NCBI GenBank assembly: GCA_030390025.1
Contig: JASTWF010000033.1
Coordinates: forward strand, 186,001-248,000
Length of the DNA stretch: 62,000 bases
Direction: 5' to 3'
Source of the DNA: Squalus acanthias
Taxonomy: Eukaryota
Shown here: piece after piece, positions 1 to 62,000 of the stretch
How positions within the stretch are numbered: the first letter of the stretch is position 1
Layout: every line of letters begins with the position of its first letter
Notes under the pieces: model-generated
What the model was told of the DNA's origin: nothing
The model's database searches: none
Seen by the model: the letters and a program-made list of their open reading frames with translations, nothing else
Translations under genes and position numbers: made by a program

Positions 1-1141
1 TCTTGATTAAGCCCTTTGTCCTCCTTTGCTCTATCTTAAACTGTTCCCAATCTTCCGCTCTGGCGCTTTTTTTGGCTATTTTATACGCCCTATCTTTGGA
101 TTTTATGCTGTCTCTAATTTCCCCTGTTATCCACGGTTGAGTCACCTTTTTAGATTTCCTTTTATGCCAGATTGGTATAAACAATTTTTGCAATTTTGTC
201 ATTCTATCTTTAAATGCTTGCCATTGTTTATCTACCTCCAGTCCTCCCAGGAACGTTGTCCAATCAGACCTACTCAGTTCCCGTCTAATGGCATCATAAT
301 TCCCCTTGTTTAAATTCAGGACCTTAGTATCTGAGTCAATTTCTTCGCTCTCCATTTCGAGTGAGAAATCGATCATGTTATGATCGCTCTGACCCAAGGG
401 TCCCCGTACAACAAGATTACTAATTAGTCCCTTCTCATTGCACAGTACCCAGTCCAATATAGCCTGTTCCCGAGTTGGTTCCTCGACATATTGATCCAGA
501 TAACCATCCCTTAAACACTCAAGGAATTCCTCCTCCTCATTATTTTTACTGATTAGGCTATTCCAATCTATATGTAAGTTAAAGTCACCTATGATGACAG
601 CTGTGCTCTTATTGCACGCTTCTCTAATTTCCCTCGTGATGCCCTCCCCAACCTCTATTTTACTATTTGGAGGCCTATATACCACTCCTATTAATGTTTT
701 TCGCCCCTCGCTATTTCTTAGCTCCACCCATATAGATTCTGTATTAACTGAGTTAATATCCTTCCTTTCAATTGCATTTATCCCTTCTTTTACCAGCAAT
801 GCTACCCCTCCTCCCTTTCTTTTTTGTCGATCCTTCCTAAATACTGAATACCCCTGTATGTTAAGCTCCCAGCCCTGCTTACCCTGCAACCATGTTTCCG
901 TAATCCCAATTAGATCATAATTATTAACCTCTATTTCCACAGCTAATTCATCTACCTTGTTCCTGATGCTTCTCGCATTAAGGTATAAAACCCTCAGGCT
1001 TTTTTTATGCTCACATTTTTTATGAATTAGTTTGGCCCTTTGTTTTTTGTTCCTCACTCTTTTACCATTTATTTCTGTCTGCCTTTCACTTTCCTCTATT
1101 TCACTACATAGGTTTCTAGCCCCCTGCCATACTAGTTTAAA
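1..1141 (-). CDS. CR1 ORF2 N-terminus (APE endonuclease), partial; no in-frame ATG before the domain
   Basis: Manual translation from 1141 gives FKLVWQGARNLCSEIEESERQTEINGKRVRNKKQRAKLIHKKCEHKKSLRVLYLNARSIRNKVDELAVEIEVNNYDLIGITETW. It then matches the 27679 ORF. Absent from the ORF track, presumably because it runs off the window without a stop. Confidence 0.88.
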
Positions 1142-2079
1142 TGCTCCCGAACTGCTTTATCAAAAATTACCCCGAGAACATCAGTTCCATCTTTGCACAG
1201 GTGTAGACCGTCCCTTTTGTATAGGTCACACCTACCACAAAACTGGTTCCAATGCCTCAAAAATTTAAAACCCTCCCTCTTACACCACTGCTCAAGCCAC
1301 GTATTTAGCCTAACTATCCTGTTCTCTGTACTCTTACTAGCACGTGGCACTGGTAGTAATCCAGAGATTACTACCTTCGAGGTCCTACTTTTTAGCTTGG
1401 CTCCTAACTCCCTAAATTCTACTTGTAGGACCTCTTCCCTTTTTTTAGCTACGTCGTTGGTACCAACATGTATCACGACAACTGGCTGTTCCCCCTCCCC
1501 CTCCAGAATGTTCTGCACCCGCGCCGAGACATCCTTGACCCTTGCACCAGGGAGGCAACATACCATCCTGGAGTCTCGGTCGCGACCACAGAAACCCCTA
1601 TCTATTCCCCTTACAATCGAATCCCCTATTACTATAGCCCTGCCACTCTTTTTCCCTCCCTTCTTTGCAACAGAGCCAGTCATGGTGCCATGAGCCTGGC
1701 TGCTGGTGCCTTCCCCCGATGAGTCATCCCCCCCGACAACAGCACCTAAGGCGGTGAACCTGTTGCTAAGGGAGACAACCCCAGGGGATTTCTGCACTAC
1801 CTTCCTGCCCTTGCTCTGCCTTTTGGTCACCCATGTACTATCTACGCTGGCCTTAACCTGCGGTGTGACCAACTCACTAAATGTGTTATCCACAACCCTC
1901 TCAGAATCGTGGATGCTCCAAAGTGAGTCCATCCGCAGCTCAAGGGCCGTCATGCGGTCCCACATGAGCTGCAGCTGGACACACTTCCCGCACACATGGT
2001 TGTCAGGGACACAGGAAGCGTCCCTGATTTCCCACATGTTACAGGAGGAGCATGACACAGGTCCGAGCTCTACTGCCAT
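1132..2079 (-). CDS. CR1 ORF1 protein: CxxC...CxxC zinc motif, coiled coil and SGNH/GDSL esterase domain (315 aa)
   Basis: CSSC...CGKC followed by a leucine-heptad-like stretch. SGNH blocks IGDS, LPGA, HVGTND and DGLH are present. ATG start and TAG stop are intact. Confidence 0.93.
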   Translation of the reverse strand: MAVELGPVSCSSCNMWEIRDASCVPDNHVCGKCVQLQLMWDRMTALELRMDSLWSIHDSERVVDNTFSELVTPQVKASVDSTWVTKRQSKGRKVVQKSPGVVSLSNRFTALGAVVGGDDSSGEGTSSQAHGTMTGSVAKKGGKKSGRAIVIGDSIVRGIDRGFCGRDRDSRMVCCLPGARVKDVSARVQNILEGEGEQPVVVIHVGTNDVAKKREEVLQVEFRELGAKLKSRTSKVVISGLLPVPRASKSTENRIVRLNTWLEQWCKREGFKFLRHWNQFCGRCDLYKRDGLHLCKDGTDVLGVIFDKAVREHLN

Positions 2080-2689
2080 GACTTAACCCTTATATTACTT
2101 TTTAATTTTCTAGTTTTAGTTTATTTATTGACATTTGTTTTCCCGAAGCTTACTTAGACCAATGTATACTGTACTCCTCTTATTCCTTTTTAAACTAACC
2201 AAATCCCACTAGTTTTAGTTTTACTTTCTAGGAAGGTTTGAGGAAAGTACTTACCAGTTAGTCTTACCTCCCTGGTCTTTCGCTGACTTCCCGGTCTTGT
2301 GTCCCCTTGGTCCTACGCCGACTTCCCGCTCCTCCCGGTTCCTGCCCTGCTGAAAAGAAACTGAGAGGTTGAATGGCCTTCTCCTGTGTTCCCATGGTGC
2401 TACTGTTTTAATTATAATGGATACAGAAATAAACAAGATCGAGATTGTCTTTTTGCAAATGAAATTGAATGAAATAATATCATAATCTCCTTTAATATTA
2501 CTGATCCGACTTTACAATATTGTTTGTAGGAATTTATCTTAGATATTAGCTGACAAAAAACATTTGCTGTTTATTAAACATGCTGAATAAATAAATATAT
2601 CAAAAGATGAATTTCATTTTCTTTCTATTCGTATTCAAGTTCTTACTGATTCAGTACTCAAACTAAGAGAAACATCTCGGACGGTAAGG

Positions 2690-2930
2690 GTCCCTTTAAG
2701 AGGCCTCGAGCAGACACTCCGTGGTCACAACCCTTGGTCAGAGGTCACAGGCTGCCCAAGCTGGGTCTCTTCGAAGCTGAGCGGAGGGTAGAGACGGCCC
2801 TTGACCATCTCCCCCGACCCGAAATCAATCGGAGAAACAGCCAATCATGGTGCTGTGACGTGCGGAAAGCATTGTGGCGTCATCTACTACAACGCAAAGC
2901 GCCGGCAGCCATTTTAAAAATCAGGTAATT
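2690..2930 (+). promoter_or_regulatory. Putative TATA-less CpG-rich promoter and first exon ending at a splice donor
   Basis: Locally CpG-rich in an AT-rich context. Motifs: CCAAT 2841-2845, TGACGTG 2856-2862, CGGAA 2863-2867, TGGCGTCA 2875-2882, YY1-like GCAGCCATTTT 2905-2915, donor CAG|GTAATT at 2924/2925. Confidence 0.6.
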
Positions 2931-3262
2931 GGCCATTAGGACCCTGCGGCCGCCCATCCGGCGGTGCTGTTAGGTCACGGTTCCAGGCTGTCTGACACAA
3001 TCAGTGGGTCACGATAAAGCTAAGGACAGATTGTGAGAGTTTTATTGTACGCTCTCGGGGAGTGTGTTTATGGCTATCAGGTCATCTGTCTGTTGTGGTG
3101 AGCCTTAGTTATTCTTAATTCGGACCTGACATTTATGTTTCTGCGTAGCTTCCTGTAGCATCCTGTTGGTTGGCAGCAGTCGCGTCCTAAAATTAAAGTG
3201 TCAATGATTGTCTCTACTGGTCACTGGGACCCTGAAGCACCGCTCACACTTAGTATCTGCAG

Positions 3263-3313
3263 CAAGATGGCCGCGCATGCGCTGCTTTCTCCCACTCTAC
3301 CAAGATGGCAGCC
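3263..3313. promoter_or_regulatory. YY1/NRF1 motif cluster cut off by a LINE fragment
   Basis: CAAGATGGCCGC (YY1) overlaps GCGCATGCGC (NRF1, 3273-3282). A second CAAGATGGCAGCC lies at 3301-3313. Confidence 0.45.
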
Positions 3314-3317
3314 AGGT

Positions 3318-4196
3318 GCCCCCTCAGCCTTCTCTGCTCTAAGGAAAACAACCCCAGCCTGTCCAGTCTCTCTTCATAGCTGAAGCGCACCAGCACAGGT
3401 AACATCCTGGTGAATCTCCTCTGCACCCTCTCCAATGCAATCACATCCTTCCTATAGTGTGGCAACCAGAACTGCACACAGTATTCCAGCCGTGGCCTAA
3501 CTAGCGTTTTGCTCAGCTCCATCATAACCTCCCTGCTCTTATATTCTATGCCTCGGCTAATGAAGGCAACTATCCCATACGCTTTTTTAACCACCTTGTC
3601 TACATGTCCTGCTGCCTTCAGGGATCTATGTACATGCACACCAAGGGCCCCCTGATCCTCTATCCTTCCTAGGATCCTACCATTCATTGTGTATTCCCTT
3701 GTCTTGTTAGTCCTCCCAAAATGCATCACCTCACACTTTTCAGGGTTAAGTTCCATTTGCCACTGTTCTGCCCATCTAACCAACCCGTCTATATCGTCCT
3801 GTAGCCTGAGGCTTCCCTCCTCGCTATTTACCACTCCCACAATTTTCGTGTCATCTGCGAACTTACTGATCATACCTACTACATTCATATCTAATCATTA
3901 ATGTACACTACAAACAGCAAAGGACCCAGCACCGATCCCTGCGGTACACCACTGGACAGAGGCTTCCAGTCACAAAAACAACCTTCGAGCACCACCCTCT
4001 GCCTTCTGCCACTAAGCCAATTTTGGATCCAATTTGCCAAATTGTCCTGGATCTCATGGGCTCTTACCTTCTTGACCAGTCTCAAATGCGGGACTTTGTC
4101 AAAAGCCTTACTGAAGTCTATGTAGACCACATCAACTGCACTACCCTCATCCACACACCTAGTCACCCCCTCGAAAAACTCAATCAAATTGGTTCG
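3318..4196 (-). mobile_element. CR1 LINE reverse-transcriptase fragment (disrupted)
   Basis: ORFs 3891-4187 (DFSKAFD, GVPQGSVLGP, YIND) and 3250-3888 (FADDTK, LEYCVQFW) are separated by a stop. Confidence 0.92.
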
Positions 4197-4505
4197 ACAT
4201 GTTGGATGAGCTGAAGTTTACCAAGGGTGGAAGATGGGAGGCAGGCGAAGAGAACATTGGAATAGTCTAGTCCGGAGGTAACAAAGACATAGATGAGGCT
4301 TTCAGCAGCAGATGGGCTGAAGCAATCATGGAGATGGGCGATATTACAGAGGTGGAAATAAATGGTCTAGTTATGGCGAAGGTATGTGATAGGACGCTCA
4401 GCTCAGGATCAAATCGAATGCTGAGGTTACGAACATACTGGCTCATCCTCAGATAGTTGCAACGGAGGGGGATGGAGTCGATGTCTAGGGAACGGATTGT
4501 GTGGC
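4197..4505 (-). mobile_element. L2-clade LINE RT C-terminal fragment (degenerate)
   Basis: Minus-strand translation gives ...NLSIRFDPELS... and ...LIYVFVTSGLDYSNVLFA..., which resembles the L2 'LIHAFVTSRLDYCN' motif. Confidence 0.65.
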
Positions 4506-4705
4506 GGGGCCCTCGTGGGCCCGAGCATTACTGCACCCCCTGGGTAAAGGGCCCTGTAGGCCCGAGCATTAATCCACCATGTCGCGTGGGATTACAGTAC
4601 AGAAACAGGCCATTCGGCCCAACTGGTCTGCTCCGGTGTTCATACTTTACACGAGCCTCCTCCCACTCGAATTACCTCTTCCCATCCTGCTCCCAGTAAA
4701 ATCGC

Positions 4706-4860
4706 AGCCGAAAGACGGCACCTCCAAAAGTGCAGCATTCCCTCACCACTGCACTGGGAGTGTCAGCTTAAATTTTTGTGCTCAAGTCTCTGGAGTAGGA
4801 CTTGAACCTACAACCTTCTGACGCAGAGGCGAATGTGCTACCAATTGAACTACGGCTGAC
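4706..4860 (-). mobile_element. tRNA-derived Deu-type SINE, 5' head
   Basis: Minus strand shows A-box TAGTTCAATTGG and B-box GGTTCAAGTCC, then CCAGAGACTTGAGCAC...GAGGGAATGCTGCAC...GGAGGTGCCGTCTT, homologous to the SINE body at 47490. Confidence 0.75.
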
Positions 4861-4861
4861 A

Positions 4862-5190
4862 GGTTCTATTCCAGAAACGAACCCCAGTACAATCTTCGCA
4901 ATTTGTACGGCCTTATCAACTTGTGTTGCTAATGTAAGCGATTTATGTGACTGCAATCCCGATCCTTTGCTCCTCTGCCCCATTTAGTTACTTGCCTTCT
5001 AAGCAATAACAGGACTCCGTATTCCTCCTGCCAAAAATAACACTTCAGCTCACAATATTTTGAATTTAAGTTCCCATTTATCTGCCCAGTCTGCAAGCCT
5101 GTTTATCTCTTCCTGTATTTTGAGGCAGTCCTCCACATTATTAGCTATACCACCCAATGTGGTGTCATCCGCAAATTGCGACAACTTCTC
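4862..5190 (-). mobile_element. Old CR1 RT fragment; resumes at ~6478-6575 after a nested insertion
   Basis: SQFADDTTLGG...WADKWELKF in ORF 5050-5274. The upstream QGSVLGP region (ggtcccagaacggatccctgc) lies at ~6520-6540. Confidence 0.75.
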
Positions 5191-5194
5191 ATTG

Positions 5195-6476
5195 AGATTG
5201 ATAGATTTTTTTAACGTAAGGGTATTAAGGGTTACTGAACCAAGGTGACTGGATGGAGTTAAGGTACAGATCACCCAAGATCTAATTGAATGATGAAACA
5301 GGCTCGAGGGACTGAATCGCCGACTCCTGTTCCTATGTTCCTAACAGGCTCGAGGGGCTGAATGGCCGACTCCTGTTCCTATGTTCCTAACAGGCTCGAG
5401 GGGCTGAATGGCCGATTCCTGTTCCTGTGTTCCTAACAGGCTCGAAGGGCTGAATGGCCGACTCCTGTTCCTATGTTCCTAACAGGCTCGAGGGGCTGAA
5501 TGGCCGATTCCTGTTCCTATGTTCCTAACAGGCTCGAGGGGCTGAATGGCCGATTCCTGTTCTTATGTTCCTAACAGGCTCGAGGGGGCTGAATGGCCGA
5601 TTCCTGTTCCTATGTTACAACAGGCTCGAGGGGCTGAATGGCCGATTCCTGTTCCTATGTTACAACAGGCTCGAGGGGGCTGAATGGACGATTCCTGTTC
5701 CTATGTAACAACAGGCTCGAGGGGGCTGAATGGCCGATTCCTGTTCCAATGTTTCAACAGACTCGGGGGGCTGAATGGCCGATTCCTGTTCCTATGTTTC
5801 AACAGACTTGGGGGGCTGAATGGCGATTCCTGTTCCTATGTTTCAACAGACTCGGGGGGCTGAATGGCCGATTCCTGTTCTTATGTTACAACAGGCTCGG
5901 GGGGCTGAATGGCCGATTCCTGTTCCTATGTTTCAACAGACTTGGGGGGCTGAATGGCCGATTCCTGTTCCTATGTTTCAACAGACTTGGGGGGCTGAAT
6001 GGCCGATTCCTGTTCCTATGTTACAACAGACTTGGGGGGCTGAATGGCCGATTCCTGTTCCTATGTTTCAACAGACTTGGGGGGCTGAATGGCCGATTCC
6101 TGTTCCTATGTTACAACAGGCTCGAGGGGGCTGAATGGCCGATTCCTTTTCCTATGTTACAACAGGCTCGAGGGGCTGAATGGCCGATTCCTGTTCCTAT
6201 GTTACAACAGGCTCGAGGGGGCTGAATGGCCGATTCCTGTTCCTATGTTATAACAGGCTCGAGGGGCTGAATGGCCGATTCCTGTTCTTATGTTACAACA
6301 GGCTCGGGGGGGGGGGCTGACTGGCCGATTCCTGTTCCGATGTTACAACAGGCTCGAGGGGGTGAATGGCCGATTCCTGTTCTTATGTTACAACAGGCTC
6401 GAGGGGGCTGAATGGCCGATTACTGTTCCTATGTTACAACAGGCTCGAGGGGGCTGAATGGCCGATTCCTGTTCCA
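5195..6476 (+). repeat. CR1 3' end followed by ~25 tandem copies of its terminal 46-47 bp
   Basis: Unit AACAGGCTCGAGGGG(G)CTGAATGGCCGATTCCTGTTCCTATGTT(CCT/AC/TC) from ~5297. It is homologous to the CR1 3' terminus at 30467-30510. Confidence 0.9.
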
Positions 6477-6588
6477 AGGTAACTCCATTTTCTGAGTCTA
6501 AATGAACGTGAACAAATCTGGTCCCAGAACGGATCCCTGCAATACACCATTTCTCACTTTCTGCCAGTCTTACAAAGGACCCACAACT

Positions 6589-7125
6589 CATAGAAATATA
6601 GAAGATAGGAGCAGGAGTAGGCCATTCGGCCCCTCGAGCCTGCTCCGCCATTCAATGAGATCATGGCTGATCATCCAAACTCAGTGCCCTGTACCTGCTT
6701 TCTCCCCGTATCCCTTGATCCCTTTAGCTTTAAGAAATATATCTAAATAATTCCTGAATATATTTAATGACTTGGCCTCAACTACCTTCTGTGGTAGAGA
6801 ATTCCACAGGTGCACCATTCTCTGGGTGAAGAAATTCTTCCTCATTTCTGTCCTAAATGGCTTACCCCTTATCCTTAGATTATGACCCCTGGTTCTGGAC
6901 TCTCTGACCATCGGGAACATTCTTCCTGCATCTAGTTTGTCCAGACCTGTCGGAATTGTGTATGTTTCGATGAGATCCCCTCTCATTCTTCTATACTCCA
7001 GCGAGTTTAAGCCCAATCGACCCAAACTCTCCTCATATGTCATTCCTGCCATCCCAGGTATCAGCCCTGTGAATCTTCGCTGAACTCATTCCATGGCAAG
7101 AATATCTTTCCTCAGATGAGGCGAC
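6589..7125 (-). mobile_element. CR1 LINE 3' fragment with tail
   Basis: ORF 6681-7052 ends KGYGEKAGTGH like the 27679 ORF. 3' UTR and a short TCTAT-type tail are present. Confidence 0.92.
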
Positions 7126-7278
7126 CCACTGATTTCGGTTTTGGAGCGGAATTTCCATTTATTGGCCACAACTTTAGGAGAACAACAGAGGAAAGAATGT
7201 TCCATATCAACTGGAATTGTCTGTTCTGAATTTCTGTCCTGTACTTACAGTGATGTTTTTTGTAAACTCCTTTTACAG

Positions 7279-8054
7279 GGTATTCGAAGGGGAGGGTTTG
7301 CAGACGAAAATCTGAAACCAAACATCTGACAGAATCTCTCGATTCATCAGGTCCTGAATGTCATCGGCCTTTGAATGTGGAAGGAGAAATGTTTGTCTGT
7401 TCTGCCTGTGAGAAAAGATTTCAAACATCAGTGTGACTGGAAAAGCACCGAGACACACACACCCGAGTGAGAGTGTTCCAGTGCACTGACTGTGGAAAGA
7501 GCTTTATCCAGTTACACAGCCTGAAAAAACATCGCACCATTCACAGCGGGGAGAAACCGTAAAGGAGTTCTCTGTGAGGAGGGGGATTCAACTGATCATC
7601 CAACCTGGAGAGACACAAGGACACCCGTACCAGGGAGAAACTGTGGAAATGTGGGGACTGTGGGAATGGATTCCTTTATCCGTCTGAACTGGAGATTCTT
7701 CATCGCAGTCACACTGGGGAGAGACCGTTCCCCTGCTCTGAGTGTGGGAACGGATTCATTGATTCATCTGACCTGCTGACACACCAGCGAGTTTATACCG
7801 GGGAGAGGCCGTTCCCCTGCTCTGAGTGTGAGAACGGATTCATTAATTCATCTGACCTGCTGACACACCAGCGAGTTCACACCGGGGAGAGACCGTTCCC
7901 CTGCTCTGAGTGTGGGAACGGATTCATTGATTCATCTGACCTGCTGACACACCAGCGAGTTTACACCGGGGAGAGGCCGTTCCCCCGCTTCGTCTGTGGG
8001 AAGGGATTCACTGGGTCATCTTTCTTGCTGAAACACCAGCGAGTTCACAAGTGA
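7279..8054 (+). pseudogene. C2H2 zinc-finger exon A: 3 stop-containing relic fingers, then 5 in-frame fingers lacking a start codon
   Basis: Acceptor ctccttttacag| at 7278. The frame from 7632 reads REKLWKCGDCGNGF...([25 protein letters not shown][Y/H])...HQRVHK-TGA(8052-8054). AGG sits at 7632 where ATG (MEKPWKC-type start) is expected. Several zinc ligands are lost (H>L, H>Y twice, C>R). Confidence 0.8.
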
Positions 8055-8925
8055 CTGCAGGGGTTGGATTCTGCTTTTATTGCTGCTGTTAATCACATCC
8101 CGGACTGAACCATGTTCATTCTGACAGTTGGGGTTTATTTCTGCTGATGTTAATAACACCTGTAACTGGGCTGGAGTTTAATATTTTGATATTTCAAATA
8201 ACACATTGTGTCGATATTTGATGTCTCCAAGATAAGAGGAGACTAATTGATGTCCTGTTACCAACTACTCCGTTTTTGGGCCTTTTCTCCTTTCTAACTC
8301 GAGATTATTTCAGTTCTCGTACCTTCGGTCACTCTCATGGACAAGTCCCAGCTCCCCATACCTGGGAAGAGACCATTCACCTGCTCTGAGTGTGGGAAGG
8401 GATTCAAGTGTTCATCCGACCTTCTGAACCACCAGCGAGTTCACACTGGGGAGAGACCTTTCACCTGCTCTGAGTGTGGGAAGGGATTCAAGTGTTCATC
8501 CGACCTGCTGACGCACCAGCGAGTTCACATTGGGGAGAAACCGTTCACCTGCTCCGTGAGTGGGAAGGGATTCAATCGGTCATCCCACCTGCTGAGACAC
8601 CAGCGAGTTCACACTGGGGAGAGACCGTTCACCTGCTCTGAGTGTGGGAAGGGGTTCAATCGGTCATCCCACCTGCTGAGATACCAGCGAGTTCACACTG
8701 GGGAGAGACCGTTCACCTGCTCTGAGTGTGGAAAGGGATTCAATCGGTCATCCCACCTGCTGAGACACCAGCGAGTTCACAAGTGACGGCAGAGGTTGGA
8801 TACTGCTGTTATTGCTGCTGTTAAGCACATCCCGGACTGAATCATGTTCATTCTGACAGTTGGGTTTTGTTCCTGCTGATGTTAATAACCCTGTAACTGG
8901 CTGGAGTTTAATATTCTTGATATAA
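8055..8925 (+). repeat. Duplicated ~140-bp ZNF 3' UTR module (8055-8195 and 8787-8925)
   Basis: Both stops are followed by ...ggttggat.ctgct.ttattgctgctgttaa.cacatcccggactgaa.catgttcattctgacagttggg...ctggagtttaatatt. Confidence 0.9.
8337..8786 (+). CDS. C2H2 zinc-finger protein with 5 tandem fingers (149 aa; fingers 3 and 4 each lack one Zn ligand); possibly a pseudogene
   Basis: 28-aa repeats with TGERPF linkers. Helices are CSSDLLN, CSSDLLT and RSSHLLR x3. Possible acceptor ctaac...ttatttcag| at 8313. No KRAB, SCAN or BTB domain is visible. Confidence 0.75.
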
Positions 8926-11900
8926 GACGATTAATCAACGGGTTAATGCACAGCTAAAATTACTGCTGATTGTGTTTGCTCCAATGGAGTTTATTATTAC
9001 ATTTGCAAATCATTCTCTCTTTAAACAGCTTTCTTCAAATACTGAAAAGTACAGCAAATGGATGTAAACTCTGTTAAAGAATCGACGACAAAATGAATTG
9101 AATCTGCAGACTGGTTTTGGATTACTCTGGGAGAGCGTACCAGAAGTGCCTTGCAGCACCGCTTGTGTCCAGCAGATGGCGGTCAGACCCTTTTAATTCC
9201 GTCTGAGAGGAAAGTGACACACGGTGGAACAGAATGAATGAGGGCAGCTCAGTTTCAGACACTGAACAGACTGCACCCACAGTGACGTCACACACTACCC
9301 CCTCCCTGGGACAGCTCAGAGTCAGGCAGTGAACACACTGCACCCAAAGTGACATCACTCACTGCCCCCTCCCTGGGGCAGCTCAGAGTCAGACACTGAA
9401 CACACTGCACCCACAGTGACTTCACACACTGCCCCCTCCCTGGGACAGCTCAGTGTCAGACATTGAACATACTGCACCCCACAGTGACATCGCACACTGC
9501 CCCCTCCCTGGGGCAGCTCAGGGTCAGACATTTAACACACTGCACCAAACAGTGACATCACACAGTGCCCCCTCCCTGGGGCAGCTCAGGTTCAAAAACT
9601 GAAAATACGGCACCCACAGTGACATTACACACTGCTCACTCTCTGGGGCAGCTTCGGCCAGATAATGAAAATACTGCACCCACAGTGACATCACACACTA
9701 CCCCCTACCTGGGGAAGCTCAGAGTCAGACACTGAACATTCTGAACCTGGAGTGGCATCACACACTGCCCCCTCCCTTGGGCAACTCAAGTTCAGACACT
9801 GGACATACTGCACCCACAGGGACATCACACACTGCCTCCACCCTGGTGCAGCTCAGGGTCAGACACTGAACATGCTGCACACCACAGTGACATCACACAC
9901 TGCAGCCTCCCTGGGGCAGCTCAGGGTCAGTCACTGAACACACTGCACCCTCAGTGACATCACACACTGCCACCTCCCTGGGACAGCTCAGGCACCGACA
10001 CTGAACATACTGCACCCACAGTGACATCACACACTGCCCCCTCCCTGGGGTAGCTCAGGGTCAGACACTGAACATACTGCACCCACAGTGACATCACAGA
10101 CTGCTCCCTCCCTGGGACAGCTCAGAATCAGACACTGAACAAACTGCACCCACGGTGACATCACACACTGCCCCCTCCCTGGGGCAGCTCAGAGTCAGAC
10201 ACTGAACACACTGCACACACGGTGACATCACACACTGCCCCCTCCCTGGGACAGCTCAGAGTCAGAAACTGAACATACTGCACCCAGAGTGACATAACAC
10301 ACTGCCCCCTCCCTGTGACAGCTCAGAGTCAGACACTGAACATACTGCACCCACAGTAACATCACACACTGCCCCCTCCCTGGGACAGCTCAGGGTCAAA
10401 CACTGAACATACTGCATCCACAAGGACATCACACACTGCCCCCTCCCTGGGGCAGCTCAGAGTCAGATACTGAACATACTGCACCCAAAGTGACATAAAA
10501 AACTACGCCTCCCTGGGGCAGCTCAGTCAGATACTGATCATACTGCACCCCACAATGACATCGCTCATTGCCCCTCCCCTGGACAGCTCAGAGTCAGACA
10601 CTGAACATGCTGCACCCACAGTGACATCACACACTGCCCCTCCCTGGGAAAGCTCAGGTTCAGACACTGAACATACTGCACCCACAGTGACATCACACAC
10701 GGCCCCCTCCCTGGGACAGCTCAGAGTCAGACAATGAATATATTGCACCCCACACTGACATCACACACTGCCCCCTCCCTGGGACAGCTCAGGTTCAGAC
10801 ACTGAACATACTCCACCCACAGTGACATCACACACTGCACCCTCCCTGGGACAGCTCAGGTTCAGACACTGAACATACTGCACCCACAGTGACATCACAC
10901 ACTGCCCCCTCCCTGGGGCAATTCAGGGTCAATCACTGAGCATAGTGAACCCACAGTGACATCATACACTGCGCCCAAACTGGGGCAGCTCAAGGTCATA
11001 CACTGAACATAGTGCTCCAAGAGTGACAGCACACAATGCCCACACCATGGGGCAGCGTAGTTACTGACAATGAACATACTGCTCCCTCAGTGACATCACA
11101 CACTGCTCCCTCGCTGGGGCAGCTCAGAGGCAGACACTGAACATACTGCACCCACAGTGATATCACACACTGCCCCCTCCCTGGGGCAGCTCAGGGTCAG
11201 ACAGTGAAAATAATGCACCAACAGTGACATCAAACTCTGCCCCCTCCCTGGGACAGCTCAGGGTCAGACACTGAACACACTGCACCCACAGTGTCATCAC
11301 ACACTGCCCCATCCCTGGAGCTGCTCAGGGTGAGATACTGACAATACTGCACCCCACAGTGACATCACACACTGCCCCCTCCCTGGGGCAGCTCAGAGAC
11401 AGACACTGAACATACTGCACCCACACAGTGACATCACACACTGCCCCCTCCCTGGGACAGCTCAGAGTCAGACAATGAACACACTGCACACACAGTGACA
11501 TCACACACTGCCACCTCCCTGGGACAGCTCAGAGTCAGACACTGAACATACTGCACCAACGGTGAAATCACACACTGACCCCGCCCTGTGGCAGCTCAAA
11601 GTCAGACACTGAATATACTGCACCGCACATTGACATCACACAATGCCCCCTCCCTGGGTCAGCTCAGGTCAGACACTGAACATGCTGCCCAAACAGGGGC
11701 ATCACACAATGCTCCCTCCCTGGGGCAGTTCAGGGTAAGACACTGAACATACTGCACCAACAGGGACATCAAACACTTCCCCCTCCCTGGGGCAGCTCAG
11801 AGACAGACACCGAACATACAGCACCCACAGGGACATAGCTCTATGGCCCTCCCTGGGGCAGCTCAGGATCAGACATTGAATATACCGCAACCAACAGAGA

Positions 11901-14900
11901 CATAAAGCACTTCCACATCCCTTGGGCTGCTCAGAGTGAGATACTGAACATACTGCACCCCACAAGAACATCACACACTGCCCCCTCACTGGGACAGCTC
12001 AGAGTCAGACACTGAATATATTGCACCCCACAGTGACATCACACACTGCCCCCTCCCTGGGACAGCTCAGAGTCAGACACTGAACACACTGCACCCACAG
12101 TGACATCACACACTGCCCCTCCCTGGGACAGCTCAGGGTCAGACACTGAACACACTGCACCCACAGTGACATCACACACTGCCCCCTCCCTGGGACAGCT
12201 CAGGTCAGACACTGAACATACTGCACCCACAGTGACATCACACACTGCCCCTCCCTGGGCAGCTCAGAGTCAGACACTGAACATACTGCACCACAGTGAC
12301 ATCACACACTGCCCCTCCCTGGGACAGCTCAGAGTCAGACACTGAACATACTGCACCCACAGTGACATCACACACTGCCCCTCCCTGGGACAGCTCAGAG
12401 TCAGACACTGAACATACTGCACCCACAGTGACATCACACACTGCCCCCTCCCTGGGACAGCTCAGAGTCAGACACTGAACACACTGCACCCACAGTGACA
12501 TCACACACTGCCCCCTCCCTGGGACAGCTCAGAGTCAGACACTGAACATACTGCAGCCACAGTGACATCACACACTGCCCCCTCCCTGGGACAGCTCAGG
12601 GTCAGACACTGAACAAACTGCACCCACAGTGTCATCACACACTGCCCCATCCCTGGGGCAGCTCATATTCAGACACTGAACACACTGCACCCACAGTGAC
12701 ATCACAGACTGTTCCCTCCCTGGGTAGCTCAGGGACAGACAGTGAAAATACTGCACCCACAGTGACATCACACACTGCCCCCTCCCTGGGTAGCTCAGGG
12801 ACAGACAGTAAAAATACTGCAGCCACAGTGACATCACACACCGCCCCCTCCCTGGGACAGCTCAGAGTCAGACACTGAACATACTGCACCCACAGTGACA
12901 TCACATACTGCCCTCTCCCTGGGGCAAGTTCAGCCCAGACACTGAACATACTGAACCTAGAGTGACATCACACACTGCCCCCTCCCTGGGACAGCTCAGA
13001 GTCAGACACTGAACATACTGCACCCACAGTGACATCACACACTGCCACCTCCCTGGGACAGCTCAGAGACAGACATTGAACATACTGCACCCACAGTGAC
13101 ATGACACACTGCCCCCTCCCTGGGGCAGCTCAGGCCAGACACTGAACATACTGAACCTAGAGAGACATCACACACTGCCCCCTCCCTTGATCAGCTCAGA
13201 GTCAGACACTGAACATGCTGCACCCCACTGTGACATCACACACTGCACCCTCCCTGGGACAGCTCAGAGTCAGACACTGAACATACTGCTCCCACAGTGA
13301 CATCAAAGACTGCTCCCTCCCTGGGGCAACTCAGGGTCAGAAACTGAACATACTGCAACCCACAGGAATATCGCGCACTGCCCCCTCCTTGGGGCAGCTC
13401 AGATTCAGACACTGAACATACTGCACCCACAGATACATCACACACTGCCCCCTCCCTGGGACAGCTCAGAGTCAGACTCTGAACACACTGCACCCACAGA
13501 TACATCACACACTGCCCCCTCCCTGGGACAGATCCGAGTCAGACACTGAACATACTGCACCCTCAGTGACATCACACACTACCCCCTCCCTGGGACAGCT
13601 CAGAGTCAGACACTGAACACATTACAGCCACAGTGACATCACACACTGCCCCCTCCCTGGGACAGCTCAGAGTCAGACACTGAAGATACTGCACCCACAT
13701 TAACATCACACATTTCCCCCTCCCTAGGACAGCTCAGACTCAGACACTGAACACACTGCACCCACAGTGACATCACACACTGCCCCCTCCCTCGGGCAGC
13801 TCAGAGTCAGACACTGAACATACTGCACCCACAGTGACATCACACACTGCCCCCTCCCTGGAGCAGCTCAGAGTGAGACACTGAACATATTGCACCCACA
13901 GTGACATCACACACTGCACCCACCCTGGGGCAGCTCAGAGTCAGACACTGAACATACTGCACCCACTGTGACATCACACACTGCCCCCTCCCTGGGGCAG
14001 CTCAGGTTCAGACACTGAACGTGCTGCACCAACAGGGACATCACACACTGCCCCCTCCCTGGGACAGCTCAGAGTCAGACACTGAACACACTGCACCCAC
14101 AGTGACATCACACACTGCCCCCTCCCTGGGACAGCTCAGAGTCAGACACTGAACACACTGCACCCACAGTGACATCACACACTGCCCCCTCCCTGGGACA
14201 GCTCAGAGTCAGACACTGAACACACTGCACCCACAGTGACATCACACACTGCCCCCTCCCTGGGACAGCTCAGAGTCAGACACTGAACACACTGCACCCA
14301 CAGTGACATCACACACTGCCCCCTCCCTGGGACAGCTCAGAGTCAGACACTGAACACACTGCACCCACAGTGACATCACACACTGCCCCCTCCCTGGGAC
14401 AGCTCAGAGTCAGACACTGAACATACTGCACCCACAGTGACATCACACACTGCCCCCTCCCTGGGACAGCTCAGAGTCAGACACTGAACATACTGCACCC
14501 ACAGTGACATCACACACTGCCCCCTCCCTGGGACAGCTCAGAGTCAGACATTGAATATACTGCACCAAAGAGGGACATCACACAATGCCACCTCCTTGGG
14601 GCATCTCAGGTCAGTCATTGAACATACTGCACCCACAGTGATATCACACACTGCCCCCTCGCTGGGACAGTTCAGGGTCAGACACTGAACAAACTGCACG
14701 CACAGTGACATCAATCACTGCCCCCTCCCTGGGACAGTTCAGGGTCAGACACTGAACAAACTGCACCCACAGTGACATCACACACTGCCCCCTCCCTGGG
14801 GCAGCTCAGTTCAGACATTGAACATATTGCACCCACAGTGACATCACACGCTGCGCCCTCCCTGGGGCAGCTCAGGTCAGACATTGAACATACTGCACCC

Positions 14901-17900
14901 ACAGTGACATCACACGCTGCGCCCTCCCTGGGGCAGCTCAGGTCAGCCATTGAAAATACTGCACCCACAGTGACATCACAAACTTCCCCACCCTGGGGCA
15001 GCTCAGGTTAGACACTGAACATACTGCACCCACAGGGACATCACACACTGCCCCCTCCCTGGGACAGCTCAGAGTCAGACACTGAACATACTGCACCCAC
15101 AGTGACATCACACACTGCCCCCTCCCTGGGACAGCTCAGAGTCAGACACTGAACATACTGCACCCACAGTGACATCACACACTGCCCCCTCCCTGGGACA
15201 GCTCAGAGTCAGACACTGAACATACTGCACCACAGTGACATCACACACTGCCCCCTCCCTGGGACAGCTCAGAGTCAGACACTGAACACACTGCACCCAC
15301 AGTGACATCACACACTGCCCCCTCCCTGGGACAGCTCAGAGTCAGACACTGAACACACTGCACCCACAGTGACATCACACACTGCCCCCTCCCTGGGACA
15401 GCTCAGAGTCAGACACTGAACATACTGCACCCACAGTGACATCACACACTGCCCCCTCCCTGGGACAGCTCAGAGTCAGACACTGAACATACTGCACCCA
15501 CAGTGACATCACACACTGCCCCCTCCCTGGGACAGCTCAGAGTCAGACACTGAACATACTGCACCCACAGTGACATCACACACTGCCCCCTCCCTGGGAC
15601 AGCTCAGAGTCAGACACTGAACATACTGCACCCACAGTGACATCACACACTGCCCCCTCCCTGGGACAGCTCAGAGTCAGACACTGAACATACTGCACCC
15701 ACAGTGACATCACACACTGCCCCTCCCTGGGACAGCTCAGAGTCAGACACTGAACACACTGCACCCACAGTGACATCACACACTGCCCCCTCCCTGGGAC
15801 AGCTCAGAGTCAGACACTGAACACACTGCACCCACAGTGACATCACACACTGCCCCCTCCCTGGGACAGCTCAGAGTCAGACACTGAACACACTGCACCC
15901 ACAGTGACATCACACACTGCCCCCTCCCTGGGACAGCTCAGAGTCAGACACTGAACATACTGCACCCACAGTGACATCACACACTGCCCCCTCCCTGGGA
16001 CAGCTCAGAGTCAGACACTGAACATACTGCACCCACAGTGACATCACACACTGCCCCCTCCCTGGGCAGCTCAGAGACAGACACCGAACATACTGCACCC
16101 ACAGGGACATAACACTCTGTCCCTCCCTGGGGCAGCTCAGGATCAGACATTGAATATACCGCAACCAACAGAGACATAAAGCACTTCCACATCCCTGGGC
16201 TGCTCAGTGTGAGATACTGAACATACTGCACCCACAAGAACATCACACACTGCCCCCTCACTGGGACAGCTCAGAGTCAGACACTGAATATAATGCACCC
16301 ACAGTGACATCACACACTGCCACGTCCCTGAAGCAGCTCAGAGTCAGACATTGAACATACTGCACCCACAGACACATCACACACTGCCCGTCCATGGGCA
16401 GATCAGGGTCAGTCAGTGAACACACTGCACCCACAGTGAAATCACAAACTTCCCCCTCCCTGGGGCAGATCAGGGACAATCACTGAGCATACTGAACCCA
16501 CAGTGACATCACACACTGAGCCCAAACTGGGGCAGCTCAAGGTCATACACTGAACATAGTGCTCCGAGAGTGAAAGCACACAATGCCCACACCATCGGGC
16601 AGCTTTGTTTCTGACAATGAACATACTGCTCCCTCAGTGACATCACACAGTGCTCCCTCGCTGGGGCAGCTCAGAGGCAGACACTGAACATACTGCACCC
16701 ACAGTGACATCACAGACTGCCCCCTCCCTGGGTAGCTCAGGGACAGACAGTGAAAATACTGCACCCACAGTGACATCACACACTGCCCCCTCCCTGGGTA
16801 GCTCAGGGACAGACAGTAAAAATACTGCAGCCACAGTGACATCACACACTGCCCCCTCCCTGGGACAGCTCAGGGTCAGACACTGAACAAACTGCACCCA
16901 CAGTGTCATCACACACTGCCCCATCCCTGGGGCAGCTCATATTCAGACACTGAACACACTGCACCCACAGTGACATCACAGACTGTTCCCTCCCTGGGTA
17001 GCTCAGGGACAGACAGTGAAAATACTGCACCCACAGTGACATCACACACTGCCCCCTCCCTGGGTAGCTCAGGGACAGACAGTAAAAATACTGCAGCCAC
17101 AGTGACATCACACACCGCCCCCTCCCTGGGACAGCTCAGAGTCAGACACTGAACATACTGCACCCACAGTGACATCACATACTGCCCTCTCCCTGGGGCA
17201 AGTTCAGCCCAGACACTGAACATACTGAACCTAGAGTGACATCACACACTGCCCCCTCCCTGGGACAGCTCAGAGTCAGACACTGAACATACTGCACCCA
17301 CAGTGACATCACACACTGCCACCTCCCTGGGACAGCTCAGAGACAGACATTGAACATACTGCACCCACAGTGACATGACACACTGCCCCCTCCCTGGGGC
17401 AGCTCAGGCCAGACACTGAACATACTGAACCTAGAGAGACATCACACACTGCCCCCTCCCTTGATCAGCTCAGAGTCAGACACTGAACATGCTGCACCCC
17501 ACTGTGACATCACACACTGCACCCTCCCTGGGACAGCTCAGAGTCAGACACTGAACATACTGCACCCACAGTGACATCACACACTGCTCCCTCCCTGGGA
17601 CAGCTCAGGGTCAGACACTGAACATACTGCACCCACAGTGACATCACACACTGCCCCCTCCTGGGACAGCTCAGAGTCAGACACTGAACATACTGCACCC
17701 ACAGTGACATCACACACTGCCCCCTCCCTGGGACAGCTCAGAGTCAGACACTGAACACACTGCACCCACAGTGACATCACACACTGCCCCCTCCCTGGGA
17801 CAGCTCAGAGTCAGACACTGAACATACTGCACCCACAGTGACATCACACACTGCCCCCTCCCTGGGACAGCTCAGAGTCAGACACTGAACACACTGCACC

Positions 17901-20900
17901 CACAGTGACATCACACACTGCCCCTCCCTGGGACAGCTCAGAGTCAGACACTGAACATACTGCACCCACAGTGACATCACACACTGCCCCCTCCCTGGGA
18001 CAGCTCAGAGTCAGACACTGAACACACTGCACCCACAGTGACATCACACACTGCCCCCTCCCTCGGGACAGCTCAGAGTCAGACACTGAACATACTGCAC
18101 CCACAGTGACATCACACACTGCCCCCTCCCTGGGACAGCTCAGAGTCAGACACTGAACATACTGCACCCACAGTGACATCACACACTGCACCCTCCCTGG
18201 GACAGCTCAGAGTCAGACACTGAACATACTGCACCCACAGTGACATCACACACTGCCCCCTCCCTGGGCAGCTCAGGGTCAGACACTGAACACACTGCAC
18301 CAACAGTGACATCACACACTGCACCCTCCCTGGGGCCGCTCAGAGACAGACCCTGAACATACTGCACCCACAGTGACGTAACACACTGTCCCTCCCTGGG
18401 ACAGCTCAGAGTCAGACACTGAATACACCGCACCCACAGTGACATCAAACACTGCCCCCTCCCTGGGACTGCTCAGGGTCAGACACTGAACATACTGCAC
18501 CCACAGTGACATCACACACTGCCCCCTCCCTGGGACAGCTCAGAGTCAGACACTGAACATACTGCACCCACAGTGACATCACACACTGACCCTCCCTGGG
18601 ACAGCTCAGAGTCAGACACTGAAAACACTGCACCACAGTGACATCACACACTGCCCCCTCCCTGGGACAGCTCAGAGTCAGACACTGAACACACTGCACC
18701 CACAGTGACATCACACACTGCCCCCTCCCTGGGACAGCTCAGAGTCAGACACTGAACATACTGCACCCACAGTGACATCACACACTGCCCCCTCCCTGGG
18801 ACAGCTCAGAGTCAGACACTGAACATACTGCACCCACAGTGACATCACACACTGCCCCCTCCCTGGGACAGCTCAGAGTCAGACACTGAACATACTGCAC
18901 CCACAGTGACATCACACACTGCCCCCTCCCTGGGACAGCTCAGAGTCAGACACTGAACAAACTGCACCCACAGTGACATCACACACTGCCCCCTCCCTGG
19001 GACAGCTCAGGGTCAGACACTGAACAAACTGCACCCACAGTGACATCACACACTGCCCCCTCCCTGGGACAGCTCAGAGTCAGACACTGAACATACTGCA
19101 CCCACAGTGACATCACACACTGCCCCCTCCCTGGGACAGCTCAGAGTCAGACACTGAACATACTGCACCCACAGTGACATCACACACTGCCCCCTCCCTG
19201 GGACAGCTCAGAGTCAGACACTGAACATACTGCACCCACAGTGACATCACACACTGCCCCCTCCCTGGGACAGCTCAGAGTCAGACACTGAACATACTGC
19301 ACCCACAGTGACATCACACACTGCCCCCTCCCTGGGACAGCTCAGAGTCAGACACTGAACATACTGCACCCACAGTGACATCACACACTGCCCCCTCCCT
19401 GGGACAGCTCAGAGTCAGACACTGAACATACTGCACCCACAGTGACATCACACACTGCCCCCTCCCTGGGACAGCTCAGAGTCAGACACTGAACATACTG
19501 CACCCACAGTGACATCACACACTGCCCCCTCCCTGGGACAGCTCAGAGTCAGACACTGAACACACTGCACCCACAGTGACATCACACACTGCCCCCTCCC
19601 TGGGACAGCTCAGAGTCAGACACTGAACACACTGCACCCACAGTGACATCACACACTGCCCCCTCCCTGGGACAGCTCAGAGTCAGACACTGAACAAACT
19701 GCACCCACAGTGACATCACACACTGCCCCCTCCCTGGGACAGCTCAGAGTCAGACACTGAACACACTGCACCCACAGTGACATCACACACTGCCCCCTCC
19801 CTGGGACAGCTCAGAGTCAGACACTGAACATACTGCACCCACAGTGACATCACACACTGCCCCCTCCCTGGGACAGCTCAGAGTCAGACACTGAACATAC
19901 TGCACCCACAGTGACATCACACACTGCCCCCTCCCTGGGACAGCTCAGAGTCAGACACTGAACATACTGCACCCACAGTGACATCACACACTGCCCCTCC
20001 CTGGGACAGCTCAGAGTCAGACACTGAACATACTGCACCCACAGTGACATCACACACTGCCCCCTCCTTGGGGCAGCTCAGAGTCAGACACTGAACATAC
20101 TGCACCCACAGATACATCACACACTGTCCCCTCCCTGGGACAGCTCAGAGTCAGTCACTGAACACACTGCACCCACAGATACATCACACACTGCCCCCTC
20201 CCTGGGACAGATCCGAGTCAGACACTGAACATACTGCACCCTCAGTGACATCACACACTGCCCCCTCCCTGGGGCAGCTCAGGTTCAGACACTGAACATG
20301 CTGCACCAACAGGGACATCACACATTGCACCCTCCCTGGGGCCGCTCAGAAACAGACGCCGAACATACTGCACCCACAGGGACGTAACACTCTGTCCCTC
20401 CCTGGGGCAGCTCAGAATCAGACATTGAATACACCGCAACCAACAGAGGCATATAACACTGCCACCACCCTGGGGCTGCTCAGGGTGAGATACTGAACAT
20501 ACTGCATCCCACAGTGACATCACACACTGCCCCCTCCCTGGGACAGCTCAGAGACAGACACCGAACATAATGAAACCACAGGGACTTAAAACTATGCCCT
20601 TCCCTGGGGCAGCTCAGAGTCAGACACTGAACATACTGCATCCACAGTGACATCACACACTGCCCCCTCCCTGGGGCAGCTCAGAATCAGACAGTGAACA
20701 TACTGCACCCACAGTGACATCACACACTGCCCCCTCCCTGGGACAGCTCAGACTCAGACACTGAATATATTGCACATCACAGTGACATTAAACACTGTCC
20801 CGTCCCTGAACCAGTCAAGGTCAGTCATTGAATATACTGCACCAAAGAGGGACATCACACAATGCCACCTCCTTGGGGCAGCTCAGGTCAGTCATTGAAC

Positions 20901-23900
20901 ATACTGCACCCACAGTGATATCACACACTGCCCCCTCGCTGGGACAGTTCAGGGTCAGACACTGAACAAACTGCACGCACAGTGACATCAATCACTGCCC
21001 CCTCCCTGGGACAGTTCAGGGTCAGACACTGAACAAACTGCACCCACAGTGACATCACACACTGCCCCCTCCCTGGGACAGCTCAGAGTCAGACACTGAA
21101 CACACTGCACCCACAGTGACATCACACACTGCCCCCTCCCTGGGACAGCTCAGAGTCAGACACTGAACATACTGCACCCACAGTGACATCACACACTGCC
21201 CCCTCCCTGGGACAGCTCAGAGTCAGACACTGAACATACTGCACCCACAGTGACATCACACACTGCCCCTCCCTGGGACAGCTCAGAGTCAGACACTGAA
21301 CATACTGCACCCACAGTGACATCACACACTGCCCCCTCCCTGGGACAGCTCAGAGTCAGACACTGAACACACTGCACCCACAGTGACATCACACACTGCC
21401 CCCTCCCTGGGACAGCTCAGAGTCAGACACTGAACACACTGCACCCACAGTGACATCACACACTGCCCCCTCCCTGGGACAGCTCAGAGTCAGACACTGA
21501 ACACACTGCACCCACAGTGACATCACACACTGCCCCCTCCCTGGGACAGCTCAGAGTCAGACACTGAACACACTGCACCCACAGTGACATCACACACTGC
21601 CCCCTCCCTGGGACAGCTCAGAGTCAGACACTGAACACACTGCACCCACAGTGACATCACACACTGCCCCCTCCCTGGGACAGCTCAGAGTCAGACACTG
21701 AACATACTGCACCCACAGTGACATCACACACTGCCCCCTCCCTGGGACAGCTCAGAGTCAGACACTGAACATACTGCACCCACAGTGACATCACACACTG
21801 CCCCCTCCCTGGGACAGCTCAGAGTCAGACACTGAACACACTGCACCCACAGTGACATCACACACTGCCCCCTCCCTGGGACAGCTCAGAGTCAGACACT
21901 GAACACACTGCACCCACAGTGACATCACACACTGCCCCCTCCCTGGGACAGCTCAGAGTCAGACACTGAACACACTGCACCCACAGTGACATCACACACT
22001 GCCCCCTCCCTGGGACAGCTCAGAGTCAGACACTGAACACACTGCACCCACAGTGACATCACACACTGCCCCCTCCTGGAGCAGCTCAGAGTCAGACACT
22101 GAACATACTGCACCCACAGTGACATCACACACTGCCCCTCCCTGGGACAGCTCAGAGTCAGTCACTGAACAAACTGCACCCACAGTGACATCACACACTG
22201 CCCCCTCCCTGGGACAGCTCAGAGTCAGACACTGAACATACTGCACCCACAGTGACATCACACACTGCCCCCTCCCTGGGACAGCTCAGAGTCAGACACT
22301 GAACATACTGCACCAACAGTGACATCACACACTGCACCCTCCCTGGGGCAGCTCAGAATCAGACACTGAACATACTGCACCCACAGGGACATCACACACT
22401 GCCCCTCCCTGGGACAGCTCAGAGTCAGACACTGAACACACTGCACCACAGTGACATCACACACTGCCACCTCCCTGGGGCTGCTCAGGGTCAGACACTG
22501 AACATACTGCACCCACAGTGACATCACACACTGCCCCCTCCCTGGGACAGCTCAGAGACAGACACCTGAACATACTGCAACCACAGTGACATAAACACTT
22601 GCCCCTCCCTGGGGCAGCTCAGAGTCAGACACTGAACATACTGCATCCACAGTGACATCACAAACTGCCCCCTCCCTGGGACAGCTCAGACTCAGACACT
22701 GAATATACTGCACACACAGTGACATTAAACACTGTCCCTCCTGGACCAGTCAAGGTCAGTCATTGAATATACTGCACCAACAGGGACATCACACAATGCC
22801 CCCTCCTTGGGGCAGCTCAGAGTCAGTAATTGAACATACTGCACCCACAGTGACATCAAACACTGCCCCCTCCCTGGGACAGTTCAGGGTCAGACACTGA
22901 ACAAACTGCACGCACAGTGACATCACTCACTGCCCCCTCCCTGGGACAGTTCAGGGTCAGACACTGAACAAACTGCACCCACAGTGACATCACACACTTC
23001 CCCCTCCCTGGGCAGCTCAGGTCAGACATGAACATACTGCACCCACAGTGACATCACACACTGCCCCCTCCCTGGGACAGCTCAGAGTCAGACACTGAAC
23101 ATACTGCACCCACAGTGACATCACACACTGCCCCTCCCTGGGACAGCTCAGAGTCAGACACTGAACATACTGCACCCACAGTGACATCACACACTGCCCC
23201 CTCCCTGGGACAGCTCAGAGTCAGACACTGAACATACTGCACCCACAGTGACATCACACACTGCCCCCTCCCTGGGACAGCTCAGAGTCAGACACTGAAC
23301 ATACTGCACCCACAGTGACATCACACACTGCCCCCTCCCTGGGACAGCTCAGAGTCAGACACTGAACATACTGCACCCACAGTGACATCACACACTGCCC
23401 CTCCCTGGGACAGCTCAGAGTCAGACACTGAACATACTGCACCCACAGTGACATCACACACTGCCCCCTCCTGGGACAGCTCAGAGTCAGACACTGAACA
23501 CACTGCACCCACAGTGACATCACACACTGCCCCCTCCCTGGGACAGCTCAGAGTCAGACACTGAACATACTGCACCCACAGTGACATCACACACTGCCCC
23601 TCCCTGGGACAGCTCAGAGTCAGACACTGAACACACTGCACCCACAGTGACATCACACACTGCCCCCTCCCTGGGACAGCTCAGAGTCAGACACTGAACA
23701 CACTGCACCCACAGTGACATCACACACTGCCCCCTCCCTGGGACAGCTCAGAGTCAGACACTGAACATACTGCACCCACAGTGACATCACACACTGCCCC
23801 CTCCCTGGGACAGCTCAGAGTCAGACACTGAACATACTGCACCCACAGTGACATCACACACTGCCCCCTCCCTGGGACAGCTCAGAGTCAGACACTGAAC

Positions 23901-26900
23901 ATACTGCACCCACAGTGACATCACACACTGCCCCCTCCCTGGGACAGCTCAGAGTCAGACACTGAACATACTGCACCCACAGTGACATCACACACTGCCC
24001 CCTCCCTGGGACAGCTCAGAGTCAGACACTGAACATACTGCACCCACAGTGACATCACACACTGCCCCCTCCCTGGGACAGCTCAGAGTCAGACACTGAA
24101 CATACTGCACCCACAGTGACATCACACACTGCCCCTCCCTGGGACAGCTCAGAGTCAGACACTGAACATACTGCACCCACAGTGACATCACACACTGCCC
24201 CCTCCCTGGGACAGCTCAGAGTCAGACACTGAACATACTGCACCCACAGTGACATCACACACTGCCCCCTCCCTGGGACAGCTCAGAGTCAGACACTGAA
24301 CACACTGCACCCACAGTGACATCACACACTGCCCCCTCCCTGGGACAGCTCAGAGTCAGACACTGAACATACTGCACCCACAGTGACATCACACACTGCC
24401 CCCTCCCTGGGACAGCTCAGGTCAGACACTGAACATACTGCACCCACAGTGACATCACACACTGCCCCCTCCCTGGGACAGCTCAGAGTCAGACACTGAA
24501 CACACTGCACCCACAGTGACATCACACACTGCCCCCTCCCTGGGACAGCTCAGAGTCAGACACTGAACACACTGCACCCACAGTGACATCACACACTGCC
24601 CCCTCCCTGGGACAGCTCAGAGTCAGACACTGAACATACTGCACCCACAGTGACATCACACACTGCCCCTCCCTGGGACAGCTCAGAGTCAGACACTGAA
24701 CACACTGCACCCACAGTGACATCACACACTGCCCCCTCCCTGGGACAGCTCAGAGTCAGACACTGAACATACTGCACCCACAGTGACATCACACACTGCC
24801 CCCTCCCTGGGACAGCTCAGAGTCAGACACTGAACATACTGCACCCACAGTGACATCACACACTGCCCCCTCCCTGGGACAGCTCAGAGTCAGACACTGA
24901 ACATACTGCACCCACAGTGACATCACACACTGCCCCCTCCCTGGGACAGCTCAGAGTCAGACACTGAACATACTGCACCCACAGTGACATCACACACTGC
25001 CCCCTCCCTGGGACAGCTCAGAGTCAGACACTGAACATACTGCACCCACAGTGACATCACACACTGCCCCCTCCCTGGGACAGCTCAGAGTCAGACACTG
25101 AACACACTGCACCCACAGTGACATCACACACTGCCCCCTCCCTGGGACAGCTCAGAGTCAGACACTGAACACACTGCACCCACAGTGACATCACACACTG
25201 CCCCCTCCCTGGGACAGCTCAGAGTCAGACACTGAACATACTGCACCCACAGTGACATCACACACTGCCCCCTCCCTGGGACAGCTCAGAGTCAGACACT
25301 GAACACACTGCACCCACAGTGACATCACACACTGCCCCCTCCCTGGGACAGCTCAGAGTCAGACACTGAACACACTGCACCCACAGTGACATCACACACT
25401 GCCCCCTCCCTGGGACAGCTCAGAGTCAGACACTGAACACACTGCACCCACAGTGACATCACACACTGCCCCCTCCCTGGGACAGCTCAGAGTCAGACAC
25501 TGAACACACTGCACCCACAGTGACATCACACACTGCCCCCTCCCTGGGACAGCTCAGAGTCAGACACTGAACATACTGCACCCACAGTGACATCACACAC
25601 TGCCCCCTCCCTGGGACAGCTCAGAGTCAGACACCGAACATACTGCACCCACAGTGACATCACACACTGCCCCTCCCTGGGACAGCTCAGAGTCAGACAC
25701 TGAACAAACTGCACCACAGTGACATCACACACTGCCCCCTCCCTGGGACAGCTCAGAGTCAGACACTGAACATACTGCACCCACAGTGACATCACACACT
25801 GCCCCCTCCCTGGGACAGCTCAGAGTCAGACACTGAACATACTGCACCACAGTGACATCACACACTGCCCCTCCCTGGGACAGCTCAGAGTCAGACACTG
25901 AACATACTGCACCACAGTGACATCACACACTGCCCCCTCCCTGGGACAGCTCAGGTCAGACACTGAACATACTGCACCCACAGTGACATCACACACTGCC
26001 CCCTCCCTGGGACAGCTCAGAGTCAGACACTGAACAAACTGCACCCACAGTGACATCACACACTGCCCCCTCCCTGGGACAGCTCAGAGTCAGACACTGA
26101 ACAAACTGCACCCACAGTGACATCACACACTGCCCCCTCCCTGGGACAGCTCAGAGTCAGACACTGAACATACTGCACCCACAGTGACATCACACACTGC
26201 CCCCTCCCTGGGACAGCTCAGAGTCAGACACTGAACATACTGCACCCACAGTGACATCACACACTGCCCCCTCCCTGGGACAGCTCAGAGTCAGACACTG
26301 AACACACTGCACCCACAGTGACATCACACACTGCCCCCTCCCTGGGACAGCTCAGAGTCAGACACTGAACATACTGCACCCACAGTGACATCACACACTG
26401 CCCCCTCCCTGGGACAGCTCAGAGTCAGACACTGAACACACTGCACCCACAGTGACATCACACACTGCCCCCTCCCTGGGACAGCTCAGAGTCAGACACT
26501 GAACATACTGCACCCACAGTGACATCACACACTGCCCCCTCCCTGGGACAGCTCAGAGTCAGACACTGAACATACTGCACCACAGTGACATCACACACTG
26601 CCCCCTCCCTGGGACAGCTCAGAGTCAGACACTGAACATACTGCACCCACAGTGACATCACACACTGCCCCCTCCCTGGGACAGCTCAGAGTCAGACACT
26701 GAACATACTGCACCCACAGTGACATCACACACTGCCCCCTCCCTGGGACAGCTCAGAGTCAGACACTGAACATACTGCACCCACAGTGACATCACACACT
26801 GCCCCCTCCCTGGGACAGCTCAGAGTCAGACACTGAACATACTGCACCCACAGTGACATCACACACTGCCCCTCCCTGGGACAGCTCAGAGTCAGACACT

Positions 26901-27661
26901 GAACATACTGCACCCACAGTGACATCACACACTGCCCCCTCCCTGGGACAGCTCAGAGTCAGACACTGAACAAACTGCACCCACAGTGACATCACACACT
27001 GCCCCCTCCCTGGGACAGCTCAGAGTCAGACACTGAACATACTGCACCCACAGTGACATCACACACTGCCCCCTCCCTGGGACAGCTCAGAGTCAGACAC
27101 TGAACATACTGCACCCACAGTGACATCACACACTGCCCCCTCCCTGGGACAGCTCAGAGTCAGACACTGAACAAACTGCACCCACAGTGACATCACACAC
27201 TGCCCCCTCCCTGGGACAGCTCAGAGTCAGACACTGAACATACTGCACCCACAGTGACATCACACACTGCCCCCTCCCTGGGACAGCTCAGAGTCAGACA
27301 CTGAACATACTGCACCCACAGTGACATCACACACTGCCCCCTCCCTGGGACAGCTCAGAGTCAGACACTGAACATACTGCACCCACAGTGACATCACACA
27401 CTGCCCCCTCCCTGGGACAGCTCAGAGTCAGACACTGAACACACTGCACCCACAGTGACATCACACACTGCCCCCTCCCTGGGACAGCTCAGAGTCAGAC
27501 ACTGAACATACTGCACCCACAGTGACATCACACACTGCCCCCTCCCTGGGGCAACTCAGAGTCAGACGCTGAACAAACTGCACCCACAGTGTCATCATGC
27601 AGTGCCCGCTCCCTGGGGCAGCTCAGAGTCAGACACTGAACTTACTGCACCCACAGTGACA

Positions 27662-30526
27662 AGGTAGATGAATTAGCTGTGGAAATAGAGGTTAATAATT
27701 ATGATCTAATTGGGATTACGGAAACATGGTTGCAGGGTGAGCAGGGCTGGGAGCTTAACATACAGGGGTATTCAGTATTTAGGAAGGATCGACAAAAAAG
27801 AAAGGGACGAGGGGTAGCATTGCTGGTAAAAGAGGGGATAAATGCAATTGAAAGGAAGGATATTAACTCAGTTAATACAGAATCTATATGGGTGGAGCTA
27901 AGAAATAGCGAGGGGCGAAAAACATTAATAGGAGTGGTATATAGGCCTCCAAATAGTAAAATAGAGGTTGGGGAGGGCATCACGAGGGAAATTAGAGAAG
28001 CGTGCAATAAGAGCACAGCTGTCATCATAGGTGACTTTAACTTACATATAGATTGGACTAGCCTAATCAGTAAAAATAATGAGGAGGAGGAATTCCTTGA
28101 GTGTTTAAGGGATGGTTATCTGGATCAATATGTCGAGGAACCAACTCGGGAACAGGCTATATTGGACTGGGTACTGTGCAATGAGAAGGGACTAATTAGT
28201 AATCTTGTTGTACGGGGACCCTTGGGTCAGAGCGATCATAACATGATCGATTTCTCACTCGAAATGGAGAGCGAAGAAATTGACTCAGAGACTCAGGTCC
28301 TGAATTTAAACAAGGGGAATTATGATGCCATTAGACGGGAACTGAGTAGGTCTGATTGGACAACGTTCCTGGGAGGACTGGAGGTAGATAAACAATGGCA
28401 AGCATTTAAAGATAGAATGACAAAATTGCAAAAATTGTTTATACCAATCTGGCATAAAAGGAAATCTAAAAAGGTGACTCAACCGTGGATAACAGGGGAA
28501 ATTAGAGACAGCATAAAATCCAAAGATAGGGCGTATAAAATAGCCGAAAAACGCGCCAGAGCGGAAGATTGGGAACAGTTTAAGATAGAGCAAAGGAGGG
28601 CAAAGGGCTTAATCAAGAAGGGCAAAATAGCTTACGAAAGCAAGCTGGCGGAAAATATAAAAACTAACTCCAAAAGCTTTTATAAGTATATCAAGAGGAA
28701 AAGACTGGTGAAAACCAAAGTTGGTCCATTGCAGTCAGATACGGGGGAATATATAATGGGAAATAAGGAAATGGCAGACCAACTAAATGCATACTTTGGG
28801 TCAGTCTTTACGAAGGAAGACACAAAAAACCTCCCTGGGATATCGGGAAAAATAGGGACATTGGCAAAGGAGGAACTGACGCAAATCAATATCTCTAAGG
28901 ATATGGTGTTAAGGAAGCTAAAGGGATTGAAGGCGGACAAATCCCCAGGGCCTGATAACATGCATCCTAGGGTACTGAAGGAGGTGGCCCTAGAGATAGC
29001 GGATGCACTAAGCATGATTTTTCAGAATTCATTAGACTCGGGAACAGTGCCCATGGATTGGAGGGTAGCTAACGTTACCCCACTATTCAAAAAGGGGGGT
29101 AGGGAAAAAGCAGGTAATTACAGACCTGTAAGCCTTACATCAGTTGTGGGCAAAATGCTGGAGTCCATCATTAAGGATGAAATAGCCGAGCACTTAGCAA
29201 ATGGGGACAGGATAGGACAGAGTCAACATGGATTTACAAAGGGTAAATCGTGCTTGACTAATCTATTGGAATTTTTTGAGGGAGTAACTGGTAAAATAGA
29301 TGGGGGAGAGCCAGTAGATGTGGTGTACCTGGACTTCCAAAAGGCCTTCGATAAGGTCCCACATAAAAGATTAGCATGGAAAATTGAAGCTCATGGGATA
29401 AAGGGGAAAGTATTGACGTGGATAGAGAACTGGCTGTCAGATAGAAAACAGAGAGTTGGAATAAACGGCTCATTTTCTGAATGGCAGGCAGTAACAAGTG
29501 GGGTACCACAGGGATCTGTCCTGGGTCCCCAGCTGTTCACAATTTATATTAATGACCTGGATCAGGGAGTCGAATGCAGCATTTCCAAATTTGCAGACGA
29601 CACTAAACTAGGAGGGGGGGTGGGCTCAGAGGAGGAGACCAGGAAGCTCCAGAGCGATTTGGACAGACTGGGTGATTGGGCGGATAAATGGCAGATGCAC
29701 TATAATGTGGACAAGTGCGAAGTTATCCACCTTGGGTGCAGGAACGGGAGGGCAAATTATTATTTAAATGGCAATAAATTGGGAGAGGGGGAAGTACAGA
29801 GAGACCTGGGTGTTCTTGTACACCAGTCACTGAAGGCGAGCATGCAGGTGCAACAGGCGGTCAAGAAGGCAAACGGTATGCTGGCCTTCATAGCAAAAGG
29901 GTTGGAATACAGGAACAGGGATACCTTGCTGCAGCTGTACAGGGCACTGGTGAGACCACACCTCGAGTACTGTGTACAGTTTTGGTCGCCTCATCTGAGG
30001 AAAGATGTTCTTGCCATGGAGGGGGTGCAGCGGCGATTCACCAGGCTGATACCAGGAATGGCGGGATTGACCTATGAGGAGAGACTATGTAGTTTAGGGA
30101 TGTACACACTGGAGTTTAGAAGATTGAGAGGGGACCTCATAGAAGTGTATAAAATTCTGACAGGTCTAGACAGATTAGATGCAGAAGGAATGTTTCCCTT
30201 GGCGGGTGAGAACAGAACTAGAGGACATAATTTAAGGATAAGGGCTAAACCATTTAGGACAGAAATGAGGGGGAATTTCTTCACTCAGAGAGTGGTGAAC
30301 CTGTGGAACTCATTGCCACAGAGGGCAGTGTACGCCAGCTCATTAAATATATTTAAGAGGGAATTAGATATATTTCTACAGGCAAAAGGGGTTAAGGGTT
30401 ACGGAGAGAAGGCGGGGACGGGATACTGAATTGAAGGATCAGCCATGATCTCATTAAATGGCGGAGCAGGCTCGAAGGGCCGGATGGCCTACTCCTGCTC
30501 CTATCTTCTATGTATCTATGTATCTA
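27662..30526 (+). mobile_element. 5'-truncated young CR1 LINE inserted in the 67-bp satellite
   Basis: Intact APE-RT frame, 3' UTR and (TCTATGTA)n tail. Flanked by TGACA at 27657-27661 and 30527-30531. Confidence 0.97.
27679..30429 (+). CDS. CR1 ORF2 (APE endonuclease plus reverse transcriptase), uninterrupted but N-terminally truncated
   Basis: Motifs ITETW, GVVYRPP, IGDFN, SDHNMI, KSPGPD, NYRPVSL, LDFQKAFD, GVPQGSVLGP, FADDTK. The listed start is a GTG inside the domain, and the LYLNARSIRN strand is missing. Confidence 0.93.
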   Translation: MEIEVNNYDLIGITETWLQGEQGWELNIQGYSVFRKDRQKRKGRGVALLVKEGINAIERKDINSVNTESIWVELRNSEGRKTLIGVVYRPPNSKIEVGEGITREIREACNKSTAVIIGDFNLHIDWTSLISKNNEEEEFLECLRDGYLDQYVEEPTREQAILDWVLCNEKGLISNLVVRGPLGQSDHNMIDFSLEMESEEIDSETQVLNLNKGNYDAIRRELSRSDWTTFLGGLEVDKQWQAFKDRMTKLQKLFIPIWHKRKSKKVTQPWITGEIRDSIKSKDRAYKIAEKRARAEDWEQFKIEQRRAKGLIKKGKIAYESKLAENIKTNSKSFYKYIKRKRLVKTKVGPLQSDTGEYIMGNKEMADQLNAYFGSVFTKEDTKNLPGISGKIGTLAKEELTQINISKDMVLRKLKGLKADKSPGPDNMHPRVLKEVALEIADALSMIFQNSLDSGTVPMDWRVANVTPLFKKGGREKAGNYRPVSLTSVVGKMLESIIKDEIAEHLANGDRIGQSQHGFTKGKSCLTNLLEFFEGVTGKIDGGEPVDVVYLDFQKAFDKVPHKRLAWKIEAHGIKGKVLTWIENWLSDRKQRVGINGSFSEWQAVTSGVPQGSVLGPQLFTIYINDLDQGVECSISKFADDTKLGGGVGSEEETRKLQSDLDRLGDWADKWQMHYNVDKCEVIHLGCRNGRANYYLNGNKLGEGEVQRDLGVLVHQSLKASMQVQQAVKKANGMLAFIAKGLEYRNRDTLLQLYRALVRPHLEYCVQFWSPHLRKDVLAMEGVQRRFTRLIPGMAGLTYEERLCSLGMYTLEFRRLRGDLIEVYKILTGLDRLDAEGMFPLAGENRTRGHNLRIRAKPFRTEMRGNFFTQRVVNLWNSLPQRAVYASSLNIFKRELDIFLQAKGVKGYGEKAGTGY

Positions 30527-33500
30527 TGACATCACACACTGCCCCCTCCCTGGGGCAGCTCAGAGTGAGACACTGAACATATTGCACCCACAGTGACATC
30601 ACACACTGCACCCACCCTGGGGCAGCTCAGAGTCAGACACTGAACATACTGCACCCACAGTGACATCACACACTGCCCCCTCACTGGGGCAGCTCAGAGT
30701 GAGACACTGAACTTACTGCACCCACAGTGACATCAAACACTGCCCCCTTCCTGGGGCAGCTCAGAGTGAGACACTGAACATTCTGCACCCACAGTGACAT
30801 CACACACTGCCCCCTCCCTGGGGAAGCCCAGAGTCAGACACTGAACATACTGCACCCACTGTGACATCACACACTGCCCCCTCCCTGGGGCAGCTCAGGT
30901 TCAGACACTGAACATGCTGCACCAACAGGGACATCACACAGTGCACCCTCCCTGGGGCCGCTCAGAGACAGACGCCGAACATACTGCACCCACAGGGACG
31001 TAACACTCTGTCCCTCCCTGGGGCAGCTCAGAATCAGACATTGAATACACCGCAACCAACAGAGGCATATAACACTGCCACCACCCTGGGGCTGCTCAGG
31101 GTGAGATACTGAACATACTGCATCCCACAGTGACATCGCACACTGCCCCCTCCCTGGGACAGCTCAGAGACAGACACCGAACATACTGAAACCACAGGGA
31201 CTTAAAACTATGCCCTTCCCTGGGGCAGCTCAGAGTCAGACACTGAACATACTGCATCCACAGTGACATCACACACTGCCCCCTCCCTGGGGCAGCTCAG
31301 AATCAGACACTGAACATACTGCACCCACAGTGACATCACACACTGCCCCCTCCCTGGGACAGCTCAGACTCAGACACTGAATATATTGCACATCACAGTG
31401 ACATTAAACACTGTCCCGTCCCTGAACCAGTCAAGGTCAGTCATTGAATATACTGCACCAAACAGGGACATCACACAATGCCACCTCCTTGGGGCAGCTC
31501 AGTTCAGTCATTGAACATACTGCACCCACAGTGATATCACACACTGCCCCCTCGCTGGGACAGTTCAGGGTCAGACACTGAACAAACTGCACGCACAGTG
31601 ACATCACTCACTGACCCCTCCCTGGGACAGTTCAGGGTCAGACACTGAACAAACTGCACCCACAGTGACATCACACACTGCCCCCTCCCTGGGGCAGCTC
31701 AGGTCAGACATTGAACATACTGCACCCACAGTGACATCACACGCTGCGCCCTTCCTGGGGCAGCTCAGGTCAGACATTGAACATACTGCACCCACAGTGA
31801 CATCACACGCTGCGCCCTCCCTGCGGCAGCTCAGGTCAGCCATTGAAAATACTGCACCCACAGTGACATCACAAACTTCCCCACCCTGGGGCAGCTCAGG
31901 TTAGACACTGAACATACTGCACCCACAGGGACATCACACACTGCCCCAACCCTGGGACAGCTCAGGTCAGACACCGAACATACTGCACCCACAGAGACAT
32001 TAAACACTGCCCCCTCCCTGGGGCAGCTCAGAGTCAGACACTGAACATACTGCACCACAGTGACATCACACACTGCCCCCTCGCTGGGACAGCTCAGAGT
32101 CAGACACTGAACATACTGCACCCACAGTGACATCACACACTGTCCCCTCCCTGGGACAGCTCAGAGTCAGACACTGAACACACTGCACCCACAGTGACAT
32201 CACACACTGCCCCCTCCCTGGGACAGCTCAGAGTCAGACACTGAACATACTGCACCACAGTGACATCACACACTGCCCCCTCCCTGGGACAGCTCAGAGT
32301 CAGACACTGAACATACTGCACCCACAGTGACATCACACACTGCCCCCTCCCTGGGACAGCTCAGAGTCAGACACTGAACATACTGCACCCACAGTGACAT
32401 CACACACTGCCCCCTCCCTGGGACAGCTCAGAGTCAGACACTGAACATACTGCACCCACAGTGACATCACACACTGCCCCCTCCCTGGACAGCTCAGAGT
32501 CAGACACTGAACATGCTGCACCCACAGTGACATCACACACTGCCCCCTCCCTGGGACAGCTCAGAGTCAGACACTGAACATACTGCACCCACAGTGACAT
32601 CACACACTGCTCCCTCCCTGGGACAGCTCAGGGTCAGACACTGAACATACTGCACCCACAGTGACATCACACACTGCCCCCTCCCTGGGACAGCTCAGAG
32701 TCAGACACTGAACATACTGCACCCACAGTGACATCACACACTGCCCCCTCCCTGGGACAGCTCAGAGTCAGACACTGAACACACTGCACCCACAGTGACA
32801 TCACACACTGCCCCCTCCCTGGGACAGCTCAGAGTCAGACACTGAACACACTGCACCCACAGTGACATCACACACTGCCCCCTCCCTGGGACAGCTCAGA
32901 GTCAGACACTGAACATACTGCACCCACAGTGACATCACACACTGCCCCCTCCCTGGGGCAGCTCAGTCAGACACTGAACATACTGCACCTACAGTGACAT
33001 CACACACTGCCCCCTCCCTGGGACAGCTCAGAGTCAGACACTGAACATACTGCACCCAGAGTGACATCACACACTGCCACCTCCCTGGGACAGCTCAGAG
33101 CCAGACATTGAACATACTGCACCCACAGTGACATGACACACTGCCCCCTCCCTGGGGCAGCTCAGGCCAGACACTGAACATACTGAACCTAGAGAGACAT
33201 CACACACTGCCCCCTCCCTTGATCAGCTCAGAGTCAGACACTGAACATGCTGCACCCCACTGTGACATCACACACTGCACCCTCCCTGGGACAGCTCAGA
33301 GTCAGACACTGAACATACTGCACCCACAGTGACATCAAAGACTGCTCCCTCCCTGGGGCAACTCAGGGTCAGAAACTGAACATACTGCAACCCACAGGAA
33401 TATCACGCACTGCCCCCTCCTTGGGGCAGCTCAGGGTCAGACACTGAACATACTGCACCCACAGTGACATCACACACTGCCCCCTCCCTGGTGAAGCACA

Positions 33501-36500
33501 GCGTCAGACATTGAACATACTGCACCCCACAGTGACTTCACACACTGCCCCTCCCTGGGACAGCTCAGAGTCAGACACTGAACACACTGCACCCACAGTG
33601 ACATCACACACTGCCCCCTCCCTGGGACAGCTCAGAGTCAGACACTGAACATACTGCACCAACAGTGACATCACACACTGCCCCCTCCCTGGGACAGCTC
33701 AGAGTCAGACACTGAACACACTGCACCCACAGTGACATCACACACTGCCCCCTCCCTGGGACAGCTCAGGTCAGACACTGAACATACTGCACCCACAGTG
33801 ACATCACACACTGCCCCCTCCCTGGGACAGCTCAGAGTCAGACACTGAACATACTGCAGCCACAGTGACATCACACACTGCCCCCTCCCTGGGACAGCTC
33901 AGAGTCAGACACTGAACATACTGCACCCACAGTGACATCACACACTGCCCCTCCCTGGGACAGCTCAGAGTCAGACACTGAACACACTGCACCCACAGTG
34001 ACATCACACACTGCCCCCTCCCTGGGACAGCTCAGAGTCAGACACTGAACATACTGAACCTAGAGTGACATCACACACTGCCCCCTCCCTGGGACAGCTC
34101 AGAGTCAGACACTGAACATAGTGCACCCACAGTGACATCACACACTGCCACCTCCCTGGGACAGCTCAGAGCCAGACATTGAACATACTGCACCCACAGT
34201 GACATGACACACTGCCCCCTCCCTGGGGCAGCTCAGGCCAGACACTGAACATACTGAACCTAGAGAGACATCACACACTGTCCCCTCCCTTGATCAGCTC
34301 AGAGTCAGACACTGAACATGCTGCACCCCACTGTGACATCACACACTGCACCCTCCCTGGGACAGCTCAGAGACAGACACTGAACATACTGCACCCACAG
34401 TGACATCAAAGACTGCTCCCTCCCTGGGGCAACTCAGGGTCAGAAACTGAACATACTGCAACCCACAGGAATATCACGCACTGCCCCCTCCTTGGGGCAG
34501 CTCAGAGTCAGACACTGAACATACTGCACCCACAGATACATCACACACTGCCCCCTCCCTGGGACAGCTCAGAGTCAGACACTGAACACACTGCACCCAC
34601 AGTGACATCACACACTGCCCCCTCCCTGGGACAGATCCGAGTCAGACACTGAACACACTGCACCCACAGTGACATCACACACTGCCACCTCCCTGGGACA
34701 GCTCAGAGTCAGACACTGAACATACTGCACCCACAGTGACATCACATACTGCCCTCTCCCTGGGGCAAGCTCAGCCCAGACACTGAACATACTGCACCCA
34801 CAGTGACATCACACACTGCCCCCTCCCTGGGACAGCTCAGAGTCAGACACTGAACATACTGCACCCAGAGTGACATCACACACTGCCACCTCCCTGGGAC
34901 AGCTCAGAGCCAGACACTGAACATACTGCACCCACAGTGACATGACACACTGCCCCCTCCCTGGGGCAGCTCAGGTCAGACACTGAACATACTGAACCTA
35001 GAGAGACATCACACACTGCCCCCTCCCTTGATCAGCTCAGAGTCAGACACTGAACATGCTGCACCCCACTGTGACATCACACACTGCACCCTCCCTGGGA
35101 CAGCTCAGAGTCAGACACTGAACATACTGCACCCACAGTGACATCAAAGACTGCTCCCTCCCTGGGGCAACTCAGGGTCAGAAACTGAACATACTGCAAC
35201 CCACAGGAATATCACGCACTGCCCCCTCCTTGGGGCAGCTCAGGGTCAGACACTGAACATACTGCACCCACAGTGACATCACACACTGCCCCCTCCCTGG
35301 TGAAGCACAGCGTCAGACATTGAACATACTGCACCCCACAGTGACTTCACACACTGCCCCTCCCTGGGGCAGCTCAGAGTCAGACACTGAACACACTGCA
35401 CCCACAGTGACATCACACACTGCCCCCTCCCTGGGCCAGCTCAGAATCAGACACTGAACATACTGCACCAACAGTGACATCACACGCTGCCCCCTCCCTG
35501 GGACAGCTCACAGTCAGACACTGAACACACTGCACCCACAGTGACATCACACACTGCCCCCTCCCTGGGACAGCTCAGAGTCAGACACTGAACACACTGC
35601 ACCAAAAGTGACATCACACACTGCCCCCTCCCTGGGACAGCTCAGAGTCAGACACTGAACATACTGCACCCCACTGTGACATCACACACTGCACCCTCCC
35701 TCGGGCAGCTCAGAGTCAGACACTGAACATACTGCACCCACAGTGACATCAAAGACTGCTCCCTCCCTGGGGCAACTCAGGGTCAGACACTGAACATACT
35801 GCAACCAACAGGAATATCACGCACTGCCCCCTCCTTGGGGCAGCTCAGAGTCAGACACTGAACACACTGCACCCACAGATACATCACACACTGCTCCCTC
35901 CCTGGGGCAGCTCAGAGTCAGACACTGAACATACTGCACCCACATTAACATCACACACTGCCCCCTCCCTGGGACAGCTCAGAGTCAGACACTGAACACA
36001 CTCCACGAACAGTGACATCACACACTGCCCCCTCCCTCGGGCAGCTCAGAGTCAGACACTGAACATACTGCACCCACAGTATCATCATGCACTGCCCGCT
36101 CCCTGGGGCAGCTCAGAGTCAGACACTGAACTTACTGCAACCACAGTGACATCACACACTGCCCCCTCCCTGGGCCAGCTCAGAGTGAGACACTGAACAT
36201 ACTGCACCCACAGTGACATCACTCACTGCCCCCTCCCTGGGACAGCTCAGATTCAGACATTGAACATACTGCACCCACAGTGACATCACACTCAGCCCCC
36301 TCCCTGGGACAGCTCACAGTCAGACACTGAACATACTGCACCCACAGTGACATCACACCCTGCCCCTCCATGGGGCAGCTCAGAGTCAGACACTGAACAC
36401 ACTGCACCCACAGTGACATCACACACTGCTCCCTCGCTGGGGCACCTCAGGTTCAGACACTGAATATACTGCAGCCACAGAGAAATCACACACTGCCCCC

Positions 36501-37264
36501 TCCCTGGGGCAGATCAGGTTCAGACACTGAACATAAGGCACCCCACAGGAATATCACACACAGCCCCCAACCTGGGGCAGCTCAAGTCAGACACTGAACA
36601 TACTGCACCCACAGTGACATCACACACAGTCCCCTCCCTGGGACAGCTCAGATTCAGACACTGAACACACTGCACCCACAGTGACATCACACACCGCCCC
36701 CTCCCTGGGCCAGCTCAGAATCAGACACTGAACATACTGCACCAACAGTGACATCACACACTGCCCCCTCCCTGGGGCAGCTCAGAGTCAGACACTGAAC
36801 ATTTTGCACTCACAGTCACATCACACACTGCCCGCTCCCTGGGGCAGCTCAGCGTCAGACACTGATCAAACCGCACCCACAGGGACATCACACACGGCCC
36901 CCTCCCTTGGTCAGCGCATTTCATACACTGAAAACACTGCAACTCACAGGGACCCACACACTGCCCCCTCCCTGGGGCAGCTCAGAATCAGGCACTTAGC
37001 ATATTGCACCCCAAGGGGACATCAAATATTGCCCCTCCCTTGGGCAGCTCTGTGTCAGACACTGAACACACTGCACCCCAAAAGACATCACAAACAGCCC
37101 CTCCCTGGGGGAGTCACTGCTTGAGGGACTGAAGCCATAATATGATCTTCTCCCCATCTTCTGATTATGATACCTGTAGATTCTGACTCTGGCGGGGGCA
37201 AACATTCCAAACGACCATTATAAATTCTCACCACATACTCAGGAAATGTGCTCCTCTTACAGTC

Positions 37265-40200
37265 TCAGTCAGGTCCAGACCGCCTCACCGGTCCATGTCC
37301 CAGACTAAACAGGACCCTCTCACCAGACACTGACCTAGATAGTACCAGATCATCCTTCACCAACCACAGACCAGACTGAACAAAACGCTCCCTCACCGAG
37401 CCCTCCCCCAACCTAAATCAGACAACCCTCACCAGTCTTTTTCCCAGACTAAAGCAGAACTTCCCTCACCAGAAACTGTCCGAAACTGAACCAGACACTC
37501 CATCACCAGAAACTGCCTCACACTGAAGCAGACCCTAACAAACCAGTCCCTGTCCCAGACTGAACCAACACTCCCACATCAGTCACTGTCCCAAACTGAA
37601 ACACACCCTCACTCACCAGCCCCTGAACCAGATTCTCCCTCACAGCCCCTGTCCCATACTGAACAAGACCCTCACTTAGCAGTCCCTGGCCCATACTGAA
37701 CAAGACCATCACTCACCAGTCCCTGGCCCATACTGAACAAGACCCTCCCTCAACAGTCCCTGTCCCAGACTGAACAAGACCCTCCCTCAACAATCCCTGT
37801 CCCAGACTGAACAAGACCCTCCCTCAACAGTCCCTGTCCCAGACTGAACAAGACCCTCCCTCACCAATCCCTGTCCCAGACTGAACAAGACCCTCCCTCA
37901 ACAATCCCTGTCCCAGACTGAACAAGACCATCACTCTCCTATCCCTGTCCCAGACTGAACAAGACCCAACCTCACCAGTCCCTGTCCCAGACTGAACAAG
38001 ACCCTCCCTCAACAATCCCTGTCCCAGACTGAACAAGACCATCACTCACCAGTCCCTGTCCCAGACTGAACGATTCCCTGTCTCGCATGCCCCTGTCACA
38101 GATTTCGCCAGATCCTGTTTCATCAGTCCCTGTTCCAGACTTAACCAGACCCTGACACACAAGCCGCTGTCCCAGACTGAAGCAGACCCTCCCTCACCAG
38201 TCCCTGTCTCAGACTGAAGCAAACCCACTCTCACCAGCCATTGTCCCAGACTGAACCAGACACTCCCACACCAGTCCCTGTCCCAGACTGAACCAGACCC
38301 TCCCTCACCAGTCCCTTTCCCAGACTAAAACAGAACTTCCCTCACCAGAAACTGTCCGAAACTGAACCAGACACTCCATCACTAGAAACTGCCTCACACT
38401 GAACTAGACCCTAACACACAAGCCCCTGTCCCAGACTGAACCAACACTCCCACATCATTCACTGTCCCAAACTGAAACACACCCTCCCACACCAGCCCCT
38501 GAACCAGATTTTCCCTCGCAAGTCACTGTCCCAGAGTGAACCAGACCCCCACACAACAGCACCTGAACCAGATTCACCCTCACCAGTCCCTGTCCAAGAC
38601 TGAAACAGACCTACCCTCACAGCCACTGTCCCAGACTTAACCAGACCTACCCTAACCAGTCTCTGTCCCAGACTGAACCAGAACCGCCCTCACCAGTCCC
38701 TGTCCCAGCCTGAACCAGACATACCCTCACAGCCCTTGTCCCAGACTGAACCAGACCTACCCTCAACAGTCCCTATCCCAGACTGAAACAGACATACCCT
38801 CACCAGCCCCTGTCCCAGACTGATCCTGACCCTCCCTCACCGGCCTCTGTCACAGACTGATCCAGACCCTCCCTCACCAGCCCCTGTCTCAGACTGAACC
38901 TGACCCTCCCTCACCAGCCTCTGTCCCAGACTGAACCAGACCCTCCCACACTACCTCTGTCCCAGACTGAACCAGTCCCTCCCTCCCCAGCCCCTGTCTC
39001 AGACTGAACAAGACCCTCCCTCCCCAGCCCCTGTCTCAGAAAGTACCAGACCCTCCCTCCCCAGCCCCTGTTCCTGACTGAACCAGACCCTCACTCACCA
39101 GTCCCTGTTCCTGACTGAACCAGACCATCCCTCCCCAGCCCCTGTTCCTGACTGAACCTGACCCTCCCTCCCCAGCCCCTGTTCCTGACTGAACCAGACC
39201 CTCCCTCACCAGTCCCTGTTCCAGACTGAATCACACCCTCCCTCACCAGTCCCAGTTCCAGACTGAAACACACCCTCCCAAACCATTCCCTGTTCGTGAA
39301 TGAACCAGTCTATCCCTCACCAGTCACTGTCCCAGATTGAACCGGACCCTCGCCCACCGGTCCCGGTCCGAGACAGAAAAAGATTCTCCCTCAGCCGCCC
39401 ATCTACCAGACTGAAACAGACCACTTTCTCACAAGCCGCTGTCACAGACTGAACCAGACCCTCCGTCACCAGTTCCTGTTCCAGACTGAACTAGACCCTC
39501 CCGCACCAGCACCTATCCCAGACTGAACCAGACCCTCCCTCACAATCACTGTTCCAGACTGAAAAAGACGCCCGGCACCAGTCACTGTCCCAACCACACC
39601 AGCCCCTGTTACAGATTGAACCAGACACTTCCTCACCAGCCCTTATCCCAAACTTAACCAGACTCTCCCTCAACAGTCCCTGTCCCAGACTGGACCAGAC
39701 ACTCCCTCACCAGACACTTTCCAGACATAACCAGACCATCCCTCAACAGTCCCTATCCCAGACTTAATCAGAGCCTGTCTCACCAGACCCTCTCCCAGAC
39801 ATTACCAGACCCTCCTTCACCAGTCCCCATCCTAGACTTAACCAGACATACCCTCACCAGTCCCTGTCCCAGACTGAACCAGACCTACCCTCACAGCCCC
39901 ATTCCCAGACTTAACCAGACCCTATCTCACCAGTCCCTGTCCCAGACTGAACCAGACATACCCTCACCAGAGCCTGTCCCAGACTGAACCAGACCTACCC
40001 TCACGGCACCTGTCCCAGACTGAACCTGATTTACCTTACCAGCCTCATTCACAGACTGAACCAGACCCTCCCGCACCAGTCCCTGTTCCTGACTGAACCA
40101 GACCCTCACTCACCAGTCCCTGTTCCTGACTGAACCAGACCCTCCCTCACCAGCCACCGTCCCAGACTGAACCAGACCCTCCCTCACCAGCCTCTGTCCC

Positions 40201-43200
40201 AGACTAATCCTGACCCTCCCTCACCAGTCTCTGTCCCAGACTGAACCTGACCCTCCCTCACCAGTCCCTGTTGCTGACTGAATCAGACCCTCCCTCACCA
40301 GTCCTTGTTCCTGACTGAACCAGACCCTCCCTCACCAGTCCCCGTTCCTGACTGAACCAGACCCTCCCTCACCAGTCCCTGTTCCTGACTGAACCAGACC
40401 CTCCCTCACCAGTCCCTGTTCCTGACTGAATCAGACCCTCCCTCACCAGTCCTTGTTCCTGACTGAACCTGACCCTCCCTCACCAGTCCCTGTTCCTGAC
40501 TGAACCAAACCCTCACTCACCAGTCCCTGTTCCTGACTGAACCAGACCCTCCCTCACCAGCCACTGTCCCAGACAGATCCTGACCCTCCCTAACCAATCA
40601 CTGTCCCAGATTGAACCATACCCTCCCGCACCAGTCTCTGTCCTAGATTGAACCGGACCCTCGCCCACCGGTCCCGGTCCGAGACAGAAAAAGATTCTCC
40701 CTCAGCCGCCCATCTACCAGACTGAAACAGACCACTTTCTCACAAGCCGCTGTCACAGACTGAACCAGACCCTCTGTCACCAGTTCCTGTCCCAGAATTA
40801 ACCAGACGCCCCGGCAAACGACTCAACCCCAGACGGAACCAGAGCCAACCTCGCCAGTCCCTATCTCAGACTTAAGCAGATCCTGTCGCACCAGACCCTG
40901 TCCCAGACTGAACCAGACCCTCCCTCAGCAGTCCCTGTCCCGGACTGAAACAGACCATCCCTCCCCAGTCCCTCTCCCAGACTAAAGCGGAACCTGCCTC
41001 ATCAGTCCCTGTTCCTGTCTGAACCAGACCCTCCCTCACCAGTCCCTGTTCCAGACTGAAAAAGACCCTCCCACATCAGCCACTGTTCCAGACTGAAACA
41101 GTCCCTCCCACACCAGTCCATCTCCCAGACTGAACCCGACCCTCCCTCACCAGTCCCTGTTCCAGACTGAACCAGACCCTCCCACACCAGCCAGTGTTCC
41201 AGACAGAAACAGACTCTCCCTCTCCAGTCCCTGTTCCAGACTGAACCAGACCCTCCCACACCAGCCCCTGTTCCAGACTGAAACAGACTCTCCCTCACCA
41301 GTCCCTCTCCCAGACTGAACCAGACCCTCCCACACCAGCCCCTGTTCCAGACTGAAACAGACTCTCCCTCACCAGTCCCTCTCCCAGACTGAACCAGACC
41401 CTCCCTCGCCAGTCCCTGTCCCAGACTGAAGCAGACCCTCCCTCGCCAGTCCCTGTCCCAGACTGAACTAGACCCTCCCTCAAAAGCCCTTGTCCCAGAC
41501 TTAACCAGACTCTCCCTCACCAGTCCCTGTCCCGGACTGAAACAGACCATCCCTCCCCAGTCCCTCTCCCAGACTAAAGCGGAACCTGCCTCATCAGTCC
41601 CTGTTCCTGTCTGAACCAGACCCTCCCTCACCAGTCCCTGTTCCAGACTGAAAAAGACCCTCCCACATCAGCCACTGTTCCAGACTGAAACAGTCCCTCC
41701 CACACCAGTCCATCTCCCAGACTGAACCCGACCCTCCCTCACCAGTCCCTGTTCCAGACTGAACCAGACCCTCCCACACCAGCCAGTGTTCCAGACAGAA
41801 ACAGACTCTCCCTCTCCAGTCCCTGTTCCAGACTGAACCAGACCCTCCCACACCAGCCCCTGTTCCAGACTGAAACAGACTCTCCCTCACCAGTCCCTCT
41901 CCCAGACTGAACCAGACCCTCCCACACCAGCCCCTGTTCCAGACTGAAACAGACTCTCCCTCACCAGTCCCTCTCCCAGACTGAACCAGACCCTCCCTCG
42001 CCAGTCCCTGTCCCAGACTGAAGCAGACCCTCCCTCGCCAGTCCCTGTCCCAGACTGAACTAGACCCTCCCTCAAAAGCCCTTGTCCCAGACTTAACCAG
42101 ACTCTCCCTCACCAGTCCCTGTCCCAGACTGAACTAGACCCTCACTCAAAAGCCCTTGTCCCAGACTTAACCAGACCATCCCTCACCAGTCGCTGTCCCA
42201 GACTTCACCAGACGCCCCGGCAAACGACCCTGACCCAGACGGAACCAGAGCCAACCTCACCCGTCCCTATCACATACTTAAGCAGATCCTGTCGCACCAG
42301 ACACTGTCCCTGACTTAACCAGACCCTGTCTCACCAGTCCCTGTTCCACACTGAACCAGACCCTTACTCACCGGGCACGGTCCCAGATAGAACCAGACAC
42401 TCCCTCACCAGCCCCTGTCCCAGTCTGAACTAATCACTGCCTCAACAGCTCCTGTCCTAGACTGACCCAGATACTCCCTCGCCAAACAATGTCCCAGATA
42501 GAAACAAGTCATCCCTCACCAGCCCCTGTCCCAGACTAAACCATACATAGCCTCAACAGCCCTGTCCCAGACTGAACCAGACCCACCCTCATCAGCCCCT
42601 GTTCCAGACTGAACCAGACCCTCCCTCATCAGTCCCTGTCCCAAACTGAACCAGACCCTCCCTCATCAGCCCCTGTTCCAGACTGAACCAGACACTCCCT
42701 CAACAGCCCTGTCCCAGACTAAACCAGAACCTCCCTCAACAGCCCTGTCCCAAACTAAACAAGACCCTCCCTCACCAGCCCCTGTCCCAAACTGAACCAG
42801 ACACTCCCTCAACAGCCCTGTCCCAGACTAAACCAGAACCTCCCTCAACAGCCCCTGTCCCAAACTGAACCAGACACTCCCTCAACAGCCCCTGTCCCAG
42901 ACTAATCCAGACCCTCCCTCAACAGCCCCTGTCCCAAACTGAACCAGACACTCCCTCAACAGCCCCTGTCCCACACTAATCCAGATCCTCCATCACAAGC
43001 CCCTTTCCCAGACTGGGCCAGACGCCCCGTTACCCGACCATGTCCCAGACTAAACCAGACTCAACCTCACCAGTCCCTTTCCAGACTAAACCAGAACCTC
43101 CCCCACCCGTCCCTGTCCCAGACTGAACCAGACCCTCCCACACCAGTCCCTCTCCCAAACTGAACAAGACACTCCCTCAACAGCCCTGTCCCAGACTAAA

Positions 43201-46200
43201 CAAGACCCTCCCTCACCAGCCCCTGTCCCAAACTGAACCAGACCCTCCCTCACCAGCCCCTGTCCCAGACTAATCCAGATCCTCCATCACCAGCCCCTTT
43301 CCCAGACTGGACCAGACGCCCCGTCACCCGTCCCTGTCCCAGACTGAACCAGACCCTCCCTCACCAGTCCCTGTTCCAGACTGAAACAGACCTTCCCTCA
43401 CCAGTCCCTCTCCCAGACTAAACCAGACACTCCCTCACCACTCCCTGTCCCAAACTGAACCAGACCCTCCCTCACCAGCCCCTGTCCCAGACTGAAACGG
43501 ACCCTCCCTCACCAGCCCCTGTCCCAGACTGAACCAGACCCTCCCTCACGAGTCCCTGTCCCAGTCTGATCCTGACCCTCCCTCACCAGTCCCTGTCCCA
43601 GACTGATCCTGACCCTCACTCACCAGTCCCTGTCCCAGACTGATCCTGACCCTCACTCACCAGTCCCTGTCCCAGATTGATCCTGACCCTCCCTCACCAG
43701 TCCCTGTCCCAGACTGATCCTGACACTCACTCACCAGTCCCTGTCCCAGACTGATCCTGACCCTCCCTCACCAGTCCCTGTCCCGGACTGATCCAGACCC
43801 GCCCTCACCAGTCCCTGTCCCAGACTGATCCTGACCCTCCCTCACCAGTCCCTGTCCCAGGCTGATGCTGACCATCACTCACCAGTCCCTGTCCCAGACT
43901 GAAACAGAACCTCCCTCACCAGTCCCTGTCCCAGACTGAAACAGACCCTCCCTCACCAGTCCCTGTCCCAGACTGAAACAGAAACTCCCTCACCAGTCCC
44001 TCTCCCAGACTGAAACAGACCCTCCCTCACCAGCCCCTGTCCCAGACTGAAACAGACCCAAGTCCCTGTCCCACACTGATCCAGACCCTCACTCACCTGG
44101 CACGGTCCCAGATAGAAACAGACACTCCCTCACCAGCCACTGTCCCAGACTGAAGCAAACCCTCGCTCACCAGCACCTGTCCCAGCCTAAAGCAGACCCT
44201 CACTCACCGCCCACGGTCCCAGATAGAACCAGGCACTCACTCACCAGCCCCTTTCCCAGACTGAACTAATCCCTGCCTCAACAGCTCTTGTCGAAGACTG
44301 ACACAGATACTCCCTCACCAACCACTGTCCCAGATTAAAACAAATCAACCCTCACCAGTCCCTGTCCCAGACTGATCCAGACCCTCCCTCACCCGTCCCG
44401 TCACCCGACCATGTCCCAGACTAAACCAGACTCAACCTCACCAGTCCCTTTCCCAGACTTAACCAGACCCTCCCTCACCCGTCCCTGTCCCAGACTGAAA
44501 CAGGCCCGCCCTCACCAGCCCCTGTCCCAGCCTAATCCAGACCCTCCCTCACCCGTCCCATCACCCGACCATGTCCCAGACTAAACCAGACTCAACCTCA
44601 CCAGTCCCTTTCCCAGACATAACCAGACCCTCCCGCACCCGTCCCTGTCCCAGACTGAAACAGGCCCGCCCTCACCGACTACTGTTCCAGTCAACACAAG
44701 ACCCTCCCTCACCGACTACTCTCTAAGACTGAACAAAACCCTCGCTCACCAGGCCCTTTCCCACTGAGACGCACCACACCTCACCAGCCCCTGTCCCAGA
44801 CTGAACCAGACCCTCCCTCAACAACCCTTGTCCCAGACTGAACAAATCGCTCACCAGCCCCTGTTCCAGGCTGAACCAGGCCGTCCCTCAACAGCCGCTG
44901 GCCCTGGCTGCACCAGACTCTCCATGACCGTGCCCTCTCCCAGCTGAACGGAATCCTCCCTCAGCAGTTCCTGTCTCAGACCAAACCAGACCCGAATCAA
45001 CAACCCCTATCCCAAAATGAACAAGACGCTCCGTCACAAGTCCTTGTCCCAGACAGAACCAGACCCTGGCTCACCAGCCCCTGTCCTAGACTGATCCAGA
45101 CCCTCCCTCATCAGCTCCTGTTCCAGACTGAAACAGAACCTCCCTCACTTGCCCTTCTCTCAGAATGAGCTAGACACGTCCTCACCAGTCACCGTCCCAG
45201 AATTAACCAGACTCTCATTCACCAGTCCGTGTCCCAGACTGAACCAGACCCTCCCTCACCAGCCACTGTCCCAGACAGAACAATATCTTCCCTCAACAGC
45301 CCCTGTCGCAGACTGAGCCAGACCCTCCCTCACCAGACTCTGTCTAAGACTGAACCAAACCCTCCCTCACCAGTCCCTGTCCCAGACTGAACCAGACCCT
45401 CCCTCACTACTCCCTCTCCCAGAATAAACCAGTCACACCCTCAACAGTCCCTGTCCCAGACTGAAACAAGCTTTCCCTCACCAGTCCCCGTCCCAGACTG
45501 AACCAGACTCTCATTAACCAATCCCTGTCCCAGACTGAACCAGACCCTCCCTCACCAGCCACCGTCCCAGACTGAACCAGACCCACCCTCACTAGTCCCT
45601 TTCCGAGACTGAACCAAGCCTTCCCTCAACAGTCCCTGTCCCGGACTGAACCAACCCTTCCCTCACCATAGCAATATAGAAGATAGGAGCAGGAGTAGGC
45701 CATTCGGCCCCTCGAGCCTCTTCCGCCATTTAATGAGATCATGGCTGATCATACAAATTCAGTACCCTGTCCCTGCTTTCTCCACATATCCCTTGATTTC
45801 TTTAGCCTTAAGAAATATATCGAACTCCTTCTTGAATATATTTAATGCATTGGCCTCAACTGCCTTTCGTGGTAGAGAATTCCACAGGTTCACCACTCTC
45901 TGGGTGAAGCAATTCCTCATCAGCTCAGTCCTAAATGGCTTACCCCTTATCTTTAGACTGTGACCCATGGTTCCGACCTCCGCCGCCATCGGGAACATCC
46001 TTCCTGCATCTAGTCTGTCTAGTCCTGTCAGAAATGTATAAGTTTCATTGAGATCCCCTCTCATTCTTCTAAACTCTAGCTAATACAAGCCGAATCGACC
46101 CAATCTCTCTACATACATCATTCCTGCCATCCCAGGTATCAGCCTGGTGAATCTTCGCTGCACTCCCTCCATGGCAAGAACATCCTTCCTCAGATAAGCC

Positions 46201-46545
46201 GACCAAAAGTGCACACAATACTCAAGGTTTGGTATCCGTTCCAGACTGAACCAGACCCGCCCTCACCAGCCGCTGTACCAGACTGAACGATATGCTCTTT
46301 CACTGGTCCCTGTCCCAGACAGAACCATAGTCCCACGCCGACGGCTGTCCCAGTCTAAACCATACACTCACTCATCGACTACTATCCCAGACTGAACCAG
46401 ACCCCCACTCCCCAGTCCCCATCCCAGACTGAGCCAGACCCACCCTCACCAGTCCCTTTCCCGGATTGTACCAGACCAACGCTCAGCAGTCCCCATCCCA
46501 GTCAAGACCAGACCCTCCCACACCAGCCCCTCACCAGCCCCTGAT
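37265..46545. repeat. 37-bp satellite array (~235 monomers)
   Basis: Consensus CCAGTCCCTGTCCCAGACTGAACCAGACCCTCCCTCA. More diverged than the 67-bp array; strongly C-rich top strand. Confidence 0.96.
45668..46233 (-). mobile_element. CR1 3' fragment inserted in the 37-bp satellite
   Basis: ORF 45759-46064 ends KGYVEKAGTGY. Closely similar to 6589-7125. The satellite resumes on both sides. Confidence 0.92.
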
Positions 46546-46982
46546 TAGAGATTTCTCCCCTCTACCGAAACAGAATAACTGCATATTTCTCATAAGGTCT
46601 ACATCATTAAAGCAATAGATCATTGTATAATTTTATAAAGGGGCCACCTGTAAGTGTGCGTGCGTCACCCTCAGTGATCCGGCTACCAGTTAAACATGGG
46701 AACAAAGCACTGCCAGGATTATCTACTTTACAACTTCTGCAATAACTATATCCTAATAGTACTTTTAATTCATTATCACTGACAGTGTCACCGATCGTGC
46801 TGATCTATAGTCAGGAGATTACAGTTAACTGTATATTTATGTATAATATATCATTCAAGAAGTTTTAATTTGAAGGACAATGTTTCATACAGAGAATAAG
46901 TAATCCTATCTGGTCCACAGTACTTGCAGGTGGATGCAATGGTTTGGTATATAGCTATAGTGTTCCAAGTATTAGAGTGAAA

Positions 46983-47340
46983 GGCGCTCAGTGATGGTCC
47001 GGCTGAGCACTGAGGTGTTCAGGGTTGGTGGGGAGGGTGATGTGAGGGATTGGAACAGATTGTGGCAGATGCACCGGCAGGCCCTGATCAACATCCTGCA
47101 GGGCGCTCGGTGATGGTCCGGGTGATCACTGATGTGTTCAGGGTTGATGGGGAGGGTGGTGTGAGGGGTTGAAACAGATTGTGACAGAGGCACCAGCAGG
47201 CCCTGATCAACATCCTGCAGGGCGCTCAGTGATGGTCCGGGTGAACACTGATGTGTTCAGGGTTGGTGGGGAGGGTGATGTGAGGGGTTGGAACAGATTG
47301 TAGCAGGAGCAGGCCCTGTTCACCGACATGTAAGGCGCGG
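46983..47340. repeat. 119-bp tandem repeat, ~3 copies
   Basis: GGCGCTC(A/G)GTGATGGTCCGG starts at 46983, 47102 and 47221. The third copy is shortened and diverged. Confidence 0.9.
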
Positions 47341-47489
47341 AGGAATGACAAGAATATCGCTGACAAAAACAACACCATCGCTCCGAATGACATTTACTTC
47401 ATTTTCAACACTATTGACATCCCGGGAAATATAAACAGATGAGTTAGTAAACCAGGTGACTGTTCCCAGGTAACTTTATCCTGTTTGTC

Positions 47490-47873
47490 CCACCCAGAGA
47501 CTTCAGCACATATATTAGGCTGACCCTCCAGTCAGTACTGAGGGAGAGCTGCACTGTCCGAAGTGCGGTCTCTCGGATGAGACGTTAAACCGAGGCCCCG
47601 TTCTCTTGCTCAGGTGGATGTAAAAGATACCATGGCATTATTTCTAAGAAGACCAAGGGAGTTCTCCCCGATGTCCTGCTCATAATTTATCCCTGAAAAA
47701 ACATCACTAAAGCAGATTATCTGTTAATTTGTCTCATTGCTGTTTGTGGGACCTTACTGTGTGTAAATTATCTTATTGTTTCCTATATCACAACATTTCC
47801 AAAAATGTACTTCAGCGGCTGTAAAGCGATTTGGGCCTCCAAGAAAGGCGATATATAAATGCAGCTTTCCTTT
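47490..47873 (+). mobile_element. Deu-domain SINE body (5' head missing)
   Basis: Contains CAGTACTGAGGGAGAGCTGCACTGTC, GGATGAGACGTTAAACCGAGGCCCCG, CAGGTGGATGTAAAAGAT, CTCATTGCTGTTTGTGGGACCTT and the terminal TATATAAATGCA. Confidence 0.8.
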
Positions 47874-48051
47874 TGTCGCTTTTTCCACATGCCTGATATC
47901 ATTGATTTCATTACCAACAACATTCACACTATTCTCAAAACAATAACCGCTGTACTAATCTATCCCTTATACCAACACAGTACAAGCAAGGGCGGCAATC
48001 AATACCAATTAATCCTCATCCAAGTCATGCAAAACATAATTTATCACATTA

Positions 48052-48716
48052 ATAGAATCATAGAATCATTCTACACAGAAATAGGCCATTCGGACCACCG
48101 TCCCTGTGCCGACTCTCTGAAAGAGCTATTCAATTAGTCCCACTACCATGCTCTTTCCCCATTGTCCTGTAAATGTTTCCTTTTTAACTATATATCGAAT
48201 TCCTTTTTGAAAGATACTATTGAATCTGCTTCCACCTTCTTTCAGGCACTACATTCCAGATCACAACAACTCGCTGTGGAAAAACAAATCACCTGATCTC
48301 CCAATGTGATTTATTTGCCAAATCTCTTAACTCTGTGTCCTGTGGTTACCGACCCTCATGCCAGTAGAAACTGTATATTCCTATCTACCCTATCAAAAGC
48401 CCTAATAATTTTGAACACCTCTATTAAGTCTCCCCTTGATTTCATTGCTGTAAGAGGAGCAATACCAGCTTCTCTATTCTCTCCACGTAACTGAATTCCC
48501 TCATCACTGGGCCCATTCTGGTAAATCTCATCAGCATCATCTTCAAGGTATTGACATCCTTTCTAAAGTGTGATGCCCAGAAGTGGATACATTACTCCAG
48601 CTTAGACCTAATCACTGATTTATAAAGATTTAGCATAACTTCCTTGCTTTTGTACTCTATACCGCTATTAATAAAACCAAAGAACCCGTATGTTTTATTA
48701 ACAGCCTTCTCAACTT
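48052..48716 (-). mobile_element. Older CR1 3' fragment, interrupted by the next element
   Basis: ATAGAATC tail repeats at 48052-48068 and a degenerate ORF2 C-terminus. It appears to resume near 50225-50290. Confidence 0.8.
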
Positions 48717-50205
48717 AGAAACATAGAAACATAGAAAAATAGGCGCAGGAGTAGGCCATTCGGCCCTTCGAGCCTGCTCCGCTATTCAGTATGATCATGG
48801 CTGATCGTCTATCTCAATACCATATTCCCGCTCTCTCCACATACCCCTTGATGCCTTTTGTGTCTATAAATCTATCTATCTCCTTCTTAAATATATTCAG
48901 TGACTTGGCATTCGCAGCCTGCTGTGGTCGAGAATTCTATAGCTTCATCTCCCTCTGAGTGAAGAAATTTCTCCTCATCTCAGTCCTAAATGTCCTACCC
49001 GGTATCCTGAGACTGTGACCCCTCGTTCTAGATCCCCCAGCCAGGGGAAACATCCTCCCTGCATCCAGTCTGTCTAGCCCTGACAGAATTTTATACGTTT
49101 CAATGAGGCCCCCTCTCATTCTTCTAAACTCTAGGGAATACAGGCCTAGTCGACCCAATCTCTCCTCGTACGACAGTCCTGCCATCCCAGGAATCAGTCT
49201 GGTGAGCCTTCGCTGCACTCCCTCTATGGCAAGTATATCCTTTCCTAGGTAAGGAGACCAAAACTGCACACAGTACTCCAGGTGTTTTCTCACCAAGGCC
49301 CTGTATAACTGTAGTAAGAAATCCTTGCTCCTGTACTCAAATCCTCTTGCAATGAAGGCCAACATACCATTTGCCTTCCTAACTTCTTGCTGTACCTGCA
49401 TGTTTGCTTTCAGTGACTCGTGCACATGGACACCCAGGTGCCTTTATACATCAACATTTCCCAATCTATCGCCATTTAAATACTACTCTGCCTTTCTGTT
49501 TTTCTATCGAAGTGGATAACTTCACATTTATCCAAGTTATACTGCATCTGCCATGTATTTGCCCACTCAATCAACTTGTCTAAATCGCCTTGAAGCCTCT
49601 TTGCATCCTCCTCACAACTCACAATTCCACCTAATTTCGTGTCGTCAGCAAACTTGGAAATATTACATTTGATTCTCTCATCCAAATCATTGATATATAT
49701 TGTGATTAGCTGGGGCCCCAGCATGGATCCTTGCGGTACCCCACTAGTCACCGCCTGCCACCCCGACAAAGACCCATTTATTCCTACTCTCTGTTTCCTG
49801 TCTGTTAACCAATTTTCAATCCATGCCAGTATATTACCCCCAATCCCATGTGCTTTAATTTTGCACACTAACCTCTTATGTGGGACTTTATCGAACGCCT
49901 TCTGAAAATCCAAATACACCACATCCACTAAATCTCCCTTATCTATTCTACTAGTTACATCCTCGAAAAACTCCAGTTGGTTTGTCAAACACAATTTCCC
50001 TTTCATAAATCCCTGTTGACTTTTTTCTAATCCCCTTGATATTTTCTAAGTGTCCTGTTATCACATCCTTTATAATAGAATCCAGCATTTTCCCTACTTC
50101 TGGTGTTAGGCTAACCGTTCTGTACTTCCCTATTTTCTCTCCCTCCTGTTTTAAATAGTGTGGTTACATTTGCCACCCTCCAATCTGTAGAAACTGTTCC
50201 ATGAT
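48717..50205 (-). mobile_element. CR1 LINE 3' 1.5 kb (RT), frameshifted
   Basis: ORFs 49476-50006 (LDFQKAFD, GVPQGS, FADDTK) and 48937-49425. Tail (TAGAAACA)n at 48717-48737. Confidence 0.93.
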
Positions 50206-51025
50206 CTATAAATGTTTTGTTTAGCCACTTCACAGATTAGTGTGTGTTAATCCCCAGGTCTCTTGGTCTTGCACCCCCTATAAAATTCATCTCTTAACAT
50301 TGCCGATATTTATCACTGCATTCTTCAGACCGGCCCCTCAGTGTCACACAGCAGGGTTTGATCATTTTGTCATGATGAACCATATGGACCTTCTTGGAGA
50401 TGTCAATCTTGGTATCATTACATTGCACCTTTCTCTGTTTCCTGTTTGCTGCTCATCACCACCAACCCGCTCTAAGATTGCATGGTTCAGAAGACAGCTG
50501 ACCAGATCTGTCGAGTTTAGCTGCAGGTGTTGACCTGCTCAACATGGGGCGGGTTCGCCCCCAATTTTCATAATGACTTATGTTTTTTTGTCTGCAGGAA
50601 ATCAGATTTAAGAAGTTAGTCACAAGTGCTGCCTAACCTAAATAATCCATTTACTAATAAAGATTTTACACTAATCAATTCAGCTGAATTGCGATCAGTT
50701 GATAGACAGCCAGCAAGAGTTGTTACTATCTGGTTTAACCTGTGTACCATTCAGTAAACACACTTATTTCGGATCTAATTTTTAGGAGTAATACCTTGTT
50801 AGTTTGCTGCAACATAGCGCTCAGCTCGCAGAATGCAAGTTACTGAGCCGTAACTGAGCACTGGTCCCAGACCAGCCTTCTGTAGCGTGTCGGCAGATTG
50901 TGACCGACAGCCGAATAATACAAGTACTGGTGCCGAGAAACATTGGAAATGTTAGTTCCTGGCTATGCTGTGCGATTTCTTTGCAATGCTTTGACCTATT
51001 TGCCAAGGTCATTCTTATTTTAGTA

Positions 51026-51170
51026 GATAAGAACATAAGAAATAGGAGCAGGAGTGGGCCATTCGGCCCCTCGAGCCTGCTCCGCCATTCAATAAGATCA
51101 TGGCTGATCTGATCTTGGCCTCAACTCCACTACCCTGCCCGCTCCCCATAACCCTTGACTCCCTTAGCGT
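51026..51170 (-). mobile_element. Short CR1 3'-end fragment
   Basis: ATAAGAACATAAGAAATAGGAGCAGGAGTGGGCCATTCGGCCCCTCGAGCC. Confidence 0.85.
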
Positions 51171-52915
51171 TCATTAGTAGTCGTCAGTCTGTGCCTCCCA
51201 TCAATAATACATGACCGATCCACTGTTAGTCGCTCGCTGAATGACGCTGTATTCGGTTAAGCTCCCAAATATGTTAGGCACTTTTCTCAAACATTTTCCA
51301 GAAAGAAATTGCAGAACTGAGATGTTTAACAAACGGCTCTTCTAACTTATCTCCAAAATTATCGGACCTTAACGTTGACTCGCTTTAAGACAAATTCTGC
51401 CTGAAATGTTGTCAGAGGAACTGAACCATTTGGATCTGGCCTCGGTTCTCGCCGTCTCAGCCATAACTTGGAATGTGTATTTCCCAAACAGCCTAAAGCT
51501 CACTTACTTTAAACCCAGTGATATGGACAGAAAGTAGAATAGCTTTAGATATATAACATCATCTTTTTCCGTGTCTGACACAAGCCGATTGTATTTTACT
51601 AAATTGAGAAAACTGTTCGGGATGGTTACTGATGTGAGGAACGAATTATCATTTTTAGTTGACGATATGGTAGCGGGAGGTCATGGCGATCACACACAAC
51701 GAATGAGTCAGTTCCTTGTTTTAGTTTCCGTATGATATGGAAACTTCAGGCTATAAGTGAGATCGGGGCGAACCCCGCCTGTGAGTTGCGGTGAAAGCCG
51801 TCAACATTGATTGGATGGACTCAAGTCAGCATTTACTTGTTAAACACCATTGGGATTGAAACGACATCGACACTGTTTATCAATTGATTTGTTTTATTTT
51901 ATTACATTATAAAAATTGAATCTATATTAGCACACGAGCGAATGGAGCAATAAACTTCATTAAATGTAAAATAATTTGTACAGCGCATTCCACCACCGCA
52001 TGACGTCCCAAAGTGTTTCACAGCCACTGGAGCTCTTTGTGTCGTCACTGTTGTATAAGAAACATGTTTATATATTGTTAAAGTCCCAACATTTGGGTTA
52101 AGAGACGAGGTGGTGGTTCACTTGGACCTGTATTCCTTGATGTTTATTCACAGAGCAACTTTCAAAAATCACAAGTGTTCAGTGCAACTTGGCCACTGAA
52201 TCGTTATTCCTGAAATAAAGGTGTTTATCTTTAGCCATGGGACCGGGTGCCCTTGCACTAGGTTTTCTGCTTGGTTCATACTCGAGAAATGACTAGTTGG
52301 ATTAGGTATCCTAGACCTGGGAGCGCCCATGGAACCTCAGTCCAGACAGAGTTAGTGCGTTCTGGAGAAGATGGGAACATTCTGTAGCAGTATTGCTTTG
52401 GACTGATGAGGTTGTTGACATCAGTGTTCGGGGTGAACGCTGCAAGGGGGGGTGGCTCTAATTATGGTGTCCAATGGGGGTAAATTTAGTGTTAGTTCCA
52501 ATATGAACATGAAACTGAGGGATTAACAATACTGAGCATGAACCTGCGGAGTGTGTCAGTGCTACTGTCACTGGGTTTGTGACAAGGCTGAAGTTTTTGG
52601 TATACAGTACAGACATAAGCAAAAGTGAGAGAGGAATTCGATTCTTCTACCTCATCCTTCCTTAGAAATTCCAACTGCCTATTGTAAGATTTAAAGATCT
52701 TGCTCAGACTTCCCTCCCGGAAGAGCTTCCCAGTGATTGGTCATTCTTTGTGTACAGAAGTCTTATCTTACGTCAGTCCTGAACTTGCCTCTTACCAGAT
52801 TGTACCTGTGTCTCATTGGCCAGCAGTCATAGTTTAACTTGAAGTAAAGCTCGGCTTTCTTATGCCACTTATACATTCGCCTCTTTAAAGAACAAACAAT
52901 CCAGCATTTCCTGAT

Positions 52916-53278
52916 CTTTGCTCATAACACGGTTCTCTGACAGTGGAGATAAACTCGGTGACCCAACTTTGCTCATAACACGGCTCTCTGACAGTGGAGA
53001 TAACCTCGGTGACACTACTTTGCTCATAGCCTGGCCCTCTGACAGTGGAAATAACCTCGGTGACCCAACTTTGCTCATAACCCGGCCCTCTGACAGTGGA
53101 GATAACCTCGGTAACACTACTTTGCTCATAGCCTGGCCCTCTGACAGTGGAAATAACCTCGGTGACCCTACTTTGCTCATAACCCTGCCCTCTGATAGTG
53201 GAGATAACCTCGGTCACCCAACTTTGCTCATAACCCGGCCCTCCGACAGTGGAGATAACCTCGGTGACCCTACTTTGC
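52916..53278. repeat. 51-bp minisatellite, 7 copies, no indels
   Basis: Unit CTTTGCTCATAACCCGGCCCTCTGACAGTGGAGATAACCTCGGTGACCCAA at 52916+51n. Confidence 0.95.
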
Positions 53279-53789
53279 ACCGCCCCCAGTGCTTGGACCT
53301 TTCTGTAGCGCCACGATGACTCGAACTGAAATCTGTGTCCAAGGCGTGGCCTGATCGGCTCACTGTGCAGCATAAATGTGATCGTCTTCGACCCGCGCCT
53401 CACTGAGATGGCAATCTTGCTCAGTATTCAGTTTCCTTCTTAAAAATGGCTCAGTTCTCCACCATATTTCTAGGGACCATTGCTCATCCTTATCAACTGC
53501 CTGGGAAGCATCGGCTGGGTAACTGAGAGGAACATCGGGCAGGGAGAATCACCACCAATCTAAGTAGGAAGAAAATCGGCCCGGCTCCTCCACCAATGTG
53601 CGATTCTTTCCTCCTGAATTTCCTCTCTCCGCTGTCGATACTTTAAGCTCAGACCCTGACAATACTATCCGACCTCCCATATCTTTCAGCTTTCTTCCCA
53701 GAGACTTACATATCATCAAGTAAACATGTTCGTTTTACTTTAAACTTTTACTTTAAATGTTACTTAGTTGTCTTACAATTAATGTGTCG

Positions 53790-54168
53790 TAGAGGTGTTG
53801 AAGATCATGAACTATTTAGATAGAGTAAATAAAGATAAGCCGTTTCGAATGGCTGCAGGGTCGATAACCAGAGGACACAGATTTAAGGTGATTGACAAAA
53901 GAACCAGAGGTGACACGAGGAAAAACCTGTTGACACAACGAGTGGTTAGGATTTGGAATGCACTGCCTGATATGCTGGTGGATACAGATTCAATAGTAGC
54001 CTTCAAAAGGGAATTGGAAAAATACTTGAAGGAGAAAACATTGCAGGGGTTTGGGGAATGAGCAGGGGAGTAGGACTAACTGGATTGCTCTTCGAAAGAG
54101 CCGGCACAGACCCGATGGGCCGAATGGCCTCCTTCTGTGCGGTACTATTCGATGATTCTATGACTCTA
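53790..54168 (+). mobile_element. CR1 3' fragment with tail
   Basis: ORF 53795-54061 (TRGHRFK...TQRVVRIWNALP), 3' UTR GGGCCGAATGGCCTCCTTCTGTG and an ATTCTATG-type tail. Confidence 0.88.
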
Positions 54169-54965
54169 GACCGGCTCACAGTAAAATATTACTTAGGTTC
54201 TCCAGTAACCCACGGATTGTGCAATTAGATTTTTTCCTCCGTCCTTTTATCTGCGATTTGCACCAACTTACATTACTTTCTAAATTGGGGCCCCTTGTAA
54301 AATGAACAAATATTGACTCACATCCCTGGGGCACTCCACACATTTTCTCAACCCCAAATCAGTCCCCAAAGCAGTACCAGGCTCTTATCCACTTTTATCC
54401 AAATGCTGACCCAGCTCCAGGTGTTACCAATGACACCGCTGGAAAATAAATCGAGGCCGGTGTGAAACGGGCTGCCGAATCGTGATCACCCGCCTTTCGC
54501 CCAGCCTTCAGTAAACATTACCCTCCCCCGGGGTTTTACTCCAGTGTTACAGTCTTTGATGTGGAACATTCACGGAAAGCTTTGTGGGAGCCGAGTATAC
54601 GTCATCACCAGGCTTCCCAACATTCACTGTGTGTGTCATTTCATCACAAAAGGAGTTTGGTGAGGCAGGAATTTGATTTGCAATACTAACCGGCTGCCAA
54701 TTACTAATGTTCTTTCCTACAGACGATGCTCAAGTTTGTTCCGAACGACAGATTCTGTGAGATGCGTTTTCCAGGGCCTACGACTAGGCGCCTCAAACAC
54801 TGGAATGTTGGGCTGGGCCCATCAAAGTTTTGCGCTGCGCTCTGCCTGATTGGCCTGTGCCCAGGTGATCACAATGGCTTCAGCCAGAGGACCGAGGCAT
54901 CTACAACTGTTACTTTAACAGTGATGTAAGGCTTATTATACCACATTTTTTTAACATAGCTATAG

Positions 54966-55086
54966 GGGCTAGAAATTCGTCTTGGGCAGTGATTGCAATG
55001 GAACTAAATATCAGGCGCTGCGTGTAAGGGGCGGCCGATCCAATACCGCCCGTTTTGCGCCACCGCCCGAGACGAAAATCTAGGCC
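54966..55086. mobile_element. 121-bp MITE, PIF/Harbinger-like
   Basis: TIRs GGGCTAGAAATTCGTCTTGGGC and GCCCGAGACGAAAATCTAGGCC. 3-bp TAG duplicated at 54963-54965 and 55087-55089. Confidence 0.8.
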
Positions 55087-55299
55087 TAGCTTTTCTTTCT
55101 GCAATACAGAAGGATTTTCCTGCATCACCTGATTCCCTCATGATAGGCTCTGCACTGGGTAGCTTTCATCTCTTGTGCCACTGAGCATTGTCGTGTATGT
55201 AATCACCTTCCCTGGAAATGTATCGCTTTGGAGAGCTGAACTCTGTATAGACAGCCCTTACAAATGATAGGTTCGGGATGATAGATGCAAGGAGATGTA

Positions 55300-56192
55300 G
55301 GGGTAGAAATTAGGTCGCGCCCCATTTGGGGCGCAAATATCGTCCGGACGCAAATATTAGCGCCTGGCGCTAATTATCGGCACTGACAGGAAACTTCACT
55401 TTTACCGCCCCGGGAGGTGAGTGGAGCGCTAAAGCAGGCGCTGCACACCTCTCTTAAGGCGCAAAGGCCGAGCAGTGAGGCGCTAACTCGGAGCGCTGGC
55501 GAAGCTCATGTAATGTCAGTCAGCAATGGAACACACACACAATGGCACGGGCCAGTTCTTAAAGGGGATGGTTAATCTTGCTTTCCATCCACATCCTGTT
55601 CATTGCTGCCTTGAATCTCGGCCTGGAGAGACTTGCACATCAAATGTGCTGGAAAGAACAATGGAAAGTACCAGGGAAAGAGCTCAGAGTGCAGCTCCCA
55701 CAGTCTCTGCTAAATCGATACAAGGAATGGCAAATCAAAATGAACCTGCAAAGTGCTGCTCAGTACCCAAAACTCCTTCACACAACGTTGAATCTCTAGA
55801 GAAGTCTCTCCCTCTCTCTCTCAGAATGCATAGTTCAAAAATGCCACCAACAATAAAAGACAGGAAGAGGCCCCCTTTAAATAGCGCCCCCCCCAGCCCC
55901 ACAGCGATTGATAGCGTTCCAGTCTTCTGGTCGTTGGAAGCGCCAGGCGGTAAGGCAGGGGGCGCCACTCAATTTCCGCTACAGGGCGCCACAAGGGTGT
56001 TGCACCATGGAATGACGTCACAATCTGCGCGCGCAGGTGGTCGCAGCGGTAAGTTTTAGCGCCGCCACACAATCTCAAGTTAAGTTCTCGAGCGGCGCAA
56101 ACATCGCTGCGCCCGGGCGTTAGCGGCTTTGCGCCCCATTAGCGCCCTCTTAAGGCGCTAACGGGAGGCGCAACCAAGTGAATTTTTACCCC
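55300..56192. mobile_element. 893-bp non-autonomous DNA transposon, PIF/Harbinger-like
   Basis: TIRs GGGGTAGAAATT and AATTTTTACCCC. 3-bp GTA duplicated at 55297-55299 and 56193-56195. GC/CpG-rich subterminal TTAGCGCC/GGCGCTAA repeats. Confidence 0.82.
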
Positions 56193-56734
56193 GTAATGTC
56201 TTGTATTGACTTGTCAGAACCTTTAGGCAGTAGCGTTGCTCTAGGTATTGAGGGTGTTCAAGACTATCATTCTATAGATTTACCAGATGTCTCGATCTTG
56301 ACTGAACGGCAGGAGACCTTTGGCATCACAGCCGAGTGGGTCACAATTTATCCTTCAGGGACTGTATTTCTGACCGACTCTCCTAATCCAGGGACACTCC
56401 ATCCCCACCACTCTGCTGATTGAGATAGGATGTGAAAGCCTACTTACCTACAGATCAGACACGAAGACTCAACGTCTGATCCTTACGGTCTCGTTCGGTT
56501 TCAAATTGATTGGAATGGATTCGGGATCAGAGTGTTGAATCTGCTAATGCACCTGCAGTTTGAGATATTTAGGAGTGGATTGATTGAGCTACGAATATAT
56601 TAACATCTTAAAGCACGGGAGAGTGAAGGGCCATTGTGCACATGGGGAATATTCCTTCCGCAGATCAAGCGCAATGGATTGATACCAGATCATTTAACTA
56701 CAAGTCAGTACTATTAATTCTAACTTCGGATAGA

Positions 56735-56880
56735 TCGTAGAATTTAAGGGCACTGAGAGACAACAGCAGATCTCACCTGCTCTTTTTAAAACGTACCACG
56801 ATATTTTGGACATGCGTCTGAGCAGGCAGACGGAGTCTCGGTATAACAGCTCTTGCGAAAGCCTAACGGCCTTCGAGCGC
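56735..56880 (-). mobile_element. Degenerate Deu-SINE fragment
   Basis: Reverse-complement similarity to 47570-47690 (ctgagcaggcagacggagtctcggtataac). Confidence 0.5.
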
Positions 56881-56979
56881 CCATTGAAAGGCCTCCCTAA
56901 ATTAGCTACATCATTAATTCTTGAGCGCAAAACTGAGAGTCGATTAGCGTCAGTTAAATTCTACCCCATTAAGAAACAG

Positions 56980-57230
56980 CAAAGGATGCAAGACTCTGGA
57001 GGAAGTTGTCTGCAGACCTCTTGAAGGCGGTGATGTCATAGCGGGATGCATAAATACGGAGATCAGAGAAGCATGTAACAAAGTTAAACTGCCTATAATG
57101 GGAGAATTTAATTTACAGAGACTGTGAGATGCAAAACAGCTCAAGTCGTAAATGCAATGAATTTCTAAAATGTATCCAGGACAATTTTCTGAAACATTGC
57201 GGACAAGGGAAAAGGCCAAACTAGATTTGT
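56980..57230 (+). mobile_element. Degenerate CR1 endonuclease fragment
   Basis: Translates in part to TLEEVVCRP...EIREACNKVKLPIMGEFNL, matching TLIGVVYRPP...EIREACNKSTAVIIGDFNL. Confidence 0.65.
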
Positions 57231-57232
57231 TG

Positions 57233-57890
57233 ATATGAACATAGGAACAGGACCATCCATTTAGCTCCACGCGCCTCTTCCGCCATTCAATGAGATCATG
57301 GTTGATCTGTGACCTAACTCCATATACCTGCCTTTGGCTCACATCTCCTAACACCTTTGGTTAACACAAATATCTCAATCTCAGATTTAAAATTAACAAT
57401 TGTTCGAGCATCAAAAGCCATTTGCGGAAGAGAGTTCCAGACTTCTACCATTCTTTGTGTGTAGAAATGTTTCCGAACTTCACACCTGAATGGTCTGGCT
57501 ATAACTTTTAGGTTATGTCCCCTAGTCCTAGACTCCACAACTAGCGGAAATAGTTTGTATCTATCTACTCTATCTGTTCCACTTAATGCTCTTGAAAACT
57601 TCGCTCAAATCTCCCCTTAACCTTCTAAATTCCAGACAATACAACTCGAGTTTGTAAAATCTCTCCTCGTAATTTAACCTTTTGAAATCCGGGTATAATT
57701 CTCGTAAACCTACGCTGCACTTCCTCCAGGCCAATATATCCTTCCTAAGGTGTGGTGCCATGAACTGCTCACACTGCTCCAGCTATGGTCTAACCACGGC
57801 GTTGTATATCTGTAGCATGAGTCTAAGCCTCTGCATTCCATATCCTCTAGATATAAAGGCCAGCATTATATTAGCCTTTTTGATTCTTTT
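57233..57890 (-). mobile_element. CR1 3' fragment
   Basis: ORFs 57314-57538 and 57570-57761 carry ORF2 C-terminal motifs (LEFRRLRGDL, RTRGHNLK). Confidence 0.85.
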
Positions 57891-57899
57891 TAGTAGAGT

Positions 57900-58445
57900 T
57901 AACCAAGTGGCCCACTACCCTGCTCTTTCCCCATAGCCCTATAATTTGTCCCCTTCAAGTAATTATCCAATTCTCTTTTGAATGTTACTATTGAATCTGC
58001 TTCCACCACCGTTTCAGGCAGTGCATCCCAGATCACGAAAACTCGTTGTGCAAAAGAATGTTTCCTCATGTCACCTCTGGTTGATTTGCCAATCACCTTG
58101 AATCTTTGTTTTGTTGTTAACGACACTTCTGCCATTGGAAATAGTTTATCATTATTTACTCTGTCAAAAGCTTTCATGATTGTGAACACCTCTTTCTAAA
58201 CTCTTCTAACCGTCTCTGCTCTAAGGAGAACAACCCCGGCTTCTCCAATGTCTCAACATAACTGAAGTCTCTCATCCCTGGTGCCATACCAGTAAATCTC
58301 TTCTGCACCGTTTCCATGTTCCTGGCATCATTCCTAAAGTGTGGTGCCCGGACATGAACGTCACACTCCAGCTGAGACCTAATCAGTGTTTTATAAATTT
58401 TCAGCATAATTTCCTTGCTTTGGTACTTTATTTCACTCTTAATAA
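57900..58445 (-). mobile_element. CR1 3' fragment (second subfamily)
   Basis: ORFs 57899-58189 and 58174-58407 (GLFSLEQRRL, WDALPETVVEA). Confidence 0.85.
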
Positions 58446-58454
58446 GGACTCCTC

Positions 58455-59272
58455 CCTCCAGTCGAAAATCAAACTTTCACCACTACACTCTGCTTTCTGT
58501 TCCAATTTTGTTTCCGTGCTGCACACAGCGTAGGCCGTCGTAACCCAACAGGAAGGCCCCAAAAGTTCCGGGTTTCTGCATGTACTGCGCATGCGCGAAA
58601 ACATGGAACTTGTGATATGCCAAGGTTTGCCTTGACAGATATACCGCACCGCCCCAAAAACCACTTTTGCTGGCACAGAGCTGGGCTGTTTGTCTAACGG
58701 CTGCAAAGAAAATCCCCACAAAACCCTTACACCTGGTAAAAGCGGGCATCGGGCCTGCTTTCACCAGCGTAATGGTAAATACAAATCTTAAATTAAAAAG
58801 TTTAAAATTAAAAATCATGCACAGACATTTTAAAATTAGTTGATGTAAATTATGGCCTGTAGTAAAATGTTTAAAATTATTTTTCAAAAGCTATATTTTT
58901 ATTCTATATGCTTTATTGAAGGGACTTTAATTAAATTTGAATATAGGAACAATCATATTTATTCCAGTTCCATAAATCATTTAATTATTTGGCGATTCCT
59001 CATATGCTTATGTTCATTCCGTCCATAAATGGAATCGTCCTAAGCACATTAGGAATCCTTCTTTGTGATTGGAGGACCGGGCCCACGTGATCCGAGAAAC
59101 ACTTCAAAACTCCCTGCGTCACTGGGATCCGTGAGTCTTTACGCAGGCGTACGGCTGCAGGCCCAGGACCCGAATTCTCCGAAGGCTGGTAGCCTGAATG
59201 TAAATGGGGATTTTTTTTTATCGTGTCGGAGTCGTACTCCTTTGGTACACCTCCGACAGCAATTTCCGGATC
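58455..59272. mobile_element. Probable decayed non-autonomous DNA transposon
   Basis: GC/CpG-rich ends flank an AT-rich centre. The right end GCAATTTCCGGATC resembles the AATTT....CC TIR type above. Left TIR and TSD were not resolved. Confidence 0.4.
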
Positions 59273-59299
59273 TGTATCTTCAGTAACCAAGGAGCTCTA

Positions 59300-59610
59300 G
59301 CTTTGGATGCGCTTCCTTTTCCCCTCATGGGAATGTTTCAACTATCCACCCCAACCATCTCTCCTTTGAGGGCCGCCCATTCTTCAATTACTATTTTGCC
59401 TTCCAATATTTTGATTCCAATCCACCTGGACCAGATCCCTTTTCAACTCACTGAAGTTAGCCCTCGTCCAGTTAAGCATTTATGTGCTTGATTTGTATCT
59501 TGATTTGTACGTTGTCCTTTCCTATAACTATTCTAAACCTGATTATATTATGGTCACTGTTCCCCAAATGCTCTCCCACTGAAATGTGCTCCACTTGCGT
59601 TCTGCCTCAG
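59300..59610 (-). mobile_element. CR1 endonuclease/linker fragment
   Basis: Minus strand reads VGEHLGNSDHNIIRFRIV at ~59525-59580. Confidence 0.75.
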
Positions 59611-60179
59611 TTGTACAGACACTTGAAGTAAGTATAGGTGCAGCAGGGAAAATAGCCAAACTAAACTTCAAAAACATATATCTACATAATATTACTCATT
59701 CCGAAATGGCTAGACATAGTCAGGCCGGGAGTATTGGAGACAGTACCCCATTAACCGTTCTTGAGAAGCGATAAGAAATAGGGTAAGTATATATTAAATC
59801 AGTCAATAATACGGAGGGGAACGGTATGAATAGGCTTGTGTTGTGGATGTACGGGGAAGGGATAAGTCTTCAAATGCTGACTCATGTGTGGAATGTCCGA
59901 GTGTAATAAACAACCTAAGATATCAGAGGCATTGACAGAAAATGGTAGCAGTTAACCTTACCACTAAACGAGCTTTCGTATGAACGGCATAGACACAGAA
60001 CGTGGTGCTCTCTGGTACACACATTTGTCCTACGTAACTAAAGATATAATAGGTATAACACACCGGAGCTTATGGGGAACTTGAATCCTGAAGATGTCCT
60101 TGGTATGTGAGATGTGTTGCCTATATCTCAAATGCACTGCATTCAAGGGGTTGTAACTTACTGATTGATGCATTAAAAA

Positions 60180-60547
60180 AAAATAAACAGACGTTTCAGT
60201 GCTTCTTAGTCCTCGAAGTTGTTTCCACTTGTGGGGGATGGCAAAACTAGGATCCGTAAATATAAGATATCCAATAATCAATCCAAGATGAATTCAGGAG
60301 AAATGTCTTTACTGAGCGAGTGGTGGGAATGTGGAACTAGCTACCAAATGGCGTGGCTGAGGTGAATAGAATAGATACATTTAAGGGGAAGCTAGAGTAA
60401 ATGTGAGTCAGAGGAATAGAAGGATATGTTGATAGGGTGAGATGATGTAACGTGGGAGGAGGCTCGTGTGGAGCATCAATATTGGTAAAGCGCTATTGCG
60501 CCGAATGGCCTGTTTCCGTGCTGTACATTTCTCTGTAATTCTGTGTA
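60180..60547 (+). mobile_element. Degenerate CR1 3' end
   Basis: LFPLVGMAKTR...FTERVVGMWN, followed by GCCGAATGGCCTGTTTCCGTGCTGTA and a tail. Confidence 0.8.
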
Positions 60548-60549
60548 AT

Positions 60550-61820
60550 AAAGGTCAACATTCCATTAGCCTTCATGATTGATTTTTGTATCTGTTTACT
60601 AGCTTTTGTGCACGTGGACTCTCACATCTCTTTGTTCTGTTACAGGTCGTACTTTTCTCAGCATTTAGAAAATACTGCGATTTATTTTTCTTGGGTAGAA
60701 TGTGGATGATCTCACACTTGCCCACAGTGATCGCCATTGGCCATAGTTAATCTGTCTCTGTCCCTCTGAAACTTTCTGCCCCCATTTTCACTACTTACTC
60801 TCCCGCATAATTAGTGCCATCTGCAGACTTGGATATACTGCTGTCTACTCCTTCAGCCAAGACATTAATAAATATGGTGAGAAGTTGAGTGGCCAGAACA
60901 TAGGCCTGGGGAATGCCACTTGTCCGATCCTGTCAATTTGCGTACATACCCTTTACCCCCACTGTCTCTGTCCTACTTTTTGCTACTATTTTTTTGTGTG
61001 GAACCTTATAGAATGCTTTCAGGAAGTCCATTTGGATGACATCCACAGACACGCCATTGCTTTTCTTATTAGTGACCTCCTCAAACATTAAACTCGATTA
61101 TTCAGTCCTGACTTACCCTTAAAAAAGACCACGCTGGATCTCTCTGATCAGCTGATATCCGTTGGCGTGCTCACTCACTCTATCCTCCAATGACAGACTC
61201 TAGCAGTTTCACCACAACTGACAGGTATGAGGTTACTTGTTTCTCTGTCCCTCCCTTCTTAAATAATGGAGTGATATTAGCAATTTTCCAACCTAATTGC
61301 ACAATTCCTGAATCAGGAGAGCATTGAAACATTCTGACTAACACGTCTGCAAATTCATCACCTATTTATTTTAATAGGCTGAGGTGGAAACCATCAGGAC
61401 TTGGAGGTTTATTTATCCTAAGTCTCATTATTTTCTCCATTACCGATTGTTTTTGCTAATATTGAATACTTTAATTTCCTCTCCTTTATTTATTTTAGTT
61501 TCGCTTCCATTACCTGGTAATTTATAGTCTTCCACTACTGTGAAAACGGATCCAAATTATTCGTCTAATAAATCTGCCATGATCTCGTTATTTATTACAG
61601 TATTAGCTATGTTGGTCTTTAATGGGCCTACAGCTCGCTTAGCCACTGTCTTACTGTTAATACACTCATAATTTTATTCACTGTAAGTCTTTCTATTACT
61701 TGGAAGTTTTTTGTATTCTCTTATTACAGCACTTAATATTGTCTTTGTGTCTCTTTGTTGTTTTCTCTCAGTCTCCAAGTCCTCTGGATTGCCACTTTAC
61801 TTGACATTTGTGTAAGGTTA
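60550..61820 (-). mobile_element. Old, highly degenerate CR1 ORF2 fragment
   Basis: Recognisable relics: KSADGT (FADDT site, ~60815), GIPQAYVLA, MDFLKAFYKVPH and PSPDGFH. Confidence 0.7.
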
Positions 61821-62000
61821 TTACCCTATAATGTATTAGAAGTGAAACGTGATTGATTATTTGCAAAGATCGGCTCAGTGAAGCCAATAAGAAAATATTG
61901 AGAGGAAAAAGATCAAGTGAACCACCTCGGAAATGGAATGGACTTTGAGATAATCGACTTTCAAAGTCAGGAGGATGACCCAGGCCTGACGCTGCTGAAG

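Follow-up and report, generated by a model that had tools for sequence, protein, structure and literature searches.

How does a ribosome reach the second reading frame of a CR1 element? CR1 is a dominant LINE of birds, reptiles and sharks, and the window that we analysed, a 62,000-nucleotide stretch of a Squalus acanthias contig, carries at its left end the 5′ half of a minus-strand LINE, with two overlapping frames that meet at a slippery heptamer. For LINEs in general it has long been asked how a bicistronic RNA yields ORF2, and the answer reviewed for LINE-1, in the available text of PMC5009743, is an unusual form of reinitiation. For the esterase-type CR1 LINE, we think it likely from sequence comparison that ORF1 and ORF2 are joined in a fusion made by programmed −1 frameshifting. 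The initial annotation of this locus had raised the same idea, which now draws support from conservation in relatives and from protein tails that point to heptamer swaps, the slippage itself being what these patterns would imply.

The element and its junction

ORF1 (2079-1132, minus strand) encodes 315 aa and ends EHLN before its stop. The N-terminus combines a Cys-rich, zinc-finger-like segment with a heptad region, and the C-terminus is an SGNH esterase in which the GDS, G, GTN and DxxH motifs are all intact (Pfam GDSL/SGNH, PF13472, E 4e-11). At E<=1e-10 there are 116 homologues, the closest named one from a sawshark (69%), with rays and other sharks at about 50%. Upstream is a probable 5′ UTR (2080..2350, minus strand), whose upper boundary we infer, with GTAAG donor-like sites near 2269 and 2255. 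These sites (2255-2269, minus strand) are strong, and in the homologues P0027, P0061 and P0159 pieces of CR1 ORF1 have been taken up into host gene models.

Over the last two sense codons of ORF1, and in the ORF1 phase X_XXY_YYZ, lies the heptamer U_UUA_AAC (TTTAAAC, 1141-1135, minus strand), directly abutted by the UAG stop (1134-1132), exactly as the initial annotation had it. The ORF2 frame, which is −1 to ORF1 (2..1156, minus strand), is shut by TGA TAA five codons 5′ of the heptamer, stays open from 1156 until it runs off the window, and carries an APE domain (Pfam PF03372 and PF14529) beyond a 52-codon linker, with the APE motif at 985. That this frame opens into APE with no in-frame ATG close by was also claimed and is borne out, the first Met being codon 256 after the heptamer (376-374), 3′ of the endonuclease SDH motif; likewise, the sole nearby ATG (1130-1128) does begin a 4-codon ORF in the +1 frame (1116..1130, minus strand), which relatives do not keep as such. 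Past the stop, at +8 to +15 from the heptamer, is the motif GCAGGGGG (1120..1127, minus strand; consensus G-N-N-GGGGG), to which we return below.

A second, 5′-truncated copy of the same CR1 family (27659..30528, plus strand) lacks the junction and holds an open APE-RT frame. It is 99% identical to the first copy over 960 nt, so that the family must be young, and it closes with a 3′ UTR of ~100 nt and a short microsatellite tail. A short 3′ UTR with such a tail is a CR1-clade feature. The ORF2 of this copy matches APE and RT, with no RNase H family match in Pfam, and the Pfam search found no protease domain in the element. The RT of the window family is 43% identical to a duck element, and L2-like and RTE-like proteins of fish share 26% and 25% with it, in a tree that included no curated references and whose base is open. 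Esterase-type CR1 elements correspond to CR1 subgroup 7, with an ORF1 of type IVB, in the available text of Metcalfe and Casane 2014 (PMC4120745). As described there, and for chicken CR1 in the accessible part of PMC2734521, these elements resemble ours in pairing a zinc-finger/zipper and esterase ORF1 with an APE-RT ORF2 and a short 3′ UTR; in the portions available, both papers handle ORF2 as a separate ORF, and the word ‘frameshift’ is absent with respect to its expression.

The young copy at 27659-30528 sits within a 28 kb satellite (9245-37109; 416 copies of 67-bp units, 84% matches, strong strand skew), which is directly followed by a tandem array of ~8 kb (37283-45668) with a 37-bp basic unit and multiples of 74 and 111. 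At 5297-6475 a 46-bp unit, by eye like the CR1 3′ UTR end at 30460-30528, is repeated in tandem ~26 times, so this satellite has apparently been built from a LINE 3′ end. C2H2 zinc-finger arrays with an 84-bp period and two open frames (7596-8786, plus strand) probably belong to a zinc-finger gene or pseudogene, and older CR1/L2-like RT fragments, at 35-76% protein identity to the young family, lie at 3304-4202, 6684-7124, 45762-46232, 48149-50209, 57326-58449 and 60532-61784.

How much weight should a single heptamer bear? TTTAAAC occurs 9 times in the 62,000-nt window, and within the two ORFs of the element 8 of 1,246 codons are in-phase XXXYYYZ sites (TTTAAAC itself, 2 of 1,246). Since in-phase sites thus arise at ~0.6% per codon, one heptamer is only modest evidence, and it is conservation in relatives that lifts it above chance.

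Conservation of the junction in relatives

Bird-type CR1 loci came from a metagenome scan with the ORF1 alignment, which gave 27 loci at ~30% ORF1 identity, of which 18 end before the junction and 9 span it. TTTAAAC stands at the ORF1 end in 8 of these 9, with TAG next in 7 of those 8; L001 and L021, whose ORF1 frame breaks just upstream, and L011, which is without the junction, count as decayed copies and were all kept in the denominators. Scanning genome contigs with a third ORF1 group added 26 loci, of which 18 are LINE copies lying in eukaryotic DNA that had been binned with bacterial assemblies and 8 are weak bacterial-genome matches. Here, with ORF1 stops placed by protein anchoring and no use made of the heptamer, TTTAAAC TAG is found in 16 of 17 spanning loci (L044, the exception, reads TTTAAAG), and the heptamer is also present in 2/2 further copies. 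These loci represent two families in three assemblies, and we therefore count them as one lineage. Genome-contig searches with an APE query and with a junction pattern gave no match, and no relatives were found among viral contigs, where two pattern matches (L031 and L032) proved not to be CR1.

The bacterial labels attached to some of these sequences deserve a comment of their own. Loci L033-L048, L050 and L051, from assemblies G001-G003, are eukaryotic LINE copies that entered bacterial bins as host contamination; G001 (17.8 Mb) holds 22-23 ORF1 matches, and P0012, labelled a bacterial hydrolase, is a CR1 ORF1 at 58% identity.

Across the three lineages the heptamer is invariant in 10/10 representative loci, at a depth where ORF2 identity is 32-43% and where codons at shared 4-fold residues are identical in only 5/28 to 9/30 cases between lineages and in 23/71 between two bird subfamilies. 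Synonymous sites are saturated between lineages, and even between the two bird subfamilies, and given Leu-Asn the joint synonymous chance of T-TTA-AAC is 0.035, 0.010 and 0.005 in the three lineages. The initial annotation had proposed looking for phase-specific conservation of TTTAAAC across CR1 elements, and in all three lineages, saturated as they are, the outcome is positive. Closer to home, a sister subfamily ~85% identical to the window element, represented by contigs from public runs, differs among the matches listed at 1143, 1132, 1120 and 1119, with no change at 1133-1142 or 1121-1131 in those matches; the codon before the heptamer is thus altered and TAG has become TAA, while the heptamer is kept. 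Nucleotide conservation at the junction exceeds what the protein needs. Beyond it, the distance from heptamer to APE varies (38, 43, 52, 53 or 89 codons), and the −1 frame is open throughout in the window and in 7 intact loci. In the third lineage the first Met falls at codon 54-59, 3′ of the APE motif at 38-43, so that a usable ATG is absent in two of the three lineages.

The protein ends of ORF1 extend this comparison to a far wider set. ORF1 ends LN in sharks, rays, alligator, painted turtle, Komodo dragon, duck, swallow and an eel, the LN end being placed 25 to 39 residues beyond the catalytic Asp. Among 97 non-redundant esterase tails not of the L2 type, 43 end LN, 6 end GN and 11 carry KN, and the other 37 fit no type (22 other, 3 other-N, 12 long or fused), many of them looking decayed. 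Residues with no U-ending codon (E, K, Q, M or W) precede LN in 0/43 tails versus 35/172 control positions (p=2e-4; P0007, which has Glu before LN, was dropped by the redundancy filter ahead of this count), and preceding residues with pyrimidine-only versus purine-only third positions number 15/0 before LN and 0/8 before GN or KN (p=2e-6), both p-values overstating independence because the tails are related by descent, and the search profiles themselves ending in LN. GN always has Gln in front. Such a pattern would follow from exchange of the first triplet among UUU, GGG and AAA before A_AAC, giving U_UUA_AAC, G_GGA_AAC and A_AAA_AAC, and at the protein level it points strongly to such swaps, with the GN and KN heptamers read back from protein. 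We searched for DNA of the GN and KN families and found none; a query of the GN type brought up 78 weakly scoring loci, in bacterial genomes by title. All three heptamers are among the four shiftiest named in the available text of PMC5009743.

One KN family allows the frame relation to be approached in protein. P0262 and P0323 are 93% identical upstream; the ORF1 tail of the former and the APE-joined extension of the latter are compatible with a −1 relation at 14/15 residues, where 2,000 shuffles reach at most 10, and this would amount to an indirect demonstration for that family. ORF1 in this family runs ~12 codons past the site, and the overlap is without Met in the −1 frame. In addition, FKL, the −1 reading of the heptamer, appears in four predicted proteins of frame-broken copies (P0038, P0063, P0121 and P0247). 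Only 1 of 29 L2-type (DGxHP) esterase tails ends LN, and, since these tails almost never do, the esterase fold itself does not need this end. Three further tails, KDF, LGFC and QFFH (P0307, P0334 and P0271), could hide G_GAU_UUU, G_GGU_UUU and U_UUU_UUY, respectively. No natural family with an intact single-ORF fusion was seen among 9 longer proteins, which is weak evidence in any case.

Proposed frameshifting and its rivals

We propose that most ribosomes would stop at UAG and release the 315-aa ORF1 protein, while a smaller share, their tRNA-Leu paired with UUA and their tRNA-Asn with AAC, would slip one base back to UUU and AAA, read CUA (Leu) next and pass through the length-variable linker into APE and RT. 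The predicted product, in the manner of gag-pol, is an ORF1–ORF2 fusion of ~1,300 aa, a length estimated from the second copy, and the element encodes no protease. The adjacent stop may add a pause.

What might stimulate slippage? A feature that the initial annotation did not mention is the linear G-rich motif at +8 to +15: G at +8 and GGGGG at +11 to +15 are invariant in 10/10 representative loci, usually as G-C/A-A-GGGGG, and the amino acid whose codon ends at +8 may be Trp, Met, Ser or Gly. Structure, by comparison, is elusive. That no convincing pseudoknot would be found had been said of the window, and the observation holds there and in the folding of 8 loci, where downstream z-scores lie between -2.4 and +1.6 with no common structure, where no hairpin or pseudoknot stem is conserved across loci and where local helices of >=5 pairs form in different places in each locus. 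Folding of the 80 nt downstream in the window, a check proposed at the outset, yields -5.9 kcal/mol (z +0.5) and no significant fold. A hairpin upstream of the site in the window (z -1.85) was considered and set aside, as it is not common to the bird loci. A G-quadruplex is predicted in 2/8 loci only, a long-range partner for the G-motif scores no better (-20.1) than shuffled probes (-15.8 to -23.2), and an Rfam search of window positions 1-4500 returned nothing near the gathering score. A structural stimulator 5-9 nt downstream is customary at −1 sites, though some do without it; as none of the structures sought here proved to be conserved, the efficiency of frameshifting could be low. According to the available text of PMC5009743, most 3′ stimulators sit 6-9 nt past the slip site, and linear ones act through rRNA or proteins. 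The G-rich motif, 8 nt past the heptamer, is probably a linear 3′ stimulator of this kind, acting via rRNA or a bound protein, and this candidate role is a weak step in our argument.

Of the competing explanations, termination-reinitiation fares best, and we consider it unlikely as the general route. Here, ORF2 would be a separate protein begun, in the style of LINE-1, SART1 or calicivirus, at the codon two bases past the stop, AUG or not, with the conserved block as its signal. Beyond what the initial annotation had described, an in-frame ATG does stand right after the stop in some bird subfamilies, so that reinitiation stays alive as a rival or as a second route: codon 5 of the ORF2 frame, two bases past the stop, is ATG in 4 of 7 bird loci (L001, L002, L003 and L008) and GTG in L005, with TTG and GTG implied by P0038 and P0121. 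LINE-1 ORF2 initiation is described as AUG-independent in the available text of PMC5009743, such that a missing ATG on its own proves little, and the accessible part of PMC2734521 presents the ORF2 product of chicken CR1 as a 95-kDa protein in its own right. However, the start codon is not conserved, the same codon being TGG, TCG or GGG in the window, in L009 and L012 and in the whole third lineage; a UGGGA motif occurs within 120 nt upstream in 1/8 loci only; the ~12-codon overlap of the KN family holds no −1-frame Met; and neither the in-phase X_XXY_YYZ nor the apparent LN, GN and KN triplet swaps are explained. It could of course run beside frameshifting in bird subfamilies, and it may work there alone.

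A very improbable alternative is that the block is a DNA or RNA element outside decoding, such as an internal promoter, a TATA-like element or a packaging or ORF1p-binding site, with ORF2 made in some other way. Conservation at the nucleotide level, including a G-run without a pairing partner, would sit comfortably with this idea, but the codon phase is strict, the first triplet seems to have changed between U, G and A, and the window offers no Met to a sub-genomic mRNA before the APE domain ends. Selection acting only on a Leu-Asn protein end, with the heptamer as a by-product, is more doubtful still and largely refuted: L314 and N315 are indeed invariant in alignment A1, but the synonymous choices are fixed against codon usage (13 of the 118 upstream Leu codons are TTA), only residues that have a U-ending codon precede LN, and L2-type esterases end otherwise. 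Least credible of all is the use of the stop’s AG as a splice acceptor with donors in the 5′ UTR, giving an ORF2-only mRNA, for despite the two GTAAG donor-like sites there and a TAG-GT-ATG arrangement in some bird loci, the AG varies (the sister subfamily has TAA as its stop, and P0038 implies the same), no pyrimidine tract precedes it, the window’s first ATG past it is out of frame and, as weak evidence, no such joint appears among contigs covering 900-1400.

Known systems and the meaning of a proposed CR1 fusion

The mechanism of −1 frameshifting is textbook knowledge for viruses and LTR elements, and SART1 is known to use UAAUG coupling. Our preferred reading, programmed −1 frameshifting, would bring CR1 close to several viral sites that are summarised in the available text of PMC5009743. 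The coronavirus IBV 1a/1b site has the same U_UUA_AAC heptamer in the same phase, and both IBV 1a/1b and retroviral gag-pol and pro-pol share with CR1 a structural-type ORF upstream and a polymerase ORF in the −1 frame; the conserved 3′ element of CR1 also begins at the usual 6-9 nt distance. CR1 differs in being a non-LTR retrotransposon with no protease domain, in that no pseudoknot or stem-loop was found at its junction and in that its 3′ element looks linear. In this last respect the linear 3′ stimulators of Semliki Forest virus, Ty3 and the arterivirus and cardiovirus protein-stimulated sites (also from the accessible part of PMC5009743) are instructive, since in them too a short 3′ stretch close to the mRNA entry channel is conserved and has no evident fold, whereas the CR1 candidate is a G-rich motif at +8 to +15 with a putative activity.

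Among LINEs, the comparison with LINE-1 is of a shared problem, in that unconventional termination-reinitiation (PMC5009743, available text) likewise obtains ORF2 from a bicistronic RNA. The ORFs of LINE-1 and SART1 are, however, separated or joined stop to start, whereas the CR1 frames overlap across the slippery heptamer. Sequence-based proposals exist in other clades, namely Penelope-like elements, where an ORF1 set off by a frameshift and pseudoknot would give access to RT by frameshifting (PMC8557442, in part), and non-LTR elements of Paramecium, with a proposed +1 shift or reinitiation (PMC5405496, in part); in the text available, neither has the CR1 signal. Among non-LTR elements, the frameshifting review names only HeT-A and TART in its available text (PMC5009743). 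We found no account of CR1 frameshifting in the literature searched, papers on CR1 ORF1 and on chicken CR1 among it, a search whose coverage stops short of the founding 1997-2003 CR1 papers and the Repbase reports, and priority is therefore uncertain.

Should the same hold for esterase-type CR1 as a whole, from cartilaginous fish, reptiles and birds to one or more additional deep lineages, these elements would share an uncleaved fusion made by −1 frameshifting and an ancient, structure-free G-rich stimulator, with distant families swapped to G_GGA_AAC or A_AAA_AAC; we lean, if only a little, towards this broader view. The finding yields a testable cassette of 25 nt and a candidate linear stimulator shared by lineages whose synonymous sites are saturated. 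If the proposal is true, the annotation of intact CR1 copies and of their ORF2 starts would change, and the active CR1 enzyme would be an esterase-endonuclease-RT fusion, linked in this way to the part in membrane binding that has been suggested for the esterase (PMC3905857 and PMC5408684, available text). A major LINE clade would then be using a gag-pol-like strategy, a route that had not been expected for LINEs.
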